The notes below the pieces were generated by a model. It saw nothing but the letters and a program-made list of their open reading frames with translations, was not told the origin of the DNA and searched no databases. Position numbers and translations under genes: made by a program. DNA of 64,000 bases. Origin: Candidatus Spyradenecus sp. Its GTDB lineage: Bacteria; Verrucomicrobiota; Kiritimatiellia; RFP12; DVOR01. Where the stretch lies: the NCBI GenBank assembly GCA_045613865.1, contig JAZLBT010000017.1, positions 19,152 to 83,151 of the forward strand, given 5' to 3'. Shown here piece after piece: positions 1 to 64,000 of the stretch. The number at the start of each line of letters is the position of its first letter. Positions within the stretch are counted from its first letter, which is position 1.

Positions 1-159
1 CTTATTCGTGGCGGTCGTGTAAAGGACCTTCCTGGTGTGCGTTATCACATTATCCGTGGTTGCCTCGACAGCCTCGGCGTGAATGGCCGTGGCCGTTCCC
101 GTTCCAAGTATGGCGTCAAGAAGGACGCAGCCGCTCAGCAGGGCGGTAAGAAGAAATAA
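1..159 (+). CDS. rpsL: 30S ribosomal protein S12, 3' partial (5' end lies upstream of the window)
   Basis: Frame-1 translation [52 protein letters not shown] matches the conserved S12 C-terminus. The tail is about 8 aa longer than typical S12. The rpsG ribosome-binding site follows immediately. Confidence 0.9.
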
Positions 160-172
160 GGGAGTATAGACA

Positions 173-643
173 ATGGCAAGACGTCGTAGAGCTATCAAGC
201 GTGCCCACATGACCGACCCCCGCTTCAACAGCGAGCTCGTCGCAAAAGTGATCCGCACCCTTATGAAGTCCGGCAAGAAGACCATCGCTGAACGCATCGT
301 TTACGGTGCAATCGAAGAACTCGCCAAGGAAACTGGCAAGGATCCTCTCGAAGTGATGGACGCTGCTATCAATAACATGAAGCCGAAAGTGGAAGTTAAG
401 TCCCGCCGTATCGGTGGTGCTACCTATCCCGTTCCGGTGCCGATCTCCGAAGGTCGTCAGTTGGCCCTCGCTCTCCGCTGGATGGCACAGTATGCCTCTG
501 GTCGCCGTGGTGTTGGTATGCCCCGTGCTGTTGCGCTCGAAATCATCGATGCTTACAACAACACCGGTAACGTGCTCAAGAAGCGCGACGATACCCACAA
601 GATGGCACAGGCCAACAAGGCATTCGCACACTACGCATTCTAA
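173..643 (+). CDS. rpsG: 30S ribosomal protein S7
   Basis: 156 aa, MARRRRAIKR...PRFNSELVAKVI..., canonical S7. AAGGGAG ribosome-binding site 8 nt upstream. Directly downstream of rpsL. Confidence 0.97.
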   Translation: MARRRRAIKRAHMTDPRFNSELVAKVIRTLMKSGKKTIAERIVYGAIEELAKETGKDPLEVMDAAINNMKPKVEVKSRRIGGATYPVPVPISEGRQLALALRWMAQYASGRRGVGMPRAVALEIIDAYNNTGNVLKKRDDTHKMAQANKAFAHYAF

Positions 644-670
644 TTTGGTTGCGTAAATGCGAAACGAAAA

Positions 671-700
671 AGCCACGCCCACGCGTGGCTTTTTTATTTT
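671..700 (+). terminator. Rho-independent terminator after rpsG
   Basis: Perfect 8-bp stem AGCCACGC / GCGTGGCT with a 4-nt loop, followed by TTTTTTATTTT. No fusA/tuf follows. Confidence 0.8.
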
Positions 701-783
701 GTCGAACGTTGTTGGGCCTTTTAGGATGTTGTTGTCGAACGTTGTTGGGCCTTTTAGGATGTTGTTGTAGAGGGTGGTAGAGG
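700..783. repeat. Tandem direct duplication (2 x 32 bp) followed by 2 x 10 bp (GTAGAGGGNG)
   Basis: TGTCGAACGTTGTTGGGCCTTTTAGGATGTTG occurs twice back-to-back, then GTAGAGGGTG GTAGAGGGAG. Intergenic, upstream of the helicase gene. Confidence 0.8.
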
Positions 784-909
784 GAGTGGCTTGATTTGAA
801 ATGTTTGAGGGGATGTTTTCGCGTGGGTTGCGTTTAAGAGTGAATGTGTTTGACGTGCTCTACGGCAGAGATTGCGGTGTGTATAATTTTTTGATATAAT
901 ATATGTATT

Positions 910-2838
910 ATGATTGAGTGGGAAAAACGATTAAATCCAGAGCAGTTAGCAGCAGTGACTGCACCGGAGGGTCCGGTGTTGGTTTTGGCTGCTGCAGGTA
1001 CAGGCAAGACGCGGACGTTAACGCATCGTGTGGCATGGTTGACTGAGCAAGGGGAGGATCCGTCTCGGATTCTTCTATTGACGTTTACAAATCGTGCTGC
1101 GAGGGAGATGTTGGAGCGTGCTGAGGCATTGGTGGGTTCGCGTGCTGGTACGTTGTGGTCGGGAACGTTTCACCATGTGTGTCATCGTATCTTGCGACGT
1201 CATGCGCGTGAGGTGGGATTTACAACGTTATTCACGATTCTTGATCGAGATGATTCGTTGAGTCTGTTGAAGAAGGTGATGAAGTCGTTTGAGTTAGCAA
1301 AGGATTTCCCGAAGAAGGAGGTCGTGCAATCGCTCATTAGTCAGCAGGCGCAGGATTTGGAGCTGTCGATGGCGGATGTGCTCGATGGCTCGGATATTCC
1401 AATTGAGTTTCATGAGACGTTAACAAAGATTGCCGCGCAGTATGAGGTGCTTAAGCAGGATCAGAATGCGTTTGACTTTGACGATTTGTTGGTTTATACA
1501 TTGCGTTTGTTAAAGGAGAATCCGCAGGTTCTCGCGCATTACGCTGAACGTTTTCGTCATGTGTTGGTCGATGAGTTTCAGGATACAAATCGCATTCAAG
1601 CGCAGTTGGTGGATTTGCTTGCCTCGCATCATCGCAATGTGATGGCAGTGGGGGATGATTTTCAATGTATTTATTCGTGGCGCGGGGCAGATTTCCGTAA
1701 TATTATGGATTTCCCCGAACGTTGGCCAGGTTGTCAGATTATTAAGTTGGAGCGGAATTATCGCTCTGTGCCGCCGGTATTGACATTGGCTAATGCCTCG
1801 ATTGCAGGGAACAAGGATCAGTTCCAAAAGACGTTGTTGCCGACACGTGAGGGGGGGCGATTGCCGTTGATTGCGTATTTGCATGATGCACAAGAGCAAG
1901 CGCAGTTGGTGTTGCGTCAGATTCAACGGGCGTTTAATGCGGGATATCGTCCACAGGATATTGCCGTTTTATATCGGTCGCATTTCCATGTGATGGAGTT
2001 GGAAATGGCATTGCGGCGTCAGCAGGTGAATTATGAGTTGACGTCGGGGCAGGGAATTTTTGAGAGTGTGCATGCAAAAGATGTGGTGGCCTATTTGAAG
2101 ATGGCATCAGGGCATGCAGATGCGTTAGCCTTTACGCGAATGATGGGACTCTTGCCAAGTGTTGGAGAGAAGACGGCAGAACGTCTTTGGAGTAAGATGG
2201 GGGGTGCATTTGATGCCTCACGCGAACAAGATCGTTTGAAGTTGACGTCGTTGATGCCTGCGAAGGCGAAGGCTGATTGGCAGATTGTTGATGGATTGCT
2301 CGCGCAGTATTGGGAAGAGGATTTGACGCATCACGGAAATCGCGCGGTCATGCAGTTCTTGGACGGATGGTATGAGAAGTATTTGATGCGAAGCTTCGAT
2401 AATGCGGAGGATCGCGCGAATGATATTTCCGCAATTGCAGCAATGATTGATCGTGGTCGTGATGTTGCGGAGTTTCTCGCCGAGGTGGCGTTGATGACGA
2501 ATTTAGAGGCCGAAGAGGTTTCTCAACGTGCGGATATGCCTCCTGGGGTTCGGTTGTCTACGATTCATCAGGCGAAGGGCTTGGAGTGGCCAGTTGTTAT
2601 TTTGCTGTGGTGTAATGAGGATATGTTCCCTTCGGCAAAGGCCTTGCAAGAAGGAAATGAAGCGGAGGAACGGCGACTTTTCTATGTGGCATTGACACGT
2701 GCAAAAGATGAATTGCTCTTGTGTGTCCCTTCATCTCGTCGATTGCCAGGAAATGGGAATACGCTCTATTTGCGACCTTCGCGCTTTGTGAAGGCTTTGC
2801 CAGCAGAAGGATACACGAAACGTTATGGGGTGTATTGA
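910..2838 (+). CDS. ATP-dependent DNA helicase, UvrD/Rep/PcrA family
   Basis: 642 aa. Walker A AAGTGKTRT, DEFQD motif, UvrD-type C-terminal block (VRLSTIHQAKGLEW). Extended -10 TGTGTATAAT about 20 nt upstream and an AT-rich leader with no clear ribosome-binding site. Confidence 0.85.
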   Translation: MIEWEKRLNPEQLAAVTAPEGPVLVLAAAGTGKTRTLTHRVAWLTEQGEDPSRILLLTFTNRAAREMLERAEALVGSRAGTLWSGTFHHVCHRILRRHAREVGFTTLFTILDRDDSLSLLKKVMKSFELAKDFPKKEVVQSLISQQAQDLELSMADVLDGSDIPIEFHETLTKIAAQYEVLKQDQNAFDFDDLLVYTLRLLKENPQVLAHYAERFRHVLVDEFQDTNRIQAQLVDLLASHHRNVMAVGDDFQCIYSWRGADFRNIMDFPERWPGCQIIKLERNYRSVPPVLTLANASIAGNKDQFQKTLLPTREGGRLPLIAYLHDAQEQAQLVLRQIQRAFNAGYRPQDIAVLYRSHFHVMELEMALRRQQVNYELTSGQGIFESVHAKDVVAYLKMASGHADALAFTRMMGLLPSVGEKTAERLWSKMGGAFDASREQDRLKLTSLMPAKAKADWQIVDGLLAQYWEEDLTHHGNRAVMQFLDGWYEKYLMRSFDNAEDRANDISAIAAMIDRGRDVAEFLAEVALMTNLEAEEVSQRADMPPGVRLSTIHQAKGLEWPVVILLWCNEDMFPSAKALQEGNEAEERRLFYVALTRAKDELLLCVPSSRRLPGNGNTLYLRPSRFVKALPAEGYTKRYGVY

Positions 2839-2839
2839 G

Positions 2840-3472
2840 ATGGTAAAGGTTGTATTTCTTTGTTGTTTGCTTTTGTTGATGCGTGTGACGGGATTGGCTA
2901 CGTCGATGACGTTGGTTGCCATGCAAACAGATGTTTCATTGTCGCTTTCGATTGAACAAGAGGTGGAGGAGAGTATTGCTCGCGGTCAGCGTTGGCTAAA
3001 AGGACAAGGCGTAACGTCAATTGCGGGGATAGATGATGACGTTTATAAGACTTTAATCTTTTCGTCTCAGTCGATGGTAGAAGTATCTCCTGCGGCATGG
3101 GCAAGTTTTACATCTGCCGTTGAAAAGGTTGATGCACGTGCAAAGTCACGATACGATGCAATCACTAAGGCTTTGAATGAAGGTACGTTGGAAACATTGT
3201 CATGTATGCCATCTGAACTTTATGCCTATGTGCAATGTGATTTATTTCCGAAGTGTGTGCACGCAAAGTTCCCGAAGGAAGCGCCAATTCAGTGGCGTAC
3301 ACAACTTGCCTTGTATCTCGTGACATCCCAACAAATGGATGCAAAAGGGGGCTTTTGGCAAGCAGGCTCGCGAGAGGAGTCATTTTGGGCAGTATTGCTT
3401 TTACGATTATTGATTTATCGCCAGCCTGCATTGTTGCCGGTGGTTGAAGGTGTTAATGGGTTGGAGGAATGA
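2840..3472 (+). CDS. Hypothetical secreted protein
   Basis: N-terminal signal-like segment MVKVVFLCCLLLLMRVTGLATS. No recognisable domain. First gene of a tightly packed five-gene block. Confidence 0.5.
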   Translation: MVKVVFLCCLLLLMRVTGLATSMTLVAMQTDVSLSLSIEQEVEESIARGQRWLKGQGVTSIAGIDDDVYKTLIFSSQSMVEVSPAAWASFTSAVEKVDARAKSRYDAITKALNEGTLETLSCMPSELYAYVQCDLFPKCVHAKFPKEAPIQWRTQLALYLVTSQQMDAKGGFWQAGSREESFWAVLLLRLLIYRQPALLPVVEGVNGLEE

Positions 3473-3473
3473 G

Positions 3474-4535
3474 ATGCGTTTACGCTCATTAGATCTTTTA
3501 CGAGGAAGTGTGATGTTGTTATTGACGGTGGTACAGCCGTTGATTATGGCATTTGCTGCGTGGATTCCGCTTGGTGATTGGACGGTGGCGTTGTCACATG
3601 TTGAGTGGGAAGGACTTCGTCTGTGGGATTTGGTGATGCCGTGTTTCATTTTCATGTGCGGAGCATCCGTGCCGTATGCGTTGCCGAAGTATTTGGAAGC
3701 GGGACGCCCAACGCAAACGTTTTGGAGGCATCTCTTAAAGCGTGTGGCCATTTTGTGGGTGTGGGGGCTTATTATTCAAGGGAATGCGCTTTACCTTGAT
3801 TGGGAATATCTTTATTTTTACACGAATACCTTGCAAGCAATTGCCGCAGGTTATGTGATTACGGTGTTGGTCTATTTAGCACCGCGTATGTGGATTCGCT
3901 TTGTTGCACCTTTTGCATGTATGGCGCTTTATGGAAGTTTGCTTGCGTGGTGGGGTGATTATTCAATGACGGGTAATTTGGCCTATCACGTAGAAACGAT
4001 GGTTTTCCCTGGTGGACATGGCGATCCGAAGTATACATGGGTGCTTACAACATTGATGTTTGGTGCGATGACACTCTTAGGGGCAAACGTAGGCGAGATT
4101 CTTAAGGGGGCGGGTGCGTGGTTGCGTAAGGCAATCTTTCTTGGGCTTGGAGCGGTTGCATTATTGCTCGGCGGCTGGATCCTTGCTGCGTGGGTTCCGG
4201 TAATTAAGCCGATTTATACCGTGAGCTTTACATTGATGGCGATGGGATGGTCGCTGCTCGCTTTGACATTGCTTTATGCTGTCGTTGATGGTTTACAGAT
4301 CTGTCTTGGCTTTGGATGGGTGATAATGTTTGGTCAGTATGCGCTCGTGGCTTATGTTGCGGGATGTTGTTTGATGCCGACATTTCAAACCTTTGGTAGT
4401 GGATTGACGTGCTCGGTGGCTCATCATTTCGGTCAACAAGCGGGAACGTTTGCAATGCAGCTTGTTGCAATCCTTCTACTTATAGGTTTTGTTTTTTGCT
4501 GGAAGACATTGAAAGAACGTGGAGGTCGCTCATGA
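3474..4535 (+). CDS. Membrane acyltransferase of the DUF1624 / heparan-alpha-glucosaminide N-acetyltransferase (HGSNAT)-like family
   Basis: GGAGGAATGAGATG ribosome-binding site and start. N-terminal RLRSLDLLRG motif typical of DUF1624, and about 10 predicted transmembrane segments. Its start abuts the upstream stop. Confidence 0.6.
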   Translation: MRLRSLDLLRGSVMLLLTVVQPLIMAFAAWIPLGDWTVALSHVEWEGLRLWDLVMPCFIFMCGASVPYALPKYLEAGRPTQTFWRHLLKRVAILWVWGLIIQGNALYLDWEYLYFYTNTLQAIAAGYVITVLVYLAPRMWIRFVAPFACMALYGSLLAWWGDYSMTGNLAYHVETMVFPGGHGDPKYTWVLTTLMFGAMTLLGANVGEILKGAGAWLRKAIFLGLGAVALLLGGWILAAWVPVIKPIYTVSFTLMAMGWSLLALTLLYAVVDGLQICLGFGWVIMFGQYALVAYVAGCCLMPTFQTFGSGLTCSVAHHFGQQAGTFAMQLVAILLLIGFVFCWKTLKERGGRS

Positions 4536-5704
4536 CACGTTTAAAGTGGTTGATTTTGGGTGGCATTTTTCTAGTCCTTCTTGGATTGGCTATTGGGGCA
4601 TGGTTGTGGTTTCGATCAACGCCAGAATTAATAATGCCGAAAGCCCCTGCACAACAAGTGCCGGCGCCGATAGTGTCGCAGTTTTTTGATGCGTCGCTTT
4701 CGGTGAAAGAGCGAGAGACAATGTTGCTCGCGATGCTTGAGGAGATGAATAATCCATTGCGTGCAGAACGTTGGATGGCGCGCGGTGATGCTTTGGCACG
4801 AAAAGTGCCTCAAGCAGCATTGGAGTGGTGGCTTGTGACATCTGCAAATACGTTTTGGCCAGCGGCAGATTTTGCTGTTGGCTGTGCGGCGCTTGAAGGT
4901 TATGGAATGCCGTATAATCGTGTTTTGGGAGAGGGAATGCTTTCGCGTGCAGTAACGTTTGGTTATGCACCTGCTTATTTGCGGCGAGAGTTATTACGTC
5001 GGGCAGCTGATTTGCCTCAGCTTTTTACTCCGAAGTCGGGAGAGGATTTCTTCTATCAAGGGCTTTATTTTGCTGCTGGCTATTATCGCGAGGTGTCGAT
5101 TGAGCAAGCAAAGGAAGCATGGACGCGCGCAATGGAATTGGAGCATGTAGAGGGGACGCTCTTCTTGGCATTCCAGTATTGTCGCGAGGGAGATATTGAA
5201 CAAGCAAAGGTATTGCTTGAGAAGATTGTAAAGGTTTCTGCTCCTGCAAAGTTGTGGCTTGCACGTTTATTGTTGGAGAATGAACAGGATGAAATGGCGC
5301 GGAAGCGTGCATTTGACTTACTGTGTTCGGTGTGCGAGGATGCGGAGTGTGGGGCAGACGCCGCTCTTTTACTTGGATGGTTGACGTTGAAATACGAGAT
5401 TGAGGGGGCGGAGACGCCTGCGGTCTATTTTAAAGCTTCGACAAAAGATGGTCACCCAATTGGGTATTTTATGAATGGCGTGTGTTGTTTTTATGGATTG
5501 GGTGGAGCTGTAAAGTCGACCTCCCTCGAGACGATTGCGAGTTTGCGATTAGCGGCGAATTTAAGAGTTGTAAATGCGCTATTTATGCTCGCTCATATTT
5601 ATGCCGAGGGTGAGGGTGTTGAACGTGATGATTGGACATCATTTAGCTATCAGCAACAGGTGAAAAAGATATTGGATGGTTTGCAACCGGAGGAGGGACA
5701 ATGA
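4532..5704 (+). CDS. Membrane-anchored Sel1/TPR-like repeat protein
   Basis: GGAGG ribosome-binding site and ATG overlapping the upstream stop. N-terminal transmembrane segment (WLILGGIFLVLLGLAIGAWLWF) followed by degenerate Sel1-like repeats (EQAKEAW..., GDIEQAKVLLEKI). Confidence 0.5.
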   Translation: MTRLKWLILGGIFLVLLGLAIGAWLWFRSTPELIMPKAPAQQVPAPIVSQFFDASLSVKERETMLLAMLEEMNNPLRAERWMARGDALARKVPQAALEWWLVTSANTFWPAADFAVGCAALEGYGMPYNRVLGEGMLSRAVTFGYAPAYLRRELLRRAADLPQLFTPKSGEDFFYQGLYFAAGYYREVSIEQAKEAWTRAMELEHVEGTLFLAFQYCREGDIEQAKVLLEKIVKVSAPAKLWLARLLLENEQDEMARKRAFDLLCSVCEDAECGADAALLLGWLTLKYEIEGAETPAVYFKASTKDGHPIGYFMNGVCCFYGLGGAVKSTSLETIASLRLAANLRVVNALFMLAHIYAEGEGVERDDWTSFSYQQQVKKILDGLQPEEGQ

Positions 5705-6498
5705 AACATTGTTTGACAGGTGCATTATGGGGAGATATTTGTGGTGCACCCTATGAGTGGCATGCAGAAAGGGATGTGAATCGCGTTTCATTAGCACATC
5801 CTAAACGACGTTTTACGGATGATTCGGTTTTGACGCTTGCAATTGCAAAGGCAATATTGGAGAAGCGTCCTTATCGGGATACAATTTTTGAACTTGCTAA
5901 TCAATATCCGCATGCGGGTTATGGGCGTTCGTTTGCGTCTCTTTGGATTGAAGAGAAACGGCCAGAACCATATAACAGTTATGGTAACGGGGCGGCAATG
6001 CGCGTTTCACCGATTGCATGGGCATTTAATACAATGGATGATGTGATGCGTGAGGCGGCAGCAAGTGCGGCGTGTTCACATAATCATCCAGAAGGTATTC
6101 GTGTCGCACAAGCAACAGCGGTAGGAATTTTTCTTGCACGTAAAGGTCAGGACAAGGAAGAGATTGTTGACGCGATTGAAGAGGTTTTTGAAATACCTAT
6201 CTTGCGTTCGCTTGAAGCTGCGCGCGAAGATGAAGCTGCGCGTGGATTTGATTGTACGTATCGGTCTGTTCCAAATGCGTTTACGACGTTTTTATGTACG
6301 GAGAGTTTTGAGGCATGTTTGCGTGAGACAATCGCACTTGGTGGGGATGCCGATACGCAGGCTTCAATTGCGGGCGCACTTGCTGAAGCCTATTATGGTC
6401 CTGATGAAACAATTGCGGCACAGTTACCAACGTTCCTTACTCCAGAATTGATGAAGGTGTATCGAGCCTTTGCTGAGAAGTATGGTTTAAGTGTTTAG
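5701..6498 (+). CDS. ADP-ribosylglycohydrolase (ARH/DraG) family protein
   Basis: 265 aa. DDSVLTLA, GNGAAMRVSPIA and GGDADTQASIAGALAEAYYG motifs of the ARH fold. Four-nt overlap with the upstream gene. Confidence 0.8.
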   Translation: MKHCLTGALWGDICGAPYEWHAERDVNRVSLAHPKRRFTDDSVLTLAIAKAILEKRPYRDTIFELANQYPHAGYGRSFASLWIEEKRPEPYNSYGNGAAMRVSPIAWAFNTMDDVMREAAASAACSHNHPEGIRVAQATAVGIFLARKGQDKEEIVDAIEEVFEIPILRSLEAAREDEAARGFDCTYRSVPNAFTTFLCTESFEACLRETIALGGDADTQASIAGALAEAYYGPDETIAAQLPTFLTPELMKVYRAFAEKYGLSV

Positions 6499-6520
6499 TT
6501 TGTAGAAAGAGGATTTTTAA

Positions 6521-8074
6521 ATGAATCGAAGGGCGTTTTTGAAGATGATGGGTTTGGGTGCACTGATGGTTGCGCGTCCAAACGTTTTGCGTGCATGTGA
6601 GGCTGTGAATGTACCACGACGAGTACCACGTAATATTGTTTTAATCCTCGCAGATGATGTGGGGTATGGTGATATGAGTTGTTATGGCACAACGCCGAAT
6701 TTGACTCCTTTTATTGATGAATACGTGAAACGAGGTGTGCAGTTTATGGATGCACACGCGACGGCTGCAACGTGTACGCCTTCACGTTTCTCGTTGTTTA
6801 CAGGGGAGTATGCGTGGCGCCATCCTGGATTAATGGTTGCGCAAGGCGATGCCGCATTATTGATTCGTAAAGATGTGGTGACATTACCGAAATTGATGCA
6901 AGCATCAGGGCGTGTGACTGGCGCAGTAGGAAAATGGCATCTTGGACTCGGTACAGGCCCTGGAAAGACGGATTGGAATGGTGAGATTGCACCAAATGCC
7001 AAGGATGTTGGCTTTGATTATTCCTTCTTGATGGCTGCGACAGCAGATCGTACGCCATGTGTTTATGTTGAGAATGATCGTGTGGTGGGAGCAGATCCCT
7101 CAGATCCGATTGAGGTAAGTTATCGACACAATTTTGAGGGCGAGATGGATGGTGTACGTGATCGCGCCTCGCTCAAGATGGATTGGGATTATGGCCATAA
7201 TCAAGCGGTTGTTAATGGCATCGGTCGCATTGGTTATATGAAGGGTGGAAAGGCCGCACGTTGGATTGATGAGGATATGGCAGACGTTTTTGTTGAAAAG
7301 GCGAATGCTTTTATGGAGAAAAACAAAGATAAGCCCTTTTTCCTCTACTTAGGTACGAATGATATTCATGTGCCACGTGTTCCTCACCCACGATTTGTTG
7401 GATTAACACCATTTGGCCCTCGTGGGGATGCGACACGGCAGTTTGATGATACCGTGCGTCGTGTTGTTGAGAAGTTGCAGGCGCTTGGAATAGAGGAGGA
7501 AACGCTAGTTATTATTTCCTCTGATAATGGTCCAATGGTTAATGATGGTTATAAGGATCAAGCGGTTGAGAAGCTCGGAGATCATCGTCCTTCAGCACAT
7601 TGGCGTGGTCATAAGTATACGCCATATGAAGGCGGTCATCGTGTGCCGTTTATTGCAGTTTGGCCAGCTGTATTAGACGGTGGTCATCGTAGCCATGCGA
7701 TGCTTTCGTTGGTGGATATGGGGGCGACTTTAGCATCGCTTGTTGGAGTTCCGTTGCCGAAGGGCGCATTGCCAGATTCGTTTGATCAAAGCGCACTTTT
7801 CCTCTCGCCAACCGCGAGCTCTACACGTACTTCAATTCTCGCACAGAATTATCAACTTAATTTGCGTGACCAACATTGGAAGTATATTGTGCCACGTGCA
7901 GAAGGAGATTATCCTAAAGGTGGAAAGGATCCTTTAAAGGGAGAACTTTATAACCTTGATGCAGATCCGAGTGAAACGTTGAATGTTGTGAATCGTTTTC
8001 CAGAGCAGGCAAAGAAGATGTATCAAGCCGTCTTGAAGGCTGTTCAACAAGGGTATACGCGTCCTAATTTTTAA
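6521..8074 (+). CDS. Arylsulfatase (Cys-type sulfatase) with Tat-like signal
   Basis: 517 aa. MNRRAFLKMMGLGALMVA signal resembling a twin-arginine signal. ILADDVGYGD and C-T-P-S-R formylglycine motif. GTNDIHVP block. Confidence 0.9.
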   Translation: MNRRAFLKMMGLGALMVARPNVLRACEAVNVPRRVPRNIVLILADDVGYGDMSCYGTTPNLTPFIDEYVKRGVQFMDAHATAATCTPSRFSLFTGEYAWRHPGLMVAQGDAALLIRKDVVTLPKLMQASGRVTGAVGKWHLGLGTGPGKTDWNGEIAPNAKDVGFDYSFLMAATADRTPCVYVENDRVVGADPSDPIEVSYRHNFEGEMDGVRDRASLKMDWDYGHNQAVVNGIGRIGYMKGGKAARWIDEDMADVFVEKANAFMEKNKDKPFFLYLGTNDIHVPRVPHPRFVGLTPFGPRGDATRQFDDTVRRVVEKLQALGIEEETLVIISSDNGPMVNDGYKDQAVEKLGDHRPSAHWRGHKYTPYEGGHRVPFIAVWPAVLDGGHRSHAMLSLVDMGATLASLVGVPLPKGALPDSFDQSALFLSPTASSTRTSILAQNYQLNLRDQHWKYIVPRAEGDYPKGGKDPLKGELYNLDADPSETLNVVNRFPEQAKKMYQAVLKAVQQGYTRPNF

Positions 8075-8086
8075 GAGAAGTCGATT

Positions 8087-10609
8087 ATGGCAAAAGAAAC
8101 AGATGGTTTAACCCCAATGATGCGACAATATTGTCGCACAAAAGAAGAACTTGATCAAGACACCATTCTTTTCTTCCGCATGGGAGATTTTTATGAGATG
8201 TTCTTTGAAGATGCACATCGCGCCGCACCGATTCTTGGTGTTGCAATTACGAAGCGTGCAGGTGTGCCGATGTGTGGTGTGCCATATCATGCTATTGATG
8301 GCTATCTCGCGAAGGTCATTCGTGCAGGTTTAAAGGCTGCTGTGTGTGAACAGGTAGAGGATCCAAAGGCCGCTAAGGGGATTGTAAGACGTGAGATTAC
8401 ACGTATTGTTACCCCAGGTACCGTCACGGAAGAGGCGATTCTTGATGCGCAGTGCTCCAATTATCTTATTGCTGTATTTGCGGGAAAGAAGGATACATAC
8501 GGCATTGCCGCGCTTGAACTTTCAACAGGTGAGCTTGCGGTTGAAGCTGCAACATCTCCCGCGGCGCTTGTTGAGGCAGTGCGTCGCATTGCTCCAAGCG
8601 AAACTGTCATTGCAGAAGAACAACATGAGACACTTGCATCGTTACTTGTTCGTGATATTGCAGGTCCTTTAACAAAGATTGATGATTGGCGATTTATGAC
8701 CGATCAGGCAACAGATACACTTTGTTATCATTTCCATGTTCATTCGCTTGAAGGATATTGTGGCACAGATACTCGTCCGTTGTGGGTGAATGCAGCTGGC
8801 GCATTACTTCATTATGTGCGATATGAATTACGTCGACCGATTGATCACGTTCGAACATTGAATGTGCGTAATCACAGTCATTATTTGACGTTAGATGAGT
8901 GTACGTGTCGAAATCTCGATTTGCTTCCTACGCCAGGAGGTCGTGTAGAAGGCGAAACGCTGCTTGGCGTGCTCGATGGTACGTGTACGCCCATGGGTAA
9001 ACGTTTGCTTCGTGCATGGATCCGTTCGCCATTGCGAGAGGTGGAGGCTATACGTGCACGCCAAGCCGCAATTCAAACCTTTATAGATCAACGCCGTTTA
9101 CTTTCAGATTTGCGTTTAACACTTGCCAACACGTATGACTTTGAGCGTGTGATGACGCGATTAGCATCAGGTTCGGGAAATGGACGTGACTTGCGTCAAT
9201 TAACCGATTCCTTAATGCAAGTACCAGGGCTCAAACAGTGCTTAGTCAACGTTGATGCACCGCTTTTGCAACAACTCCAAGAACGATTGACAGACTTACC
9301 AGAACTCTCTGCAGAACTCCGTGCGGCTCTCGCGGACTCTCCGCCTCTTACATTGAAAGAAGGTGGTATTATTCGTGATGGTTATAATGCTGATCTTGAC
9401 GCGTATCGTGAAGCGGCGAGTCAAGGACATTCGTGGATTGCAACATACCAAGCAGAACAACAGGAATTAACAGGTATTCGTACGCTCCGTGTGCGCCGTA
9501 ATAATGTCTTTGGTTTTTATATTGAAGTGAGTAAAGGTCAGCTCGCCAATGTACCAGCATCATACGAACGCCGACAAACAGTAGTAAATGCCGAACGTTT
9601 TATAACGCCAGAGTTGAAGGTTTACGAAGAACGTATTTTTGGTGCGCAGGATAAAGCTAATAAGCTTGAGTATGAACTCTTTCAGCAATTGCGTGAAAAA
9701 GCGGTGGCGCAACTTTCTCTCTTGCAGCAACTCGCAACAACGGTTGCGCAAATTGACGTGTTGCAAGGGCTTGCAGATCGTGCGTTGGCACAAAGTTTTC
9801 GCTGCCCCACTGTCGACACGAGTACAGATCTCGTGATTCGAGGCGGACGTCATCCTATTGTTGAACTTCAACCAGGCGCAGAACGTTTTGTCCCGAATGA
9901 CACGCAGATGAACGGTGATGATCGACAGTTTATTTTGATTACTGGTCCGAATATGGCAGGTAAGTCAACATACATTCGTCAAGTTGCAGTTCTTGCCATT
10001 ATGGCTCATATTGGCAGTTTTGTTCCTGCGGATGAAATGATTGTCGGTGTGATCGATCGCGTCTTTACACGTGTTGGGGCGGGGGACGACCTTGCACGTG
10101 GACGTTCTACCTTTATGGTTGAAATGCAAGAAGCTGCGAACATTCTCAATAATGCAACATCGCGTTCGCTCATTGTGCTCGATGAAATTGGTCGAGGCAC
10201 TTCAACATTTGATGGTATTTCAATCGCTTGGAGTGTGGTAGAGTATCTGCATAATACGCCTGAACGTAAAGCGCGAACCCTCTTTGCAACACACTACCAT
10301 GAACTAACCGCACTCTCTGCGGCGTTAAAGGGTGTAAAGAATTATACGGTTCAAGTTCGAGAGCAAGGCGATACAATTGTTTTCTTAAGACGTATTGTCC
10401 CTGGCACAGCGGATAAGAGTTATGGTATTCACGTGGCTCGATTAGCAGGTATGCCAGAGGGTGTTGTTGGGCGAGCACAAACAATTCTTTCGAATCTCGA
10501 GGAAAATAAAGCGATTCAGGCAGAACTTCCACGTGCACGTAGACGAACAACACGTAGTGCGCCAGAGGATGATTTCCAAATGGATCTCTTTGAATCCTTA
10601 ATAGAATAG
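8087..10609 (+). CDS. mutS: DNA mismatch repair protein MutS
   Basis: 840 aa. TPMMRQY N-terminus, Walker A GPNMAGKST, and TFMVEMQE and DEIGRGTSTFDG motifs. Confidence 0.97.
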   Translation: MAKETDGLTPMMRQYCRTKEELDQDTILFFRMGDFYEMFFEDAHRAAPILGVAITKRAGVPMCGVPYHAIDGYLAKVIRAGLKAAVCEQVEDPKAAKGIVRREITRIVTPGTVTEEAILDAQCSNYLIAVFAGKKDTYGIAALELSTGELAVEAATSPAALVEAVRRIAPSETVIAEEQHETLASLLVRDIAGPLTKIDDWRFMTDQATDTLCYHFHVHSLEGYCGTDTRPLWVNAAGALLHYVRYELRRPIDHVRTLNVRNHSHYLTLDECTCRNLDLLPTPGGRVEGETLLGVLDGTCTPMGKRLLRAWIRSPLREVEAIRARQAAIQTFIDQRRLLSDLRLTLANTYDFERVMTRLASGSGNGRDLRQLTDSLMQVPGLKQCLVNVDAPLLQQLQERLTDLPELSAELRAALADSPPLTLKEGGIIRDGYNADLDAYREAASQGHSWIATYQAEQQELTGIRTLRVRRNNVFGFYIEVSKGQLANVPASYERRQTVVNAERFITPELKVYEERIFGAQDKANKLEYELFQQLREKAVAQLSLLQQLATTVAQIDVLQGLADRALAQSFRCPTVDTSTDLVIRGGRHPIVELQPGAERFVPNDTQMNGDDRQFILITGPNMAGKSTYIRQVAVLAIMAHIGSFVPADEMIVGVIDRVFTRVGAGDDLARGRSTFMVEMQEAANILNNATSRSLIVLDEIGRGTSTFDGISIAWSVVEYLHNTPERKARTLFATHYHELTALSAALKGVKNYTVQVREQGDTIVFLRRIVPGTADKSYGIHVARLAGMPEGVVGRAQTILSNLEENKAIQAELPRARRRTTRSAPEDDFQMDLFESLIE

Positions 10610-10631
10610 TTAGGACAATCAATTGGTAAAT

Positions 10632-10670
10632 AAATAAGGCTCTCGTTTTTTGAGAGCCTTATTTATTTTT
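10632..10670. terminator. Bidirectional rho-independent terminator between mutS (+) and trmJ (-)
   Basis: Perfect 11-bp inverted repeat ATAAGGCTCTC / GAGAGCCTTAT with loop GTTTTTT, flanked by A/T runs on both sides. Confidence 0.8.
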
Positions 10671-10679
10671 AAGTTATAC

Positions 10680-11435
10680 TTATTTGCTTGTTTGATCTAT
10701 AAGGGAACGAGCAGTTTCGCCTGCCCATGTTGCTTGACGTGCAACGCCCATCATGATACGTGCGTCTGGATCACTTTTAATTCCACGAGAGAAGACGCGT
10801 TGAAATCCTTGCATCATATGGTCGGCTTTTTGTTCATCCATAAAGCCGATGTCAATCATTGCCTTACGCCAACGCACCATAAATGCTTCCTTCGTTGCAT
10901 GGCTCGCAAGGATGGATCCTTCTTCCACGGGGCTAACATAGGTGCCAGTTGCGGTGTAGAGTTCATAAGCAACAATAAGAAGCGCTTGAGAGAGATTAAG
11001 ACTTTGATAACTTTCATCAACAGGAATGCGCACAAGATGTGTACATTGTGCGATTTCATCATTATGGAGTCCTTGATCCTCTCGACCGAAGACGATTGCA
11101 ACGGGCGCATGTGCTGCAATACGAAGAATTTCTGGCGCGAGCACACGCGGAGGTTGTACCGTCGCACGGTAGAGACCGCCACGTGCGGTTGTCCCAACAA
11201 CAGCTGCGCAATCGGCAATTGCTTCTTGGAAGGTGGCGACCTCTTTGCGAGCATCCATGATATCGGTTGCATGGACAGCCATACGTTTGCCGTCTGACCA
11301 ATCATCGAGAATACGTGGCGCTGCGAGTGTAAGGTGGCGAAGTCCCATGTTTGCCATTGCACGACAGATGCTGCCGACATTACCAGAGTAAAGGGTGCCA
11401 ACGAGAACAATGCGAATGTTATCTAATGGATTCAT
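10680..11435 (-). CDS. trmJ: tRNA (cytidine/uridine-2'-O)-methyltransferase, SpoU/TrmH class (TrmJ-like)
   Basis: 251 aa. N-terminus IRIVLVGTLYSGNVGSICRAMANMG matches the TrmJ SPOUT signature. Confidence 0.8.
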   Translation of the reverse strand: MNPLDNIRIVLVGTLYSGNVGSICRAMANMGLRHLTLAAPRILDDWSDGKRMAVHATDIMDARKEVATFQEAIADCAAVVGTTARGGLYRATVQPPRVLAPEILRIAAHAPVAIVFGREDQGLHNDEIAQCTHLVRIPVDESYQSLNLSQALLIVAYELYTATGTYVSPVEEGSILASHATKEAFMVRWRKAMIDIGFMDEQKADHMMQGFQRVFSRGIKSDPDARIMMGVARQATWAGETARSLIDQTSK

Positions 11436-11441
11436 AGTGTG

Positions 11442-12419
11442 TTAACGTTTGAAGAGGATTTCTGTAATGGCAATGATAGCTTCATCCCAATGAGCAAGAT
11501 CATCACAATGAATCGACTCAATCGGGGAGTGGTTACCACGCGTTGCAAGAAGAAGTGGAATGACGGGCATCATGCGTCCTAATACGGGAAAAGCGCGTGC
11601 ATCTGTGCCAGAGTAGTTATATACTTCTGTCTGCAAAGGAACCTCAAGCGCACAACATTGGTCGCGCTCCTCGGGAGAAAGAAGAACAGAATTGTCAGAC
11701 AGTGTAATCACGGGACCTTTGCCCATTTCAACATTTTGCTTCTCATTCTCATAAGTGATATCGAGAACGACTACGGCATCAGCTTTAACATCACGTGCAA
11801 GAACGTTCGCTCCAAAGCCATTCACCTCTTCCATTGCTGTTGCCGCGAGAATGACGTTGAAGTTCGGAAGTGCATGCTTGCATTGATTATACCACTCTGC
11901 GATTAATGCGCAACCGATGCGATTATCAAGGAAGGGGGAGTGGATGAGATTATCTTCTTCCTTCCAAGAAGTCTCCCAACAAAGGCGATCACCCTTTTGA
12001 ATGCGTGCGCAAGGCTCATCTAAACGGGCCTTAATAGGTTTTTGGTGGCGCCATTGAGAGGCCTCTTCGTCGTTATCGAAAATGAGCGTCGCATTAACAC
12101 GCGTTCCATCGCTACACTTGAGAACGAGCCGTTGACCATTTTCTGGATGTACGCCTCCTAATGCGAGAACTTCAATGTCAAGCGGAGAGGCGATTGAAGC
12201 AACAATAAACCCCGGGCTATCTGCGTGAGCAACGAGAAGAAGCGTATCCGCCTTACGTCGTTCTGCAGGTTCTGCAAGAATGGCATATTTACCGAGCCGT
12301 TGGATATCGAGCCCTTGGGCGCGCCAACACTCTTCAAGCATGTTGAAAACAGCACCTTCATCCCCTGGAGTGGAATGGAGTGCGCAAAACTTTTTGAGCG
12401 TAGGAATTAAATTAATCAT
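11442..12419 (-). CDS. M42-family metallopeptidase (FrvX/endoglucanase-like aminopeptidase)
   Basis: 325 aa with overall M42 architecture and conserved His/Asp/Glu-rich blocks. Four-nt overlap with the downstream gene. Confidence 0.55.
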   Translation of the reverse strand: MINLIPTLKKFCALHSTPGDEGAVFNMLEECWRAQGLDIQRLGKYAILAEPAERRKADTLLLVAHADSPGFIVASIASPLDIEVLALGGVHPENGQRLVLKCSDGTRVNATLIFDNDEEASQWRHQKPIKARLDEPCARIQKGDRLCWETSWKEEDNLIHSPFLDNRIGCALIAEWYNQCKHALPNFNVILAATAMEEVNGFGANVLARDVKADAVVVLDITYENEKQNVEMGKGPVITLSDNSVLLSPEERDQCCALEVPLQTEVYNYSGTDARAFPVLGRMMPVIPLLLATRGNHSPIESIHCDDLAHWDEAIIAITEILFKR

Positions 12420-12988
12420 GGTGCAACTTCTGTCGAAGGGGTTATAGTTTGTTCAATCGCAACGGGTTCTTCATGTTGTTGTTTGATGAAGAGCTTAGAA
12501 ATGAGAGAATCTTCACCAATTGCTCCCCAACGAATGAGTAAGCACACCGTGGTTACGCAAACAGCCGCGAGGAGAACGCCAAGCACGTTAGCAATATAAA
12601 AGGTCTTACGCTTAAAGGCAAAACAAAATGCACCGAGAGCCCCCGTTACCGCACCTGTTCCAGGGAGTGGAATGCCAATGAAAAGAGCAAGCCCCCATTG
12701 ACCATGCTTTTCCATAACGGGACGAAGGCGCTCTTGACGTTTTACAACGTGTGGCCAAATGCGTTCTTCAAAGAACTTAAATGTACGCATAATACGCAAG
12801 ATTGGAGCAAGCACTTCAAAGACGCCAATGCCAAGCAGAATGTTTGCCAAAGTACAAATTGCAACGACACTTGTCCAATGAAGCTGGTCGCTGAAGGCAA
12901 AGATACCCATTGGAATTGAAAAACGTAATTCCAATGCTGGAATACATGTGAAGACGAAAAGCCAGAAGATTGTGATAAACAAGTCCAT
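12416..12988 (-). CDS. Small integral membrane protein (COG2426-like)
   Basis: About 190 aa from the MDLFITIF start, which lies just after the CaCA stop. 4-5 transmembrane helices. No enzymatic motif. Confidence 0.5.
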   Translation of the reverse strand: MDLFITIFWLFVFTCIPALELRFSIPMGIFAFSDQLHWTSVVAICTLANILLGIGVFEVLAPILRIMRTFKFFEERIWPHVVKRQERLRPVMEKHGQWGLALFIGIPLPGTGAVTGALGAFCFAFKRKTFYIANVLGVLLAAVCVTTVCLLIRWGAIGEDSLISKLFIKQQHEEPVAIEQTITPSTEVAP

Positions 12989-13001
12989 AAATTCTTTCCT
13001 T

Positions 13002-14072
13002 TTAATTGGTGGCAAGAACAACCCAAACGGTGTAGATGAGCCATAAGATGAGGAAGAGAATACCGAGGGGTCGACCGAGTGTAATATGGGGAGAAGGCTT
13101 TTGTTTACGAATACGCGCCCAAACAATGAGTGCTGGCACCCACAAAAGGAGCGTGGAGATAATCATCGAGAAGAGATCTCGATAACGTAAACCATTGGGA
13201 AGATTTTCACCCGCAACAGGCTGAATCATTAATGCAAGCCCTGCGACAATACAAAGGTTGAAACAGTTTGAACCGATAACGTTACCGACGGCAATATCAT
13301 CCTGGCCCTTGCGTGTTGCAACAACCGATGCCATAAGCTCAGGCAGTGACGTTCCCAAAGCAATGATGGTCACGCCAACAATGAGCTGTGTCGCAGACTG
13401 CGAAATGCCCACTGCTTGTGCAACGGTTTCTGCAATCCACTTAGCAGAATAAACGAGCATCTGAGAAGAGAGAATTAAGAGGGTTAAACCACCAGCAATC
13501 GAAGCAAGCATTTTGCTAACAGACATCTGTTTTGAACAACACTCGCAGTCCTCTTCTTCACTGACTGTTGCAGTTTCACGTTGTTTCCATGCAATGCAGA
13601 TTTGGTAGGAGAGAAAGATGATAAAGATTATAAAGAGCGAGGCACCTTCAAGGCGAGAGAGCCCGTTATGAGCGCCAACACAAAATGCGCTTAAAAGGCC
13701 CATCACTCCAAGAAGAAACGGAATGTCACGTTTCAACACGATGCGATGCAACGCAATTGGTGCAATGAGCATACAAACGCCAAGAATGAGGAGAACATTG
13801 GTGATGTTACTGCCATAAGCATTACCGAGGGCAAGCACGGGGGCCCCTTGCGCTGCTGCAAGAACAGAAACAATCATTTCCGGTGCGCTCGTTCCGAAGC
13901 CAACAATCACAAAGCCAATAATCAATGGAGGAATGGCAAGACGACATGCAAGCGCAACCGCGCCCTCGACGAAAATCTCGGCACTCTTGGTCAACAAAAA
14001 CATGCCTATAATCAAACCCGCAATTGCGAGTGGCCATAACGACCATGCAGGTAAACAACTTGTAAGTAACAT
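13002..14072 (-). CDS. Sodium/calcium exchanger (CaCA family, YrbG-like)
   Basis: 356 aa. Two alpha-repeat signatures, GTSAPEM and GNVIGSN / GNAYGSNITN. Confidence 0.85.
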   Translation of the reverse strand: MLLTSCLPAWSLWPLAIAGLIIGMFLLTKSAEIFVEGAVALACRLAIPPLIIGFVIVGFGTSAPEMIVSVLAAAQGAPVLALGNAYGSNITNVLLILGVCMLIAPIALHRIVLKRDIPFLLGVMGLLSAFCVGAHNGLSRLEGASLFIIFIIFLSYQICIAWKQRETATVSEEEDCECCSKQMSVSKMLASIAGGLTLLILSSQMLVYSAKWIAETVAQAVGISQSATQLIVGVTIIALGTSLPELMASVVATRKGQDDIAVGNVIGSNCFNLCIVAGLALMIQPVAGENLPNGLRYRDLFSMIISTLLLWVPALIVWARIRKQKPSPHITLGRPLGILFLILWLIYTVWVVLATN

Positions 14073-14092
14073 CTTTGAACTCCTTTTTAAAA

Positions 14093-14959
14093 TTAAACTT
14101 CAGGACGTGTAAACCACCCCGAACGCCATTCACCGATGAGCTTATTTTCAACCTCAACAAGTCCACATGCTTCAAAGGCGGCCTTAACATCGGGATAGAG
14201 TGTATCAAGGATACCAGAGGCAATGAGTTGACCACCGGGAAGAACAGCACAGGCTACTTCCTTGGCATATTGAATCAAAACAGGACCAAGAATATTTGCC
14301 AAAATAATAGCGCCTTGATCAAGGTTGTCCGCTAAATTACGTGGTTCAAAGGGAATGTTAAGATTGTTGAGCGCGGCATTTTCTTTTGCAATGCGCACTG
14401 CATCTGGGTCATAGTCAAATCCACGAACATTGGTGAATCCAAGCTTGCACGCGGCGATGGCGAGAATACCACTTCCGCAACCCATGTCCAAAACAGGACG
14501 CTTTAAATCACCGGTCGCTAACTGATCGAGGAACTGCAAACATGCGCGTGTGGTCGGGTGCTTACCTGTTCCGAAGCTCATGCCTGGATCCAAAACAATG
14601 ACAGCCTCACCTTCAGAGGGTGTATAACTTTCCCATGAAGGACGAATGGTGATACGCTCGGAGATCTTTTCAACATGGAAGAAACGCTTCCATGCTTCTT
14701 GCCAATCTGCATTATTGAGTGTGTCACGCGTACAATTGACAGTCATCCCGGCAAGTTCAGCCGCTTGAACGAGCGCGACTTCAACCGCATCCGCCTGGGT
14801 TGCATCTTCCAAAAATACATCAAGGCGAACTTCGTGGGTCTCAATATCTTCCCAGAAGGTTGGCGTGAAAGCATCGCCATCTAAAAGCTCCAACAACAAA
14901 TCTGCCGCCTCAGAGGAGGGAAGACGTGTAGAAACAACGGTGAGCATTTGTTGAGACAT
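14093..14959 (-). CDS. prmA: Ribosomal protein L11 methyltransferase
   Basis: 288 aa. SAM-binding motif VLDMGCGSGILAIAA and PrmA-like layout. Confidence 0.85.
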   Translation of the reverse strand: MSQQMLTVVSTRLPSSEAADLLLELLDGDAFTPTFWEDIETHEVRLDVFLEDATQADAVEVALVQAAELAGMTVNCTRDTLNNADWQEAWKRFFHVEKISERITIRPSWESYTPSEGEAVIVLDPGMSFGTGKHPTTRACLQFLDQLATGDLKRPVLDMGCGSGILAIAACKLGFTNVRGFDYDPDAVRIAKENAALNNLNIPFEPRNLADNLDQGAIILANILGPVLIQYAKEVACAVLPGGQLIASGILDTLYPDVKAAFEACGLVEVENKLIGEWRSGWFTRPEV

Positions 14960-14984
14960 ATTTTAATCCTTTTCTGGAGAGGTT

Positions 14985-15935
14985 TTACGAGTGAATCCAT
15001 TGTAATGGGGTGAGCTGGAGAACGCGTTCAAATTCTTCTCGTGTACGTGTGAGTTTGAGACTATCCCAAAGACGATCGCCGTGTTGAAAGGTGGGCGCGA
15101 GATAACTCCATAATTCCTTGAGATGGCCAAGAAGTGCGTGGTCCCCATGCGAGGTGGCAGCATAGCCATCAAGAATGGTTTGATGCCAAGCCTTGAAACG
15201 TTCCATTTCACGCATATCCTTGCCTTCGCAAATCGACTCTGCAAGGAAGGGATTGGCAACAATTCCTCGCCCTAACATCCAACGTTCAATCTTCGGGAAA
15301 CGTGTTTGCAAACGTTGGAAATCTTCCAACGTACGAATGTCGCCATTATAAACAAGCGGGAGCGTTGTACGTTCAGCAACACGCTCAAAGGCGTCCAGGT
15401 CAACCGTTCCCTCGTACATTTGCTTGGCGGTACGCGGATGCACGCAAATTTCACGTAAGGGAAACGACTGAATCGTATCAAGACGATCAAGCAAAAGCGT
15501 CTTATCCTCAAGACCTAAACGAACCTTAATAGAGAAGTGACCTTCGCCGAGGACCTCGCAACCAACAGCAAGCATTTGCGCGAGGATGGATTCATCTTTA
15601 AGTAAACCAGATCCGCGCCCCTTCTTTGCAACAAAAGGCCATGGACATCCAGCATTGAGGTCGACATCTTTATAGCCGAGCGCCTGCATCGCTTGAAGCA
15701 TGACGCGAAGCTGTTCGGGCGACTTTCCAATGACCTGTGGAATCAGCGGCAAATGCGCAGGCTGTACTGTCGGATCAATACTTTTGAGTACTTCGGGTTT
15801 TACTTTAGGCCCCTGTGTTGTCGCAATAAAGGGTGCAACTGCGAGACTTAAACCAGAGAAGTGCTGGCAATAGGCTTGACGAAAGGTCAAACCTGTAACA
15901 CCTCGGAGCGGAGCAAGAAAGATTTGTGTTGCCAT
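14985..15935 (-). CDS. tRNA-dihydrouridine synthase (Dus family)
   Basis: 316 aa. LAPLRGVTG (LAPMAGVTD-like), NAGCPW, IKVRLG and HPRT motifs. Confidence 0.85.
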   Translation of the reverse strand: MATQIFLAPLRGVTGLTFRQAYCQHFSGLSLAVAPFIATTQGPKVKPEVLKSIDPTVQPAHLPLIPQVIGKSPEQLRVMLQAMQALGYKDVDLNAGCPWPFVAKKGRGSGLLKDESILAQMLAVGCEVLGEGHFSIKVRLGLEDKTLLLDRLDTIQSFPLREICVHPRTAKQMYEGTVDLDAFERVAERTTLPLVYNGDIRTLEDFQRLQTRFPKIERWMLGRGIVANPFLAESICEGKDMREMERFKAWHQTILDGYAATSHGDHALLGHLKELWSYLAPTFQHGDRLWDSLKLTRTREEFERVLQLTPLQWIHS

Positions 15936-18205
15936 TAGAGCCCCGCAAAAGGATTATTTGAGAACGTTGAGGTATTACTACGCGAACGATTCGAACTATA
16001 ACCACGAGAGGAATCAGCGCCACGACCTCCGCGCTGTGAGCCACGCGCTTCAGGACGTGCATTTTGACGTGCAGAGAGGGAGATGCGTTTACGTGCAACA
16101 TCAACATCAAGCACGGTCACCTTGAGACGATCGCCAGCTTTCACAACTTCTGATGGATCACGAACAAAGCGATCTGCAATTTCCGAGACGTGCACAAGAC
16201 CATCTTGGTGAACACCAATATCAACAAACGCACCAAACGCTGTCACATTTGTAACGATACCTTCAAGCTTCATGCCTGGTTGAACATCTTCAATCGTGCA
16301 AACATCTTCACGGAAGGCCGGTGGCGTGAAGGTGTCACGCGGGTCACGACCGGGTTTCTTGAGTTCATCGAGAATATCATTGAGGGTGAGGCGACCAAGA
16401 TTTTCGCTTTCGTAAGTCGCAATTTTAATCTTATCAATGGCAGTTGTGTTACCAATAAGAGCATCCAACGAAAGCCCCGCATCTGCCGCCATCTGACGAA
16501 CGACATCATAACGTTCGGGATGCACAGCAGAACGGTCCAACGGATTGGAACTTTCACGAATACGTAAGAAGCCCGCACACTGTTCAAAGGTCTTTGCACC
16601 TAAACCAGGGACCTTGAGAAGATCGCCACGCGAACGAAATGCACCATGCGTGTTACGATGTTCAACAATACGCTTTGCAAGGGTTGGCCCAATTCCCGAA
16701 ACACGCGTTAACAACGGTGCAGAAGCTGTATTAACTTCAACACCAACGCGGTTCACACAAGAGATAACAACTTCATCAAGCTTGGTTGCAAGAAGCGTTT
16801 GATTGACATCATGCTGGTATTGCCCCACGCCAATCGCCTTGGGATCAATCTTAACAAGCTCTGCAAGCGGATCCTGCAAACGGCGCCCAATCGAAATCGC
16901 ACCACGCACGGTAAGATCAAGTTCGGGGAACTCATCACGTGCCACTTCGCTCGCAGAATAAACGGATGCACCGGCCTCATTCACAGAGATCACAAGAATG
17001 TCAGAGTGCTGCGTTTGTTTCAATGTGCGACGAACAAATGCTTCAGTCTCACGCCCTGCAGTGCCGTTACCGACCGCAATTGCCGTCGGCTTTAACGCGG
17101 TGATAAGCTTAAGCAATTCAACGCGCGCCTCAACTTCCTTCAACTGACCTTGTGCAAGATAAACCGTGATATTCTTTAAAAACTTACCAGTTGCGTCAAG
17201 CGCAACACACTTACAACCCGTACGAACGCCAGGGTCAATACCAATAACGGAACGCTCACCCAAAGGTGCTTGTAAGAGAAGATGGCGGAGATTTTCTGCA
17301 AAAACATCAACCGCTTCACGATCCGATTTCTGCTTAAGCTCAACTGCAACATCAAGCTCAATACTTGGCGCGAGAAGACGACGATAAGCCTCTTCAACTG
17401 CTGTTCGCAACTCCTTCGCCCACGTCGACCCTTCACGATAATTGAAAATCTCAAGGGCCTTGTTAATCGTTGGCTGCGAATCCACTGTGAGAGAAGAACG
17501 TAAAACACCTTCTGTTTCACCACGCTTGATGGCAAGAAAACGATGCGAGGGAATTGCAACAATCGCTTCCTCAAAATCGTAATATTGTTCAAACTTCGTC
17601 GGCGCCGAAGGTGGCGGATCGCTCACTTCAGATTTAACCATGCCATGTTGCGCAAGATACGCACGTGCAAATCCACGCACCTCTGAATCTTCCGCCACCT
17701 TTTCGGCAACAATATCACGTGCCCCACGAAGCGCGGTAAGACTGTCAGCGACCTCCTTCTCGGGATTAACATAACGCGCTGCTTCCGTCGAAACATCCTC
17801 ATTGCCCTGTGCCAACATCAATAACGCAAGAGGTTCAAGTCCACGCTCACGCGCAATCATTGCACGCGTACGGCGCTTGGGACGATAGGGGAGATAAAGA
17901 TCCTCCAACGCTGTTCGCGTCTTACACGCAAAGATCTGCTCCTTCAATTCATCCGTCAACTTACCCTGCTGAATGATAGAAGAAAGAATCGTCTCGCGAC
18001 GAGCCTCAAGTTCGCGGTGGAACGTTAAGCGCTCCTGAATATTACCAATCTGAACTTCATCAAGATTCCCATGCGCTTCTTTACGATAACGAGCAATGAA
18101 AGGCACCGTACACCCTTCACTAAGCAACTGCATAACAGCTGCAACCTGACGGGGTGAGAGGTGAAGTTCTTCGGCAATCGTGGAAACAAAACGTTCATCA
18201 TCCAT
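15935..18205 (-). CDS. tex: Transcription accessory protein Tex (YqgF/HhH/S1 domains)
   Basis: 756 aa. C-terminal S1 domain (GMKLEGIVTNVTAFGAFVDIG...). Typical Tex N-terminus (ELHLSPRQVAAVMQLLSEGCTVPFIARYRKE). Confidence 0.92.
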   Translation of the reverse strand: MDDERFVSTIAEELHLSPRQVAAVMQLLSEGCTVPFIARYRKEAHGNLDEVQIGNIQERLTFHRELEARRETILSSIIQQGKLTDELKEQIFACKTRTALEDLYLPYRPKRRTRAMIARERGLEPLALLMLAQGNEDVSTEAARYVNPEKEVADSLTALRGARDIVAEKVAEDSEVRGFARAYLAQHGMVKSEVSDPPPSAPTKFEQYYDFEEAIVAIPSHRFLAIKRGETEGVLRSSLTVDSQPTINKALEIFNYREGSTWAKELRTAVEEAYRRLLAPSIELDVAVELKQKSDREAVDVFAENLRHLLLQAPLGERSVIGIDPGVRTGCKCVALDATGKFLKNITVYLAQGQLKEVEARVELLKLITALKPTAIAVGNGTAGRETEAFVRRTLKQTQHSDILVISVNEAGASVYSASEVARDEFPELDLTVRGAISIGRRLQDPLAELVKIDPKAIGVGQYQHDVNQTLLATKLDEVVISCVNRVGVEVNTASAPLLTRVSGIGPTLAKRIVEHRNTHGAFRSRGDLLKVPGLGAKTFEQCAGFLRIRESSNPLDRSAVHPERYDVVRQMAADAGLSLDALIGNTTAIDKIKIATYESENLGRLTLNDILDELKKPGRDPRDTFTPPAFREDVCTIEDVQPGMKLEGIVTNVTAFGAFVDIGVHQDGLVHVSEIADRFVRDPSEVVKAGDRLKVTVLDVDVARKRISLSARQNARPEARGSQRGGRGADSSRGYSSNRSRSNTSTFSNNPFAGL

Positions 18206-18302
18206 GGAGGAGAAACCTTTATCTGCGTATTCTACAAACCTGAGGCGTTTCTATGAAACGAAAGAGAGGAGCCTGCAATATGAACAGGCTCCTCATAGCG
18301 CA

Positions 18303-19220
18303 TTAACCAATCTTGATATCAGCCTTTTCGCGCAAATCAGCAACATAATTCGAAACCGCTTGTCCACGCGTCGAGTGGAAGAGAAGATTCTGCACCTGAT
18401 CGTGGATTTCTTCCAACGTGGGGGTGTAACCCTGCTTCTCATCTGTCTTAATGATGATGTGATAACCAAACTGCGTTTCAAGAATTTCCGAAACAACATT
18501 CTTCTCGCAAGAGAAAGCAACATCTTCAAAGGGCTTAACCATCATCCCCTTGCCGAACCAACCCAACGAACCACCGTTGGACTTACCACTCGGGCAATCA
18601 GAATGCGCTGTAGCTTCAGCATCAAACGTTGAAGCACCAGAAACAATGCGTTCGCGAATTTCAGCCAACTTTGCCTTCGCCGCTTCCTTACCTTCAGCCG
18701 TGTCATTATTAGGCTTAATGAGAATATGCTGAGCAAGCACCTGATCTTCCGTCTTATAATCATCCTTATGGAGATTGTAGAACTCAGTAATCTCCTCTTC
18801 CGTCGGAGCTGCAACAGAAGCGCAAATCTGGTCAATCAACTTATTAATCTGTGCGCCTTGACGAAGTTCTTCCTTGAAAGATTCAACCGTCATATTTTGA
18901 GCTTCAATCGCCTTGATAAGCTTATCCTTATCGCCACCGAACTGATTGATATAAGTTTCAAACTGAGCATCCAACTCCTCGCCAGAGATTGCAATCTGAA
19001 GACGCTTCGTTTCGTCAATCAATAACTTCGTGCCAATGGCCTGTTCTAAAGCGCGCTGCTGCAAAGTTTCAAGCTGCATGTGAAGTTGAGCTTCAGGCAT
19101 ACCCTGCTGCTGATAAAAATGAATCAAACGCTGCAATTCAAAATCAACCGCCTGCTGAGGAATAGGATCACCATTAACGGTCGCAATAATTTTTTCTTCT
19201 GCCATAACGATACCTTTCAT
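18303..19220 (-). CDS. Peptidyl-prolyl cis-trans isomerase, parvulin (PpiC) type, SurA/PrsA-like
   Basis: Start placed at MKGIVMAEEK within the longer ORF. The C-terminal parvulin domain contains HILIK and GGSLGWFGKGMMVKPFEDVAF. Confidence 0.8.
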   Translation of the reverse strand: MKGIVMAEEKIIATVNGDPIPQQAVDFELQRLIHFYQQQGMPEAQLHMQLETLQQRALEQAIGTKLLIDETKRLQIAISGEELDAQFETYINQFGGDKDKLIKAIEAQNMTVESFKEELRQGAQINKLIDQICASVAAPTEEEITEFYNLHKDDYKTEDQVLAQHILIKPNNDTAEGKEAAKAKLAEIRERIVSGASTFDAEATAHSDCPSGKSNGGSLGWFGKGMMVKPFEDVAFSCEKNVVSEILETQFGYHIIIKTDEKQGYTPTLEEIHDQVQNLLFHSTRGQAVSNYVADLREKADIKIG

Positions 19221-19369
19221 ATAACATATAATAAAATAAATGCGCGAAATTATACCATATAAATAATATAAAGACAAGCGCGAATTAAACACCCCAAAAG
19301 GAGTGGACATTGTAAGTCTCCATGAGGGGAATATACCCTTTGATGAAAGGGACAAATTGTACCCTTTTT

Positions 19370-19452
19370 CAAACCCTATTGATTTGCTCGTCAAACCCTA
19401 TTGATTTGACCTTCAAAACCTATTGATTTCAAACGCAAAACAATAGGGTTTG
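19370..19452. repeat. Array of 4 copies of a 17-nt motif with 22-bp period (3 x CAAACCCTATTGATTTG, then 1 inverted CAAAACAATAGGGTTTG)
   Basis: Read directly. Lies in the 625-bp divergent intergenic region between the PPIase (-) and S8 protease (+) genes. The same motif recurs at 56.7 kb in the opposite orientation. Confidence 0.85.
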
Positions 19453-19518
19453 AAAAACACCCCAAATTCCTCCCATTTCCCAAAGAATTTCGAAGGATTT
19501 GATTTCACTTTTTCAATC

Positions 19519-19594
19519 AATCGTACGATTTCCTAAAATTCTTTAAAATCATTTAGGCAAGCCAAAAAATGTGCCAAGCAAAATATCGTACGAT
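19519..19594. promoter_or_regulatory. Two copies of the palindrome AATCGTACGATT / ATCGTACGAT, candidate operator sites
   Basis: Perfect palindromes at about 19519-19530 and 19585-19594. A degenerate third copy (TAGTACGAAT) lies near 19643. Confidence 0.4.
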
Positions 19595-19966
19595 TTTATT
19601 CATCGGCCAAATAGTTTCCCAAAATATATTTTAAAGAACAAAATAGTACGAATTATACTGTTTTTAAGACATATTTTTACCAGCACAATGTTTTCAAAAT
19701 TAGTTATTCATTTGCAAGAGTTTGCGGTCGGCACAATAGCATACGGCAATATTGAAGGATTTGAGTATTTGATGCGTTGACATCATTTTGATGCCTATCA
19801 GTGTCCAAAAAAGTGGCGATTTGTTTTTTGGGGGATTATTGAGGATGAGGAGTGTTAAGTTGATATTTTGTCATAAAAACAAATTTACTGCGACACAGTC
19901 TTACCTTTTGGGGTGAAATCGGGAAATATAGTCGTGTTTTTATGTTAAAATCCTCTTGGATTTTGT

Positions 19967-19995
19967 TTGAAATGGGGTGGGGGATGTGTTATAGT
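19967..19995 (+). promoter_or_regulatory. Sigma70-type promoter for the S8 peptidase gene
   Basis: TTGAAA, 17-nt spacer, TATAGT. The GGAGGG ribosome-binding site and ATG follow about 25 nt downstream. Confidence 0.5.
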
Positions 19996-20020
19996 GTTTT
20001 AATCTTGTAGAAGGAGGGTC

Positions 20021-22387
20021 ATGTTCGGACGACGAGGGTTATTTTTCTGTGGTTTAGTGGTGGCAGCGATGGGTGTTGTCATCGGGTGGGGTGTTGTTTT
20101 TTCTTCGTCGCGTCGAGTAGTTTATTGTGCGCCAAAGGTGGTGGAGGGGAATGTATATGATCGTTTGGCGGAGTCGGACGAGGGGGTAAAGGTAGCATTG
20201 GCAGGGTGCCGACCGTTTGTGGAGGAGGTGTCAAAGGTGGCAGTGTTGTCGCGGAATCGTTTGGTGGCGCGGTGTGTGGTGGCAGCGCCAGAGGAGGCGG
20301 TTGAGGTCGCGGTTTTTTGTAAGGATTTAGAGGCTGTTGCGCAGGTGTTGTCGGGGTTGCCGATGTTGGTGGCTTCGGCGCAGGAGCCGTTGGTATTAAA
20401 GGGGCGTGTGGAATGTGGGATGTTGTTGCCGTTTTTGCAGCAGCCACCAAAGGGAGTGTTGGGGATTGAGGAGCAGGGAACGTTGCGTCTTTATAATGCG
20501 GTGGCCTCGGGGCCGCGTTTTGTTGGAACGGCATCACATGTGTTGCCGTCGATGCAGGGGTTGGGGAGTTTTGGATTGGATGGCTCAGGCGAGATTGTCG
20601 CGGTGATTGATACGGGGATTTGTTCGGGGGTATTTGAACAAGATTTTCATGTTGATTTGAAGGCGGGGCTTTATGGGATGGTGGCGGAGCCTTCGTCGAG
20701 TAGGGATGTGCCGGTGGATTTGGATGGGCATGGCACGCATGTTTGTGGGTCGATTATTTCGCGAGGATCGCAGTATGCGCAGACGCGTGGGGGTGCACAG
20801 GGCGCACGGTTGTATATGCAGGGGATTGGCGCGGGTTATGCTGGTGGGATAGATTTGCTCTCGGAGGTGAATGTTCATTTTGAGCGAAGTGCATTGATGG
20901 GGGCAAAGATTGTTTCAAATTCATGGGGGAATAATGTTCCAGGGAAGATGTATAGCTCTGGAGGCTATACAGTATATACTTCGCGATTGGATCAGTTTGT
21001 ATGGAATAATCCTGAGATGCTTGTGTTGTTTGCCACGGGAAATGATGGTAAGGATAATAATGGGGATGGTTTAGCGGATGCAAAGACGGTCATCAGTGCT
21101 GAGAATTATGCAAAGAATGTGTTAATTGTAGGGGCACAAGAGTCTTTTAGCACAACGTCAACGGCGACGTATGGAATGGGTTTTTCTTCGCATCAACAGA
21201 TTTATTCGGATTTGATGGCGTATCCGTATGATGGGGTACATGATGGGATGGCGGCGTTTTCTTCGCAAGGCCCACTTGTGGATGGACGTGTGTCACCGAT
21301 GATTGTTGCACCAGGGACGGAGATTGCCTCAACGTATTATGATTATGATACTTCGTATCTCGGAACGGCATTAAGCTCTGGAACATCGATGTCAACGCCT
21401 TTGGTGGCTGCGGCCGCGACGGTGTTGCGTCAGTATTTGCGAGAATATCATGCGCTTTCACGGCCAACGGCGGCATTGTTGCGTGCGGGGTTGGTGCTTT
21501 GTTCGGATTCGCTTTATCCAGGACAGTATGTGGGCGAGATACCGCAGGTGTCGCCAAACAGTGTTGAAGGGTGGGGTGCGCTTCACCTTGGGAAGCATTT
21601 GGCGGGGATTGATCGTGATGGAACGACGCAGATGCCAATGACTTTTGGGTTTAAGGATCGAATTGTGTTGGAGACGGCGGGCGCATCAACGTCGTTTACT
21701 TTCACAACGGATGAGGTTGGCGAAGTGCGAGTGGTGCTTTCGTGGATTGATTATCCGGATGTGGATGCTGCTTCTCAACCGCTCGTGAATGATTATAATC
21801 TCTCGGTTACGGATCCAACAGGGGTGGAGTATACGCTTGAGGATCATTTGAATCCAATTGAGCGTATTATTATAAAGGAAGGTGTTGTTGGCACGTATAC
21901 GGTGAAGGTAAGTGCGAGTAAGATTGGTCAGACGGGAACGGGAAATCTTGCTGCGCTTGCATGGTCGGCAAAGACGGCAGAGGCACCGATTGTGTTTCAG
22001 GCGCCTGTTGTTGCAACGAATACGGCGACGCTTGAGGTCCGGTTGCCGGAGGGGGCCGTGGCATATAAGGATTATCCTGTTTGGCCAGCGCCAGGGCAAC
22101 ATCTTTTTGGGGTTGGGAAGAAGATTGCCCCGATGGCAGGCCCGAAGCTTGGTTATTCGGCGTACACGAAGCATATTGTGACGCCTTTAGCGGGGTGGAT
22201 TTTATTTGATGCAAAAGGGCGACCGGTGCGGCAGCACTTTTCACAACGAGAGATGGTCACGCTTGCCTCTGGTGGTACGTTGGAAGGCGCGATTCTTCCT
22301 CCTGAAAAACCGCTTCTTCTTGAGCAAGGGTGGTACACGTTGCAGTGGTATACAACCTTTCCTGGGTATGGATTACAATTGGAATAA
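20021..22387 (+). CDS. Secreted subtilisin-like serine peptidase (S8 family) with long N-terminal region
   Basis: 788 aa. Asp/His/Ser triad motifs VIDTGI, HGTHVCGS, GTSMSTP. N-terminal signal/transmembrane segment, then about 150 aa that are rich in Val, Ala and Gly before the catalytic domain. Confidence 0.85.
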   Translation: MFGRRGLFFCGLVVAAMGVVIGWGVVFSSSRRVVYCAPKVVEGNVYDRLAESDEGVKVALAGCRPFVEEVSKVAVLSRNRLVARCVVAAPEEAVEVAVFCKDLEAVAQVLSGLPMLVASAQEPLVLKGRVECGMLLPFLQQPPKGVLGIEEQGTLRLYNAVASGPRFVGTASHVLPSMQGLGSFGLDGSGEIVAVIDTGICSGVFEQDFHVDLKAGLYGMVAEPSSSRDVPVDLDGHGTHVCGSIISRGSQYAQTRGGAQGARLYMQGIGAGYAGGIDLLSEVNVHFERSALMGAKIVSNSWGNNVPGKMYSSGGYTVYTSRLDQFVWNNPEMLVLFATGNDGKDNNGDGLADAKTVISAENYAKNVLIVGAQESFSTTSTATYGMGFSSHQQIYSDLMAYPYDGVHDGMAAFSSQGPLVDGRVSPMIVAPGTEIASTYYDYDTSYLGTALSSGTSMSTPLVAAAATVLRQYLREYHALSRPTAALLRAGLVLCSDSLYPGQYVGEIPQVSPNSVEGWGALHLGKHLAGIDRDGTTQMPMTFGFKDRIVLETAGASTSFTFTTDEVGEVRVVLSWIDYPDVDAASQPLVNDYNLSVTDPTGVEYTLEDHLNPIERIIIKEGVVGTYTVKVSASKIGQTGTGNLAALAWSAKTAEAPIVFQAPVVATNTATLEVRLPEGAVAYKDYPVWPAPGQHLFGVGKKIAPMAGPKLGYSAYTKHIVTPLAGWILFDAKGRPVRQHFSQREMVTLASGGTLEGAILPPEKPLLLEQGWYTLQWYTTFPGYGLQLE

Positions 22388-22494
22388 ATGCGCGTGAGGC
22401 AAATTTCACCATTGAAAAAGCGTCTTTAAAACATCTTTAAAGTCTTCAAAAAGAGTGTTTTATGCAGTTTTTTTCAAAAAAGGTTAATTTTTAC

Positions 22495-22523
22495 TTGCAT
22501 ATTTTTTTTGGCTTTGGCATAAT
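22495..22523 (+). promoter_or_regulatory. Sigma70-type promoter of the rpsP-trmD-rplS operon
   Basis: TTGCAT, 17-nt spacer, CATAAT. About 90 nt upstream of the rpsP start. Confidence 0.55.
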
Positions 22524-22611
22524 ATTGGTCTCTTTCACTTGAGTAGTGTAAGATTTTGGAATATTACGACCTGCGCTGGTAGCTGATGCGTGGGTTATGG
22601 AGACTGATAAA

Positions 22612-22863
22612 ATGGTCAAGATTAGATTGCGTAAAACCGGCTGCAACCGTGTGGCCACGTTTCGTGTGGTCGCTTGCGATGCTCGCAGCCCGCGCGATGG
22701 TAAGTTCCTTGAAATTCTCGGCTGGTACGATCCCCGCAAGGTCGAGCTCAAGGATAAGTGCGGACTCAATCTCGAGCGCATCGCCTATTGGAAGGGCCAA
22801 GGCGCCCAGGTTTCTGATACCGTTGCTTCTCTCGTGAAGCAGGTTCAGAAGGCACAGGCCTAA
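22612..22863 (+). CDS. rpsP: 30S ribosomal protein S16
   Basis: MVKIRLRKTGCNRVATFRVVACDARSPRDGKFLEILGWYDP. GGAGA ribosome-binding site. Confidence 0.95.
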   Translation: MVKIRLRKTGCNRVATFRVVACDARSPRDGKFLEILGWYDPRKVELKDKCGLNLERIAYWKGQGAQVSDTVASLVKQVQKAQA

Positions 22864-22877
22864 GGTAGAGGTGTACG

Positions 22878-23558
22878 GTGCCCCTGCGCATCGACGTGCT
22901 CACGATCTTCCCTGGCATGCTGCAAGGCTTTGTCAGCGAAAGTATCTTACGCCGAGCGATTGCCATGGGCGCTGTAGACATTCACGCGGTTGATTTGCGC
23001 GATTTTGCGCATGACGCCCGTGGGACACTTGATGATAAACCTTACGGTGGTGGCGCCGGCATGTTGATGAAGCCGGAACCTCTCTTCGAAGCAATCGAGA
23101 GTTTACGTCAGCCGAATACAAAGGTTATCGTTATGTCCCCTCAAGGACAGCCCTTTCGCCAAGAAACGGCGAAACGTTTGGCAGGAGAAGAGCATCTCCT
23201 TTTCGTTTGTGGCCACTATGAAGGCATTGACGAACGTGTTCTTGAGTCACATGCAGATGAGTTGCTGAGTATTGGCGATTACGTCCTTACGAATGGCGCA
23301 CTTCCTGCAGCTGTCATTATTGATAGCGTCACCCGACTCCTTCCTGGAGTGCTTGGTGGAGGCGCAGAAGCAACCGCAAAGGAATCCTTCTCAAACGGAC
23401 TCCTTGAACAGGCCCAATACACACGCCCACCCGTTTATCGCGGAAAAGGCGTACCCGAGGTCCTCCTCAATGGCGACCATGCTCGAATGGAACAGTGGCG
23501 CCAAAACCAGATGATTGATCGAACAGCTCGTCATCGCCCCGATTTGATACAGCATTAA
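22878..23558 (+). CDS. trmD: tRNA (guanine37-N1)-methyltransferase
   Basis: 226 aa. LRIDVLTIFP N-terminus and SPOUT knot motifs. Follows rpsP directly; no rimM lies between them. Confidence 0.93.
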   Translation: MPLRIDVLTIFPGMLQGFVSESILRRAIAMGAVDIHAVDLRDFAHDARGTLDDKPYGGGAGMLMKPEPLFEAIESLRQPNTKVIVMSPQGQPFRQETAKRLAGEEHLLFVCGHYEGIDERVLESHADELLSIGDYVLTNGALPAAVIIDSVTRLLPGVLGGGAEATAKESFSNGLLEQAQYTRPPVYRGKGVPEVLLNGDHARMEQWRQNQMIDRTARHRPDLIQH

Positions 23559-23570
23559 GGAAATACTACA

Positions 23571-23924
23571 ATGATCGCGAAAGCTCTTGAAAAAGTTAAC
23601 GCCATGACGGCAGAGCAAAACCCCAAGAAGCGCCCCGACCTCAAGGTTGGTGACATCGTGCGCGTCTCTGTCAAGATTAAAGAAGGCGACAAGGAACGCG
23701 TCCAGGTTTTCGCTGGCGATGTTATCGCCCGCGATGGCAAGGGCATCACTGAAACCTTCACCGTTCGCCGCATTTCGTTCGGTATCGGTGTTGAGAAGGT
23801 TTTCCCCTTCGCTTCCCCCGCTATCCAGAGCATTGAAGTGACTGGCCACGCTAAGGTTCGTCGCGCTAAGCTCTACTATCTCCGTAGCCGTACCGGTAAG
23901 GCTGCTCGCCTCCGCGCACTCTAA
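23571..23924 (+). CDS. rplS: 50S ribosomal protein L19
   Basis: 117 aa. [32 protein letters not shown] is canonical L19. Confidence 0.96.
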
Positions 23925-23972
23925 TTGTGCGCGCTTTAACGAGCGCTTCATCAGCTACAGACAAATGCCAAT

Positions 23973-24009
23973 CCAAGGGACAACACGTCCTTTGGTTTGG
24001 CTTTTTTTG
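23973..24009 (+). terminator. Rho-independent terminator after rplS
   Basis: CCAAGGGAC / GTCCTTTGG stem with one wobble pair and loop AACAC, followed by TTTGGCTTTTTTTG. Confidence 0.6.
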
Positions 24010-24210
24010 TTGTTCTTATGCAAAGATGGCAAAGGGATTGTGGTGTGATGAAAGGACTGATAACGCTCGTTTTATTTGTATGTAGTAGAGAAAAGAGTGT
24101 GTTTGTTATGTTTTTCAGTGTGTTTTAAGGTGTGCTAGTGGGGGAGAAATGATGTTCCCATTGATTTATCATTGCGGGTAGAGGTTGGTGTTATTGCTTG
24201 TTAGGTGTGG

Positions 24211-24256
24211 GATAGAAAAGAATAGGCATACCGCTGGGGTATGCCTATCTGTTTTC
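24211..24256 (-). terminator. Terminator hairpin downstream of clpB
   Basis: Perfect 9-bp inverted repeat AGGCATACC / GGTATGCCT with loop GCTGG, flanked by T-rich runs on both strands. Confidence 0.6.
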
Positions 24257-24270
24257 TCGTGCGGTGAGCC

Positions 24271-26805
24271 CTAGATATGGATGGTGCTACCGGGTGGATA
24301 TTTGCCTGCAATGATATCGCGGGCAATAGGGGTCTCAAGACGACGTTGGATGACGCGTTTGAGAGGGCGTGCACCAAAGTCGGGATCGTAGCCTTCTTCA
24401 AGAAGTGCATCACGTGTCTCGGGCGCAACCGTTAGGGTGAGATCTTGTTCTGCAAGGCGCTGCTCAAGGTCGTTAAGCTGCAAGTTGATGATGGCTTGCA
24501 AACTCTCCTTGGAGAGGGGCTTGAAGATGAGTGTCTCATCAATACGGTTGAGAAATTCCGGCGGGAAGTGTTGCTTCAAGAGTTGGTCAACGAGGGTGTT
24601 GACATTGTCCTTGGAGTTAGATTCTTCCTTTTCTGCAGCACTAATGAGCGCGGAGCCGAGGTTGGAGGTCATGATGATGATGGCGTTCTTGAAGCTGACA
24701 GTAGTGCCTTTGTTGTCGGTGAGACGACCATCGTCAAAGACTTGCAAGAAGAGTTTGAAGACGTCAGGATGGGCCTTTTCGATTTCATCTAATAGGATGA
24801 CCGAATAAGGCTTGCGGCGGACGGCTTCAGTGAGTTGACCACCTTCTTCATAGCCAACATATCCAGGAGGCGCGCCGACAAGGCGGCTGACGCTGTGTTT
24901 TTCCATGTATTCAGACATGTCGATACGCGTGATGGCATCGCGACTATCAAAGAGCTCTTCTGCAAGGACGCGTGCAAGCTCCGTTTTACCAACGCCAGTC
25001 GGCCCGAGGAAGAGGAATGCGCCAATAGGTTTCTGGCGGTTTTTGATTCCTGCGCGAGCACGTAATACGGCATCAGCAACGGTGTCAACGGCATCGTCTT
25101 GACCAATGACATGGGCTTTGATTTTTGCTGCCATTTCGAGGAGCTTTTCACGTTCGCCTTCGAGAAGTTTGGAGAGGGGGATGCCAGACCAACGACTGAC
25201 GGCTTCTGCGATTTCCTCTGGACCAACAACTTCGCGGACCATTGCTTCAGAGACATTTTTTGAAGAGGCTGCGAGTTGCGCTTCCAATTCAGGGATGGTC
25301 TTATATTGCAATTCACCAGCTTTGTTGTAATCGTAGGCACGTTGGGCTTGTTCCAAAGCGCGACGCGCTTGGTCAAGTTTTTCACGCAAGTTCTTTGAGG
25401 ATTCGTGAGCTTTCTTTTCTTCTTGCCAACGTGCAGTCAAGCTATCTGCTTGAGCCTTTTCGTCAGCGAGTTCTTTGCGTAATTCCTCAAGGCGTTTTTT
25501 CGAGGCGGGATCCTTTTCCTTTGCGAGTGCGGCCTCTTCAATCTCAAGACGCATGACTTTGCGTGCGAGTTCGTCGAGTTCTGCAGGCATGGAGTCCATT
25601 TCTGTTCGAATCGCGGCACAAGCTTCATCAAGTAGGTCGATGGCTTTGTCGGGTAAGAAGCGGTCTTGGACATAGCGATCGGAAAGGACAGCAGCATTAA
25701 CGAGTGCCGTATCAAGGATTGAGACGTTGTGGTGGGCTTCAAATTTTTCTTTGAGGCCACGCAGAATGCTAATAGAGTCTTCTACCGTTGGTGCGGCAAC
25801 GAGAACGGGTTGGAAGCGACGTTCAAGGGCTTTATCCTTTTCCATGTAGAGGCGGTGTTCATTGAGAGTGGTTGCGCCAATACAGTGCAATTCACCGCGT
25901 GCGAGCATGGGTTTTAACATGTTGCCGGCATCGCTTGAACCTTCAGTTTTACCCGCACTTACAATGGTGTGGATTTCATCGATGAAGAGAAGGATGCGAC
26001 CTTCAGAGGCTTTAATTTCTTTGAGGACGGCTTTAAGGCGTTCTTCAAAGTCTCCACGATATTTTGCCCCTGCCATCAATGCAGTCATATCGAGTGCAAA
26101 AATTGTGCGATCTTTCAATCCATCGGGTACGTCACCTCGAACGATACGTTGTGCAAGCCCTTCGACAATGGCGGTTTTACCAACGCCAGGCTCGCCAATG
26201 AGAACAGGGTTGTTTTTGGTTTTTCGTGAGAGGATACGAATAACATCACGGATTTCACTGTCGCGTCCAATGACGGGGTCAAGCTTTCCCTCGCGGGCAA
26301 GTGCGACAAGATCTTGTCCATATTTTTGTAATGCTTCGTAGCTTTCCTCTGGGTTTTCACTTGTAATGCGTTGGTTGCCACGCACGTCTTTGAGCGCTTT
26401 GAGAAGCGTGTTCTCGGAGAGTCCCAGCTCCTTGAGATAGGGGATGATGGAGAGAAATGCCAAGAGTACGTGCTCTACAGAGACATACGCATCACCCATT
26501 TTCTTCGCGCGGTCAAAGGCTTCAACGAGCGCTTTTGAGAGGCGTTCAGAGACATAGACTTTGTTTGCTTCCATTGCGCCAGAGACGCGTGGGAGACGTT
26601 GCATTGCTTCTTCTGTGCGCGCACGAACAAGCTCAACGGAGATTTGGCATTTTTGTAGGAGACTACCTACGAGTCCATGCGGTTGACTTAAGAGCGCCCA
26701 GAGGAGATGCTCGGGTTCAACGGTTTGTTGTTGACGACGAATCCCCTCTTGTTGAGCGAGCGTTAATGCCTCGCGCAATTTTTCAGTCATTTGATTCATA
26801 TCCAT
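24271..26805 (-). CDS. clpB: Chaperone ClpB (AAA+ disaggregase)
   Basis: 844 aa. Two AAA modules ([17 protein letters not shown]) with a coiled-coil middle domain. Strong AAGGAGG ribosome-binding site upstream. Confidence 0.97.
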
Positions 26806-26971
26806 ATTTTGTCCTCCTTTTATTTTTTGTAGACACCCTTATAATGCAAACCCTGTGCCAAAAATTAGAGGGCGTTTTAAAATGAGTGTTAAAGGAGGGT
26901 TTATGTCATGCTGACATGGTATTTTTGCCAAGATGGCACACTTTGGAGTGTCGTGTCGCCAGATAAAGGGG

Positions 26972-28345
26972 CTATTTATTGAAGTAGGTCTTGAGGAGTG
27001 TTTTAGCGATAGGAAGCGCAGAGGCTGCACCATAGCCACCATTTTCAACGATAACAGTAATGACGATCGTTGGATTCTTCTTTGGTGCGAAGCAAGTAAA
27101 CCATGCATGGTCTGCTGCGCTTCCATTTTCTGCGGTGCCGGTTTTGCCACAGATGGTGAGTCCTGGAATTTGAATATTGCGTGAGGTGCCTTTTTGCACA
27201 GAAAGGTACATGAGTTCTGTTACATTTTCTGCGGTTGATTTTTTCCAAATACGTTTGGCGGGAGGCGAGAGCGTTTTTTCGAGGTGTGGCGGAACGAAGA
27301 GGCCACCATTTGCGATGGTCGCTGTTAAAGTGGCGATGTGGATGGGAGTGAGGAGTAAGTCGCCCTGTCCAAAGCCGGGGTAGGCAAGCGCGGCCGGTTT
27401 GTTTGCAAGCGAGGGGAGAACGCCTTTCACGGTGCCATAGGAACGATTTTGATGGTATGCTAGGGTGTGTCCGAGATGGAGGTGTTGGCGTTGGAATGCG
27501 GTCCAAAAGGCATCCCATTGACATTCTACTGCCGCTTTTGCAAACCAGATGTTAGAACTTTCTGCAAAGGCGGTTGTGAGTGGAAGAGTTGTGTTTGCTG
27601 CGTGTGTATGGGTGTCGCGAATAGGTTTTGTGTTTTTTGCTGGGCTCCACCCTTGTGCGGGACATGTGCGAGAGGAGGCTTTGTTATTTTCAATTGCGAG
27701 TGCCGCTGTGAAGATTTTAAAGACAGAGCCTGGAGGGTAGAGACCTTGTGTTGCACGATTAAAGAGAGGGCGCTGTGCATTTTTTAGTGCGTGTTTCACA
27801 CCCTTTGGTGAGACGGAAGGAGAGGAGACGAGTGCAAGGATTTCACCCGTGCGTGGATCAAGCGCAACAACAGCTCCACGCCTTCCTTGGAGCGCCTCAT
27901 AAGCGATGTTTTGGAGTTCGCTATCGAGAGTGAGGGTGATATTTTCTGGCGGGGTACGCGTGAAGATGTCTTCTATTTTAGAGGGAAGAACATTTCCAAC
28001 AAGACGTGGGGTGAAGATGTTTTGTAAGCCCGTCATGTTGGTGTGGTTACTATACCCGAGGACATGGAAGGTTGCTGGGGTTGCGGGAAGAAGGGGTTTG
28101 CCATTGCGATCTAAAAGTTGTCCCATGGGACCAAAGGCGCGTCGGTCATAGAACATTCGAAAACGATTGAAGTCCGCATTTGCGCCACCGTGGAGTTGCC
28201 AGAAGGTTTGGTGAATTAAGAGCCCGAGGAAGAGAATCCCGAAGAATAAGCCAAGCCACGATTTCCCCTGTTTGCGCTGAAGGAGGAAGTAGGCAACGCA
28301 AAGAGCAAGTAAGGAGAGAAAGAGGATATGGACGAACATTGCCAT
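26972..28345 (-). CDS. Penicillin-binding protein, transpeptidase domain (short FtsI/PBP2-like)
   Basis: N-terminal transmembrane segment. SxxK (GSVFK), SSN (ESSNIWF) and KTGT motifs. Start refined to MAMFV so that it does not overlap the xerD stop. Confidence 0.85.
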   Translation of the reverse strand: MAMFVHILFLSLLALCVAYFLLQRKQGKSWLGLFFGILFLGLLIHQTFWQLHGGANADFNRFRMFYDRRAFGPMGQLLDRNGKPLLPATPATFHVLGYSNHTNMTGLQNIFTPRLVGNVLPSKIEDIFTRTPPENITLTLDSELQNIAYEALQGRRGAVVALDPRTGEILALVSSPSVSPKGVKHALKNAQRPLFNRATQGLYPPGSVFKIFTAALAIENNKASSRTCPAQGWSPAKNTKPIRDTHTHAANTTLPLTTAFAESSNIWFAKAAVECQWDAFWTAFQRQHLHLGHTLAYHQNRSYGTVKGVLPSLANKPAALAYPGFGQGDLLLTPIHIATLTATIANGGLFVPPHLEKTLSPPAKRIWKKSTAENVTELMYLSVQKGTSRNIQIPGLTICGKTGTAENGSAADHAWFTCFAPKKNPTIVITVIVENGGYGAASALPIAKTLLKTYFNK

Positions 28346-28347
28346 GC

Positions 28348-29271
28348 TTATCGCCTCGGGAAGCAACGTTTAAATTCGTTGCGAAGATGTTGATCGGAGA
28401 GGTGGGTATAGATTTCCGTCACGCCAACATTCGCGTGCCCAAGAAGTTCGCTAATGTCAATGAGCGGAGCTCCATGGTTGAGGAGGTGTGTTGCAAAGGC
28501 ATGGCGAAGGGTATGTGGTGTTGCATGGGAACCCTCGGGAAGGAAGGCTCTCACGCGTTGACGCAGGAGGGTCGAAAGATGACCGCGATTGAGTTTCTTG
28601 CCACGAACGGAAAGAAAGACGGGCGCATCAAGCGAGAGAAGGTCTGCTGCGCACTCCCCACGTTTGAACTTCTCGGCAAAGGTGTGACGCCATTCAAGAT
28701 AGCGTTGAAGGGCTTTTGCTGCGGGTGGGCCGAAGGGTACAATGCGTTCTTTATTTCCTTTCCCTTGAATGCGGAGCGTGTTGGATTGTTTTTGGATATC
28801 GTGTAGACGAAGATTGATTAACTCTCCGCAACGTAATCCGCATCCATAGAGGACTTCTAGAATTGCACGATCTCGAAGGTCGAGAGGCGTGTCCCCATCA
28901 ACGGCCTCAATGCAAGCAATGAGTTGCTTTTCCTCTAATGTAAAGGGGAGTCGTCGCGGTTGACGCGTGCGAACAAAGGCATCTGTCGGATTGAACGGAA
29001 TGAGCTGCTCATCGAGTAACCATGTGAAGAGCCCACGAATGGACGCCATGTTTCGCGTGAGGGAGGCTTCGGCAAATCCACGCTCATGTAGAAGGTGAAT
29101 ATAGCGGATGAGATGGTCGCGCGTCACACTTTGCCACGTGATAATCTTTTCCTTTTTGAGATACGCGATGAGTTGCAAAAGGTCGTTTTCATATGCATCA
29201 CGGGTTGCTTCTGCAATCCCGCGTGCATATTGAAGATTATCGAGGTAGTGGTGAAGGGTCGCGTTCATCAA
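28348..29271 (-). CDS. xerD: Site-specific tyrosine recombinase XerD/XerC-like
   Basis: 307 aa. Arg-His-Arg-Tyr catalytic residues (HTLRHAFATHLL, LLGHANVGVTEIYTHL) and an Xer-type N-terminal domain. Confidence 0.85.
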   Translation of the reverse strand: MMNATLHHYLDNLQYARGIAEATRDAYENDLLQLIAYLKKEKIITWQSVTRDHLIRYIHLLHERGFAEASLTRNMASIRGLFTWLLDEQLIPFNPTDAFVRTRQPRRLPFTLEEKQLIACIEAVDGDTPLDLRDRAILEVLYGCGLRCGELINLRLHDIQKQSNTLRIQGKGNKERIVPFGPPAAKALQRYLEWRHTFAEKFKRGECAADLLSLDAPVFLSVRGKKLNRGHLSTLLRQRVRAFLPEGSHATPHTLRHAFATHLLNHGAPLIDISELLGHANVGVTEIYTHLSDQHLRNEFKRCFPRR

Positions 29272-29278
29272 TCGCTAC

Positions 29279-30283
29279 TTAATGAAAGAACTCGTTGTAA
29301 CGCGATGCCCAATAGGAGATAATTAAATCTGCGCCAGAGCGTGCGATTGCAGAGATACTTTCGTGGACGAGATCGGGGAGTTTGCCCCATCCTTGTTGTG
29401 CGGTTGCAATGAGCATTGAATATTCACCACTGACGTTGTAAGCTGCAACGGGGAGGGTGGTGTTGTCGCGAACGGTGCGAATCATGTCAAGATAGAAGAG
29501 TGCCGGCTTTACCATTAAGATATCTGCGCCTTCGTGTTCGTCAACAATTGATTCGAGGAGTGCATTGCGCGGGTTGCCATAGGAGGCTTGGTAGCCTTTA
29601 CGGTCTTTGGGCGCATTAGGAATAACAATGGTTGGCGCGCTATTCTCCGCATCACGGAAGGGCTCATAGCATGCCGAGGCAAACTTTGTTGAGTATGCCA
29701 TAATCATCGTATCGTCAAAGTTATTGGCCGCAAGGGCGGTACGCATGGTTTCGATTTGACCATCCATCATTGCCGAAGGTGCAACAATATCTGCCCCTGC
29801 ATTTGCATGGGAGAGCGCGACACGCGAAAGACACTCACAACCAGCATCATTATCAATCTTGCCATCCATACGCAACGGTGCACAATGACCATGATTAGTA
29901 TAGGCGCACAAACATACATCCGTGATGACAACAAGCTGAGGGAAGTTTCGTTTAATTGCGCGAATAGCGATTTGAACGGGCGCATAGTCATTCCATGCGC
30001 CAGAGCCATCATTATCTTTTTCGTACTGACTTTGCCCAAAGAGCATAACGGAGCCAATCCCCTGAGGAATGATAACCTTTTCGATTTCACGCAAGAGCAT
30101 ATCCGGCGAGAAACGATATTGTCCAGGCATGGAGGGGATCTCTTGTTTGATGCCCTTGCCTTGAACAACAAAGGTCGGCCAACACCATTTAGAGGGGCGC
30201 GGAATATCAAGGTCAAACATCGCACGTAAGCTTGGTGTACGACGCGAACGGCTTAAACGAAGATAAGGAAATGAATTCGCCAT
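29279..30283 (-). CDS. hemB: Porphobilinogen synthase (delta-aminolevulinic acid dehydratase)
   Basis: 334 aa. Active-site lysine blocks SAMMDGQIETMR and MVKPALFYLDMIR. Confidence 0.9.
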   Translation of the reverse strand: MANSFPYLRLSRSRRTPSLRAMFDLDIPRPSKWCWPTFVVQGKGIKQEIPSMPGQYRFSPDMLLREIEKVIIPQGIGSVMLFGQSQYEKDNDGSGAWNDYAPVQIAIRAIKRNFPQLVVITDVCLCAYTNHGHCAPLRMDGKIDNDAGCECLSRVALSHANAGADIVAPSAMMDGQIETMRTALAANNFDDTMIMAYSTKFASACYEPFRDAENSAPTIVIPNAPKDRKGYQASYGNPRNALLESIVDEHEGADILMVKPALFYLDMIRTVRDNTTLPVAAYNVSGEYSMLIATAQQGWGKLPDLVHESISAIARSGADLIISYWASRYNEFFH

Positions 30284-30284
30284 A

Positions 30285-30509
30285 TTATTTTTCTAATTGG
30301 AGGGGGTTAAGGAGATCGGCAACTGTTGCAAAATTTGCACACGTTGTATTGGGGAGTGTAATATTAAAGTGGAAACGGAGAAATGCCAAATAAGCAAGAA
30401 GAGCCATGGAATCCCATGTTGCATTTGCGAGCAGCATATCGGGTGTAATTGTCTCGTGGGGGACATTGATGATATCTGCAATTTCGTGAAGGGCATCTTC
30501 TTGCGTCAT
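30285..30509 (-). CDS. Acyl carrier protein-like (ACP 1)
   Basis: 74 aa. Phosphopantetheine-attachment-like site WDSMALLAYLAFLRF in a four-helix ACP-sized protein. Its stop abuts the hemB start. Confidence 0.65.
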   Translation of the reverse strand: MTQEDALHEIADIINVPHETITPDMLLANATWDSMALLAYLAFLRFHFNITLPNTTCANFATVADLLNPLQLEK

Positions 30510-30524
30510 AGGGTGTTTCTTTCG

Positions 30525-31496
30525 TTATTCAATTGTAAACGTCGGGAGGACGTTATCAAAATCAAGTTGTAAATGCGCTGCGAGTGTTGTTAGACCAACT
30601 CCAAAGGCTGCGAGCACGACCGTTTTTGCGCCAACATAACCTTCCGCAGCAAGATCGCACATTAAGAGTGGTAAACTTGCGACCGAAGTGTTGCCACGCT
30701 GTTTCATACGGCAAGGAACAACTGCAGGGTCAAGGCGACACATCCGTGCAATTTGCTGCAAGATAAAGGCATTGGCTTGGTGAAGCAAATAAAGGTCAGG
30801 TTGTGCAAGCGAGGCATCGGCTAAAAGCGTTTGGATTTGCTGAGGCACCGCAGAAATGGAGAAGTTGAAAACCTCCGTTCCTTGCATTTGGAAATAGCCG
30901 TCATGTGGGATTGAAATCGCTTGAGAAGGAATACTTGCACTTTCAAAAACCCACGGTGTTGCGGTTGGGTCGCGACCGACAATGGCTGCGAAACCTGCAT
31001 CGCCAAAGAGCATTGCTGCTGTGGCATCATCAGGATCAACGCAACGCGAGAGGGTGTCACCACCCATTATCAGAACATTTCGTACCGCAGGGTTCTGAAG
31101 GAAATGTGCAGCGGTTAAAAGACCCGAGAGAAACCCTGCGCATCCTTGATTAATATCGAGAGCAAAAAGGTGCTGACCTAAGGCGAGAGCCTCTTGCAAA
31201 CGACATGCAGTAGGTGGCGCAACGCAATCGGGTGTTTGGGTGATGAAAAGAAGAACATCAATTTCATCCCTTGCAATAGCGGTTTTCTCAAAGAGCGTTT
31301 GCGCGGCAGCAAGTGCGAGATCAGAGGTTTTTTGTTCAGGACGAGCAATATGAATTTCGTGAACACCAACAACCTGTTTAAAGCGTTCAACTTTTGCTTC
31401 ACCGAAGCGCTCTACAAATGAATCAACGGCACATGTTTGTTTGGGTAATGCCGTTGCAATTCCTCGGAGTTTGCAGGATTGAAAAACTTCACGCAT
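30525..31496 (-). CDS. 3-oxoacyl-ACP synthase III (FabH-like KAS III)
   Basis: Cys (NQGCAGF), His (HQANAFI) and Asn (GNTSVASLP) triad. ATG at 31496 overlaps the upstream ACP stop as ATGcgTGA. The ORF track begins 5 codons earlier at a TTG. Confidence 0.85.
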   Translation of the reverse strand: MREVFQSCKLRGIATALPKQTCAVDSFVERFGEAKVERFKQVVGVHEIHIARPEQKTSDLALAAAQTLFEKTAIARDEIDVLLFITQTPDCVAPPTACRLQEALALGQHLFALDINQGCAGFLSGLLTAAHFLQNPAVRNVLIMGGDTLSRCVDPDDATAAMLFGDAGFAAIVGRDPTATPWVFESASIPSQAISIPHDGYFQMQGTEVFNFSISAVPQQIQTLLADASLAQPDLYLLHQANAFILQQIARMCRLDPAVVPCRMKQRGNTSVASLPLLMCDLAAEGYVGAKTVVLAAFGVGLTTLAAHLQLDFDNVLPTFTIE

Positions 31497-31722
31497 GTTG
31501 ACGCTCCTCAATCACAGCGATTAATGCGGGAATTGTGGTGATGGCAAAGAGTTCGGTCGCGCGAAAGCGAATCTGAAAACGTTTTTCAATTTCCATCATC
31601 AATGAGAGATGTGCAACCGAATCCCATCCCGGAAGCTCGGCAATGGTTGCACATTCGAATCCTGCCGGCATTGGTTGCCGAAGGACGTCACAAAAACAGA
31701 GAGCGAGCTGTTGCGAAATCAT
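31489..31722 (-). CDS. Acyl carrier protein (ACP 2)
   Basis: About 77 aa from MISQQ. GWDSVAHLSLMMEIEKRF phosphopantetheine site. Start overlaps the FkbH-like stop (ATGA). Confidence 0.7.
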   Translation of the reverse strand: MISQQLALCFCDVLRQPMPAGFECATIAELPGWDSVAHLSLMMEIEKRFQIRFRATELFAITTIPALIAVIEERQHA

Positions 31723-33191
31723 GGCAAAGGAACTCCATTCTCTTGGTAGAGATTTGCACAAAGCGTGTTACGCTCTGTCGGCTGGTAACGACCGCAAAGT
31801 TCAGGTATCATTGATTTGAGATGGGAGAGAATACGCTGTTCAATTCCGCGACCAAAGGCACGACAGCTCATCACCCAAGAGACAATTTCATTTTGCTCAA
31901 GAATGACCACACTAATGAGCCCCATATCGCCATATCTATCCTTGAGTCGATAGACCCAACCCTTCCGATTTAGAAGTTCCTCAGCCGTGTGACGCGTATT
32001 ACACATGTTGAAGCGATTGCAACGTTGAGAGAGCTGGGCGGCACGTTCGACATTTTGAGCCGACAATGGTTCGGGCGTGAGTTGCTGTTCAAGACTTGCA
32101 AGATAGTCTTCTTGCGAAAGCGTCTCTGCTAGAGCGAGACGTTGTTGGTTGGATTTAATCGACTGTGCGCGAAGCGCATCATCTTCGGTAATCGCAAGCG
32201 TTTCAAAGCCCGTTAATGACGAAAGCACATCCATCCAACAAGTGCTATCCTCGGGCAGTTCAGGCACAAGCACATCAGGACATTGTGCACGAACTTCATT
32301 GCGGTTTTCAATGCGATCATCGATGAACACAAGACTGCTTGTATGAACACCTAGCTGTTCTGCAATTCGCTTCAGCATTTCAGATTTAGGCACATCCCAT
32401 GCGACTTGAACAGCCGCAAAATCCTCGAGCGAAAAATCAAGATCATCGCGTGCGAAGGCTTCTTGTACAGTTGCGATTTCATTTCGCGATGCAATGGCAA
32501 GTAGAATTCCGCGTTGTGCAAGCGTCTTTAGCCATGCACGATATGCGCATCGAGAGGAATCTTCGGGATGAATCCCCTGAGCGCCGACATCACTCACAAT
32601 TCCTGACCAAAAGGTGTCATCAAGGTCTGTCACAAGCACCTTACGAACTTCACCACGCATAACGCGAAGTGTTGCGAGGATACGCTCTGCAAGAAGTTCT
32701 GTAGCGGTTGGGGTTAACGCAACTGCGGCCATGTGCCATAAGCGTGCATCAAAACATTGGCGATGCCCAAGGTCCGACACGAGACGTTCAAGATCGATGA
32801 GATGAAGATTATGTTGCGTTTGTGCGCGTTCGAGCAAGTCATGATTCCATTGTGCAAGACGTGCGCGTAAACTTGATGGTGCGAGGAGTGCATAGTTTCC
32901 GAAGGCGCCTTCATCAAGGATGGGTAAATTGCAAATGAGCCAATGATAGGGAAGTGCTAGCAAAGGCTCAATCGAAGGGAGCTGATGCGTTCGCGCTTGT
33001 TCCGAACAAAGCCAATAGCAAACCGCCTCTGGTTGAAAGGTCGCAAGTTCATCTTGAACGGCAAGAGGTGACGTGAAGCCCCATACCTTCAATTCAATTG
33101 CAAACCCTTGCGCTTGTGCGAGGGAGAGCAATGCGCGTTCTAAGAATTGCGGTGCACTATCAGTAAAGAGCGCGAGACGAAAAGGCTTCAT
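31719..33191 (-). CDS. FkbH-like protein (HAD-superfamily subfamily IIIC phosphatase-like domain)
   Basis: 490 aa. HAD motif I VLVTDLDDTFWSGIV (DxDxT) embedded in an FkbH-type two-domain architecture. ATGA overlap with the upstream GT gene. Confidence 0.7.
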   Translation of the reverse strand: MKPFRLALFTDSAPQFLERALLSLAQAQGFAIELKVWGFTSPLAVQDELATFQPEAVCYWLCSEQARTHQLPSIEPLLALPYHWLICNLPILDEGAFGNYALLAPSSLRARLAQWNHDLLERAQTQHNLHLIDLERLVSDLGHRQCFDARLWHMAAVALTPTATELLAERILATLRVMRGEVRKVLVTDLDDTFWSGIVSDVGAQGIHPEDSSRCAYRAWLKTLAQRGILLAIASRNEIATVQEAFARDDLDFSLEDFAAVQVAWDVPKSEMLKRIAEQLGVHTSSLVFIDDRIENRNEVRAQCPDVLVPELPEDSTCWMDVLSSLTGFETLAITEDDALRAQSIKSNQQRLALAETLSQEDYLASLEQQLTPEPLSAQNVERAAQLSQRCNRFNMCNTRHTAEELLNRKGWVYRLKDRYGDMGLISVVILEQNEIVSWVMSCRAFGRGIEQRILSHLKSMIPELCGRYQPTERNTLCANLYQENGVPLP

Positions 33192-34339
33192 GCGTCATTC
33201 TCTCCAATCGCGAGTGCATAGCATCGACGCACTTCTTCAATTTGTGCGTTGAGGTTGTGTTCCTTTGTGATGGTCTCATACGCAGCTTGCGCATGGCTAT
33301 AACAAAGGTTGGTATCCACAATGTGTTGAAGAATCGCCTCTGCAATGGTTTGCGCGTCTGAGGCAACCATCATTGCGTTGTCGTGGTTAAGCAACGTTTG
33401 ATAAGCGGGGCAACGGATTGCAAGAACTGCACGTCGAGCAGCCATTACATCAATGAGTTTCGCAGGTGCAATAGGTCCAGAGATTGCCGGCATAAAAACT
33501 AAATGCGTACTATCAAGGATATCTAACAAGGCATTTGAATTTGAGAGTGCCGGTCGCACCGCAACGCGACTCATAAGTTCGCCAAGACGTTCTTTCAAAC
33601 GTATACGGAAACGTTCGGTTTCTCGCGGAGTAGAACCGATGATTTCAACGTGAAGTGGCGCATGCGCTAAAAGCGTGGGAAGTGTTTCGCAAAAGGTGTT
33701 AAGATCACCCAAATCAGTTGTCATTCCGATTGCAACAAGGCGGAAGGGACTTCGTGGTGTTCGAGAGGTGAGGCTTTGCAACGAGAGCATTTTGATTGCT
33801 GGCGATGGTAACACTTGAAGAACCGCAATGCGGCCATTCACCTCAATTTGACGCAAACGCGAAAGCGGGTAGGGGATGTCCGAGAAGATCATGTTGACCG
33901 ACCGACGGAAACACCGAGCACGCTTAGAAAGCCATCGCATAAGATCGCGTCCAGAGTACGTGGTGTGCCATTCAAAAATGAAAGGCTTACGAGAGAGCCA
34001 CGTCAAAATGCCACAACAACGAATCGCACGATCCGAACAGTGAATCGCGTCATAATGTTCGCGAAACGACAATCGCAAGGCCGCTAAGAAGATAACAATC
34101 GATGCCCAAATACGCCGGATTCCACGCCCATACAATGGCAATGATCGCACGCAAGGAACGCGTGCCGCAAGAAAACGATTACGGACAAGTCCCTCTGGCC
34201 ACGGATCGCCACCAGGCAAAGAAAGCACATCCACCTCATGCCCTGCACCTTTTAAGAGATACAACATCTGTACGGCGCGGCGCGCATGTTCGCTGCCGGC
34301 ACGATGGGGTTGAGCATAGAGATAGAGAATCTTAGCCAT
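33188..34339 (-). CDS. Glycosyltransferase, GT4-like (GT-B fold)
   Basis: 383 aa. N-terminal KILYLY...GAGHEVDV GT4-type Rossmann and a C-terminal GT1/4 domain. Confidence 0.6.
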   Translation of the reverse strand: MAKILYLYAQPHRAGSEHARRAVQMLYLLKGAGHEVDVLSLPGGDPWPEGLVRNRFLAARVPCVRSLPLYGRGIRRIWASIVIFLAALRLSFREHYDAIHCSDRAIRCCGILTWLSRKPFIFEWHTTYSGRDLMRWLSKRARCFRRSVNMIFSDIPYPLSRLRQIEVNGRIAVLQVLPSPAIKMLSLQSLTSRTPRSPFRLVAIGMTTDLGDLNTFCETLPTLLAHAPLHVEIIGSTPRETERFRIRLKERLGELMSRVAVRPALSNSNALLDILDSTHLVFMPAISGPIAPAKLIDVMAARRAVLAIRCPAYQTLLNHDNAMMVASDAQTIAEAILQHIVDTNLCYSHAQAAYETITKEHNLNAQIEEVRRCYALAIGENDA

Positions 34340-34350
34340 ACTGAAAATGC

Positions 34351-35250
34351 TTAAAGTAACTTAACCTGTGCGCCTTGACGATGCGGGTGCATCTTGCGAA
34401 TCGTCCATTCAACATTTAATCCCTTGGTAAACTGACGAATCTGTTTGCCAAAGGTGTCATCATCATCAATAACAACAGCAACAATCGTTGGGCCTGCGCC
34501 AGAAATATAGGTCGCAACAGCATCGGTTTGTTCAACACAAAAACGCATCACATCTTCACCTTGAGGAATCAGCTGCAAACGATATTCCTGGTGAATGCGA
34601 TCCTTACTTCCTGCGCGAATCAAACGCGCATCTGCACGTTCAAGACCTTCCAACAAAATCGGCACACGAGAAAGGTTGTAAACGCAATCCGTCAACGTAT
34701 ACGTCTTTGGCAATGCCGCACGCGCAGCTTCTGTTGGTACGCGCACATCTGGCATCATCGCGTAAAAACTGATGCGATCGCTAATAGGATAACGATGCCA
34801 ATAGACAAGACCATCTTCGACAATTGCAGCTACAAAGCCTCCGAGAATTGCTGGCGCAACGTTATCAGGGTGACCTTCAATTAAGGTTGTCGTGCGTAAG
34901 ATTTGTTCTGTATCCATCGACAAATTGCCAATCACATTTGCCGCCATTACCCCAGCAACAATACATGTCGAACTTGATCCTAAGCCAGAACAAACCGGTA
35001 AATCCGTATCAAACGTGATTTTTAAATTTGGCGTTGCATGCCCATGTTGCGCTAATACCTTGGTTAGCGTTGTGTAAAGTAAGTTATTCTCAGGTTCAGC
35101 AAATTCTGGCAAACACCCCTCAATGACAAGACGTTGAGAACAATCGGTGTCGAATGTAAAGCGATTATACATATCAAACGCAATGCCCATCACGTCAAAT
35201 CCGGGGCCTACGTTTGCACTTGTGGCAGGAATAGAAATCTTAAATCGCAT
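34351..35250 (-). CDS. thrB: Homoserine kinase (GHMP kinase)
   Basis: 299 aa. PATSANVGPGFD, GSGLGSSS and EGHPDNVAPAILGG signatures of ThrB. Confidence 0.85.
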   Translation of the reverse strand: MRFKISIPATSANVGPGFDVMGIAFDMYNRFTFDTDCSQRLVIEGCLPEFAEPENNLLYTTLTKVLAQHGHATPNLKITFDTDLPVCSGLGSSSTCIVAGVMAANVIGNLSMDTEQILRTTTLIEGHPDNVAPAILGGFVAAIVEDGLVYWHRYPISDRISFYAMMPDVRVPTEAARAALPKTYTLTDCVYNLSRVPILLEGLERADARLIRAGSKDRIHQEYRLQLIPQGEDVMRFCVEQTDAVATYISGAGPTIVAVVIDDDDTFGKQIRQFTKGLNVEWTIRKMHPHRQGAQVKLL

Positions 35251-35347
35251 AAAACCTTCCCAATAGTACTAATAATAAATATATATAAAGTAGTATAACA
35301 TAACTCTACTTTCTATACAATGAATTATTAGCCAAAGCGCGGGAAAT

Positions 35348-35722
35348 TTATGCTTTTGAGAGGATATAACCAAGTGTTGTTAGGAGAAGGCCGAGGAGGC
35401 CGCTTAAAATGAGATAGAAAAGGGCAAAGCCAATCTTGCCACTTTTAAGCGTTTCAAAAATTTCAAGCTGAAAGGTGGAAAATGTTGTGAGTCCGCCAAG
35501 AAATCCCACGGTTAAGAAGACGCGAAGAAGGTGTGGCAGTGCGTTCGCCTTGAGAAGTGTTAGTCCATAGAGATAACCCATTGCAAAACACCCGATGAGA
35601 TTAACGCAGAGAGTCCCCCAAAGTGCAAGGCCAAATGCGTTCTTACACAATTGAGAAATGGCAAAGCGTAAAACCGCACCAAGACCACCGCCAATAAAAA
35701 TTGCCAACCCTGTGGAAATCAT
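35348..35722 (-). CDS. crcB: Fluoride ion channel CrcB/FluC
   Basis: 124 aa. GGLGAVLRF and GFLGGLTTFSTF motifs, four transmembrane segments. GAGGAACG ribosome-binding site. Confidence 0.9.
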   Translation of the reverse strand: MISTGLAIFIGGGLGAVLRFAISQLCKNAFGLALWGTLCVNLIGCFAMGYLYGLTLLKANALPHLLRVFLTVGFLGGLTTFSTFQLEIFETLKSGKIGFALFYLILSGLLGLLLTTLGYILSKA

Positions 35723-35767
35723 ACCACACGTTCCTCATTACAAGCTAATGATTGTAAAATACTCGCG

Positions 35768-35803
35768 TATAAAAACAAAAAATCCCCGTTGTTCACGGAG
35801 ACC
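35768..35803 (-). terminator. Terminator hairpin downstream of tRNA-Ala
   Basis: TCTCCGTG / ACGGGGA stem with loop AACA. Followed by a U-run on the minus-strand transcript and T-rich sequence on the plus strand. Confidence 0.55.
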
Positions 35804-35824
35804 TTTTTTACATTTCCTTTTTTA

Positions 35825-35900
35825 TGGTGGAGGTAAGGAGAGTCGAACTCCTGACCTTTTGAATGCCATTCAAACGCTCTACCAACTGAGCTATACCCCC
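35825..35900 (-). tRNA. tRNA-Ala (anticodon GGC)
   Basis: Reverse complement GGGGGTATAGCTCAGTTGGTAGAGCGTTTGAATGGCATTCAAAAGGTCAGGAGTTCGACTCTCCTTACCTCCACCA. Cloverleaf folds, G3:U70 identity pair, anticodon loop ATGGCAT, encoded CCA. Confidence 0.9.
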
Positions 35901-36071
35901 GTAAAGGAATGCGAATAAGATATCATACCGCAAAATAAAATGCAAGTACTTTTTTAACCCAACCAATAAAATTCTCATTTTGAGCATAAATTATCGTTTA
36001 ATAATCCATTGCTTCCCTCTGCTAAGCACCCCATTAAAAACACCTAAAATCAAACGTAGGTTAAATGAAAT

Positions 36072-36203
36072 TCATTTAGGTACGGTTTGATTGTCATTTA
36101 GGTGCTGTTTGAACGTCATTTAGGTGCTGTTTGATTCTCGTTTAGGTGCTGTTTGAACGTCATTTAGGTGCTGTTTGATTCTCGTTTAGATGCTGTTTGA
36201 TAA
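36072..36203. repeat. 6 contiguous tandem copies of a 22-bp unit TC(A/G)TTTAGGTGCTGTTTGA(ACG/TTC)
   Basis: Read directly. Variants alternate between GAACG and GATTC ends. No spacers, so it is not a CRISPR array. An inverted half-site (CACCTAAA) sits just upstream at about 36047. Confidence 0.9.
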
Positions 36204-36315
36204 TTAATGTGCGTAGGTTTGAAAGTCGGTGGGTATGAACATTAGAATTAAGTGTATAGCAGTGGCATTTGGGTGGAATGTTTTAGAGGTGGTGGGATTT
36301 TGTGTGTGAAATGCT

Positions 36316-36344
36316 TTGACTTTAATTTTATCTTATGGTAATAT
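36316..36344 (+). promoter_or_regulatory. Sigma70-type promoter upstream of the oxidoreductase and giant-protein genes
   Basis: TTGACT, 17-nt spacer, TAATAT. Confidence 0.5.
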
Positions 36345-36416
36345 AAGTGTGAAAATTGTGTATTCGGCTTGTCGTGATGTGTCATTACGAAGCGAATACT
36401 CGAGAGAGAAGTCAAA

Positions 36417-37610
36417 ATGGCGAAAGAACAGCAAAAACTCAAAGTCGCGATGGTCGGTGGAGGACTTGACTCCTTCATGGGTAAGATTCATCGTGCCGCA
36501 ATCGAATCAAGCGGTTGTCTTGAGCTCGTGTGCGGAGCCTTCGGGTCGACACGTCAGCGTTCCTTCGACGCGGGGCGTGCAATTGGTCTTGATTTGAAGC
36601 GTGTTTACGGGGTTTACCGTGATATGTTTCGACGCGAATCAAAGATGCCTGCCGATGAACGCATTGACTTGATTACAATTATTGCGCCAAATAACATGCA
36701 CTATCCTGTGACAATGGCTGCATTTGACGCGAATTTACCTGTTTTCTCCGAAAAGCCAATGAGTTGCAATATGGATGAGGCGCAGAATCTTAAGCGTCGC
36801 ACATTGATGAGTCAGGAGTTTTATACAACGGCTTATTTGCATCCATTTTATCCAGCATTGGTGGCCTTGCGTGATTTTGTTTTGAATGCAGGTATTGGCA
36901 CGGTTCGTCGTGTTAATACGTGTTATTATCATGGTTGGATGGGCCCTCGTTTGGAAACAGCGGGGAATCGTTCAGCGATGTGGCGTGTGGATCCGCGGCG
37001 GTGCGGGTCGGGGGGCGCGATTTATGATTTGGCAGGTCCGTGCATGTTGCTCGCAGAGTGGGCATCGGGGCTTGCGGTAACGGCATTGTCTGCAGGTGGC
37101 CGTCCGGCAGTGGCGGGACGTGTTTTGGATGACGATGTGACGGTTCATTTGCGTTTTGATAATGGTGCGATGGGCTTTATCGCTGCAAGTCAGATTGCAA
37201 TTGGCGAAGCGGATGGCATGCAACTTTCAATCTATGGCGATAAGGGTGCTGTTCATTGGAAGCAGTCGACGGGTAATAAGTGGACGGTTGTTGATGTTGA
37301 TGGGCATCGCACGGAGAAGACTGTTAAGGGGGCACCCGTTCCAACGTTGGGTGAAAATCGTTTCGCAGAGCCGTATGGCGATGACGCAGCTTTCATTGCT
37401 GCGCTTGCTGAGGCATATAAAGATTTTGCGAATGTGATTTATGCAAATCGCGAAGGTAAAGCCTATGAGATGAAGTGTGTGGGCGTGGATGAAGCATTGC
37501 GTGTCGCAACGTTTAACGAACTCGCCTCTCGCAGTGTGAACCAGTCGGTGGAAATGTCGCCAACGAAGTGGCTCGCTTTTGATGTGCCAAAGGTCGAACT
37601 TCTTATTTGA
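36417..37610 (+). CDS. Gfo/Idh/MocA-family NAD(P)-dependent oxidoreductase
   Basis: 397 aa. N-terminal Rossmann KVAMVGGGLDSFMGKIHRAAI and a C-terminal GFO_IDH_MocA_C-like domain. Confidence 0.75.
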   Translation: MAKEQQKLKVAMVGGGLDSFMGKIHRAAIESSGCLELVCGAFGSTRQRSFDAGRAIGLDLKRVYGVYRDMFRRESKMPADERIDLITIIAPNNMHYPVTMAAFDANLPVFSEKPMSCNMDEAQNLKRRTLMSQEFYTTAYLHPFYPALVALRDFVLNAGIGTVRRVNTCYYHGWMGPRLETAGNRSAMWRVDPRRCGSGGAIYDLAGPCMLLAEWASGLAVTALSAGGRPAVAGRVLDDDVTVHLRFDNGAMGFIAASQIAIGEADGMQLSIYGDKGAVHWKQSTGNKWTVVDVDGHRTEKTVKGAPVPTLGENRFAEPYGDDAAFIAALAEAYKDFANVIYANREGKAYEMKCVGVDEALRVATFNELASRSVNQSVEMSPTKWLAFDVPKVELLI

Positions 37611-37768
37611 GGAATGTTTCACTCGGACTTACGAGACGCGCTGCAGAAATGTGGCGCGTTTGTTGTTTTAAGGTGTTTACAAGAAAGAACAGGTGGGGGG
37701 TGTTTTAGATTTTCATAGAAAAATGTGGCTGAAAGTGATATTATATATGTATAAAGATGGGGAATCGC

Positions 37769-40700
37769 ATGAAATTATTATTTGCTCTTTTATCACTCTT
37801 TTTTGTGACGGCATTTGCGCGCGCAGAATTGACTTATTGTGTCTATGACATTGCAACAAAGACGGCAACCCAATTGGATGCCTCGAATGTTACGGTCATA
37901 GATGAGAATTATCGGAATGGGTCAAAGATTCTTTTTGTTCAAGATTCTGCAATTTCGACTGATTATTATATCGGGGTGTTTGAACTTACAAATGCTCAAG
38001 CATCCGCATTGGGGTGGACTGTTTTAAGTAGTATGACGTCATATGCGGGGACGGGGAGTGGTTTTTCTCCGCCTGCGGTGAGTGCCTATGATCAAGCACT
38101 TTCATTTCCAACAGTGGATCAGTGGCTCGCTTATGCAGGCACGCCACAGGAGATAGAGAAAGGTGTGTGTGAATACAATGTTCATTTTGGATGTTATAAT
38201 GTTCTTGGTCGACTGACAACATCAAGCACGTTGGAGGCTTGGATTGAACGCGAGGCATGGCCGTATGCTTCTAGCCATGGTACGTATGATATTTTTGGTA
38301 ATGTTGCGGAATATACGCAAGACGGCACCTTTCATGGGGGGGCATCTGCTTTTGATCCAAATAGTGCAATAACCTATAACGATCTTTGTAATTTAGCATC
38401 TACGAATTATGCATTGACCAATGATCACGAGGAAAAACACTATCTTGGTGTGCGTTTAGTATATACGCCACAAGTAGAGGGTGCTTATGATGTTTATTTG
38501 CGTGTGGAGGAGGGTGAGGTTAGAACAAATGGAACCCCTCAGGCCGAGGGCACTTATGCGGGCACGTATAAGTGTGATCGTAGATCCGCAGTTGCTTTCG
38601 TTTCAACGCTTCAACTCCCACAGTGGGCAGAGGCTTACACGGCAACATATGTTGAAGTAGAAGGTGGAGAAGAGAAAACGATTCAAGGTTCTTATACGCC
38701 AAATGAAGATGGGGAATTTGAATTCTCAGTTCCTGCGTGGATTCCGATTCAAGCCGTGATAACGTTGACACCAACGATTGCAACGTATCCCAAAGTGCAG
38801 TTTGAGAATATTGAGGTGGAGATTGTAAGCGGCGAAGCCTTTAATGCAACGTATTATCTTCCAGGAACAAAACTTTCGCTCACACCGAGTACGCTTGAAC
38901 ATCATACGTTTGTCAAATGGTCGGATGATAAGACCGCGACGCCTTATTCATTGACGTTGGAAAAGAATCAAACGTACATATTATCACCCGTTTATGATAA
39001 AGAACCTCATGTGACGATTACTAATGGTTCGGCAACTGTCACTGCCGGAGAAAGTACGGGTGATGGTTATTATCGCGTTGGAACAGAGATTGTGATTGTC
39101 CCAGAAGATCGCACGAGAACGGAATATCAAGCATTTTATCGTTGGGTTTATGGTAGTGCGTATGATACGACGGCAGAAAAACAGGTTGGGCCTTTAAAGG
39201 CAAATGATGTTTTGACTTATGAAGCCACTTATCAATATTATCCTAAAGTGATTGTGAATGATGGCGAGGTTGAGGTTCTTCAAGGGGAGGATCTTGGAGA
39301 AAACCATTATACTGCTAATGCAAGCCTTAAACTAAAAGCTAAGGATAAGACAAGTGAATGCAAGGTTTTTACGCGTTGGTCTGAAAATAGCACATCTACA
39401 AATACTGAGATTACAATAACCGCAGGCGCTTTAAAAGTTAAAGAACCCGCAACGGCAACTTATACTGCAAACTATGGAATGGCTCCTCAAGTACAAGTTG
39501 TGGGTGCGACGGTTAGTGTCGTTAGCGGTGAGGCATATGGGAATGGCTATTATAGCGTTGGTGCGCAATTGAAGTTGACGCCGACACCGGCTGTGCGTGA
39601 GGTCTTCCAATCGTGGACAGTGACAGGCGGTTCTCAACCGAGTGCACAAGGGGATGGAACGTACATTGTTGATGTTCCTGCCGTGGAGAAGGTTGCGACT
39701 TATACAGCGACGTTTGCTTCTGCGCCTCGCGTGATGGTCGAAAATGGCACAATAACCCTCGCCTCCGGCGCCGACCTTGGCAATGGTTATTACAGCGTGG
39801 GCTCGAAATTGACGTTAAAGGCGACTGCACCGAAATATGGAACATTTTATCAGTGGAAGAAGGACTCTACCATCGTGTCTACGAGTGAATCGTATACGAT
39901 TACGGTGCCTACTTCTGGTGAACAAAAGTTTGTCGCGACATTTCAGTCTTATCCGCGTGTATTTGTTAATGGCGCAAAGGTTGTTGTGACAAGTGGAACA
40001 AGTTATGGTGATGGTTATTATAGTGTAAATGCACAGTTGGAATTAACGCCAACTGTTCCCACGGGTTATAAGTTTACAAAGTGGTCGAATGATTCGACGA
40101 ATATTCCACTTACGATTAGAGCAAAGGGATATAATTCTAAAGAGAGCTATACCGCCAAATATGAAATTCAATCCGTGACAGCACAAACGGGGCATGCACT
40201 TGGCGGAATGGAGAATTTGCCTTTCGGCTGGTATGCCTCTGAAACGAAAACGTTGACTTTCGGCTCGAATACCTATACATATCCAGTCCTGAAGCGGGCT
40301 ACGACTGCGGTTGTAACGTTTGAAAATTTGACGACAACGAGTAATGTAGGCTATGATCAAACATCGTTTGATGATTCAACAAAGTTGACGTTTAAGTATG
40401 TTGACCCATTACAAATTGATAATAACTTGGATTTTGGAAATAAACCGTTTGCGGGAAACGGCACAATGAAATCAAAGGATGAGCTTCGAGCAATTCAACC
40501 TTATTATCTCGCGATGACAGAGGTGTCAAAACGTCAGGCGTATACGTGGGATAGTAAAAATGGAGGTTTAGAGGCGATTCCTTATGAAGTCTCGTCGTTA
40601 AGTGCTGCAGAAAGTGCAATCGCCGCAATGACGGGGAAATTTACGGCTTCAACAAAGACAACGGTGCGTCCAACGTTTGGTTTGCCCACATTGGGACAAC

Positions 40701-41863
40701 TCCAAGCTGCTGCAATTTTAGGATACACGAAGGCGAATCAAGAAAAGGGCGAAGCGCTTCAGACGGCGGTTTATTCTTACGCAGAACAAGGTGGGAATGA
40801 GTATCCAAATAAAACTATTGCTGCCGTAAATAGTGCGAATGTTGGTCAAACAAAAGCAGGTTTTTATGGCCTTATCGGGAATGCCGCAGAATGGATGGAT
40901 GGAGACTCGACAAACGTTTACGCAGGTGGTTTTTGGAGTAATAATGTTGGTGTTTACATAGTTCAAACAGCGACCAAAATGAAAGGTTGGGGGATGCGTC
41001 CCCTAATTACAACAGAAAATATCGAGTGCGTGAATGTGACGCTATCAATAGGTGGTAAATCCGAGACGTTTGCGTTTCAAAAGAATGCAACGATTAATCT
41101 TGGGACTCCAACAATGGCGAATAAGCGTTTCCTCGGGTGGCGCGTTGGTTCGAGTATAACAACGTCAAATGCAACAACGTTTAAGGTTACGGGTGCGACA
41201 ACCTATACCGCTGTATATGACGATTTAGTGCTTTCAACCATTACCTATATCGATTGCAATGGGGCGACATCATTACCGAAGGGTGCAACAACGGTTGTTT
41301 ATCCAACACCTGAAGGTGTAACAAAGACCTTTGCACGTTGGGAAGTGACGGGTGGCACGATGTCTGGCAATGTCTTTACCCCGACAGCTGCAACTGCGAC
41401 GGTCAAGGCCCTTTATACGACTACCGTTTCGACTGTAAGTTATGTGGATTGTACGGGACCGCAGTATGTTTCTATTGGCTCATCGGTACAAGTCTATTAC
41501 ACGCCTTCTACGGATCCAACAAAGACCTTTGATCGTTGGGTTGTAACGGGTGGCACGATGTCTGGTAATGTTTTCACGCCGACGGCTGAAAATGCGACGG
41601 TAAAGGCGACCTACAAGTCAAATGTAGTGGATGTTGTTTATGTGAATTGTTCGGGTCCCAAGACGATACGATTAGGTGGATCAGAACAAATTTATTATGT
41701 TGATCCTCCTGTTGGACAGGTATTTGATGGTTGGTCGGTTAGCGGGGATGCTACGATTGATAATAAGGGCGTTCTTACGGTGAAGGCAACGGCAACTGGG
41801 TCTCTCACAGTAACTGCGAATTATAAGAAAAATGCGCGGGGCTATATTCTTCGTTTAAAATAG
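37769..41863 (+). CDS. Large secreted multidomain protein: two degenerate FGE-sulfatase (SUMF1/DUF323)-like domains plus about 10 Listeria/Bacteroides-type B repeats (Flg_new-like)
   Basis: Signal peptide MKLLFALLSLFFVTAFA. Domain 1 contains YDIFGNVAEYTQDG...HYLGVRLVY. Domain 2 contains GFYGLIGNAAEWMDGD...GGFW...GWGMRPL. Repeats follow the pattern F(T/Q/A/D)(R/K/S/G)W with blocks ending ...TYTA.Y. Near-identical repeats at the C-terminus. Confidence 0.6.
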   Translation: MKLLFALLSLFFVTAFARAELTYCVYDIATKTATQLDASNVTVIDENYRNGSKILFVQDSAISTDYYIGVFELTNAQASALGWTVLSSMTSYAGTGSGFSPPAVSAYDQALSFPTVDQWLAYAGTPQEIEKGVCEYNVHFGCYNVLGRLTTSSTLEAWIEREAWPYASSHGTYDIFGNVAEYTQDGTFHGGASAFDPNSAITYNDLCNLASTNYALTNDHEEKHYLGVRLVYTPQVEGAYDVYLRVEEGEVRTNGTPQAEGTYAGTYKCDRRSAVAFVSTLQLPQWAEAYTATYVEVEGGEEKTIQGSYTPNEDGEFEFSVPAWIPIQAVITLTPTIATYPKVQFENIEVEIVSGEAFNATYYLPGTKLSLTPSTLEHHTFVKWSDDKTATPYSLTLEKNQTYILSPVYDKEPHVTITNGSATVTAGESTGDGYYRVGTEIVIVPEDRTRTEYQAFYRWVYGSAYDTTAEKQVGPLKANDVLTYEATYQYYPKVIVNDGEVEVLQGEDLGENHYTANASLKLKAKDKTSECKVFTRWSENSTSTNTEITITAGALKVKEPATATYTANYGMAPQVQVVGATVSVVSGEAYGNGYYSVGAQLKLTPTPAVREVFQSWTVTGGSQPSAQGDGTYIVDVPAVEKVATYTATFASAPRVMVENGTITLASGADLGNGYYSVGSKLTLKATAPKYGTFYQWKKDSTIVSTSESYTITVPTSGEQKFVATFQSYPRVFVNGAKVVVTSGTSYGDGYYSVNAQLELTPTVPTGYKFTKWSNDSTNIPLTIRAKGYNSKESYTAKYEIQSVTAQTGHALGGMENLPFGWYASETKTLTFGSNTYTYPVLKRATTAVVTFENLTTTSNVGYDQTSFDDSTKLTFKYVDPLQIDNNLDFGNKPFAGNGTMKSKDELRAIQPYYLAMTEVSKRQAYTWDSKNGGLEAIPYEVSSLSAAESAIAAMTGKFTASTKTTVRPTFGLPTLGQLQAAAILGYTKANQEKGEALQTAVYSYAEQGGNEYPNKTIAAVNSANVGQTKAGFYGLIGNAAEWMDGDSTNVYAGGFWSNNVGVYIVQTATKMKGWGMRPLITTENIECVNVTLSIGGKSETFAFQKNATINLGTPTMANKRFLGWRVGSSITTSNATTFKVTGATTYTAVYDDLVLSTITYIDCNGATSLPKGATTVVYPTPEGVTKTFARWEVTGGTMSGNVFTPTAATATVKALYTTTVSTVSYVDCTGPQYVSIGSSVQVYYTPSTDPTKTFDRWVVTGGTMSGNVFTPTAENATVKATYKSNVVDVVYVNCSGPKTIRLGGSEQIYYVDPPVGQVFDGWSVSGDATIDNKGVLTVKATATGSLTVTANYKKNARGYILRLK

Positions 41864-41879
41864 AGATTTAGGAAAAGAG

Positions 41880-43304
41880 ATGGATCAGTTAACCTATTTA
41901 ATTGCTTTTTTGATTTTGATTTCGTTAATTGCGGTTGTGCCGGCATTGGTGCGTCGTTGGCATGTGCCTGCGGTGGTTGCAATTATGGCGTGTGGTATTT
42001 TTATTGGTCCACATGGATGTCATGTTTTAACATCAATTGCGAATGTGATGGATTCGGGTGTGACGGGAGAAGAACTGCTTCGTGTCGTTGATGCGCTCGG
42101 CTTTCTTGGTCTTGTTTTTCTTATGGCATTGGCGGGTGTTGAAACCGATTTGCGGATGCTTGTTAATGAAAAACGTGCGGTGACATCGCTTTCGATTTTA
42201 ACCTTTGTCTTGCCTGCGGCAGCGGGGTATTTTGTGTATTGGCTCTTTGAACCTGCGAATCCAATTAGCGCATGGGTTTATGCTTCGTTGTTTGCTTCGC
42301 ACTCGATTGGTATTGTGTTTCCCGTGATTCGAGAAATGGGGTTGGTGCGTTCTCGGTTTGGAATCGCAGTGCTTTCGTCAACAGTGATAACGGATATTTT
42401 ATCTCTTATTTTGCTTGCGGTTTGCGTTCAGTTACAGGTCTTTACCTTCCCCGATAAAATGTCGATTACGACGGGAATTTCTGTGTTAAACCACTTTGAC
42501 CTCTCGTGGATGGGGACGACATGTTTTACGCTTGCGTTCATTGTTCTTATTATTGTTTTCATTGCATGTGTTTTATTGCTTGTTCCTTTTCTATGGCGTG
42601 CGGTGGAGGGCGTCTTGCCAAAGGGCGATGAGTCGAAGGTTACCTTCTTTGTGTTGGTTGTTTTGTTAATTGTTTTGACCGGTGAGTTAATAGGAGTAAA
42701 TCTAATTGTTGGTGCGTTCGTTGCAGGTATGGCGATTGCGCGTACACCTGGTTTTCGTAAGGCCGATGAGGATATTGTCGGTGAGGCGATAGAATTCACT
42801 CCTCAAGATGGCGATATTCACCGTAAGCTTGAAGCTGTGGGATTTGGGTTAATGGTGCCTTTCCTCTTTTTGAGCGTTGGCTTTAAGGCAGATATTGGTG
42901 TTCTTTTTGGGATGGGTGAAGGCGTGTCTGCAACACGTAACTTGCTTATCGCAGGCGCTACGGTCTTGGGGCTTGTCTTGAGTAAGGTTTCGAGCGGATG
43001 GCTTGCAATGCGTTTGTCAGGGTTTGGGAATCGTCAGGGGCTTTGTGCAGGATTAATGACGGTGCCACAACTCTCGGCAACAATTGCTGCGGCTGCTGTC
43101 GCGTTAGAGTTGGAACTTCTAAATGAGGTTTTCTTTAATGCTATTATTGTTCTCTCTTTGGCAACAACATTGCCTATACCAACGCTTGTTCGTATTCTTA
43201 TTGAGCGCAGCGGGGTCTCGTTTGACACCTCCGATCGAGGGCCTGCGGCAATTCGTGAGGCGAGAAGTATTACTGAACGAGAACATCTTGATATGACAGT
43301 GTAA
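41880..43304 (+). CDS. Cation:proton antiporter (CPA family, Na+/H+ exchanger-like)
   Basis: 474 aa with about 12 transmembrane segments and a hydrophilic C-terminal tail. Confidence 0.6.
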   Translation: MDQLTYLIAFLILISLIAVVPALVRRWHVPAVVAIMACGIFIGPHGCHVLTSIANVMDSGVTGEELLRVVDALGFLGLVFLMALAGVETDLRMLVNEKRAVTSLSILTFVLPAAAGYFVYWLFEPANPISAWVYASLFASHSIGIVFPVIREMGLVRSRFGIAVLSSTVITDILSLILLAVCVQLQVFTFPDKMSITTGISVLNHFDLSWMGTTCFTLAFIVLIIVFIACVLLLVPFLWRAVEGVLPKGDESKVTFFVLVVLLIVLTGELIGVNLIVGAFVAGMAIARTPGFRKADEDIVGEAIEFTPQDGDIHRKLEAVGFGLMVPFLFLSVGFKADIGVLFGMGEGVSATRNLLIAGATVLGLVLSKVSSGWLAMRLSGFGNRQGLCAGLMTVPQLSATIAAAAVALELELLNEVFFNAIIVLSLATTLPIPTLVRILIERSGVSFDTSDRGPAAIREARSITEREHLDMTV

Positions 43305-43316
43305 AGGAATAGGAAA

Positions 43317-44273
43317 ATGACATCACCTTTACTTTCAATTGACCATCTTTCTGTAACCTTTCGCACTCCGACAGGCGAAGTCACGCCTGTTCCAGATGTC
43401 TCGTTGCAAGTTTATCCTGGAGAACGCGTTGCCCTTGTTGGTGAATCGGGGTGTGGCAAATCTGTGACGGCATTGAGTATTACAGCATTGCCACCAACAG
43501 ATCGTGCACAATTAAAAGGATCGATAACCTTTGATCAAAGTCCTAATTTGATTGAGCATCCCGAGGCTTTGGCGGCAATTCGTCGTCAGGGAATTGCCTA
43601 TGTTTTTCAGGACCCAATGGCATCGTTAAATCCCGTGATTCGTATTCGTAAACAAATAGCAGAGGTTCTCCCTGTAATGTCGAAAGACGCACAGCGTGAT
43701 GAGATTCTGCAATTGCTTAATGATGTTGGGCTCCCCGATCCTGCGCGTGCAGCAGAGGCATTTCCATGTGAATTGTCGGGTGGTCAATGTCAACGTGTGA
43801 TGCTTGCGATGGCCCTCGCTGCGAAGCCTAAGCTTCTTATCGCAGATGAACCAACAACGGCGCTTGACGTTACAACACAACGTCGTATTCTTGGCTTGAT
43901 GGATCGCCTCGCTCAAGAACGTCATATGGCGCTCTTACTCATCACACATAATCTTGGTATTGTCGCAAGTTATATGCAACGTCTTTATGTGATGTATGCG
44001 GGGCGTATTGTTGAGCAAGGTAATGTGAAGGATGTTCTTCCCTCACCAATGCATCCTTATACAAAGGGACTTCTTGCGGCGGTGCCAAGCTTGCGACTTG
44101 AGAAGGATCGTTTGCAAGATATTCCCGGAACAGTTCCCCCCCCAGGGCGTTTCCCTGCTGGGTGTGCGTTTGCACCGCGCTGCGTTTTTGCTCAGCCGAC
44201 ATGCGCGACTCATTTGCCTGAACTCATAGAACAAGGGAATCGTGCGTTTCGCTGTCCCTATGTCGAGCGGTAA
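43317..44273 (+). CDS. ABC transporter ATP-binding protein, oligopeptide/dipeptide (OppD/DppD) type
   Basis: Walker A GESGCGKS, signature LSGGQCQRV, Walker B LLIADEPTTALD and an Opp-type C-terminal extension (PYTKGLLAAVP...CxFxxRC). No permease or substrate-binding-protein partner is adjacent. Confidence 0.8.
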   Translation: MTSPLLSIDHLSVTFRTPTGEVTPVPDVSLQVYPGERVALVGESGCGKSVTALSITALPPTDRAQLKGSITFDQSPNLIEHPEALAAIRRQGIAYVFQDPMASLNPVIRIRKQIAEVLPVMSKDAQRDEILQLLNDVGLPDPARAAEAFPCELSGGQCQRVMLAMALAAKPKLLIADEPTTALDVTTQRRILGLMDRLAQERHMALLLITHNLGIVASYMQRLYVMYAGRIVEQGNVKDVLPSPMHPYTKGLLAAVPSLRLEKDRLQDIPGTVPPPGRFPAGCAFAPRCVFAQPTCATHLPELIEQGNRAFRCPYVER

Positions 44274-44292
44274 TATTTACTGTAGTATGAAA

Positions 44293-45306
44293 TTACTTCT
44301 TTGGGCGAAGATGGAGTAAAACGTCTTCGCCTAATTGTTGGACGCCTACGGTCTCAAATTGATAGGCCTCGTGGAGGCGTTTCGGCGTGAGGACAAATCC
44401 TTTACATGCCTTTGGGTCGCCGAGTAATTTTGGCGCATAAAAGAGATAGATTTCATCCACACAACCTTGTTCAAGGAGCGCACCTGCAAGGTGTCCGCCG
44501 CCTTCACATAAAACATCGTTAATCCCATGTTGACAAAGTGATTGTAACAAAACATCAAGATGTTCTCCATCATAGGCTAAATCTTTGCTCGCTACAAGTG
44601 TCATTTCGTCAATATCGTTTGCATCAATTGGCGTTGAACGATCAACAAGGATACGCTTTTTAAGAGGTGCATTAGGAAGGTGCGGTTGCAATGATGGATG
44701 GTCTTCGCGAACAGTTCCGCTCCCAACCATTATGGCATCAACATGTGCGCGCATTTCCTGAACCCATTGGCGAGCCTTTGCTCCTGTAATCCAACGGGAA
44801 GAAGATGTTGCATCTGCGATTGCGCCATCGAGTGTCATGGCCAATTTTAAACGGATAAAAGCGCGACCTTGGGTGATGACTTTCACAAAAGGTGCGATGA
44901 GTGCTTGGCAACGTTTTTGTAAATCACCATCCGCAACAATAACTTCAATCCCTTGTGCGCGAAGAATGTCAACGCCACGCCCTGCATGTTTAGGATTGGG
45001 ATCGAGACAGCCTATGACAACGCGTTTAATTTTCTTTGCAATAATAAGGTCACAACATGGGGGAGTGCGCCCTGTTGTTGAACAAGGCTCTAGGGTGACA
45101 CAGAGCGTTGCCCCTGCAGGATCTTCAGTGCATGATTGTAATGCATGCACCTCTGCATGAGGCGTGCCTGCACGTTGATGCGCACCTTCGCCAAGGATGT
45201 CTCCATGACGTAAACAAACCGCACCGACAGGTGGGTTAGGGGAGGTCATACCCACATAGTTTTGTGCCAAAGAAAGTGCGCGCTCAAGCGCTTCAAACTC
45301 AGTCAT
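44293..45306 (-). CDS. ribD: Bifunctional riboflavin biosynthesis protein RibD (deaminase/reductase)
   Basis: Start placed at MTEFEAL. Deaminase zinc motifs HAEVHAL and LEPCSTTGRTPPC, plus a C-terminal reductase domain. Confidence 0.85.
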   Translation of the reverse strand: MTEFEALERALSLAQNYVGMTSPNPPVGAVCLRHGDILGEGAHQRAGTPHAEVHALQSCTEDPAGATLCVTLEPCSTTGRTPPCCDLIIAKKIKRVVIGCLDPNPKHAGRGVDILRAQGIEVIVADGDLQKRCQALIAPFVKVITQGRAFIRLKLAMTLDGAIADATSSSRWITGAKARQWVQEMRAHVDAIMVGSGTVREDHPSLQPHLPNAPLKKRILVDRSTPIDANDIDEMTLVASKDLAYDGEHLDVLLQSLCQHGINDVLCEGGGHLAGALLEQGCVDEIYLFYAPKLLGDPKACKGFVLTPKRLHEAYQFETVGVQQLGEDVLLHLRPKK

Positions 45307-45460
45307 ATTGTTCAATGATGGACTGTGGTACGCCAGGCATGAGATCGGAATTGGTCGGACGATTCCATGGGATATTGCCACGACGCGTTCTAATATCTTG
45401 ATTGACGCAACCAGTCGCACAAAGTGCGCACCCTAACAAAATAAAGAATATCGTTTTCAT
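45299..45460 (-). CDS. Small predicted lipoprotein (53 aa)
   Basis: MKTIFFILLGCALCATGC lipobox-type signal. Its stop overlaps the ribD start by about 8 nt. Confidence 0.4.
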   Translation of the reverse strand: MKTIFFILLGCALCATGCVNQDIRTRRGNIPWNRPTNSDLMPGVPQSIIEQYD

Positions 45461-45627
45461 GTTCGCTATTATATCATAAACCAATGGATAAGCTCACGTG
45501 TTTCTTTTTTATTTTATGGACGTGAGGATGGATGTTAATGAGACTAAAGATTGAATGGTTTAAGCGCGTGTATTTTTCCCTGTTTTATGCTATACTGTCT
45601 TTGTTTGATAACAAGGAATTAAAGCGA

Positions 45628-47085
45628 ATGAATTGGTTGAAGTATTTAAGCGCTTGTGTGTTTTTTACAATTGTTGCTACTGTGGCCCAAGGTACAGTAT
45701 CGCTTAAGCCTGACTATGCGAATATTACAGTGCCTCCAAACATTGCACCACTCAATTTTGATGTTTTAGGTGCGCCAAAGACCGCACGTGTAATTTTAGA
45801 AAATGGCGATCTCTCCTTAGAGTTTTCGCAAAATGTACGTATTAAACCTAAAGTCTGGCGTCGTTTGTTAGCAAAGGGTGGAGCGTATACGATTACAGTA
45901 AAGGATGGAGAAGATACACTCTTTCAAGCGACCAACACGATTGCCTCGGATGCTATTGCTCCGACACTTGCATATCGTTTGATTCCACCAAGTTATGAGA
46001 ATTATCAAAATGTGGGTATTTATTGGCGTGATTTGACAACCTTTGAGGAAAAGCCACTTTACACGAATTTACAAAGTTCAACCAAACAGTGTGTAAATTG
46101 CCACCACTTTAACCAAGGCGATCCCGACTCCTTGCTTTTTCACTTGCGTGCCTCTAATGCGGGGACGGTGATTTTTAAGGATAAGAATGATCCAGGAATT
46201 AAACGGAATTTTAAGGTCGGCCCCTTCTTTGCTTCTGGTGTTTACCCTGCGTGGCATCCATCGGGTAAGCAAATTGCTTTTTCAATTAACGACACGCTTC
46301 AGTGTTTCTATTATCGTAATGCCGATAAAATTGAGGTCCTTGATGCGCGTAGTGATATGATGCTTTATGACATTGAAAGTAATACTGCACTGCCAATTGA
46401 AACAGAACCTGGGATTTTTGACTGTTTCCCTGCGTGGTCGCCCAAGGGAGATCAACTTTATTCTGTAGCCGCGACACCAGGTTTTGAGTCCATTCCAGAG
46501 GATAAACAAGCGCGTTCTGAGCAAGCAATTCTGGGGTATACAAATCTTTGTTATGATCTTATTGTGCGTGATTATGATGCGCAAGCGAAGACCTTCACCA
46601 CACCTAAAATGGTGATTAATGCCTCAAAGGAAAAACGCTCGATAACGTTTCCGCGTGTTTCGCCAGATGGACGTTGGCTTGTCTTTACATTAGGACCACA
46701 AGGGGTTTTTCATATTTGGCATCATTCGGCAGACTTGTGGATGCTTGATTTGGAACAGCGTTCATTTCGTCCGCTTAATGAAATTAACTCCTCCGATACG
46801 GAGAGCTATCATTCCTTCACACCAGATGGGAAGTGGATGGTCTTCTCTTCTCGTCGAGACGATGGGACGTATACGCGACCATATTTCACATATTTTGATG
46901 CAATGAAAGGGAACTTTACAAAGCCTTTTATTCTTCCACAGGAAGACCCCGCACACCATGAACGGCGTATGTTGTCCTATAATATCCCAGAATTTGCAAC
47001 AGGACCTATCACGCGTACACCAAAGGATATTCGTCGCGTTGCCGAACAACCTGCAATTGATGCCATTGCGCCCTCGCAAAAGTGA
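45628..47085 (+). CDS. Secreted PD40/TolB-like beta-propeller protein with a single CxxCH heme-binding motif
   Basis: Signal peptide MNWLKYLSACVFFTIVATVAQG. CVNCH motif. Repeated WHPSGK, WSPKGD, VSPDGRW and FTPDGKW blades. Confidence 0.55.
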   Translation: MNWLKYLSACVFFTIVATVAQGTVSLKPDYANITVPPNIAPLNFDVLGAPKTARVILENGDLSLEFSQNVRIKPKVWRRLLAKGGAYTITVKDGEDTLFQATNTIASDAIAPTLAYRLIPPSYENYQNVGIYWRDLTTFEEKPLYTNLQSSTKQCVNCHHFNQGDPDSLLFHLRASNAGTVIFKDKNDPGIKRNFKVGPFFASGVYPAWHPSGKQIAFSINDTLQCFYYRNADKIEVLDARSDMMLYDIESNTALPIETEPGIFDCFPAWSPKGDQLYSVAATPGFESIPEDKQARSEQAILGYTNLCYDLIVRDYDAQAKTFTTPKMVINASKEKRSITFPRVSPDGRWLVFTLGPQGVFHIWHHSADLWMLDLEQRSFRPLNEINSSDTESYHSFTPDGKWMVFSSRRDDGTYTRPYFTYFDAMKGNFTKPFILPQEDPAHHERRMLSYNIPEFATGPITRTPKDIRRVAEQPAIDAIAPSQK

Positions 47086-47252
47086 TAAATTGAGGCCATA
47101 TTTCTCCTTATTTCAAACGCTTTGGTTTTTCGTTAAAACCTGAAGATTTGAAATGGTGTTGCTATGAATATGTCATTAATGAGAACGCAATAAATTTTTC
47201 TTCTTTTCAGAATAGACATTTTAGAAAAAAATAAAGGGGCATTATTTTTTTC

Positions 47253-47282
47253 TTGCACAGAGGGATATTGTAGTGGTAAAAT
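47253..47282 (+). promoter_or_regulatory. Sigma70-type promoter of gdhA
   Basis: TTGCAC, 18-nt spacer, TAAAAT. About 40 nt upstream of an AAGGAAA ribosome-binding site. Confidence 0.5.
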
Positions 47283-47322
47283 TAGTGACCGGTTTAAATT
47301 CAAATGAACGAAAGGAAATAAT

Positions 47323-48660
47323 ATGAATCCTTATGTCCAACGCATCCTCGATGAAACCATTGCTAAGAATGGTCACGAAAAAGAATTCATCCAGGCAGTA
47401 ACCGAAGTTTTCGAATCGCTTGAAGCTGTTATTGAAGCAGAACCCAAGTACGAAAAGCATGCTATTCTCGAACGTATTGTTGAACCCGAACGTGTGATTC
47501 AGTTCCGTGTGCCGTGGATTGACGATCAGGGCAACTATCAGGTGAACCGCGGCTTCCGTGTGCAGTTCAACTCTGCAATCGGTCCTTACAAAGGCGGTCT
47601 CCGCTTCCATCCTTCTGTAACGTTGGGTACCTTGAAGTTCTTGGGCTTTGAACAGACCTTCAAGAACTCGCTCACAACGCTTCCTATGGGCGGTGGCAAG
47701 GGTGGCTCTGACTTCAATCCGAAGGGCAAGTCTGACAACGAAGTTATGCGTTTTTGCCAGAGCTTCATGACAGAACTTTGCAAGCATATCGGCGCAGACA
47801 CTGACGTCCCTGCTGGTGATATCGGTGTTGGTGGTCGTGAAGTGGGCTACCTTTTCGGTCAGTACAAGCGCATTCGCAATGAATTCGTTGGTGTGTTGAC
47901 GGGTAAGGCTCGTGAATTCGGCGGTTCTCGTATCCGTCCAGAAGCAACTGGTTATGGTACGGTTTACTTCGCACAGTACATGCTCGAAAAGCTCGGCCAC
48001 GAAATTAAGGGCAAGACGGTTGCTCTCTCTGGTTTCGGCAATGTAGCTTGGGGGGCAGCACAGAAGCTCGTTCAGCTTGGTGCTAAGGTCGTTGCAATCT
48101 CTGGTCCTGACGGCTACATTTATGACGAAAAGGGCATGACGCAGGAAGGCGTTGACTACATGTTGGAACTTCGCGCTTCTAACAATGACGTTGTTGAGCC
48201 TTATGCTGCAAAGTTCGGTGCAACATTTGTTAAGGGTCGTAAGCCTTGGGAAGTGAAGTGCGATATCGCATTCCCCTGCGCTATTCAGAACGAACTTAAC
48301 GAAGAAGATGCAAAGACACTCGTTGCAAATGGCTGCATGATGGTTGTTGAAACCTCGAACATGGGCTGCACGGCTGAAGCTGCAAAGTATCTCAATAGCA
48401 CCATTACCTTCGCTCCTGGTAAGGCCGCAAATGCTGGTGGCGTTGCTGTCTCTGGTCTTGAAATGAGCCAGAACTCGATGCGCCTCTCTTGGACCAACGA
48501 AGAAGTGGATGAAAAGCTCAAGGCAATCATGAAGGAAATCCATGACAACGCCTATGACACCGCTGAAAAGTATGGCCGTAAGGGCGACTACATCTTCGGT
48601 GCAAACGTTGCTGGCTTCATTAAGGTTGCTGAAGCAATGATTGCTCAAGGCCACTGCTAA
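47323..48660 (+). CDS. gdhA: NADP-specific glutamate dehydrogenase
   Basis: 445 aa. GDH signatures LPMGGGKGGSDF, GVGGREVGY and GFGNVAWG. Strongly biased codon usage. Confidence 0.95.
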   Translation: MNPYVQRILDETIAKNGHEKEFIQAVTEVFESLEAVIEAEPKYEKHAILERIVEPERVIQFRVPWIDDQGNYQVNRGFRVQFNSAIGPYKGGLRFHPSVTLGTLKFLGFEQTFKNSLTTLPMGGGKGGSDFNPKGKSDNEVMRFCQSFMTELCKHIGADTDVPAGDIGVGGREVGYLFGQYKRIRNEFVGVLTGKAREFGGSRIRPEATGYGTVYFAQYMLEKLGHEIKGKTVALSGFGNVAWGAAQKLVQLGAKVVAISGPDGYIYDEKGMTQEGVDYMLELRASNNDVVEPYAAKFGATFVKGRKPWEVKCDIAFPCAIQNELNEEDAKTLVANGCMMVVETSNMGCTAEAAKYLNSTITFAPGKAANAGGVAVSGLEMSQNSMRLSWTNEEVDEKLKAIMKEIHDNAYDTAEKYGRKGDYIFGANVAGFIKVAEAMIAQGHC

Positions 48661-48684
48661 TTGTTCTTGCAGTTGAACAAAAAA

Positions 48685-48718
48685 GCCCTCGGGAAACCGG
48701 GGGCTTTTATTTTATTTA
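48685..48718. terminator. Bidirectional rho-independent terminator between gdhA (+) and rsmB (-)
   Basis: GCCCTCGG / CCGGGGGC stem with GAAA-type loop. Followed by TTTTATTTTATTT and preceded by an A-run. Confidence 0.75.
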
Positions 48719-48731
48719 TCGAAGTGTAAAC

Positions 48732-49931
48732 TTAACATCGCCTGAGTTGAGCAACATAACTACCGTCGTGCAATGCCGTGGGTAAAAGAAGATGTTGCTG
48801 TGTACAAATGAAGTCTGGATGACGTGTGAGGAATGCCTCAATTTGATAGTGGTCTTCTTCTGGCTCAATCGAACAAGTAGAGTAGACAAGAATACCATCG
48901 GGCGTGAGCTGCTGTGCGGCTGCATCAAGAAGCGATTGTTGCGTTTTGAGGAGTTCCTTGAGTTTGCGTGCGCTCCACGTCCAACGTGCATCTGGACGAC
49001 GTCCAAGTACACCGGTATTACTGCAGGGGACATCGAGCAAGATGCGTTGGAAAGGCTGTCCTTGCAAGGTGGTGGCATCGCCTTGTTGAAGCGTTACAAA
49101 GGGAAGCGAATGACAACGTTGTAAGGTGTCTTTGAGACGTGCAAACCGTATGGGAGAGAGTTCATTCGCAACGAGTTCGCCTTGGTATTCAAGTCGTGCT
49201 GCAATTTGTGCGGTCTTCCCACCTGGTGCGGCGCATGCATCTAGAACGCGAAGTCCAGGTGTGAGCTCTAATGCGTCAATGGCATGGCGTGTGGCGAGAT
49301 CTTGAACAATAAGATGTCCTTCCGCAAACCCAGGAATTTCATCGACACGTTTCCCATGTGGAAGTAACATTGCTTCCGATGCATCGGGGTGGCGTTCGTA
49401 GTCATTTGGAATTGTATAGGGAGGGAGCGCTTGTAATGTTACACGAGGAGGGACCTCGATCGCTTCAGCGAGTGCACGTGTTTGTTCAAGGCCATAGTGT
49501 TCAATCCAACGCTTCCAAAGGGCATTGGGAATATTGCGTTGAAGGTGTTCGGGTTGTTGTGCTAGACGTGTGAGTAGACTTTGCTTTTCACGTTGAATGC
49601 GACGAAGAATAGCATTGACAAAACTGCCTGCACTTTTAGAGATACGTTTCGACGCTTCAACGGTTTCAGAAATGGAGGCGTGCTCTGCCATTGAGGGCAT
49701 ATAGAGAAGTTGCGCTGCGCCGACCATTAGCGCAACAAGAAGCTCTCCAGAGGGAAGACGTTGAACACACTGCTTAAGTATCCACTCGAGAGAGGCGCGA
49801 TGACGTAAGACCGCACCAACAATTTCGAGTGCACCGCCATAAACAGGTGAACCTGCGAGGGCTTGTGCGGGGAAGGTCCCTTGGGTTTGCCAAAGGCTTA
49901 GCGCAAAGATGGCTTCGCGACGTGTCTTCAT
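48732..49931 (-). CDS. rsmB: 16S rRNA (cytosine-C5)-methyltransferase, RsmB/Sun family
   Basis: 399 aa. SAM motif VLDACAAPGGKT. Catalytic Cys-containing blocks DVPCSNTG and YSTCS. Confidence 0.85.
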   Translation of the reverse strand: MKTRREAIFALSLWQTQGTFPAQALAGSPVYGGALEIVGAVLRHRASLEWILKQCVQRLPSGELLVALMVGAAQLLYMPSMAEHASISETVEASKRISKSAGSFVNAILRRIQREKQSLLTRLAQQPEHLQRNIPNALWKRWIEHYGLEQTRALAEAIEVPPRVTLQALPPYTIPNDYERHPDASEAMLLPHGKRVDEIPGFAEGHLIVQDLATRHAIDALELTPGLRVLDACAAPGGKTAQIAARLEYQGELVANELSPIRFARLKDTLQRCHSLPFVTLQQGDATTLQGQPFQRILLDVPCSNTGVLGRRPDARWTWSARKLKELLKTQQSLLDAAAQQLTPDGILVYSTCSIEPEEDHYQIEAFLTRHPDFICTQQHLLLPTALHDGSYVAQLRRC

Positions 49932-51112
49932 AAAAGAGCTTCCTTAAAGGCTGTAGCAGAACGTTGAATAACCTCAAGCGGCACCGCACAACAGAGGCGA
50001 ATGTATCCTGGCATTCCAAACCCTCTTCCTGGAACAGCAATGATGCCGTGTTGTAAAAGTTTTTGGCAGAATGCAACATCATCACCGCCAGGTGCTTCAG
50101 GGAAGAAGTAGAAGGCGCCTTTAGGTGTTGCAAACGTCATTCCTGCCTCTTGGAGAACCTTGGCCATTGCTTTGCGACGCTCATCATAAATTGAGAGGTC
50201 TACACGTTCATCGACAAGCGCTTCGGCAAGACGTTGCCCTAAGATTGGTGCGTTCACATAACCGAGCGTTCGATTGGTCATTGTGAGCGCCGCGAGGAGT
50301 GTTTCAACACCTTTGAGCGTAGGGTTAACCGCAATGTAACCGACGCGTTCTCCTGCGAGGGAGAGGGATTTTGAGAAAGAACCAAGCACAACTGCTGTTG
50401 GCGACATTGCAAGAATCGACGGAATTTCAACATTGTCAAATGCAAACACGCGATAGGGTTCGTCAGATAAAATGTAAATGGGCCGTTCACGTGTCGCATT
50501 TAATGCATTGACGGCATCTGCAAGACGAAGTAGCGCATCCTTTGAGTAAACTGCGCCAGTTGGGTTGTTGGGAGAATTAAGAAGAATGACACGCGTCTTA
50601 TCGGTGACTTCTTTAAGTAGTTTCTCTGGCGCCAAGGCAAAGTCAGGACCCCGCATCGGGACGGGCTTTAAGATGCCTCCGAAGTGACCACAGTAAAATC
50701 CATATTCCACAAAGTAGGGCGCGGGAACAAGGACCTCGTCTCCTGCTTCAAGAACGGCTCGAAAGAAGGTCACGAGTGCACCCGCCGCACCAACGGTTGC
50801 GATAACATGTTGAGCAGAAAGTGGAACACCTTGCTCTTCAGAGAGGTGTTTTGCAAGCGCCTCACGGAATGAAGGAAGCCCTGCATTTGGCATATACCCC
50901 AATCCACATGGACGAACAACATCATCAGCGAGAGAATGAAGCACATCGCGTGTCTTCGTAGGTGCAGGGACATCTGGATTGCCTAAGGAGAAATCAAAGA
51001 CATTTTCTGCTCCACGTTGTTGGCGGAGTTCTGCACCGGCTTCAAACATACGGCGAATCCATGATGCATTAGCCATAGCGGTTGCAATATCTGTTGCGAT
51101 AAGTTGTGACAT
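49928..51112 (-). CDS. Pyridoxal-phosphate-dependent aminotransferase, class I (AlaA/AspC-like)
   Basis: 394 aa. SFSKSLSLAGERVGY lysine motif and an NPTG block. Confidence 0.8.
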   Translation of the reverse strand: MSQLIATDIATAMANASWIRRMFEAGAELRQQRGAENVFDFSLGNPDVPAPTKTRDVLHSLADDVVRPCGLGYMPNAGLPSFREALAKHLSEEQGVPLSAQHVIATVGAAGALVTFFRAVLEAGDEVLVPAPYFVEYGFYCGHFGGILKPVPMRGPDFALAPEKLLKEVTDKTRVILLNSPNNPTGAVYSKDALLRLADAVNALNATRERPIYILSDEPYRVFAFDNVEIPSILAMSPTAVVLGSFSKSLSLAGERVGYIAVNPTLKGVETLLAALTMTNRTLGYVNAPILGQRLAEALVDERVDLSIYDERRKAMAKVLQEAGMTFATPKGAFYFFPEAPGGDDVAFCQKLLQHGIIAVPGRGFGMPGYIRLCCAVPLEVIQRSATAFKEALL

Positions 51113-51123
51113 GGAAAGATCCT

Positions 51124-52791
51124 TTAAAAGTGAACCGCGCAGAAGCCATCAAGTGTAAGACGTGCACTTGGGATAACGGCAAGGGGAAGGAAGGCAAGGG
51201 TGAGAAAAGGCGCTTTTAACGTTGTCCCCGTTTGACGTGCCGCTTGGAGAAGCGCAACATCATTGTTATAGACATCGATAAATGGTTGATCGCTCATTAA
51301 TCCGCCAATGGGCAAGGGGAGACAAGAGACAATCTTACCATCAATTGCAACAGCGAAGCCGCCTCCAATATCTCGGAGTTTATTCGCCGCAAGTGCCATA
51401 TCCGCTTTATTATGACCTACAACACATAGGTTGTGTGAGTCGTGCCCAACGGTCGATGCGAGCGCACCGCGTTTAAGTTGAAAACCATGAACAAGTGCTG
51501 TGCCGATGCGTGTCGGCATTTGATGGCGAGAGATTAATGCCGCAAAGGCTAATTCATTTTGTGGAATATCCTCGCGCGCAACATCGTTTGTGATGATTTC
51601 GCCATCAATGACATGAATAACGCGCGAATCGTTGTCTGAAAGCGTGAAATCTTCTTCTGTAAGTTCTCGACAATGCACGGTATTGCGGAAGGTTTCATCT
51701 GTGAATGGATTGTTGAGTAAAGACGTCTCAGCATGAATGTCGAGTAGAGATTTGCCGTTAACAACCACATTAGCAACCGCACACGTTTCAAAATTCGCGA
51801 GGCAAACAATATCTGCTTTGTAGCCTGGCGCAAGAAGGCCTCGATCATGCCAACCAAAGTGTTGTGCCGCAGAGAGTGAAGCCGCGCGATAGACATAGAG
51901 CGGATCACATCCCTTTGCGATGAGATGAGCAATGGCATGGTCAAGATGACCTTCCTCAAGAATATCAATGGGTGAACGATCATCTGTACAGAGACAAACA
52001 CGTCCCGCAAGATCGGACTTGAAGAGCGGTGCAAGCGCTTGAACATTACGTGCTGCGGTACCATTGCGAACAAAAACGGTCATCCCCTTGCGAATCTTTT
52101 CCATTGCTTCTGCAACATCAAACGATTCGTGGTCATTTTTAATTCCAACAGCAAGGAGTGCATCAAGTGTCGTTCCGGCAATACCTGGTGCATGACCATC
52201 AATGGGTCGATCTGAGAATGCGGAGAGTTTCGCAAGAGTGTCTGGGAAACTATTAAGAACGCCTGGGATGTTCATATATTCCGAAAGCGAAGCTGTTCCG
52301 CCGTAAGGTGCAAGCGCTGTAGCATCGAGAACAGCTCCTGCAGATTCGGTTGGGAGTGCTGGGACACACGAGGGAATGTGAACTTCTAAATGAAGATGAA
52401 GCTTCTTGGCAATCTCACGAAATGCTTCAATCGCAGGAATCCCCGCAACGTTTGCAAGTTCATGCGGATCACAAACAGCCGCGGTTGTACCATGCGGGAG
52501 GAGTGCTTTTTCCCATTGATTGGGAGTTAGCATCGAGGATTCGACATGACAATGAGCATCAATGAACCCTGACACAAGCGTTAATCCCTTGGCGTTGAGA
52601 ATTCGTTTGCCTTCAAATCCAAAACCAATCCCTGCAATACGATCATTGCAAATTGCAATATCCGCAAGCCGCAATTCACCAGTGATAAGATCAAAGATTC
52701 GTCCGCCTTGAATGAGAAGATCTGCGGGTTGCTGGCGGAGGGCAACGCGGATACAAGCTTGAAGTTCGTTAGGGGTTCGCATTGTTAGCAC
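51124..52791 (-). CDS. ade: Adenine deaminase
   Basis: 555 aa. GFIDAHCHVESSML metal-binding motif typical of Ade and an amidohydrolase fold. Confidence 0.85.
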   Translation of the reverse strand: MLTMRTPNELQACIRVALRQQPADLLIQGGRIFDLITGELRLADIAICNDRIAGIGFGFEGKRILNAKGLTLVSGFIDAHCHVESSMLTPNQWEKALLPHGTTAAVCDPHELANVAGIPAIEAFREIAKKLHLHLEVHIPSCVPALPTESAGAVLDATALAPYGGTASLSEYMNIPGVLNSFPDTLAKLSAFSDRPIDGHAPGIAGTTLDALLAVGIKNDHESFDVAEAMEKIRKGMTVFVRNGTAARNVQALAPLFKSDLAGRVCLCTDDRSPIDILEEGHLDHAIAHLIAKGCDPLYVYRAASLSAAQHFGWHDRGLLAPGYKADIVCLANFETCAVANVVVNGKSLLDIHAETSLLNNPFTDETFRNTVHCRELTEEDFTLSDNDSRVIHVIDGEIITNDVAREDIPQNELAFAALISRHQMPTRIGTALVHGFQLKRGALASTVGHDSHNLCVVGHNKADMALAANKLRDIGGGFAVAIDGKIVSCLPLPIGGLMSDQPFIDVYNNDVALLQAARQTGTTLKAPFLTLAFLPLAVIPSARLTLDGFCAVHF

Positions 52792-53570
52792 TCAATAAAG
52801 GGAAGGGGTTGCTTTTGTGTTGCAACGTAAAGATTAACATCACTTCGTTCAATCAATTGAAGTGTTCGCAACATCATCGTGTGTGCCACATCAGGAGAAT
52901 TACATTCCTCTGAAAGGTGCGCAAGAACAAGATGTTTTAACTGAGGGGGCTGTGCGGTAATAATTGCCTCGCATGCTTGCAAATTCGAAAGGTGCCCCGA
53001 CGAACCAGAGATGCGCATGATTAACGGGTAGGGGTAACTCGAATGTTGAAGCATCTGTGGATCATGATTTGATTCCAAAATCAACGCTTGGCAACACTTC
53101 ATCGCTGTTGTCACCGAGGGCGTCGCAACACCAAGGTCTGTGAAGTACCCGAGCGTGGTTTCTCCATCATCAATGAGATAACCCACCGGTTCTGCCGTAT
53201 CATGGCTAATGCGTACTGGCGTAATCGTCAAGTTGCCTAACGCAAAGGGAATATTGCTCTCAAAGAGTGTAAAGATTGGAATTTGACATTCCTCTTTTTG
53301 GCATTGCCGTTCAATAACAGTTGCGGTACCTTCATTTGCATAGACATCAATGGGGTATTTGGCGGCAAAACGTGAAAGCCCTTTGGTGTGATCGGTATGT
53401 TCATGGGTGATGAGCGCTGCGTGAATAGACTCGGGGGCAACATCATGGCCTTTGAGCAACGATTCAAGCGTGCGACAGCTGATACCAACATCAATGAGAA
53501 GTCGAATATCGCCCGCTTCAATGAGCGTAGCATTCCCTTTACTACCAGAAGAAAGAACAGAAAATTTCAT
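52785..53570 (-). CDS. MBL-fold metallo-hydrolase
   Basis: 261 aa. HEHTDH (HxHxDH) motif. Confidence 0.75.
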   Translation of the reverse strand: MKFSVLSSGSKGNATLIEAGDIRLLIDVGISCRTLESLLKGHDVAPESIHAALITHEHTDHTKGLSRFAAKYPIDVYANEGTATVIERQCQKEECQIPIFTLFESNIPFALGNLTITPVRISHDTAEPVGYLIDDGETTLGYFTDLGVATPSVTTAMKCCQALILESNHDPQMLQHSSYPYPLIMRISGSSGHLSNLQACEAIITAQPPQLKHLVLAHLSEECNSPDVAHTMMLRTLQLIERSDVNLYVATQKQPLPFIEC

Positions 53571-53575
53571 AGGTC

Positions 53576-55156
53576 TTATAAACGAAGATAAGCAAAAAGA
53601 TCGGTTGCGATTAAAGATTCTTGACCCTGTTTAAATGCCGCATGATCGCCCGCAGTCGCGTGTTGAATGACTGCGAGTTTTGCAGCATCCTCGGTTCCGA
53701 GACCACGCGCAAGAAGGCCGCCAATCAACCCTGCAAGAATATCACCTGTTCCAGCCGTCGCCATTCCAGGATTGCCTGACATACACATGCGAACATTTCC
53801 ATTTGGCGCAGCAACAAGCGTATTGTGACCTTTGAGAACAACAATTGCGTGGAAGTGTTGCGCTAATGCGCGTGCAATTCCTGGACGATCGGCTTGAACC
53901 TCTTGCGGTGTGATGCCAAGCATCCGTGCGGCCTCTCCCGGATGGGGCGTAAGAATCAAACGCAAAGAACTTCCATCAGGTTTCCAACCACGTTTGGCCA
54001 ATTGTGAAAGTGCGGTCAAGCCATCAGCATCAATCACTGTGCGAGGCGCAGCATTGTCACGAATAAGATAATGCAGTAATGCCAAGCGTGATGGCGTTAG
54101 TTTACCAGCCCCAGGACCAAACACAACGGCATCATAATCAGAAAGATCAAAGGCGGGTTCTGCAGAGACTTCATGTGTTGAAGAGGCGACAATGGGTTGC
54201 CATTCATCATCGGTGAAAATCGCTTCGGGCGTCCAATGAGCCGCTGCACAACGCGAACTCTCTGGCACGTCAAGCGTTACCAATCCACACCCCGCTCGAT
54301 AGGCCGCCAACCCTGCAAGAACGGGAGCATTGGGATAACGATTACATCCACCAATGATGAGCGTGTGACCATAAGAACGTTTGTGTGAATCCATTCGACG
54401 TTCTGGGCGAAGATAGTTTGCGACCTCCGCATGCGCAATCACCCCAACATCATCTGCGGGCATGCACTCTTGCGCTTCAACAAGATCCGCAGGAATGCCG
54501 ACATCTTCAGTAATAAGATTGCCCGTCCAGTTCTGCGCCATTGGATTTGCAAAACCAATTTTGGGTCGCGTGAAGGTAATTGTTATGTCTGCACGCACCG
54601 CTTCGCCTGGCACAGCGCCTGTATTCGCATCAAGACCACTAGGAACATCAATTGAGACAACAGGACATTCCTTTGATGTTCCATTGATCCAATGAATTGC
54701 AGCACCGACTGCTCCACATGGAACGCCCACTGCACCAATGCCGAGAAGTGCATCCACAATAATTGCACGACGCGGCGAAACCTTTGGATCTGCCCATGCC
54801 GAATCAAGCCAATCATTTTGCGAAGGAAAAACATCTGCGCTAACACCAATCGCGTGAAGATCCTTCCAAGCACGTGCGGCATCATTCTTGAAGCGCGATG
54901 GAATATTCGTTAAAAGTACCGAAACATCAAATCCATCCATCTTCAGACAACGTGCGGCAACAAGTCCATCGCCACCATTATTACCAGGCCCGCAAATAAC
55001 GACAATACGACGAATGTCCAACTGACTGGCAAGTCGCTCCACATAACGCGCAACCGTCGCGCCTGCACGGCACATCACCGTGTAAGAGGGAATATTACGT
55101 TGAAAAAACGCAATTTGCTCGGCTTCACGAATCCCTTCAACAGAAATCCACTTCAT
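53576..55156 (-). CDS. nnr: Bifunctional NAD(P)H-hydrate repair enzyme Nnr (epimerase/dehydratase)
   Basis: 526 aa. N-terminal YjeF_N motif ICGPGNNGGDGL. C-terminal carbohydrate-kinase motif GTGDILAG. Confidence 0.88.
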   Translation of the reverse strand: MKWISVEGIREAEQIAFFQRNIPSYTVMCRAGATVARYVERLASQLDIRRIVVICGPGNNGGDGLVAARCLKMDGFDVSVLLTNIPSRFKNDAARAWKDLHAIGVSADVFPSQNDWLDSAWADPKVSPRRAIIVDALLGIGAVGVPCGAVGAAIHWINGTSKECPVVSIDVPSGLDANTGAVPGEAVRADITITFTRPKIGFANPMAQNWTGNLITEDVGIPADLVEAQECMPADDVGVIAHAEVANYLRPERRMDSHKRSYGHTLIIGGCNRYPNAPVLAGLAAYRAGCGLVTLDVPESSRCAAAHWTPEAIFTDDEWQPIVASSTHEVSAEPAFDLSDYDAVVFGPGAGKLTPSRLALLHYLIRDNAAPRTVIDADGLTALSQLAKRGWKPDGSSLRLILTPHPGEAARMLGITPQEVQADRPGIARALAQHFHAIVVLKGHNTLVAAPNGNVRMCMSGNPGMATAGTGDILAGLIGGLLARGLGTEDAAKLAVIQHATAGDHAAFKQGQESLIATDLFAYLRL

Positions 55157-55157
55157 G

Positions 55158-56495
55158 TTATTGGCGTCCTTTCTTTCGCGATTGCATCCATTCTAAGCGT
55201 TTTGCAATCGTCTCCTCATAACCCGTCATCTTAGGTTTATAGTAACGCTTGGGAATAGTTAAATAACTCTGTTCAACGGCAGTATCCTGATAGTCATGCG
55301 GATACTTGTAAGCTGGCGCAGAGGCTTTCTCCTCGGCTTGAACATGAACATTCTTCAAATGCTCTGGCACTGGCTGTACACGTCCTGATCGAACATCCCC
55401 CATCGCCTCATTAATTGCAAGATAGGCGGCATTCGATTTCGGTGCGGAAGCAAGATAGGTCGTCGCCTGAGCGAGCGCAATTCGCGCTTCTGGCATGCCA
55501 ATAAATTCAACTGACTGCATCGCTGCAACCGCAATGGTCAACCCACGCGGATCCGCATTTCCAATATCCTCGCTTGCAGAAATGATTAAACGACGTGCAA
55601 TAAAACGAGGATCTTCGCCACCCTCAAGCATTTTTGCCAACCAATAAATCGCTGCATCGGGATCTGATCCGCGAATAGATTTAATAAATGCCGAGATTGT
55701 ATCGTAATGTTGATCCTCATCCTTGTCATAAGAAATAATGCGCCGTTGAATACACTCCGACATTGTGTTAGCATCAATGAGAATCTCTCCATCTACATTT
55801 GGCGGTGTTGAGCGAACAGCAATTTCAAGGGCTGTCAATGCACGGCGACCATCACCATCGCAAATCGTCGCAAGAAAATCCTTCGCATCGTCTGTCATGA
55901 TTGGGTGCGAAGCTCCAAGACCACGCACCTCATCTGTCAGAGCGCGATCAATGAGCGTACGAATGGCAGAAGCATCAAGCGCATGCAATTCAAAAACAAG
56001 CGAACGCGAAACAAGCGGCGTATTAATGAAAATCCCAGGGTGATGAGTTGTTGCACCAATTAAGGTTACCGTTCCATCTTCAACATATGGGAGAAGAACA
56101 TCTTGCTGCGATTTATTAAAACGATGAATCTCATCAACAAAGAGCACCGTTCCCATACGACCACGATAGGCCTTTGCCTGTTCGCAAATGGCACGTAACT
56201 GCGCGACATTACTCATCACGCCACTCGTACGTTCAAACCGTCGATGCGTTGTCTTTGCGATAACCTCAGCAAGCGTTGTCTTGCCAGTGCCAGGAGGTCC
56301 ATAAAAAATCAAATTTGTAAAACGATCGCTCTCAATCACACGACGCAAGAGACGACCAGGGGCGAGAATATGATCCTGCCCCACAATCTCCTCAAGAGAC
56401 TGCGGACGCATACGTGCAGGTAATGGCCCAATGGAGCGAGAATCCACAAGTGGCTCCATAAAAGGCTCTTCATCTCTTTCAAACAAATCTTCCAT
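55158..56495 (-). CDS. rarA: Replication-associated recombination protein A (AAA+ ATPase, MgsA/RarA)
   Basis: 445 aa. GPPGTGKTTLA Walker A, DEIHRFNK and a C-terminal MgsA domain. Confidence 0.9.
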   Translation of the reverse strand: MEDLFERDEEPFMEPLVDSRSIGPLPARMRPQSLEEIVGQDHILAPGRLLRRVIESDRFTNLIFYGPPGTGKTTLAEVIAKTTHRRFERTSGVMSNVAQLRAICEQAKAYRGRMGTVLFVDEIHRFNKSQQDVLLPYVEDGTVTLIGATTHHPGIFINTPLVSRSLVFELHALDASAIRTLIDRALTDEVRGLGASHPIMTDDAKDFLATICDGDGRRALTALEIAVRSTPPNVDGEILIDANTMSECIQRRIISYDKDEDQHYDTISAFIKSIRGSDPDAAIYWLAKMLEGGEDPRFIARRLIISASEDIGNADPRGLTIAVAAMQSVEFIGMPEARIALAQATTYLASAPKSNAAYLAINEAMGDVRSGRVQPVPEHLKNVHVQAEEKASAPAYKYPHDYQDTAVEQSYLTIPKRYYKPKMTGYEETIAKRLEWMQSRKKGRQ

Positions 56496-56667
56496 ACCCG
56501 ATAGTATACCACAAAATCACTCCATAATACATATTATATTATTCCAATGTGTATGATTAAACAGTGTATAGTAACGTTATGGGGGCAAAAAGAGGAAAAT
56601 GAATGATGTTTTACCTTCTGCATCATACAAAAAATGTCAGCAAATTTGTGAGGAAAAGGTCTCACAT

Positions 56668-56757
56668 TCAAATCAATAGGTTTTGATCGTCAAATCAATA
56701 GGGTTTTGATCGTCAAATCAATAGGGTTTGGACTTCAAAACAATAGGGTTTACTTTT
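56668..56757. repeat. Array of 4 tandem copies (22-23 bp period) of TCAAATCAATAGGGTTT, same family as the 19.4 kb array but in the opposite orientation
   Basis: Read directly. One copy lacks a G and the last is TCAAAACAATAGGGTTT. Solitary copies occur at about 56925 (CAATAGGGTTTGAAAAG) and about 57664 (TAATAGGGTGAAAAAC). Confidence 0.85.
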
Positions 56758-57256
56758 TCAACTGATTGCACCATGGGCGAGCGAGAACCTCATTTGCCTA
56801 ACATATTGCCGTGTCAATCATTCCGTACCATCTGTTTTCGTGTCGGAAATTGGCAGTAGAAAATTGCGTGGATTGTACTATTCCTGCCACTCTAAAATTA
56901 GTACAAAATATGACAAATTGATGCAATAGGGTTTGAAAAGACTATAAAATGGCAATAAAAGTGGTGGTATTTATGGTCACCTTTTTATAAAACCGATGGG
57001 TTGGCACAACGCGTGTTTTTCGAGATTTGTATTGTTTTTGAGGTGAGATTTGATGGAGTCATTTTTATGCTATGAGAGCGATTTGGGTGAATTGTTTTTG
57101 CGATCAAATGAATTCATTTTCTACTGCAAGGTTCTGTGTTTTTAATATTAAAGATAAGGTGTAACGAAAAGAGTGATGTTCATCACGAATAGTTGCATAA
57201 GTGGGAGAATGCGGCGTGGGTTTCTTGAATAAAAACTAGAAAAATAAAAAAAGTGC

Positions 57257-57285
57257 TTGCATGGTATAGTGGGATTTGTTATACT
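57257..57285 (+). promoter_or_regulatory. Sigma70-type promoter of tRNA-Ser
   Basis: TTGCAT, 17-nt spacer, TATACT. About 20 nt upstream of the tRNA 5' end. Confidence 0.6.
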
Positions 57286-57306
57286 ACACGCCGATTTTTG
57301 GTTTTA

Positions 57307-57397
57307 GGAGAGGTGGCCGAGTGGTCGAAGGCGCAAGACTGGAAATCTTGTGTACTCCTCGTGGGTACCGTGGGTTCAAATCCCACCCTCTCCGCCA
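57307..57397 (+). tRNA. tRNA-Ser (anticodon GGA)
   Basis: GGAGAGGTGGCCGAGTGGTCGAAGGCGCAAGACTGGAAATCTTG...GGGTTCAAATCCCACCCTCTCCGCCA. Long variable arm, class II tRNA, anticodon loop CTGGAAA, encoded CCA. Confidence 0.9.
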
Positions 57398-57410
57398 GTT
57401 CATGAAAGCA

Positions 57411-57437
57411 GATCGCGTTGAGACGCGGTCTTTTTTT
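57411..57437 (+). terminator. Rho-independent terminator after tRNA-Ser
   Basis: GATCGCGT / ACGCGGTC stem with one G:U pair and loop TGAG, followed by TTTTTTT. Confidence 0.7.
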
Positions 57438-57695
57438 GTCTCATCGTCTCAATAGAAATTTTAACGCAGGTCTATGTAAATTTCCGTGGGGGAGTTTCGT
57501 TTTCCCTTGTTTCATTGTCTTTGTCGGTCTTGTTAGTGTGTTGCATTGTTAGGATTAACTTTTTGATTTTAAAAGGGTTGTGGTATGGTTCAAAAAATGA
57601 CGAAAAGCGCCTCTCGGTGAAAATCGTGATGAAGACTAGCAATTCTTCCTCTTCTTTGGTAAATTAATAGGGTGAAAAACGGAGGAACTTTTGTT

Positions 57696-58523
57696 ATGGC
57701 AAATTGTAGTGTTGTTAAAGTAACCGATTCAGTTGCATTTGGTGATGGTCGCTTGACGGTAATGGCGGGTCCTTGTGTAATTGAGAGTCATAATGCATGC
57801 ATGGAATTGGCAGAGGCTTTGGTGGGGTTGACCTCGAAGCTTGGCATTCCTTACATTTTCAAGGCATCCTTCGATAAGGCAAACCGTACGAGCGTCTCGG
57901 CGTATCGTGGTCCTGGCTTGGAAAAGGGTCTTGAAACGTTGGCGGAGATTAAGTCGCGTTTCAATGTGCCTGTGATTACGGATATTCATGAGCCTTGGCA
58001 GTGCAAGCCGGTTGCAGAGGTTTGCGATGTGTTGCAGATTCCTGCATTCTTGTGCCGTCAAACGGATTTGGTGGTTGCCGCTGCAGAAACGGGCCGTGTG
58101 ATTAATATCAAGAAGGGGCAGTTCCTCGCTCCGGAAGATATGACGAACGTTGTGCGTAAGTGTGAGTCTGCTGGCAATAACAAGATTGTCTTGGTTGAAC
58201 GTGGTGCAAGTTTTGGTTATCATAACCTTGTTGCAGATATGCGTTCGTTACTCGTGATGCGTGAATTGGGTTATCCTGTTGTCTTTGATGCTACGCACAG
58301 TGTGCAGCGTCCTGGTGGCTTGGGTACCGGTTCGGGTGGCGATGGCCGCTGGGCACCTTCGTTGGCGCGTGCCGCGGTTGCAACGGGTGTTGATGGTCTC
58401 TTCATCGAAACGCACTTTAATCCTCCAGAAGCACTTTCTGATGCGGCAAATGCAATTGCCTTCAGTGCATTGGAAGATTTGTTCACGCGTTTGTTGAAGA
58501 TTCACGCAATCGTCCAGGAGTAA
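57696..58523 (+). CDS. kdsA: 3-deoxy-8-phosphooctulonate (KDO-8-P) synthase
   Basis: GGAGGA ribosome-binding site 9 nt upstream of the ATG. LTVMAGPCVIES and FKASFDKANRTS motifs. Confidence 0.92.
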   Translation: MANCSVVKVTDSVAFGDGRLTVMAGPCVIESHNACMELAEALVGLTSKLGIPYIFKASFDKANRTSVSAYRGPGLEKGLETLAEIKSRFNVPVITDIHEPWQCKPVAEVCDVLQIPAFLCRQTDLVVAAAETGRVINIKKGQFLAPEDMTNVVRKCESAGNNKIVLVERGASFGYHNLVADMRSLLVMRELGYPVVFDATHSVQRPGGLGTGSGGDGRWAPSLARAAVATGVDGLFIETHFNPPEALSDAANAIAFSALEDLFTRLLKIHAIVQE

Positions 58524-58530
58524 GACGTTG

Positions 58531-59112
58531 ATGCGTTTTCTTTTGTCGGTATTGAGTTGTTTAACCCTTGCGGGAGGCTTGATGGCCAAGGTCTATGAAG
58601 ACCCTCGGGCTGTTGAGCTTCTTGCATCGTCTGAAGCGCAGACGAGTGAGCAAGCGATTAAACGGTATAAGATGCCTGGAGAAGCAAAGCAATTTGCGCC
58701 TCTTTTACGCACGTTTGCGAAGCCTGTTGAAACGCTTGGCTCGCCGTCGTTAGATCTTCATACGCCTGTACAAATCTATCCAAATGGAACGATTAAGGTT
58801 GAGCTTGAGGCTAAAGAGTCGTGGATGACGGATGATATGCTTTATCTTCGTGGACGTCAAGTGACGATTACTTCGTACAAGACGGATGGCTCGCTTGAAG
58901 CGGTGGTTAAGGCCGATGAAATTGCGGTTGACCGCAGGTCGATGCGCGCAGTGATTCGCGGAAATTTAAGCTTTACCCTTGGAAATGAAAAGTTGACGGG
59001 GAATGGTGCAATTGTTGATTTGAATGCTCAGTATATTCGTATTTTGAGTAAGGCAAAGATTCGTTCCTCACGAATGCAGGATTCAGGTTTCTCGTTGAAA
59101 GATGTTTTATAA
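58531..59112 (+). CDS. lptC: LptC-like protein (LPS export, inner-membrane anchored)
   Basis: About 193 aa. N-terminal transmembrane anchor and OstA-like beta-jellyroll region. Sits between kdsA and lptA, as in the canonical operon. Confidence 0.55.
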   Translation: MRFLLSVLSCLTLAGGLMAKVYEDPRAVELLASSEAQTSEQAIKRYKMPGEAKQFAPLLRTFAKPVETLGSPSLDLHTPVQIYPNGTIKVELEAKESWMTDDMLYLRGRQVTITSYKTDGSLEAVVKADEIAVDRRSMRAVIRGNLSFTLGNEKLTGNGAIVDLNAQYIRILSKAKIRSSRMQDSGFSLKDVL

Positions 59113-59121
59113 GAAAGGCCG

Positions 59122-59733
59122 ATGATGAAAGTTTTATTTACATGTTTGATGGTGCTCTCGCTTGTGGCAAATCTCTCTGCTGCAGAAGATGATGGCATGG
59201 CAGCTGCTCGTGAAGCGTTGATGAATCCGAATGCAAAGCCCGCAACGGTGGTCGAAACGCCAATGCGTGATACGGAAATCACAGCAAAGCATATGGAGTA
59301 TAACTCCAAAGAAGGCGTGGCAATTTTAACGGAAGACGTGGTCATTGATGATGTTCGTTTCCATTTGACATGCGATAAGCTTTTCCTTTTTATGAATAAG
59401 GATAAGGCTGAAGAGGCGCCCAAAGAAGAAGCCGCCAAGAAGGAAGATGATATGCAGCAGTCGTTTTCCCGCATTGTGTGTTTGGGCAATGTAAATGTGA
59501 AGAGCGAAAATCGCACCGCAACATGCGAAAAGGCTGTATATACAAAGGCCGATGCTTGCTTGATTCTCGTTGGCAAGGTTGTGATGACCGACGTTGATGC
59601 AGAGGGCAAGAAGAATCACATCATGGGTGATAAGGTGACGATTTGGACTGAAGATGGTCGCGTGGAAATTTATCCGAAACCGAAATTACAGTTGTCGCCT
59701 GGCGCATCGAAAGAAATTAAGGGACTCATGTAA
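59122..59733 (+). CDS. lptA: LptA-like periplasmic LPS transport protein (OstA_N domain)
   Basis: 203 aa with signal peptide. Located immediately upstream of lptB with a TAATG overlap. Confidence 0.6.
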   Translation: MMKVLFTCLMVLSLVANLSAAEDDGMAAAREALMNPNAKPATVVETPMRDTEITAKHMEYNSKEGVAILTEDVVIDDVRFHLTCDKLFLFMNKDKAEEAPKEEAAKKEDDMQQSFSRIVCLGNVNVKSENRTATCEKAVYTKADACLILVGKVVMTDVDAEGKKNHIMGDKVTIWTEDGRVEIYPKPKLQLSPGASKEIKGLM

Positions 59734-60482
59734 TGGACGACGAGACAACACAACCGATCGTAACGGGCGTCCAAGCCACAGGTTTGAAGAAAATCTATGG
59801 CGATCGTACGGTCGTGAATAATATCTCTATCAAAGCAAACTGCGGTGAATGTGTCGGTCTTTTAGGACCGAATGGCGCCGGTAAAACCACAACGTTCTAT
59901 ATGGTTGTTGGTTTGGTTCGTCCAGATGGTGGACAGGTGTGCTTTAATGGCCAAGATGTGACGCACATGCCAGTTTACAAGCGTGCACGTATTGGCTTGG
60001 GCTATCTCGCACAAGAAGCGAGCATCTTCCGCCGTTTGAGTGTGCAGGATAATATTCTTGCGATTTTGGAAACCATGCATCCGACACGTGCGGAAAAGGC
60101 TGCACGCTTGGAAGAGTTGCTCACCTCGTTGGGCCTTGCAAAGGTGGCAAAGCAACCTGCTTATACGCTCTCGGGTGGTGAACGCCGCAAGCTTGAAATT
60201 GCACGCGCATTGGTGCGTCGTCCGTCGATTTTGATGCTTGACGAACCCTTTGCAGGTGTTGACCCTCTCGCCGTAGATGATATCCAAAACATTGTTCGCG
60301 GTTTGAAGGCGCAGGGGCTTGGGGTGATTATCACCGACCACAACGTGCGTGAAACGTTGGATATCGTGGACCGCGCATATATCGTTTTTGAAGGTTCCGT
60401 ACTTTGCGAAGGAACCAGCATGGAGTTGATTAACAACCCCGATGCACGTCGATCTTATCTTGGTGAAAACTTCCGAATGTAG
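59733..60482 (+). CDS. lptB: LPS export ABC transporter ATP-binding protein
   Basis: 249 aa. Walker A GPNGAGKTT, signature LSGGERRKLEIA, Walker B ILMLDEPFAGVD. Confidence 0.9.
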   Translation: MDDETTQPIVTGVQATGLKKIYGDRTVVNNISIKANCGECVGLLGPNGAGKTTTFYMVVGLVRPDGGQVCFNGQDVTHMPVYKRARIGLGYLAQEASIFRRLSVQDNILAILETMHPTRAEKAARLEELLTSLGLAKVAKQPAYTLSGGERRKLEIARALVRRPSILMLDEPFAGVDPLAVDDIQNIVRGLKAQGLGVIITDHNVRETLDIVDRAYIVFEGSVLCEGTSMELINNPDARRSYLGENFRM

Positions 60483-60535
60483 GAAAGTCGTAGCCAACAA
60501 CATACAACCAACCACACACGAAAGGTAGGTACAAC

Positions 60536-60865
60536 ATGACAGTAGAAGTGAATGCACGTCATAAAAACATTTCTGAAGGTTTCCGTGAATATGCTAAGCA
60601 ACGCGGAGAAAAGCTCGGTGAAGCATTTCCGATGGTTGAATCCGTCCGCATTGTGATGGATTTCCAGAACAAGCTCTGCGCAGCTGAAGTGATTGCTCAG
60701 CGTAAGGATGAAACATTCGTTGGCAATGCTCACACGGATACCTCTATGCGTGCAGCTGTTGATATGGCTGCAGCAAAGGTTGAAACTCAGATTCGCAAAA
60801 AGCGCGCAAAGGCTTATGTTGAAACGGCCCGTAAGGCCGCTCAAGCTGCCGAAGCTGCAAAGTAA
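60536..60865 (+). CDS. hpf: Ribosome hibernation promoting factor (HPF/RaiA, short form)
   Basis: 109 aa. MTVEVNARHKNISEGFREYAKQ... sigma54-modulation-protein fold. Confidence 0.9.
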   Translation: MTVEVNARHKNISEGFREYAKQRGEKLGEAFPMVESVRIVMDFQNKLCAAEVIAQRKDETFVGNAHTDTSMRAAVDMAAAKVETQIRKKRAKAYVETARKAAQAAEAAK

Positions 60866-60925
60866 AACCTTGTCGCTACGCCTCCTGTTGTGGGGGCGTA
60901 GCATCTGCCCCCGAGGCACGATCGT

Positions 60926-61915
60926 ATGAAGCAACTTAAGCCCTTAACCCTCAGTCAAATTCGCGTTTCGCCGTTAACGGTGGAGCGTTTCTTTGAAGCG
61001 GCACATGAAGTGCTCGCGCTTGAGGTGCTTGCAGGACGCACAGGAATGTTACGTACGATTGAGGAACCCGTTCTCCACCGTCCAGGACTTGCATTGACAG
61101 GATTTTTTGAGCATTTTGCTTGGCGTCGTTTGCAGGTGTTAGGACATGCTGAGATGTCTTATTTGCGTACATTAGGCGCAGAAGAACGTCTCTCGCGTTG
61201 GCTTGCAATGCTACAGTGGAATATTCCTGGAATAATTCTTTGTGGTAGTGAGTCGAGTGCGATTGGAGGAGATCTTCTTGCTCAAGCGGATCGTCTTGGA
61301 GTGCCAGTCTTATTAACGGCACGTGAGACGCGTTCAGTCTTTTCGCAAGGGCCTTTGATTTTACATGAGTTGTCAGCACCTCGAGCGAGTGTTCATGGTA
61401 CGCTCGTGGATGTCGGTGGCATCGGTGTATTGTTGGAAGGGCCTCCTGGAATCGGCAAGAGTGAAACGGCGTTGGGTTTATTGCGTCGCGGAAATGCATT
61501 GATTGCTGACGATATTACATTGCTCGCAATCAATTCACATGGTAGTTTAACTGGTACCGCACCTGTTCATATGCGTGGATTTATGGAAATTCGTGGCTTG
61601 GGCTTGTTGCATGTACCAACACTTTATGGTATTGCCGCGGTGAAACCAGAAAGTCGACTTGACTTGATTGTTTCATTACGGCGTTGTACAAATGAGGATG
61701 ACATTGACCGCGTAGGCTCAGATGTTCGAACCTCAGAGATTCTTGGCGTTCACGTCCAACATCTCATTATTCCCGTTGCTGCAGGTCGTGACTTCGTAAA
61801 TGTTGTTGAAACGGCGGCGGCAACCTTTAAGATGCGTAATTCGGGTGTTGATGCAGCAGCGGTGCTCGATGCTCAGTTACTTGCGCATTACCAATCTGTG
61901 GAGAAAAAATTATGA
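60926..61915 (+). CDS. hprK: HPr kinase/phosphorylase
   Basis: 329 aa. P-loop GPPGIGKSETAL and ADD, MEIRGLG motifs. Confidence 0.92.
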   Translation: MKQLKPLTLSQIRVSPLTVERFFEAAHEVLALEVLAGRTGMLRTIEEPVLHRPGLALTGFFEHFAWRRLQVLGHAEMSYLRTLGAEERLSRWLAMLQWNIPGIILCGSESSAIGGDLLAQADRLGVPVLLTARETRSVFSQGPLILHELSAPRASVHGTLVDVGGIGVLLEGPPGIGKSETALGLLRRGNALIADDITLLAINSHGSLTGTAPVHMRGFMEIRGLGLLHVPTLYGIAAVKPESRLDLIVSLRRCTNEDDIDRVGSDVRTSEILGVHVQHLIIPVAAGRDFVNVVETAAATFKMRNSGVDAAAVLDAQLLAHYQSVEKKL

Positions 61916-62190
61916 GCGAAGCTTCTGTTACCGTAACATTGACAAATAAGTACGGCATGCACGTCCGTCCCGCAGGTCTCTTTGCAAAGACCGCTTCTCG
62001 TTATCGTGCAGATGTGACAGTGGAAAAAGACGGCGTTGTTGTTCCCGGCAAGAGCATTATGGCATTGATGACGCTTGAAGCTGTTCATGGTACTACGCTC
62101 ACCATTCACGCAACGGGTGAAGAAGCCCAGATGGCGGTGGATGAGCTCAAGGCTCTCGTTGATCGCAAGTTTGATTTGCCTGACGAATAA
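61912..62190 (+). CDS. ptsH: Phosphocarrier protein HPr
   Basis: 92 aa. GMHVRPAG (His15 region). Ser46-region KSIMALMTL. ATGA overlap with hprK. Confidence 0.9.
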   Translation: MSEASVTVTLTNKYGMHVRPAGLFAKTASRYRADVTVEKDGVVVPGKSIMALMTLEAVHGTTLTIHATGEEAQMAVDELKALVDRKFDLPDE

Positions 62191-62206
62191 GACGTAATTG
62201 GTGCCC

Positions 62207-63988
62207 ATGAGCGAAACGAACACCACACGAACAGCAACATCTTACCGAGGACTTGCTGCCTCGGGTGGTGTTGTTTTTGCCCCGGTGGTGCGTTTTGAAG
62301 CGCAGAAGGATCGAGAAGCGCCTCATTATGAAGTGCCTGAGGCTTCGATCAATGCTGAAATCTCACGTTTTTATGCAGCAATTGATCTCTCTCGTCGTCA
62401 ACTCGTAGAGCTTGCAAAACTTACAGAAACCCATGCCTCGTCGAATGAAGCGGGGATTTTCGATTCTCACATGATGATGATCGAAGATACCTTCTTTATT
62501 GATACAGTTGTGAAGGCGATTCGTACGCGTCGAGAAAATGCGGAGTGGGGGGTTGCACAGGCTTTCGGTCAAATGGCAGAGACCATGCGTTACATGGGCG
62601 ATGACTATTTACGCGAACGTATTGCTGATATCGATGATGTGCGGAATCGTATTGTGGGCAACCTCCTCGGGGGTGAAGCTCAACGCACAATTCCTGCTAT
62701 TCAACGCCCCTCGGTTGTTGTGGCAGATAATATTTCACCCTCGGATGCAGTTGCATTGCCTCGACGTTTTATTCGTGGTTTAGTGACTGAGCAAGGGTCG
62801 TTAACAGCACATGTTACGATTCTTGCACGTGCACTTGGCGTACCAGCGATTGTTGGGGTAGGGCAGTCTTTAGACGCGATTCTTGCGGGGGATGAAGTTG
62901 CGCTTGATGGTTTCAATGGTGAATTTTGGCACTTGCCAACGGATGAAATCAAAGCGGAGATTCTTGCACGCACAGCGCCCCAGCGGAGTGCACAAGAGCA
63001 TCGCCTTTCTCTTGCAGATCGTCCCGCAATTACACCTGATGGTGTGCATGTTACATTGCTTGCAAATGCAGACCACTCGGTGGGCTTTGAGGGCATTGGC
63101 GAACATGGCGCAGAGGGTATTGGTCTCTATCGTACAGAATATCTTTGGATTGGGATGGGGCATGAGCCAACGGAAGAAGAACAGTTCCGTGCTTATGCAG
63201 AGGTGATTTCTGCTTGTCGAGGTAAACCTGTCACCTTGCGCGTGTTGGATATTGGTGGCGATAAGATGGTGGGGCGTAGCCACGCACGTGAAGCAAATCC
63301 TTTCTTAGGGAATCGTTCTGTTCGTTACCTTTTAAACAATCGTTCCACCTTTAGGGCGCAAGTTCGTGCGATCCTCCGTGCCGCGGTGATGGGGCGATGC
63401 GAATTGATGTATCCAATGGTGACCACACTTGAAGAGCTCCGTGAATGTAAAGCTTTTGTTCAAGCGTGTAAGCATGAGCTTGCAATGGAGGGGATCCCTT
63501 ACGCGGAAGATGTTCCAGAAGGGGTGATGATTGAGGTTCCCTCAGCGGCATTATTAGCAGAGGAATTCGCTAAGGAGTGCGATTTCTTCTCTGTGGGGAC
63601 CAACGATCTCGTGCAGTATACCTTTGCCGTTGATCGCGGAAATGAATCTGTCGCACATCTTTATCAACCATTGCATCCCGTCATTTTGCGTATGTTGTAT
63701 TTGGTGGTGAAGGCTGCGCGTAAACATGATATTCCTGTTTGTGTTTGCGGCGAAATGGCTTCTGATCCAATGGCTGCTGTGATTTTGATTGGTATGGGAA
63801 TTCGCCGATTGAGTATGTCTGCAAATTTAATTCCGCGTATTAAGGAATTGGTTTGCCGTGTTGCTTATTTTGACATGCAACGTCTCATTGATTCTTTGGT
63901 GCGTAACAAGATTTCTACGGCAATTGATGTTGCTGAAAATTGTCGTAAAATGATTGCGACCTATGCGCATGATGTGTTAAGTTCGTGA
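62207..63988 (+). CDS. ptsI: Phosphoenolpyruvate-protein phosphotransferase (PTS Enzyme I)
   Basis: About 593 aa. Phosphohistidine region LTAHVTILARALGVP and PEP-utilising domain GLYRTEYL, VGTNDLVQY. Confidence 0.9.
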   Translation: MSETNTTRTATSYRGLAASGGVVFAPVVRFEAQKDREAPHYEVPEASINAEISRFYAAIDLSRRQLVELAKLTETHASSNEAGIFDSHMMMIEDTFFIDTVVKAIRTRRENAEWGVAQAFGQMAETMRYMGDDYLRERIADIDDVRNRIVGNLLGGEAQRTIPAIQRPSVVVADNISPSDAVALPRRFIRGLVTEQGSLTAHVTILARALGVPAIVGVGQSLDAILAGDEVALDGFNGEFWHLPTDEIKAEILARTAPQRSAQEHRLSLADRPAITPDGVHVTLLANADHSVGFEGIGEHGAEGIGLYRTEYLWIGMGHEPTEEEQFRAYAEVISACRGKPVTLRVLDIGGDKMVGRSHAREANPFLGNRSVRYLLNNRSTFRAQVRAILRAAVMGRCELMYPMVTTLEELRECKAFVQACKHELAMEGIPYAEDVPEGVMIEVPSAALLAEEFAKECDFFSVGTNDLVQYTFAVDRGNESVAHLYQPLHPVILRMLYLVVKAARKHDIPVCVCGEMASDPMAAVILIGMGIRRLSMSANLIPRIKELVCRVAYFDMQRLIDSLVRNKISTAIDVAENCRKMIATYAHDVLSS

Positions 63989-64000
63989 TTGGAGTTGATA

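Follow-up and report, generated by a model that had tools for sequence, protein, structure and literature searches.

Phased 22-bp repeat arrays upstream of predicted promoters in a Kiritimatiellia chromosome: candidate sites for a DNA-binding protein

Array 1 between the PPIase and S8 protease genes

The repeat array considered here, called array 1, lies in a long spacer between two divergently transcribed genes, one for a PPIC-type peptidyl-prolyl isomerase (PPIase) on the − strand and one for a secreted protease of the Peptidase_S8 family on the + strand, just as an earlier, sequence-only reading of the DNA had described them (Table 1). The length of 625 bp given there for the spacer has to be corrected to 815 bp (19206-20020), with the PPIase gene starting at the ATG at 19205. 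The longest open reading frame of this gene begins at a TTG at 19394 and would overlap the array, but since the homologues are 297-300 amino acids long, the ATG and not the TTG must be the start. A gene call made from the longest frame is hence wrong and runs into array 1.

Both genes have predicted promoters, and it should be pointed out that all promoters discussed in this work are predictions from consensus. The −10 region and the discriminator of the PPIase promoter are kept in relatives, as a TATAAT/TATATT/TATACT block. The edge of the array is located 91 bp upstream of the predicted −35 hexamer of the PPIase gene and about 515 bp upstream of that of the S8 gene, which means that it overlaps neither core promoter.

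Array 1 (19369-19453) consists of four motif copies in a strict 22-bp register, with starts at 19370, 19392, 19414 and 19436. Expressed as the 17-mer CAAACCCTATTGATTTG, the first two copies match on the + strand without any mismatch and read TCAAACCCTATTGATTTG, the third matches on the same strand with two mismatches, and the fourth is a reverse-complement copy (19436-19452) with one. When up to three mismatches are allowed, 8 matches are obtained in the window, that is, in the whole 64-kb stretch of DNA that was analysed, to be compared with 0.29 expected, and none of 100 shuffles reaches 8. Tandem Repeats Finder describes the array with a period of 22, 2.8 copies and 89% matches. The motif scan, the inverted-repeat search and Tandem Repeats Finder confirm the earlier description, with three copies in direct orientation and one inverted, all strictly 22 bp apart. 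The view that the array is non-random, non-coding and strictly phased at about two helical turns is supported.

The 17-nt unit that had been proposed is indeed repeated, but a more fitting description is an imperfect palindrome of 19 nt with a free spacer of 3 nt behind it. On the strand reading TCAAATCAATAGGGTTTGA, which defines the motif M1, this palindrome is TCAAAT-CAATAGG-GTTTGA, where the arms TCAAAT and GTTTGA flank the asymmetric 7-nt centre CAATAGG. The core positions 1-19 are identical in 6-8 of the eight M1 units found in arrays 1 and 2 (see below for the latter), while the three spacer positions agree in just 3-4 of the eight and look random. With the core conserved and the spacer free, the constraint acts on a 19-nt recognition element and not on a 22-nt duplication unit. 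The contrast between core and spacer fits sites recognised by a protein, and to this extent the suggested signature of a protein-binding array can be retained; an operator private to this gene pair and iterons cannot, as will be seen.

The consensus sequences of CtsR, CIRCE, HAIR, FNR/CRP, the ARG box and the Pho box were compared with the motif, and none of them fits. Another option considered was a sigma-70 promoter inside the units. However, the hexamer spacings available in a 22-bp unit are unsuitable, and the promoter scan places none in array 1.

The outermost copies of array 1 form a 23-nt inverted repeat (19365-19387 / 19435-19457) that is 96% complementary, and units c4 and c3 together constitute a palindrome with an 18-bp stem. 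Because of the 23-nt inverted repeat, the array as single-stranded DNA forms a strong hairpin of −23.7 kcal/mol (z = −9.3). The inverted copy is also the reason why Rfam, at permissive E-values, matches the array to hairpin models of plant and animal miRNAs; these matches are far below the thresholds, and array 1 was rejected as a member of an RNA family. At the gathering threshold, Rfam finds two tRNAs in the window and nothing else.

Table 1. Coordinates of the genes, predicted promoters and repeat units
Feature	Coordinates	Strand	Description
SurA-like PPIC-type peptidyl-prolyl isomerase gene	18303..19205	-	first gene of the PPIase-tex-dus block
Predicted PPIase promoter	19249..19277	-	TTGTCT, 17-nt spacer, TG-TATAAT
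Array 1, unit c1	19369..19387	-	M1 core GCAAATCAATAGGGTTTGA; nearest the PPIase promoter; left arm of the 23-nt terminal inverted repeat
Array 1, unit c2	19391..19409	-	TCAAATCAATAGGGTTTGA, the canonical M1 core
Array 1, unit c3	19413..19431	-	TGAAATCAATAGGTTTTGA; G14T variant, also in the first unit of array 2
Array 1, unit c4	19435..19453	+	inverted copy GCAAAACAATAGGGTTTGA; T6A variant, also in the fourth unit of array 2
Predicted S8 protease promoter	19967..19995	+	TTGAAA, 17-nt spacer, TG-TATAGT
Peptidase_S8 (subtilase) gene	20021..22387	+	hydrophobic N-terminus
Array 3	36050..36200	+	sister family M3 TCATTTAGGTGCTGTTTGA; between tRNA-Ala and a GFO/IDH/MocA oxidoreductase gene
Array 2	56668..56753	+	four M1 units, all direct, periods 22/23/22; between rarA and tRNA-Ser
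Lone M1 half-copy	56921..56939	+	CAATAGGGTTTGAAAA; matches the outer end of array 1 at 16/16 positions

Arrays 2 and 3 and the chromosomal setting

The motif is not confined to the PPIase/S8 spacer. The other four of the eight window matches (56669-56752) make up array 2, which the sequence-only reading had not connected with array 1. Array 2 is situated upstream of rarA, about 115-130 bp from the putative promoter of this gene. Array 3 is built from a sister family, M3, that has 11 of 19 positions in common with M1, the TCA...GTTTGA frame included. An inverted-arm unit (36050-36068) is here followed by six direct units (36072-36200), all in the 22-bp register and with a 44-bp higher-order repeat, and the array is located about 105 bp from the predicted −35 of the tRNA-Ala gene and about 115 bp from that of the GFO-family gene. 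The M1 and M3 units are the only notably repeated 11-mers of the window, and all of them, that is, eight M1 units, the lone M1 half-copy and seven M3 units, are intergenic. With the same motif 37 kb away and a sister family in array 3, array 1 is not an operator private to the PPIase/S8 pair. The sequence-only reading had named REP-like dispersal as the finding that would count against it, and the motif is in fact dispersed, but its copies prefer DNA upstream of promoters.

Arrays 1 and 2 are paralogous. They have in common a three-unit block that begins with the G14T unit (88.5% over 61 nt), and the fourth unit is in both cases a T6A variant. The identical order of variant units shows that the two arrays are copies of one element and not independently evolved sites. 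A BLAST comparison of the three array-bearing spacers of the window yields the repeat units only, with no common leader or tail. Array 2 has neither a terminal inverted repeat nor a long palindrome (z = −2.9), and the search for a target-site duplication gave a single candidate, an offset ACCC beside array 1, and no clean 5-bp duplication. The layout of several direct units and one inverted unit is also reminiscent of the ends of Tn7/Mu-type transposons. This candidate was rejected, since TG is present at one side only, a clean 5-bp duplication is lacking and the window contains no transposase genes.

We now consider the surroundings of the arrays. The window is core chromosome, with rpsG, uvrD, mutS, clpB, a penicillin-binding transpeptidase gene, hemB, trmD and kdsA, and further with genes for an LptA-like protein, HPr kinase, a PEP-utilising (PtsI-like) enzyme and a XerC/D-like recombinase (28348-29271). 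The database proteins that its products match bear the names Kiritimatiellae or Kiritimatiellia, and one of them Candidatus Spyradenecus. Among the Pfam matches of its genes there is no transposase (Y1 included), transcription factor, rep or par gene, and the window encodes no regulator besides the XerC/D-like recombinase. Its intergenic DNA amounts to 6709 bp, and the three arrays lie in the three long divergent (5'-5') spacers, with none in the convergent ones. The genes beside the arrays are functionally mixed (PPIase/S8, rarA/tRNA-Ser and tRNA-Ala/oxidoreductase). We rejected the idea of an integrative element at tRNA genes, as the arrays lie 5' of both tRNAs and the neighbours are housekeeping genes.

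Direct repeats of 17-22 bp in a 22-bp register, together with an inverted copy, are the architecture of an iteron origin, and iterons of a replication origin had been proposed for array 1; a plasmid-type centromere or handcuffing site was considered along with them. However, rep and par genes are absent from the neighbourhood, where all genes are chromosomal housekeeping ones, the same motif is present at two loci 37 kb apart with a sister array between them, and one relative (L087, see below) has three arrays in 21 kb. Furthermore, DnaA boxes are absent near the arrays, with 7 matches in the window against 14 expected, and the GC skew is positive over the whole window without a switch. This explanation is so improbable that we reject it. 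The skew and the DnaA boxes were also the grounds on which a chromosomal replication origin or terminus was dismissed.

A different proposal is that each unit is the core site of a tyrosine recombinase, and that the arrays mediate inversions and other rearrangements between loci. The core sites of lox, FRT, dif and att have an arm-centre-arm geometry, and the M1 unit, with its 6-bp inverted arms around an asymmetric 7-nt centre, resembles them. Arrays 1 and 2 are mutually inverted, with the three-unit block in opposite orientations at the two loci, and the polarity of the units is likewise flipped between the window and the relative L097. All three arrays sit at breaks of gene order relative to the relatives, and the window has the XerC/D-like gene. 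On the other hand, tandem cores 22 bp apart cannot synapse with each other, and the tandem repetition would have no obvious use. Gene order is poorly kept throughout these genomes, so that one would expect breaks at the borders of operons in any case, the Xer-like gene is of an ordinary housekeeping type, and there is no direct sign of alternative orientations within one population. We therefore regard a role as recombination sites as very unlikely.

Arrays in related Kiritimatiellia

The relatives were sampled as contigs around homologues of the flanking proteins (labelled L053-L098). The arrays are enriched in this lineage: about 160 kb of Kiritimatiellia DNA contains 10 arrays whose period is exactly 22 bp, compared to none in a control of 385 kb from 52 unrelated genomes treated with the same criteria. 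Four genomes, with GC contents of 47-66%, have this period in arrays whose sequences are unrelated. Each of the tRNA genes sampled from Kiritimatiellia (3/3) is preceded by a spacer with an array, and at about nine loci the array edge lies 75-141 bp upstream of a consensus-predicted −35 hexamer.

The array at the PPIase locus is conserved in one distant relative, L097 (PPIase 76% identical, 49% GC), where one inverted and three direct TCAAACCTATCTGTTTTGA units, a motif one indel pair apart from M1, are found between dfp and the PPIase gene. The units are at 2873, 2895, 2917 and 2939, again in a strict 22-bp register, with 114 bp between the end of the array and the PPIase −35 downstream of it. 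Outside the arrays, the PPIase spacers of L097 and the window give only two 10-nt BLAST matches (E about 0.26), which is no significant similarity, and the polarity of the units relative to the PPIase gene is opposite in the two genomes.

The contigs L055 and L056 (PPIase 77% identical) open within a run of TCAAAT-N9-ATTTGA units in 22-bp register, about 345 bp before the PPIase gene. In L053 and L057, the PPIase protein (P0003) is identical to theirs, dfp lies 150 bp upstream of the gene, and there is no array. Homology between the array-bearing and the array-free forms begins about 80 bp upstream of the PPIase ATG. An identical PPIase with the array either present or absent makes the array look dispensable and apparently polymorphic.

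Three 22-bp CTCCGCCGAGGTYGAG arrays are present in 20.9 kb of L087 (GCA_965341595.1, 66% GC, PPIase 73% identical). One precedes the PPIase gene, one precedes tatD, and the third separates a tRNA-synthetase gene from pyrF; each has several direct units and one inverted unit. In L094 (GCA_965336485.1, 56% GC, RarA 82% identical), 18 kb of sequence contains two array loci of three 22-bp GAGATACGSCGTATCTC palindrome units each. These units adjoin a common GC-rich module of alternating purines and pyrimidines, and the composite element is found in opposite orientations at its two loci, both of which are divergent spacers; one of them is about 120 bp upstream of the tRNA-Val −35. In L094 as well as in L087, a conserved non-repeat module (about 80% over 120 bp) accompanies the array, in either orientation.

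The contigs L077-L086 (ten assemblies, about 21 kb of one locus), L093, L095, L096 and L098 gave no arrays, and the DNA upstream of the PPIase gene has none in L053, L077 and L098. The GFO promoter is kept in L095 and L096 (85-88% identical) without an array, and rarA in L093 and L094 (82-86% identical) is preceded by a short co-directional spacer from which the array is absent. An empty-site comparison for array 3 defined no insertion boundaries, as the DNA is homologous to L095 and L096 only from the GFO promoter onwards. Contigs assembled from short reads end in or beside the arrays.

The motif is wholly different between related genera. A motif specific to each genus would not normally be expected of an orthologous transcription factor. 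An exact scan for TCAAATCAATAGGGTTTK in 185,579 species genomes returned 52 single matches in unrelated taxa, which is at chance level, and no arrays; the source species is accordingly not part of the collection scanned. A two-copy pattern retrieved 15 unrelated minisatellites from the JGI metagenomes, and viral contigs gave five single chance matches for M1 and none for M3. A literature search found no description of 22-bp arrays of this kind upstream of promoters.

It is also conceivable that the arrays are neutral minisatellites with no sequence-specific partner, produced by local slippage of short palindromes and tolerated in long spacers, or acting through DNA structure only, as cruciforms or curvature under negative supercoiling between divergent promoters. 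The hairpin of array 1 and the position of the arrays between divergent promoters would agree with this, as would the Z-DNA-prone alternating purine/pyrimidine tract next to the L094 array and the signature of slippage in array 3. However, independent slippage would not yield the same 19-mer at two loci or in L097, array 2 lacks a long palindrome, and a free spacer next to a conserved core is left unexplained. An exact 22-bp period with unrelated sequences in four genomes would, moreover, need some common constraint. We consider this scenario highly improbable.

Candidate protein sites, a selfish repeat, and known systems

The explanation that we favour, tentatively and at somewhat less than an even chance, is that array 1 is a phased array of binding sites for a putative dimeric protein, with a role at promoters, and one locus of a multi-locus family of such arrays found across the lineage. 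Each 22-bp unit would be bound by one dimer of a sequence-specific DNA-binding protein. As the register corresponds to about 2.1 helical turns, successive dimers would be placed on roughly one face of the helix, and at least three of them may bind cooperatively, with the single inverted unit creating a long palindrome at the end of the array. Placed some 75-140 bp ahead of the −35 hexamers of housekeeping and tRNA genes, the arrays would most likely have an architectural or activating function from upstream, or insulate divergent promoters from each other, and would not be operators that block RNA polymerase. The copies at separate loci would be linked by duplication or gene conversion, and the palindromic arms might allow blocks to flip.

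Several observations point in this direction. An exact 22-bp period maintained by unrelated sequences (47-66% GC) suggests a common protein whose footprint sets a two-turn ruler. Conserved cores with free 3-nt spacers argue for sequence-specific recognition by a protein, and so do the clustered distances from the −35 elements. The same conclusion is suggested by L097, where motif, layout and position upstream of the PPIase gene are kept even though the flanks cannot be aligned. The dispersal of the family and its location well upstream of the core promoters are what lead us to think of an architectural or activating element, or an insulator, and not of an operator. From this set of observations we infer binding by a protein, binding as a dimer, and an effect on transcription.

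A fixed regulatory role is, on the other hand, disfavoured by the absence of arrays at the orthologous GFO and rarA promoters and by their apparent polymorphism at the PPIase gene, and equally by the mixed neighbour genes, the flipped polarity, the genus-specific motif, the copy relationship of arrays 1 and 2 and the module that travels with the array in L094 and L087. All of these are hallmarks of a mobile or selfish repeat. The main rival explanation, which we hold to be rather unlikely, is a selfish, non-autonomous dispersed repeat with no role for the host, such as a MITE, a REP/BIME element or a BrickBuilt-like minisatellite. The units would then be sites for a transposase, possibly REP-associated, that is encoded elsewhere, copies would have spread into permissive intergenic DNA and would expand by slippage, and any effects on promoters would be incidental. 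There is a precedent for this in the BrickBuilt element of P. gingivalis (PMC4596501).

Such a repeat would account for the multi-copy, dispersed character of the arrays, with two sequence families within 64 kb and an own motif in each genome, for the copying evident from the common variant order of arrays 1 and 2, and for the module that accompanies the arrays of L087 and L094. The 23-nt terminal inverted repeat that bounds array 1 (96% complementary), the slippage indicated by the 44-bp higher-order repeat of array 3, the presence that differs among close relatives and between contigs with identical PPIase, and the short-read contigs that end in or near arrays fit equally well. However, the two M1 arrays have no homology outside the repeats and no leader or tail, array 2 is without a terminal inverted repeat, the offset ACCC beside array 1 is not a convincing target-site duplication, and the window has no transposase. 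The arrays reside in 5', promoter-bearing spacers at similar distances from the −35, and not at the 3' ends typical of REPs. Within the units it is the spacers that have diverged and not the cores, and in L097 an array of this family sits at the corresponding site before the PPIase gene in spite of the unalignable flanks. It is important to realise that the phased-site and the selfish-repeat explanations are compatible, as binding sites of a host protein can reside on an element that is dispersed.

The most novel proposal, which we find doubtful, is an undescribed Kiritimatiellia system in which genome-specific arrays of near-palindromic units in a 22-bp register, about 100 bp upstream of tRNA and housekeeping promoters, would be read by a fast-evolving architectural activator analogous in function to Fis, or by paralogous proteins, with the sites and the protein co-evolving as the sites are copied and homogenised.

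The Kiritimatiellia are uncultured or barely cultured bacteria of gut and sediment, and we know of no work on their transcriptional regulation. Repeats that combine a fixed 22-bp "ruler" with genome-specific sequences and a preference for DNA upstream of tRNA and housekeeping promoters would mark a new family of DNA-binding proteins, which could be a global regulator or the enzyme of a mobile element. If the arrays are merely selfish minisatellites, the finding amounts to an ordinary new repeat family. In practical terms, the arrays break short-read assemblies at operon boundaries.

Finally, the arrays can be compared with known systems. Iteron origins, of which those of pPS10, R6K and RK2 are examples, are similar in having units of 17-22 bp in a 22-bp register, with 3-7 copies and an inverted copy, and in keeping their period from one replicon to the next although the sequences vary. 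The chlamydial plasmid, with four 22-bp repeats, is another example (PMC2820232). The present arrays are different in being chromosomal and multi-locus, and in lacking a Rep gene, DnaA boxes, an AT-rich unwinding element and a skew switch.

REPs alternate in orientation within their clusters, carry a GTAG head, are linked to RAYTs and lie mostly at 3' ends. The units described here are, like REP/BIME/REPIN units, extragenic and multi-copy imperfect palindromes (TCAAAT-N7-GTTTGA), and the two classes are also alike in that the palindromes are short, genome-specific, clustered, found as inverted doublets and probably recognised by a cognate protein. Unlike REPs, the units are direct with one exception, keep a fixed 22-bp register, occur in 5' regions and have no GTAG head.

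BrickBuilt of P. gingivalis is a MITE with a 23-nt minisatellite and 19 intergenic copies (PMC4596501). BrickBuilt and the present arrays are both species-specific minisatellites with units of about 22-23 nt that are dispersed over many strictly intergenic loci in variable copy number, with conserved and non-conserved positions in the unit and a location near promoters, for which effects on transcription have been proposed. BrickBuilt differs in having a conserved leader and tail and IS5-type terminal inverted repeats, whereas the M1 arrays of the window have no common flanks; its units are spacerless, have not been described as palindromic, and do not show the layout of n direct units plus one inverted.

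ARG boxes are 18-bp palindromes with a centre-to-centre distance of 21 bp, and operators of the lambda type are similar tandem palindromes about 3 bp apart. Here, the likeness lies in a palindrome of about 18-19 bp that together with a spacer of about 3 bp gives a two-turn register and cooperative binding on one face of the helix. These operators, however, overlap or adjoin the core promoter, comprise 2-3 boxes and have a motif that is kept across phyla, whereas the present arrays have 4-7 units about 100 bp upstream, with motifs that bear no relation to one another even in related genera.

The Fis sites upstream of the rrn and tRNA promoters of E. coli are degenerate motifs of 15 bp, and Fis is not known outside gammaproteobacteria. 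The present arrays resemble them as several helically phased sites some 60-150 bp upstream of the −35, outside the core promoter, and in the association with tRNA and translation-related promoters. The arrays are tandem, near-identical 19-mers that are genome-specific and variably present, whereas Fis sites are not tandem. Phased arrays of sites and dispersed minisatellites are, each by itself, already known kinds. What is new is the combination of a fixed 22-bp register, near-palindromic units, n direct copies plus one inverted, a genome-specific sequence, and a position upstream of promoters, those of tRNA genes included.

Start of the PPIase gene and palindromes 5' of the S8 protease gene

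In the public annotation the SurA-like PPIase of the window (P0001) has 335 aa, while the longest open reading frame, which starts at a TTG, has 363 aa and would extend into array 1, the four 22-bp-register units between the PPIase and S8 protease genes. Since the homologues measure 297-300 aa, the likely start is instead an ATG (see table for positions), and both calls begin 5' of it.

The non-coding DNA that runs from array 1 to the promoter of the S8 protease gene also contains two perfect copies of a 10-bp palindrome, ATCGTACGAT, located 65 bp apart and each enclosed in a common 12-nt sequence, ATCGTACGATTT. A degenerate third copy, ATAGTACGAAT, is found in the same DNA ca 60 bp beyond the second, and no further mismatch-free ATCGTACGAT occurs elsewhere in the window. 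The palindromes may constitute an operator set for the S8 gene.

Positions of the features (window coordinates unless a contig is named)
Feature	Position	Strand
PPIase, likely ATG start	19205
PPIase, TTG of longest frame	19394
Stretch 5' of the likely start covered by the longest PPIase frame	19206-19394
ATCGTACGAT, first copy	19520-19529
ATCGTACGAT, second copy	19585-19594
ATAGTACGAAT variant	near 19644-19654
TTGTCGAACGTTGTTGGGCCTTTTAGGATGTTG duplication	699-768
trmD-clpB gap	23559-24270
Long frame of this gap	23391-23951	-
AAAAAAGTRCTTGCAT, first copy	35940-35955	-
AAAAAAGTRCTTGCAT, second copy	57247-57262	+
Array 2-tRNA-Ser spacer	56753-57256
Terminator-like hairpin	56963-56990
Alternating tract, L094	1895-1995; 13300-13355

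tRNA promoters and other intergenic regions

Both tRNA genes share a promoter-upstream block, AAAAAAGTRCTTGCAT, in which an UP element-like A-tract is followed by the -35 hexamer TTGCAT. The spacer of ca 500 bp that separates array 2 from the tRNA-Ser promoter has only open reading frames of at most 43 aa, and it holds a lone half-copy of M1, the near-palindromic array motif, as well as a terminator-like hairpin with a T-run. This spacer may be a small RNA locus.

Elsewhere, a 33-bp unit is perfectly duplicated in tandem (TTGTCGAACGTTGTTGGGCCTTTTAGGATGTTG; 2.1 copies) directly 3' of the rpsG terminator and 5' of uvrD. The convergent trmD and clpB genes are separated by a 712-bp gap, whose sole long open reading frame (186 aa) has no Pfam match.

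Array-linked sequence and contig ends in relatives

In L094, a contig of a Kiritimatiellia relative (GCA_965336485.1), a GC-rich, Z-DNA-prone tract in which purines and pyrimidines alternate, GCTAGGCGCGCGCGTG...CGCACGTACG..., is joined to the 22-bp array at two loci, between which the orientation of the composite element is opposite.

Four independent Logan assemblies (L058-L061) of a relative with 83% PPIase identity all have their 5' ends at a GC-rich hairpin, ca 140 bp 5' of the PPIase gene, and in two assemblies (L055 and L056) of a relative with 77% identity the 5' ends fall within a 22-bp array. Short-read assemblies appear to be repeatedly broken by the repeats 5' of the PPIase gene.

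Follow-up and report, generated by a model that had tools for sequence, protein, structure and literature searches.

The 64,000-nucleotide stretch of DNA analysed here (the window) carries five co-directional genes on its minus strand in the order GT-FkbH-ACP1-KAS III-ACP2, flanked upstream by thrB (homoserine kinase; 34351..35250, minus strand; TIGR00191, 239 bits, cutoff 168) and downstream by hemB (porphobilinogen synthase; 29279..30283, minus strand; ALAD, 386 bits), the latter as context only. The first gene (33188..34339) is predicted to encode a divergent GT4-fold (GT-B) glycosyltransferase-like protein of 383 aa. It is followed by an FkbH-domain gene (31719..33191; 490 aa), whose product combines an SGNH-like N-domain (residues 1-178), a HAD-IIIC phosphatase domain and a C-terminal acyl-S-enzyme/transfer domain. 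The remaining genes encode a carrier protein, ACP1 (31489..31722; 77 aa; GWDSVAHL), a specialised FabH-like KAS III (30525..31496; 323 aa) and a second carrier protein, ACP2 (30285..30509; 74 aa; TWDSMALL). Both carriers match the PP-binding domain above its cutoff and each has the WDS serine. Read from the sequence, 11 nt separate the thrB stop from the GT ATG, the GT/FkbH and FkbH/ACP1 junctions are ATGA overlaps, ACP1 and KAS III overlap at ATGCGTGA, and the KAS III stop lies 15 nt from ACP2, with 1 nt between the ACP2 stop and hemB. The mechanical ORF list took upstream TTG codons as starts (KAS III as 31511..30525). Given these overlaps and the orthologue lengths of 77 and 323 aa at the related locus L094, the listed TTG codons are not the starts and the true starts are 31722 for ACP1 and 31496 for KAS III. 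Profile matches, alignments and the junction sequence bear out the initial annotation in its five minus-strand ORFs and their coordinates, its gene calls, motifs and translational coupling, and its setting between thrB and hemB.

All five genes occur at identical lengths in one relative, with proteins 65-84% identical and dN far below saturated dS, which rules out chance ORFs. More distantly related genomes, over 12 of them, also have the five genes. Moreover, gut MAGs that carry the label Kiritimatiellae or Lentisphaeraceae keep the order thrB-GT-FkbH-ACP-KAS-ACP between variable outer flanks, a pattern of core genes inherited vertically rather than of an accessory gene cluster. Wherever a clade locus extends far enough, thrB (79-91% identical) adjoins the cassette; it is probably co-transcribed with it, its membership of the pathway being putative and drawn from context only. 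Adjacency to hemB is common only to the two closest relatives, L006 and L094, with other genes replacing it elsewhere. A tRNA-Ala(GGC) followed by a terminator-like hairpin (35777..35900, minus strand; Rfam tRNA match, 69.7 bits, with ARAGORN in agreement; terminator-like site at 35807..35777, minus strand, 3′ of the tRNA) likely forms the upstream boundary of a transcription unit crcB-thrB-cassette-hemB-xerD. Three related loci (L015-L017) contain an FkbH orthologue with the other cassette genes not adjoining.

The initial annotation had allowed that the FkbH-domain protein might be a plain phosphatase without a glyceryl-loading domain. This is not so. The protein scores 222.6 bits against the TIGR01686 FkbH domain (cutoff 146.65); it also matches TIGR01681 HAD-IIIC (48.8 bits) and, partially, PF21211 (FkbH_N). 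HAD motif I reads DLDDT (D189/D191/T193), C443, the cysteine of an S-enzyme-type 'SCR' motif, is invariant across 74 homologues, and in alignment the protein keeps all residues that do not vary among FkbH proteins of the tetronate and glycan types. The clade proteins end without a C-terminal segment of ~30 residues that every other FkbH protein in the comparison has. For OzmB, the mechanism runs through a phosphoglyceryl-S-enzyme, its dephosphorylation and transfer to an ACP (PMC9057759). Since the TIGR01686 cutoff is exceeded and all residues common to tetronate-type proteins are retained, it is plausible that FkbH and its ACP together form glyceryl-S-ACP, a step of both the tetronate and the methoxymalonyl-ACP pathways. 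In the latter (FkbG-K / OzmB,D,E,F,G) an FkbH/OzmB-type enzyme carries it out on a stand-alone ACP; however, dehydrogenases of the FkbK/OzmG and FkbI/OzmD kinds are missing from the window, as are an O-methyltransferase and a PKS to take up the extender unit. Among 67 unrelated loci, an ACP adjoins FkbH in 30, the other recurrent neighbours being polysaccharide deacetylase, GNAT, GT4, DegT, PglF/PglD-like, TylF-like O-methyltransferase and MBOAT genes.

The KAS III carries ACP_syn_III and ACP_syn_III_C domains, and its Cys-His-Asn residues, retained in all clade KAS proteins, align with C112/H244/N274 of E. coli FabH, a triad that decarboxylative Claisen condensation requires (PMC5724707). Given an intact triad, surrounding housekeeping genes and no second KAS III in the 64 kb window, this enzyme could be the organism's FabH and one ACP its AcpP, both chance neighbours of an unrelated phosphatase and glycosyltransferase. 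We regard this as highly improbable. The protein falls well under both fabH cutoffs (TIGR00747, 169 against 292 bits; NF006829, 202 against 249 bits), which settles against a housekeeping FabH the check proposed in the initial annotation, and it shares 27% identity with E. coli FabH. Its gene evolves faster (dN 0.21) than the housekeeping genes around it (0.06-0.17 for thrB, hemB and xerD) and has no adjacent fabD, fabG or fabF, and both ACPs reach 16-20 bits with AcpP models that require 66-71. Moreover, its closest relatives are accessory KAS III enzymes: the nearest outside the clade (39-45% identical) lie in ACP-KAS-SDR modules of surface-glycan loci, where KAS-ACP-KAS-SDR cassettes have Wzy, GTs, LicD, FdtA and Bac_transf as neighbours. 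In the tree, the window KAS is placed within such glycan-locus KAS III enzymes, with the tetronate FabH-like family as a distant outgroup.

That placement bears on the RK-682/agglomerin-type reading of the initial annotation, by which the FabH-like enzyme would condense a fatty-acid-derived 3-oxoacyl thioester, possibly on ACP2, with glyceryl-ACP1 to give a 3-acyl-5-hydroxymethyl-tetronate, then glycosylated by the GT. The glyceryl-loading half of this proposal is plausible, and the FkbH, ACP and FabH-like set matches the core of the glycerate-utilisation operon (PMC7489565, PMC3625739). The window shares with such operons (RkD/RkE/RkF, Agg1-3, ChlM/ChlD1/ChlD2, AbyA1-A3, Mad16/7/8) the FkbH catalytic motifs, a dedicated ACP immediately downstream of FkbH, a KAS III-fold enzyme encoded within the operon and the same likely first step, from 1,3-bisphosphoglycerate to glyceryl-S-ACP. 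Moreover, an Ala in place of Phe87 would widen the acyl pocket of the KAS, which could in principle first make 3-oxoacyl-ACP2. The condensing half is not supported. The tetronate FabH-like family, as anchored on the Streptomyces abyssomicinicus operon KAS-FkbH-ACP-2-oxoacid_dh-hydrolase-PKS and with RkD and Agg1 outside the compared set, has Cys-Pro-Asn in 120/120 sequences (His244 always Pro), whereas the window KAS has Cys-His-Asn and is 26% identical to it. The window FkbH is nearer to glycan-locus or MBOAT-linked FkbH (29-34% identity) than to tetronate FkbH (24-25%), and has the SGNH-like FkbH_N domain that the Pfam model does not detect in the actinomycete tetronate proteins. The 64 kb window adds a second ACP and a GT but holds no PKS, as had been noted from the outset, no source of a long 3-oxoacyl chain and no Agg4/Agg5-like genes. 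Finally, the cassette is conserved vertically, next to thrB, in the core genome of a Gram-negative gut lineage, whereas tetronate operons belong to actinomycete gene clusters. With the KAS, FkbH and both ACPs all closest to glycan-locus types, the assignment to an RkD/Agg1/ChlM-type module is not supported, and we consider even a minimal tetronate pathway of this kind improbable.

The glycan-locus systems used for comparison are KAS III-ACP-KAS III-SDR and FkbH-ACP cassettes (for example L042, L035, L086-L090, the Campylobacter cj1302 region and B. fragilis BF1531, PDB 3slr), whose roles are putative and biochemically uncharacterised. Outside the clade, ACP1 best matches ACPs whose genes directly follow FkbH genes in other phyla, while ACP2 shares 30-32% identity (E 1e-12 to 1e-14) with ACPs of KAS-ACP-KAS-SDR cassettes and is only weakly similar to FkbH-partner ACPs. 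By sequence similarity, ACP1 is thus of the FkbH-partner type and ACP2 of the glycan-KAS-partner type. Compared with the surface-glycan cassettes, the window has two ACPs rather than one, lacks the SDR ketoreductase and second KAS, lies among housekeeping genes and has a GT of its own clade. Among the gene calls in the window, no sugar-nucleotide (including sugar-nucleotide-modifying), flippase, polymerase or acyltransferase genes, such as accompany those cassettes, lie near it; the link to glycans therefore rests on homology of the parts.

The different classes of the two ACPs could mean that the cassette supplies two independent acyl donors, a glyceroyl group from FkbH/ACP1 and an acetoacetyl- or other 3-oxoacyl-ACP2 made by the KAS from acyl-CoA and malonyl-ACP2, both acyls being placed on a surface glycan or glycolipid with other genes outside the window while the GT4 adds one sugar. 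Each module occurs without the other, and the two may therefore work independently. KAS-ACP-KAS-SDR cassettes exist without FkbH, and FkbH-ACP pairs without KAS are found as FkbH-ACP-MBOAT (Dlt-like) cassettes in Bacteroidaceae and on Sinorhizobium meliloti pSymB. The latter, with an implied role in the cell envelope, share the FkbH subtype with FkbH_N and the class of partner ACP, but have no KAS III, second ACP or GT, whereas the window has no MBOAT. The FkbH-domain gene cj1302 is likewise part of the Campylobacter flagellar glycosylation locus (PMC7099621). However, neither cassette nor window encodes an MBOAT, GNAT, hexapeptide or Acyl_transf_3 acyltransferase for delivery, and the coupling of FkbH, ACP1 and KAS together with the invariant clade-wide order of the five genes suggests one pathway. 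Moreover, the glycan loci L042 and L035 contain KAS-SDR-KAS-ACP-FkbH cassettes in which a single ACP serves FkbH and KAS enzymes alike, implying that the FkbH-loaded ACP feeds the KAS III there. Two separate donors are thus possible but, in our view, rather unlikely.

The glycosyltransferase-like protein matches Glyco_transf_4 (38.2 bits) and Glyco_trans_1_4 (35.9 bits), both above the Pfam cutoffs. Its AF2 model (pLDDT 94.5, pTM 0.92) has as best Foldseek matches the retaining GT4 enzymes BshA, MshA, a mannosyltransferase and sucrose-phosphate synthase (TM ~0.7, 12-15% identity). Homologues are scarce, with 29 representatives of 1.84 billion matching at E<=1e-10. As modelled, it is a clade-restricted, degenerate GT4 with a confident GT4 fold. 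BshA and MshA glycosylate small hydroxylated acceptors, and the acceptor of BshA is the 2-OH of L-malate, a small hydroxy acid chemically similar to glycerate. The type of acceptor cannot be read from this likeness, since E-values barely separate BshA/MshA from other GT4 enzymes. Moreover, in contrast to BshA and MshA, the window protein lacks the GRL..KG motif with the usual diphosphate-binding Arg/Lys and the first Glu of EX7E, one acidic residue (LID) being conserved, and its activity and donor are therefore uncertain.

Taken together, these data lead us to favour, tentatively, a lineage-specific two-carrier acyl-building operon that joins an FkbH+ACP module and a KAS III+ACP module to a private GT4-fold transferase. 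By analogy, the two modules would elsewhere serve cell-surface glycan modification. Going by family membership and conserved residues, FkbH would react with 1,3-bisphosphoglycerate to form phosphoglyceryl-S-Cys443, its HAD domain would strip the 3-phosphate and the D-glyceryl group would pass to holo-ACP1. ACP2 would be malonylated by the cell's FabD, which we assume. The simplest primer for the KAS III cysteine would be the glyceryl unit carried by ACP1. Relatives of this KAS that have no FkbH are presumably primed with acetyl-CoA, and the residues aligned to the pocket (L142, F157, I189 and F205) are hydrophobic, a composition that offers no specific argument for a polar glyceryl primer. With the full decarboxylation machinery (His and Asn) in place, condensation with malonyl-ACP2 would yield 4,5-dihydroxy-3-oxopentanoyl-ACP2, a C5 beta-keto-diol. 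Since the five-gene cassette includes neither ketoreductase nor thioesterase, this beta-keto-gamma-hydroxy thioester may self-lactonise off ACP2 as 5-hydroxymethyl-tetronic acid or go to an acceptor. The GT4-fold protein may then glycosylate a hydroxyl group on the glycerate-derived unit or couple the unit to a glycoconjugate.

In summary, the cassette is a core operon that one gut PVC lineage has conserved, not a patchy gene cluster, and its product is probably a glycerate-derived sugar conjugate rather than a classical acyl-tetronate antibiotic.

All five genes claimed in the initial annotation are present on the minus strand at 30285-34339, in the order glycosyltransferase (GT, 383 aa), FkbH-like protein (490 aa), ACP1, KAS III and ACP2. 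Pfam and NCBIfam call them a GT4-type glycosyltransferase, an FkbH-domain protein, two PP-binding proteins and a KAS III with both ACP_syn_III domains. The HAD DxDxT motif (DLDDT) and the KAS Cys-His-Asn residues are intact as described, and so is the WDS serine of both ACPs. Translational coupling can likewise be read from the sequence, with overlaps of ATGA at GT/FkbH, ATGA at FkbH/ACP1 and ATGCGTGA at ACP1/KAS. Together with orthologue lengths, these overlaps show that ACP1 truly begins at 31722 (giving 77 aa) and the KAS at 31496 (giving 323 aa). The other junctions, also read from the sequence, are gaps of 11 nt (thrB-GT), 15 nt (KAS-ACP2) and 1 nt (ACP2-hemB). Upstream of the thrB-cassette unit lie crcB, a terminator-like hairpin and a tRNA-Ala; the tRNA was the sole match in an Rfam scan of 28-38 kb, and no terminator-like site convincingly breaks up the cassette. 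PADLOC returned no defence-system match. The housekeeping setting also holds, as the cassette sits between thrB (239 bits against TIGR00191, above cutoff) and hemB, and the remainder of the 64 kb window encodes ClpB, PBP2, XerD, SurA, Tex, RsmB, RibD and other housekeeping functions.

A large internal duplication was suspected from the composition profile and ruled out by self-BLAST, which shows 60-90-nt repeats only. The ORF at 37757-41863 encodes a 1368-aa secreted protein, probably surface adhesin-like, with many internal repeats of ~70-90 aa (recurring GDGYYSVG...LTPTP motifs) and a 90-nt DNA repeat that is 85% identical (41320-41409 and 41518-41607). Shorter intergenic repeats (~60-65 nt, 84-88% identical) occupy low-GC strand-switch regions, one pair inverted (19370-19432 and 56667-56751) and one in tandem (36072-36135 and 36138-36201) just upstream of the tRNA-Ala/crcB/thrB unit. 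These may be REP-like elements or regulatory repeats.

Homologues of FkbH (47-87% identical) and of the KAS (49-75%) form a clade drawn solely from MAGs labelled Kiritimatiellae, Lentisphaeraceae or Candidatus Spyradenecus, mostly from animal guts. Outside this clade identity falls sharply, to at most 35% for FkbH and 45% for the KAS; the window FkbH protein has no exact match in the contig index. The order thrB-GT-FkbH-ACP-KAS-ACP is kept in every contig of sufficient length, while the outer genes vary: FtsW, rpsO or a Cas12a CRISPR locus can precede the block, and a rotamase, pseudopilins, a methyltransferase or hemB can follow it. In the CRISPR case (L005, 1637-7281) a type V (Cas12a/Cpf1) system comprising Cas12a, Cas4, Cas1 and Cas2 lies directly upstream of thrB and the cassette. 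Three contigs labelled Lentisphaeraceae or Spyradenecus (L015, 7971-9482; L016; L017) carry an FkbH orthologue of ~50% identity without an adjoining GT, ACPs or KAS; in L015 its neighbours are a phosphate ABC transporter (PstS/C/A-like) and a 486-aa protein without Pfam match.

Compared with the closest relative (L094), all five genes are equal in length. As dN is 0.18-0.31 while dS is saturated, which leaves dN/dS unquantifiable for most genes, the cassette genes appear to be under purifying selection, yet faster-evolving than thrB (dN 0.064), hemB (0.12) and xerD (0.17). Given the conserved order, the varying outer genes, this selection and the housekeeping window, the cassette bears the signature of a vertically inherited core operon and not of a mobile biosynthetic cluster. 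The sole gene constantly adjoining it is thrB. Across L001-L014, L026 and L094, ThrB keeps a length of 299 aa without any indel and is 79-91% identical, compared with 37-75% identity for the cassette proteins; the other neighbours in the closest relatives are 73-83% (HemB), 77-79% (XerD) and 61-73% (PBP2) identical. The constancy of thrB may be due to co-transcription, to a constraint of unusual strength or to a functional connection. A role for ThrB as a pathway enzyme was considered and is unsupported; the protein passes the homoserine-kinase equivalog cutoff.

The FkbH protein matches both profiles named for it in the initial annotation. It scores 222.6 bits against TIGR01686 (cutoff 146.65), with residues 182-486 covering profile positions 2-318 of 323, and also matches TIGR01681 (HAD-IIIC). 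The whole TIGR01686 domain is thus present, and the protein is not a plain phosphatase. In size this region is comparable to OzmB (366 aa), the minimal characterised enzyme, which converts 1,3-bisphosphoglycerate to a phosphoglyceryl-S-enzyme, dephosphorylates it and then moves the glyceryl group to an ACP (reviewed in PMC9057759). Across 74 homologues DLDDT, S235, K269, D291/D292 and S442-C443-R444 do not vary, and the tetronate FkbH of Streptomyces abyssomicinicus has them too. Indeed, the window protein keeps every residue invariant across tetronate- and glycan-type proteins (HAD motifs I-IV, an NQFN-like motif and S442-C443-R444). From its invariance we infer that C443 is the catalytic Cys, able to carry an acyl-S-enzyme intermediate. 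An AF2 model (pLDDT 94) predicts an SGNH-hydrolase-like N-domain, an MDP-1-like HAD domain and a C-terminal alpha/beta domain. In the clade the N-domain is shortened and ~30 C-terminal residues, present in all other FkbH proteins compared, are absent. The predicted pairing of FkbH with a dedicated ACP stands, but its assignment to the tetronate type is not supported, as the protein is nearer to glycan-locus and Bacteroidaceae proteins (29-34% identity) than to the tetronate FkbH (24-25%). Moreover, it has the FkbH_N domain (PF21211), as do glycan-locus proteins, and its sole solved relative is BF1531 of B. fragilis.

The initial annotation read the cassette as an RK-682/agglomerin-type acyl-tetronate module. 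The glycerate-utilisation operon of tetronate pathways combines an FkbH-like enzyme and an ACP with a FabH-like enzyme responsible for both the C-C and the C-O bond; an acyltransferase/eliminase pair is usually present as well (PMC7489565, PMC3625739). Searching with FkbH recovered an actinomycete locus (L068) in which SARP-KAS-FkbH adjoins a KS-AT-ACP PKS. Its KAS defines a large actinomycete family that includes the gene of S. abyssomicinicus, whose locus is the canonical KAS-FkbH(673 aa)-ACP-2-oxoacid_dh-hydrolase-TE-PKS. In this family, anchored on the S. abyssomicinicus operon with the RkD and Agg1 sequences outside the comparison, Cys-Pro-Asn is found in 120/120 retrieved members (P0241-P0360; loci L068, L092, L093), a PPQLSG motif replacing His244 of E. 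coli FabH. The window KAS and all 13 clade orthologues examined instead have Cys-His-Asn when aligned to C112/H244/N274 of E. coli FabH. This triad is needed for malonyl decarboxylation and enolisation (PMC5724707), and it is that of a decarboxylating KAS III (thiolase superfamily, CHN subgroup). The window KAS shares 26% identity over 185 aa with the tetronate family (E 3e-13), compared with E 1e-31 for its match to E. coli FabH. In a neighbour-joining tree the window KAS clade is monophyletic (96% bootstrap) within a radiation of accessory KAS III. E. coli FabH falls outside this radiation, and the tetronate family is an outgroup on a long branch (100% bootstrap). Triad, identity and tree therefore argue against an RkD/ChlM-type enzyme, with the family represented as anchored here. 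A pathway source of the 3-oxoacyl thioester was also lacking: the 64 kb window holds no PKS, no Agg4/Agg5-like gene and no 2-oxoacid_dh-type acyltransferase or alpha/beta-hydrolase. The FkbH/ACP chemistry of the initial reading is plausible, while its tetronate-family membership is not supported, and we consider the classical 3-acyl-tetronate route quite improbable. The same residues offer a discriminator for genome mining, with Cys-Pro-Asn marking tetronate-forming FabH-like enzymes and Cys-His-Asn decarboxylating KAS III. An FkbH match on an Erwinia rhapontici plasmid (H1) was considered as an agglomerin-like cluster and rejected, having no KAS and a different gene set. That locus (L095, pERA53, 4958-14686) encodes an 837-aa FkbH-domain protein in a different small-molecule-type cluster with a PLP aminotransferase, CDP-alcohol phosphatidyltransferase, HAD hydrolase, SDR, ATP-grasp enzyme and MFS transporter.

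Initiation of housekeeping fatty-acid synthesis would be another role for the KAS. However, the protein falls below both curated FabH cutoffs (169.2 vs 292.1 bits for TIGR00747; 201.7 vs 249 for NF006829) and so is not a housekeeping FabH, no fabD, fabG or fabF lies near it, and it does not cluster with E. coli FabH. We regard this role as scarcely credible. Inspection of pocket and CoA-contact residues did not discriminate between primers.

The nearest KAS relatives outside the clade (39-45%) lie in KAS-ACP-KAS-SDR cassettes flanked by Wzy, several GTs, LicD, FdtA, hexapeptide and GNAT acyltransferases and Bac_transf, flanks that identify surface-glycan loci. Two further loci have KAS-SDR-KAS-ACP-FkbH with RmlD-like, DegT, Bac_transf, a MurJ/Wzx-like flippase and GTs. 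ACP2 resembles the ACPs of these KAS cassettes (WDSMA(M/L)L; 30-32% identical, E 1e-12 to 1e-14), so that both KAS and ACP2 have their nearest-neighbour kin there, whereas ACP1 resembles FkbH-partner ACPs (WDSxxH motif). Since KAS, FkbH and both ACPs match module types of glycan loci, the cassette is, on these relationships, a composite of an FkbH+ACP and a KAS+ACP module, each of a kind that serves to modify cell-surface glycans. Unlike the window, however, the glycan-locus cassettes carry an SDR ketoreductase and sugar-nucleotide, transferase, flippase or polymerase neighbours. The window holds no sugar-nucleotide genes. The cassette could supply two separate acyl donors for a glycan made elsewhere, which we hold to be possible but rather unlikely. 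It also differs from the methoxymalonyl-ACP pathway (FkbG-K), in which the FkbK and FkbI dehydrogenases and the FkbG O-methyltransferase accompany FkbH/FkbJ; these are absent from cassette and window.

Among 67 unrelated FkbH loci, an ACP was present in 30 (directly downstream in 20), alongside polysaccharide deacetylase (15), MaoC-SDR (13), GNAT-like proteins (9 and 8), GT4 (8), DegT (7), TylF-like O-methyltransferase (7), PglF-like (6), PglD-like (6) and MBOAT (4). The FkbH-ACP-MBOAT arrangement recurs (L076, 7341-11018; L018, 228-3755; L096 on S. meliloti pSymB, 5196-10230) and is known here from Bacteroidaceae and S. meliloti; it is similar to the Dlt D-alanylation system, with FkbH standing where the loader would be. 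The S. meliloti cassette has an additional gene annotated as a TonB-dependent receptor. This arrangement suggests that a polymer is O-acylated outside the cytoplasm with a group derived from glycerate. The flagellar glycosylation locus of Campylobacter also includes an FkbH-domain gene, cj1302 (PMC7099621).

The predicted fold of the GT is unambiguously GT4/GT-B. Both Pfam GT4 domains, N- and C-terminal, exceed their cutoffs, and Foldseek matched the AF2 model (pLDDT 94.5) to BshA, MshA and PimA at probability 1.00. The best structural matches, at TM ~0.7, were BshA, MshA, methylmannose-polysaccharide mannosyltransferase, sucrose-phosphate synthase and PimA. The putative GT is extremely divergent in sequence, with 256 matches at E<=1e-3, 29 at E<=1e-10 and 9 at E<=1e-30 among 1.84 billion representatives, and one marginal match in the PDB. 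It lacks the GRL..KG motif and the first Glu of EX7E; all that the clade conserves of these motifs is an Asp where the second Glu would be. A relative outside the clade (L097, 29% identity) has unrelated neighbours and no association with FkbH or KAS.

Starting from the gene set and its translational coupling, together with the conserved catalytic residues, the family relationships and the clade conservation observed here, we propose the following scheme. FkbH would load a glyceryl unit onto ACP1, ACP2 would bear malonyl, and the Cys-His-Asn KAS would carry out a decarboxylative Claisen condensation. The most economical primer would be the glyceryl group of the translationally coupled ACP1, yielding 4,5-dihydroxy-3-oxopentanoyl-ACP2. 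Lactonisation of this beta-keto-gamma-hydroxy thioester could yield 5-hydroxymethyl-tetronic acid; alternatively, the thioester could go on to an acceptor. The putative GT would attach a sugar or couple the unit to a glycoconjugate. The cassette encodes no ketoreductase, thioesterase or acyltransferase. We favour the condensation of glyceryl-ACP1 with malonyl-ACP2, followed by the GT step, only tentatively, putting its chance somewhat below even. That the cassette is a PKS-free minimal route, in which the KAS III and the two loaded ACPs give self-released 5-hydroxymethyl-tetronic acid for glycosylation by the orphan GT4, we consider unlikely. If true, however, a whole uncultured gut Kiritimatiellae/Lentisphaerae lineage would use a core operon to make, constitutively, a small glycosylated C5 tetronate or beta-keto-diol metabolite not known before. 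The cassette may be a mechanistically new route to a tetronate-type ring, which would be a second, mechanistically distinct biological way to form it.

As the initial annotation held, no description of the cassette was found in the searchable literature, which offered nothing relevant beyond the mention of Campylobacter cj1302 and papers on tetronate and methoxymalonyl pathways. The cassette is built from known module types, in a lineage in which no cultured, characterised representative carries it. FkbH/ACP pairs are the textbook source of the glycerate units found in polyketide and tetronate antibiotics. The loci compared here show that, judged by gene neighbourhood, such pairs outside actinomycetes lie mostly in cell-surface glycan loci, and to our knowledge no member from these loci has been characterised. 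The present cassette, kept as a core operon by an uncultured gut PVC lineage, is the most reduced version seen, with two carrier proteins, one FkbH, one KAS III predicted to be fully competent and one private GT. Solving it would define the joint product of a glyceryl-ACP and a decarboxylating KAS III, and would give a handle on the much larger FkbH/KAS III family whose cassettes lie in loci for capsule, O-antigen and flagellin glycans, for example in Campylobacter and Bacteroides. It is thus a compact, testable entry to the uncharacterised FkbH/KAS III cassettes of glycan loci, and might bring to light a new class of envelope component or metabolite in Kiritimatiellota/Lentisphaerota.

Follow-up and report, generated by a model that had tools for sequence, protein, structure and literature searches.

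A 22-bp tandem array in Candidatus Spyradenecus, akin to iteron-like site arrays and composite interspersed repeats

What kind of element is a run of 22-bp direct repeats that lies between a tRNA gene and an oxidoreductase operon in Candidatus Spyradenecus sp.? The original prediction, made on the 64,000-nucleotide stretch of one contig that we call the window (64 kb), described these repeats as an iteron-type array of binding sites, paralogous to other arrays in the same window. We find that the array, called B below, is a variant akin both to iteron-like site arrays and to composite interspersed repeats.

Direct reading of the sequence and Tandem Repeats Finder (TRF) both confirm the six contiguous head-to-tail 22-bp units predicted at 36072-36203 on the forward strand. 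The units start at 36072 (u1, TCATTTAGGTACGGTTTGATTG), 36094 (u2, TCATTTAGGTGCTGTTTGAACG), 36116 (u3, TCATTTAGGTGCTGTTTGATTC), 36138 (u4, TCGTTTAGGTGCTGTTTGAACG), 36160 (u5, identical in sequence to u3), and 36182 (u6, TCGTTTAGATGCTGTTTGATAA). The B core, TTTAGGTGCTGTTTGA, is 16 bp long, and the linkers from u1 to u6 read TTG, ACG, TTC, ACG, TTC, and TAA. TRF reports the array at a period of 22 (5.9 copies, 84% matches, score 183) and, in a better-scoring row, at a period of 44 (2.9 copies, 94% matches, score 223). Because the period-44 row scores higher, we conclude that two unit variants alternate, as had been predicted, and that the pair was duplicated as a block. The inner units u2-u5 (36094-36181, forward strand) are homogenized into this 44-bp higher-order repeat: their 16-bp core is the same in four of four, and unit position 3 and the 3-bp linker are all that distinguishes the two variants. 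Departures from this form of the core are confined to the edge units u1 and u6. Across the array, the variable columns are clustered in the linker (P = 0.03). The 16-mer core is unique to the array within the window, with 6 occurrences against 0.75 expected in the whole window, and none of 100 shuffles reached 7. The contiguity of the units, the 3-bp linkers, and the lack of cas genes in the window bear out the view that this is not a CRISPR array. The B unit is not palindromic. Two further candidates for its internal organization were rejected: an 11-bp sub-period of the OmpR/PhoB type, since the halves of the unit match at only 4 of 11 positions, and an array of ECF or sigma-70 promoters, since no acceptable -10 element is found within the units.

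The register of the array extends by one decayed unit on each side, which gives a footprint of 36050-36225 (~176 bp). Unit 0 (36050-36071, forward strand; TCAAACGTAGGTTAAATGAAAT) shows TAGGTT..TGA in addition to a reversed TCAAAC frame, and pairs with u1 in an imperfect hairpin. Unit 7 (36204-36225, forward strand; TTAATGTGCGTAGGTTTGAAAG) contains TAGGTTTGA, which is nearer to TAGGGTTTGA of the A unit described below than the inner B units are. The sequence CGTAGGTT is present at both 36055 and 36212, flanking the six units as a target-site duplication would, but the pair is explained by the periodicity of the array itself. Further upstream, at 36042-36049, lies the predicted inverted half-site, CACCTAAA, which is the reverse complement of TTTAGGTG and forms part of a possible remnant of a reverse-orientation unit (36033-36056, forward strand).

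The 44-bp repeat at 94% matches, together with the decayed edges, points to recent local amplification. Consequently, the identity of the inner units, being due to recent duplication, says little about constraint on the B core. A higher-order repeat with identical inner and decayed edge units is the classic signature of unequal exchange, and it favors the explanation that B is a neutral minisatellite, i.e., dispensable spacer sequence expanded by slippage or unequal crossing-over, with neither function nor binder, whose 22-bp period was inherited from an ancestral unit. The uniqueness of the B core within the window agrees with this explanation, to which we return below with the evidence from related genomes.

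The 516-bp gap that holds the array runs, as predicted, from the tRNA-Ala gene (35900) to the oxidoreductase ATG (36417). The tRNA-Ala(GGC) gene (35825-35900) is on the reverse strand, and the first gene downstream of the array, on the forward strand, encodes a Gfo/Idh/MocA oxidoreductase (36417-37610) and is followed by a gene for a surface-type protein of 1368 aa (37757-41863). The oxidoreductase has relatives recorded as Candidatus Spyradenecus and as Kiritimatiellae, whose sources are gut and other metagenomes; an exact-protein look-up returned no identical record for the oxidoreductase of the window or for P0001. A promoter scan located a sigma-70-like promoter of the oxidoreductase operon, TTGACT-N17-TAATAT with a TG element, at 36316-36344 on the forward strand. 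For tRNA-Ala, a putative promoter with an A-rich upstream tract, TTGCAT-N17-TATCTT (35917-35945, reverse strand), was read from the sequence; the promoter scan did not report it. The tRNA-Ser promoter (57258-57286) shares GT(G/A)CTTGCAT-N17-TAT.. with it. The array edge is ~105 bp upstream of the putative tRNA-Ala -35, and the array ends 91-113 bp upstream of the oxidoreductase -35, i.e., it sits midway between two divergent promoters with each -35 ~100 bp away. A promoter-like site is also present at the 3' edge of the array.

Given the layout of six direct 22-bp repeats with an inverted partial copy, we considered whether B could represent true replication iterons, belonging to an integrated plasmid or a secondary origin. 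Iterons are units of 17-22 bp, present in 2-7 copies, at which Rep proteins bind cooperatively in a manner that depends on helical phase, and the B layout is that of a textbook iteron origin (PMC4980987). Plasmid iterons (R6K, pPS10, RK2, F, and P1) are like B in being 17-22 bp direct repeats with a phasing of about two helical turns, and they resemble the present arrays in having a conserved core, less constrained spacers, and an inverted partial copy nearby. Unlike plasmid iterons, however, the B locus has no Rep initiator, DNA unwinding element (DUE), DnaA boxes, or replicon, and lies between housekeeping promoters. Pfam scans of ~46 of the roughly 50 predicted genes of the window returned housekeeping families only (UvrD, MutS, Tex, SurA-like, TrmD, ClpB, PBP, XerC/D-like, HemB, FabH, GDH, RarA, DAHP synthase, LptA/B, and HprK), and found no Rep, Par, mobilization, transposase, or cas genes in the 64 kb. 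No DnaA box occurs within ~2.7 kb of the array, and the cumulative GC skew climbs over almost all of the window, interrupted by minor local dips but without any lasting reversal. BLAST of the 516-bp gap against plasmids and phages gave no similarity. Moreover, there is about one such array per 18 kb in this lineage, with several unrelated cores on a chromosome. Replication iterons in the strict sense are thus effectively refuted by context, and of the predicted iteron-type binding-site array what stands, for the arrays as a class, is the conserved core, the fixed-length linker, and the two-turn spacing.

Elsewhere in the window, two arrays are built from a second unit, A (TCAAATCAATAGGGTTTGATCG; the CAATAGGG arrays of the original prediction), and a solitary A core, CAATAGGGTTTGA, lies at 56924-56936 on the forward strand. 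The A1 element (19365-19457, not assigned to a strand, with its A units at 19369-19456) consists of three reverse A units and one forward unit (<<<>) and is located 58 bp upstream of a surA-like ATG at 19310. It has perfect 17-bp terminal inverted repeats, TTTTTCAAACCCTATTG, and its flanks, TACCC and CACCC, agree at 4 of 5 positions, for which the chance is about 0.016. The A2 array (56668-56775, forward strand) consists of four forward A units, one of them 23 bp long, and a decayed reverse unit; a terminator-like hairpin lies ~210 bp downstream of it. Outside the arrays, a comparison of the three array-bearing intergenic regions revealed no shared sequence.

The predicted paralogy between B and the CAATAGGG arrays is supported, on grounds other than those first offered for it. 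The match of 13 of 22 positions between the units was counted correctly, but taken alone it is barely above chance (P about 0.04-0.055 for the best of 44 rotations and strands). Similarly, the TCA-N11-TTTGA frame proposed as common to all the arrays holds exactly in 4 of 6 B units but in only one unit of each CAATAGGG array. The relationship is instead argued for by three other observations. First, A and B have a contiguous junction block, GTTTGA-N-CGTCA, in common (P about 0.002-0.003). Second, the edge units of B (GGTACGGTTTGA in u1, GTAGGTTTGA in unit 7) resemble the A core, ATAGGGTTTGA, more closely than do the inner units. Third, the sister genome L259 has an A-type array at the same locus. 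The elements also have a common architecture of reverse unit(s) followed by forward ones, namely <<<> in A1, (<)<<> in L259, and, in B, one < followed by six to seven >. Homology between the B flanks and the centre of the A elements receives weak support (P 0.02-0.13); for the stretch at 36033-36056, the similarity to the centres of the A1 and L259 elements is weak, at P = 0.13 and 0.024, respectively.

The orthologous locus shows that such arrays turn over between species. L259 is the closest available relative, with 96% amino acid and 86% nucleotide identity in the oxidoreductase gene. Its contig starts within an A-type array ~285 bp upstream of the orthologous ATG, made of reverse units (TCAAAGCCTATTG..) and then one forward unit (CAAAACAGTAGGGTTTGAAAA). 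With respect to the downstream gene, this array is oriented opposite to that of the window. By comparison, L246 (88% amino acid identity) and L247 (82%) have no array at the orthologous site and retain the core promoter and the gene start, and in L001 (85%), where the upstream gene is a different one, there is likewise no array. The oxidoreductase promoter is kept in L246, L247, and L259. As L246 is without an array at this locus, the array is dispensable for the promoter. With an A-type array in L259 and none in the 88% relative, B appears to be a lineage-specific, diverged, and re-amplified derivative.

To read these comparisons, the divergence of unconstrained sites has to be taken into account. 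At fourfold-degenerate sites, the window and the L259 genome differ by 48.5% (Jukes-Cantor d = 0.78, i.e., saturated), and unconstrained DNA is therefore expected to be about 51% identical. Unalignable flanks upstream of the -35 are thus expected, and for the same reason a "cassette replacement" between the window and L259 was withdrawn as a candidate. The L259 array and A1, although they occupy different loci, are 86% identical over 65 bp, with 40 of 44 positions identical in the centre. Such identity in spite of saturated neutral sites indicates that the A-type unit is either constrained or has recently moved between lineages.

For the neutral minisatellite these data cut both ways. The 88% relative lacks the array, and the difference of 9 of 22 positions between B and A is about the level of neutral drift for the L259 divergence (expected identity about 0.51). 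Given this absence and the recent amplification by unequal exchange, B itself may still have a neutral history. Against it stands the A-type unit, with 86-91% conservation between genomes that are saturated at neutral sites. In addition, the 22-23 bp period recurs in seven core families and several species, and hypervariable linkers are found next to invariant cores, as detailed below. Altogether, we regard functionless expansion as possible but somewhat unlikely. Bacterial VNTRs and minisatellites are like B in their head-to-tail units, 44-bp higher-order repeat, and decayed edges, and unlike it in the class-wide preference for a single period, the contrast between core and linker, and the conservation of the A unit across species.

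The class to which these features refer emerged from a survey of 185 kb of non-redundant DNA, comprising the window and related gut Kiritimatiellae. It contains 14 tandem repeats with a period of at least 10, and 10 of these have a period of 22, 23, or 44. The arrays occur about once per 18 kb and fall into seven unrelated-looking core families. Relatives at 70-74% amino acid identity each have their own arrays: L242 (C type) has TCAAACCCGTACGGGTTTGAAA-like units, in three copies at two sites; L248 has four copies of GAAACCCCAGGGGTTTC with a 5-bp linker; L249 (E) has four copies of TTCACCTATAGGGGAAC with a 6-bp linker and, in addition, a second 23-bp family (F); and L262 has three units of the CTACCCTTGGGGGGTA type. 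The L242 arrays are inside a 367-bp repeat that is present in two copies, in inverted orientation and with 84% identity. As for dispersal, the A type is found at 3 sites in the 64 kb plus L259 and the C type as 2 copies in L242, while the B core is found at one site. L249 and L260 are 99.99% identical and their arrays are identical. In the comparison of L262 with L263, 2 of 5 mismatches fall within the array, but at a contig end, and we do not trust them.

In every array, the unit consists of a conserved core of 16-19 bp and a linker of 3-6 bp that is variable in sequence and fixed in length, and the variable columns cluster in the short linker (P = 0.03, 0.07, 0.14, 0.06, 0.004, and 0.02). 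A Fisher combination over the six independent arrays yields P about 5e-5. The contrast is clearest in the E array of L249 (P = 0.004), where the 17-bp core is invariant in 4 of 4 units, whereas 4 of 6 linker columns vary, with at least 9 substitutions, and every linker is different. A recent neutral duplication should reproduce linker and core with equal fidelity, and it therefore seems that the cores are maintained. Among the palindromic families (D and C), the changes fall in the left half of the unit, and the right half (GGGTTTC or GGGGTTTC) stays constant; such one-sided changes argue against a hairpin, whether in RNA or as a cruciform, as the selected feature.

The arrays also show a preferred setting. 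All 10 are upstream of at least one gene, and, of the 8 that could be classified, 6 are flanked by divergent genes and none by a convergent pair. With divergent intergenic DNA making up ~40% of the total by length (an estimate), the bias toward divergent genes has a P of about 0.05. In being dispersed, intergenic, and modular, with an internal tandem module of variable copy number, the arrays resemble the pneumococcal BOX, enterobacterial BIME/REP, and Neisseria NIME repeats, and a modular structure with a tandemly repeated internal unit is present in the arrays examined. The parasitic repeats of pneumococci are enriched between convergent genes, and repeats of the BOX (boxA-boxB(n)-boxC) kind are species-specific and sometimes affect the expression of neighboring genes (PMC3049150). 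In contrast to the pneumococcal repeats, the present arrays are on the promoter side of genes, and their unit is 22 bp with a strict two-turn period as compared with the 45 bp of boxB. A literature search did not find a description of this class, and we regard it as previously undescribed: a class of arrays dispersed in the non-coding DNA of uncultured gut Kiritimatiellae.

The reading that we prefer, to which we assign a probability of roughly 0.4, is that B belongs to this dispersed core-plus-linker family as a diverged, lineage-specific member that was re-amplified recently, and that it serves as a phased platform for protein binding. Cores that recur every 22-23 bp, or two helical turns, all face one side of the DNA, which is how sites are set out where a DNA-binding protein lands cooperatively at several of them; plasmid iterons and the ends of Tn7 and Mu share this geometry. 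As to origin, we infer that an ancestral A-type element, with reverse and then forward units, was probably already present at the B locus; its forward arm would have drifted to the B core, which may then have been expanded by unequal exchange or slippage of the 44-bp double unit. The array with its higher-order structure, the family, the contrast of core and linker, the multiple copies, and the turnover between species are observed, whereas binding of a protein to the arrays in general, and of the same protein to B in particular, is inferred. Since B retains only the GTTTGA-N-CGTCA junction block of A, its specificity may be changed or lost. As for the binder, the window holds no DNA-binding or mobile-element gene near the B array, and the scanned open reading frames of the 64 kb did not yield the Rep-like or winged-helix partner that had been anticipated. 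Ordinary transcription factors do not fit easily with so many core families in a single genome (A and B in the window, E and F in L249).

Sites spaced in this way are also found at the ends of transposons, and B could be the decayed, locally expanded end of a MITE-like remnant or derivative of an element with several 22-23 bp transposase sites per end (Tn7, Mu, Tn552, Tn5053), in which case selection on the element itself would maintain the cores. The ends of Tn7 are arrays of 22-bp TnsB sites, four of them partly overlapping on the right end and three on the left, where the correct spacing of several weakly conserved sites provides the specificity (PMC9308760). Tn7 and Mu ends resemble the present arrays in having three or four 22-bp sites per end, contiguous at one end, and they resemble A1 in its terminal inverted repeats; the perfect 17-bp repeats and the TACCC/CACCC flanks of A1 (4 of 5) speak for this explanation. 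Multiple core families, dispersal, contig breaks, and conservation across species would be natural for mobile elements, and the E array of L249 adjoins a serine recombinase gene. On the other side, no transposase was found in the window, beside the arrays examined, or in ~120 kb of the relatives' loci. The arrays here also lack cargo and a certain target-site duplication, and their termini are TTTTTCAAACC and not TG...CA. An inverted partner is present in A1 and L259 and is decayed in B, but is missing from arrays D, E, and G. The regions between convergent genes, which in pneumococci are enriched in parasitic repeats (PMC3049150), contain none of the arrays. The possibility that A1 and A2 are the two ends of a 37-kb element was rejected, since the interval between them is core genome (trmD, clpB, PBP, and hemB). 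To our knowledge, the six to eight units of the B locus exceed those of any Tn7/Mu-type end. We therefore rate descent from such a transposon as unlikely.

The position of B between two promoters raises the question of local regulation, namely whether B is a dedicated operator or enhancer array through which a specific transcription factor regulates the oxidoreductase/giant-protein operon, the tRNA-Ala gene, or both. The array is centred ~100 bp upstream of both -35s in a divergent promoter region, and its two-turn spacing suits cooperative binding; regulators of the AraC, ArgR, and TyrR types bind cooperatively at such a spacing. A wedge model predicts strong intrinsic curvature for the B array, in the top 0.1% of windows. 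However, this curvature is mostly a by-product of the 21-22 bp periodicity, as B falls at the 6.6th percentile of arrays of shuffled units, and the other array families are not curved. Where the promoter is kept, the array is either absent (L246 and L247) or of a different family (L259), there is no adjacent regulator gene, and, within the class, an array may lie anywhere from 58 to over 500 bp from the gene start. As such, control of these particular genes by a dedicated factor seems quite improbable.

An RNA-level role can be assessed in the same manner. If the array were transcribed, the repeated motif could act as a protein sponge with AGG-containing hairpin loops, for example, or as a 5' leader. 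The forward A unit can fold a 7-bp hairpin with an AAUAG loop, and the promoter-like site at the 3' edge of B and the terminator-like hairpin past A2 would be compatible with transcription. Against this, the only Rfam hits at gathering thresholds are the tRNAs, relaxing the cutoff to E up to 10 adds nothing meaningful, and fold energies are ordinary on both strands (z = -1.5 and -1.7). The non-palindromic B unit, the one-sided and not compensatory changes of the palindromic families, and the opposite orientation of the L259 array relative to the downstream gene also speak against it. Specifically, for an sRNA of the Csr/Rsm type, the B array was searched for its own promoter and terminator, GGA hairpin loops, and an Rfam match, and the combination was not found. 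We consider a function in RNA very improbable.

A broader version of the preferred landing-pad reading extends it to whole genomes. It would comprise roughly a hundred or more phased arrays of 22-23 bp, read by fast-evolving DNA-binding proteins, with B as a paralogue of A whose specificity has switched. The binders might be domesticated transposase-like proteins or new nucleoid-associated proteins, for example, that organize the architecture upstream of promoters, and in some genera the arrays might be combined, upstream of genes and in a set order, with 7-9 bp repeats and tracts of alternating purines and pyrimidines. We hold this system, in all of its parts, to be distinctly unlikely.

Taken alone, the B array is a short stretch of dispensable spacer DNA, and its interest lies mainly in the lineage-wide class. 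If a protein does read the arrays, they would represent, for the PVC superphylum, either a new layer of architecture or regulation or a new mobile-element family. The class also has a practical side, in that arrays interrupt the short-read assemblies of these metagenome-assembled genomes: contigs end in arrays four times (L243, L259, L261, and L263), as is expected of multi-copy repeats.

Beyond these relatives, searches for the 14-mer ATCAATAGGGTTTG in genome contigs and for the 16-mer B core in metagenome contigs gave, among the matches listed, single chance matches and no locus with two or more. Viral contigs had no match to two-unit patterns of A or B; generic frame scans of the same type of contig picked up palindromic arrays of 22-bp units in phages and giant viruses; these are unrelated, and we mention them as an analogy only.

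In GC-richer relatives, the 22-bp arrays, which are intergenic tandem repeats of a core plus a linker found in gut Kiritimatiellae, form one part of composite upstream modules whose order is fixed. The array is followed by a purine-pyrimidine alternating, Z-DNA-prone tract of 90-150 bp, then by 7-9 bp tandem repeats (e.g., TCCAAACT), the promoter, and the gene. Such modules, located at 4335-5070 and 17735-19100 of contig L242, 20760-21000 of L248, and 6154-6400 of L262, precede guaB, der/tig, gyrB, and a Zip transporter gene. Another related contig, L249, carries two 23-bp arrays (4815-4902 and 12434-12524). A gene for a small serine recombinase (minus strand, 4928-5572) has one of them 26 bp downstream of it, and the other precedes two paired genes whose products are an N6/N4 DNA methylase and a ResIII-like protein.

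These 22-23 bp arrays are multi-copy, and contigs in sister assemblies terminate exactly within or at them, namely at both ends of L243, the starts of L259 and L263, and the end of L261. Short-read MAG assemblies are fragmented by the arrays.

Within the window, the element of A1, an array of the 22-bp A unit, spans 19365-19457, with perfect 17-bp terminal inverted repeats (TTTTTCAAACCCTATTG) and bordering TACCC and CACCC. Because it lies only 58 bp from the start codon of the surA-like gene (at 19310), on the upstream side, the element is probably within the promoter or 5' leader of that gene. Predicted curvature reaches its window maximum at 56838-57013, between the second array of this unit, A2, and the tRNA-Ser promoter; besides a solitary copy of the conserved A core (56924-56936), this stretch contains a plus-strand hairpin that resembles a terminator (56963-56981).

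Both tRNA genes of the window are preceded by the motif GT(G/A)CTTGCAT-N17-TAT(C/A)(T/C)T (35917-35945, minus strand, and 57258-57286, plus strand), with an A-rich tract further upstream, and this motif probably represents the kind of promoter that drives tRNA genes in this organism. In a relative, a 163-bp unit whose consensus resembles a tRNA gene is present in 2.5 copies at 100% identity (L244, 6660-7066); if this putative assignment is right, the repeat would therefore be a tandem tRNA gene duplication.

The promoter and leader start of the oxidoreductase gene, TTGAC-N17/18-TGnTAATATAAaTGTGAAAAT, are kept among relatives whose neutral sites are saturated (window 36316-36370; L246, 325-385; L247, 492-545; L259, 250-300). 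The neighboring gene for a 1368-aa protein contains a 141-nt direct repeat with 76% identity (41320-41460 and 41518-41658), which represents internal protein repeats.

Because GC skew is positive over most of the window (1-64000) irrespective of gene orientation, the plus strand is apparently leading from end to end, and the window seems to contain neither an origin nor a terminus; the three exceptions, at 16-20 kb, 34-36 kb, and 54-56 kb, reach at most -0.12. Finally, a perfect 33-bp tandem duplication (two copies of TTGTCGAACGTTGTTGGGCCTTTTAGGATGTTG, 699-768) sits in the gap that precedes the UvrD-like gene (910-2838).
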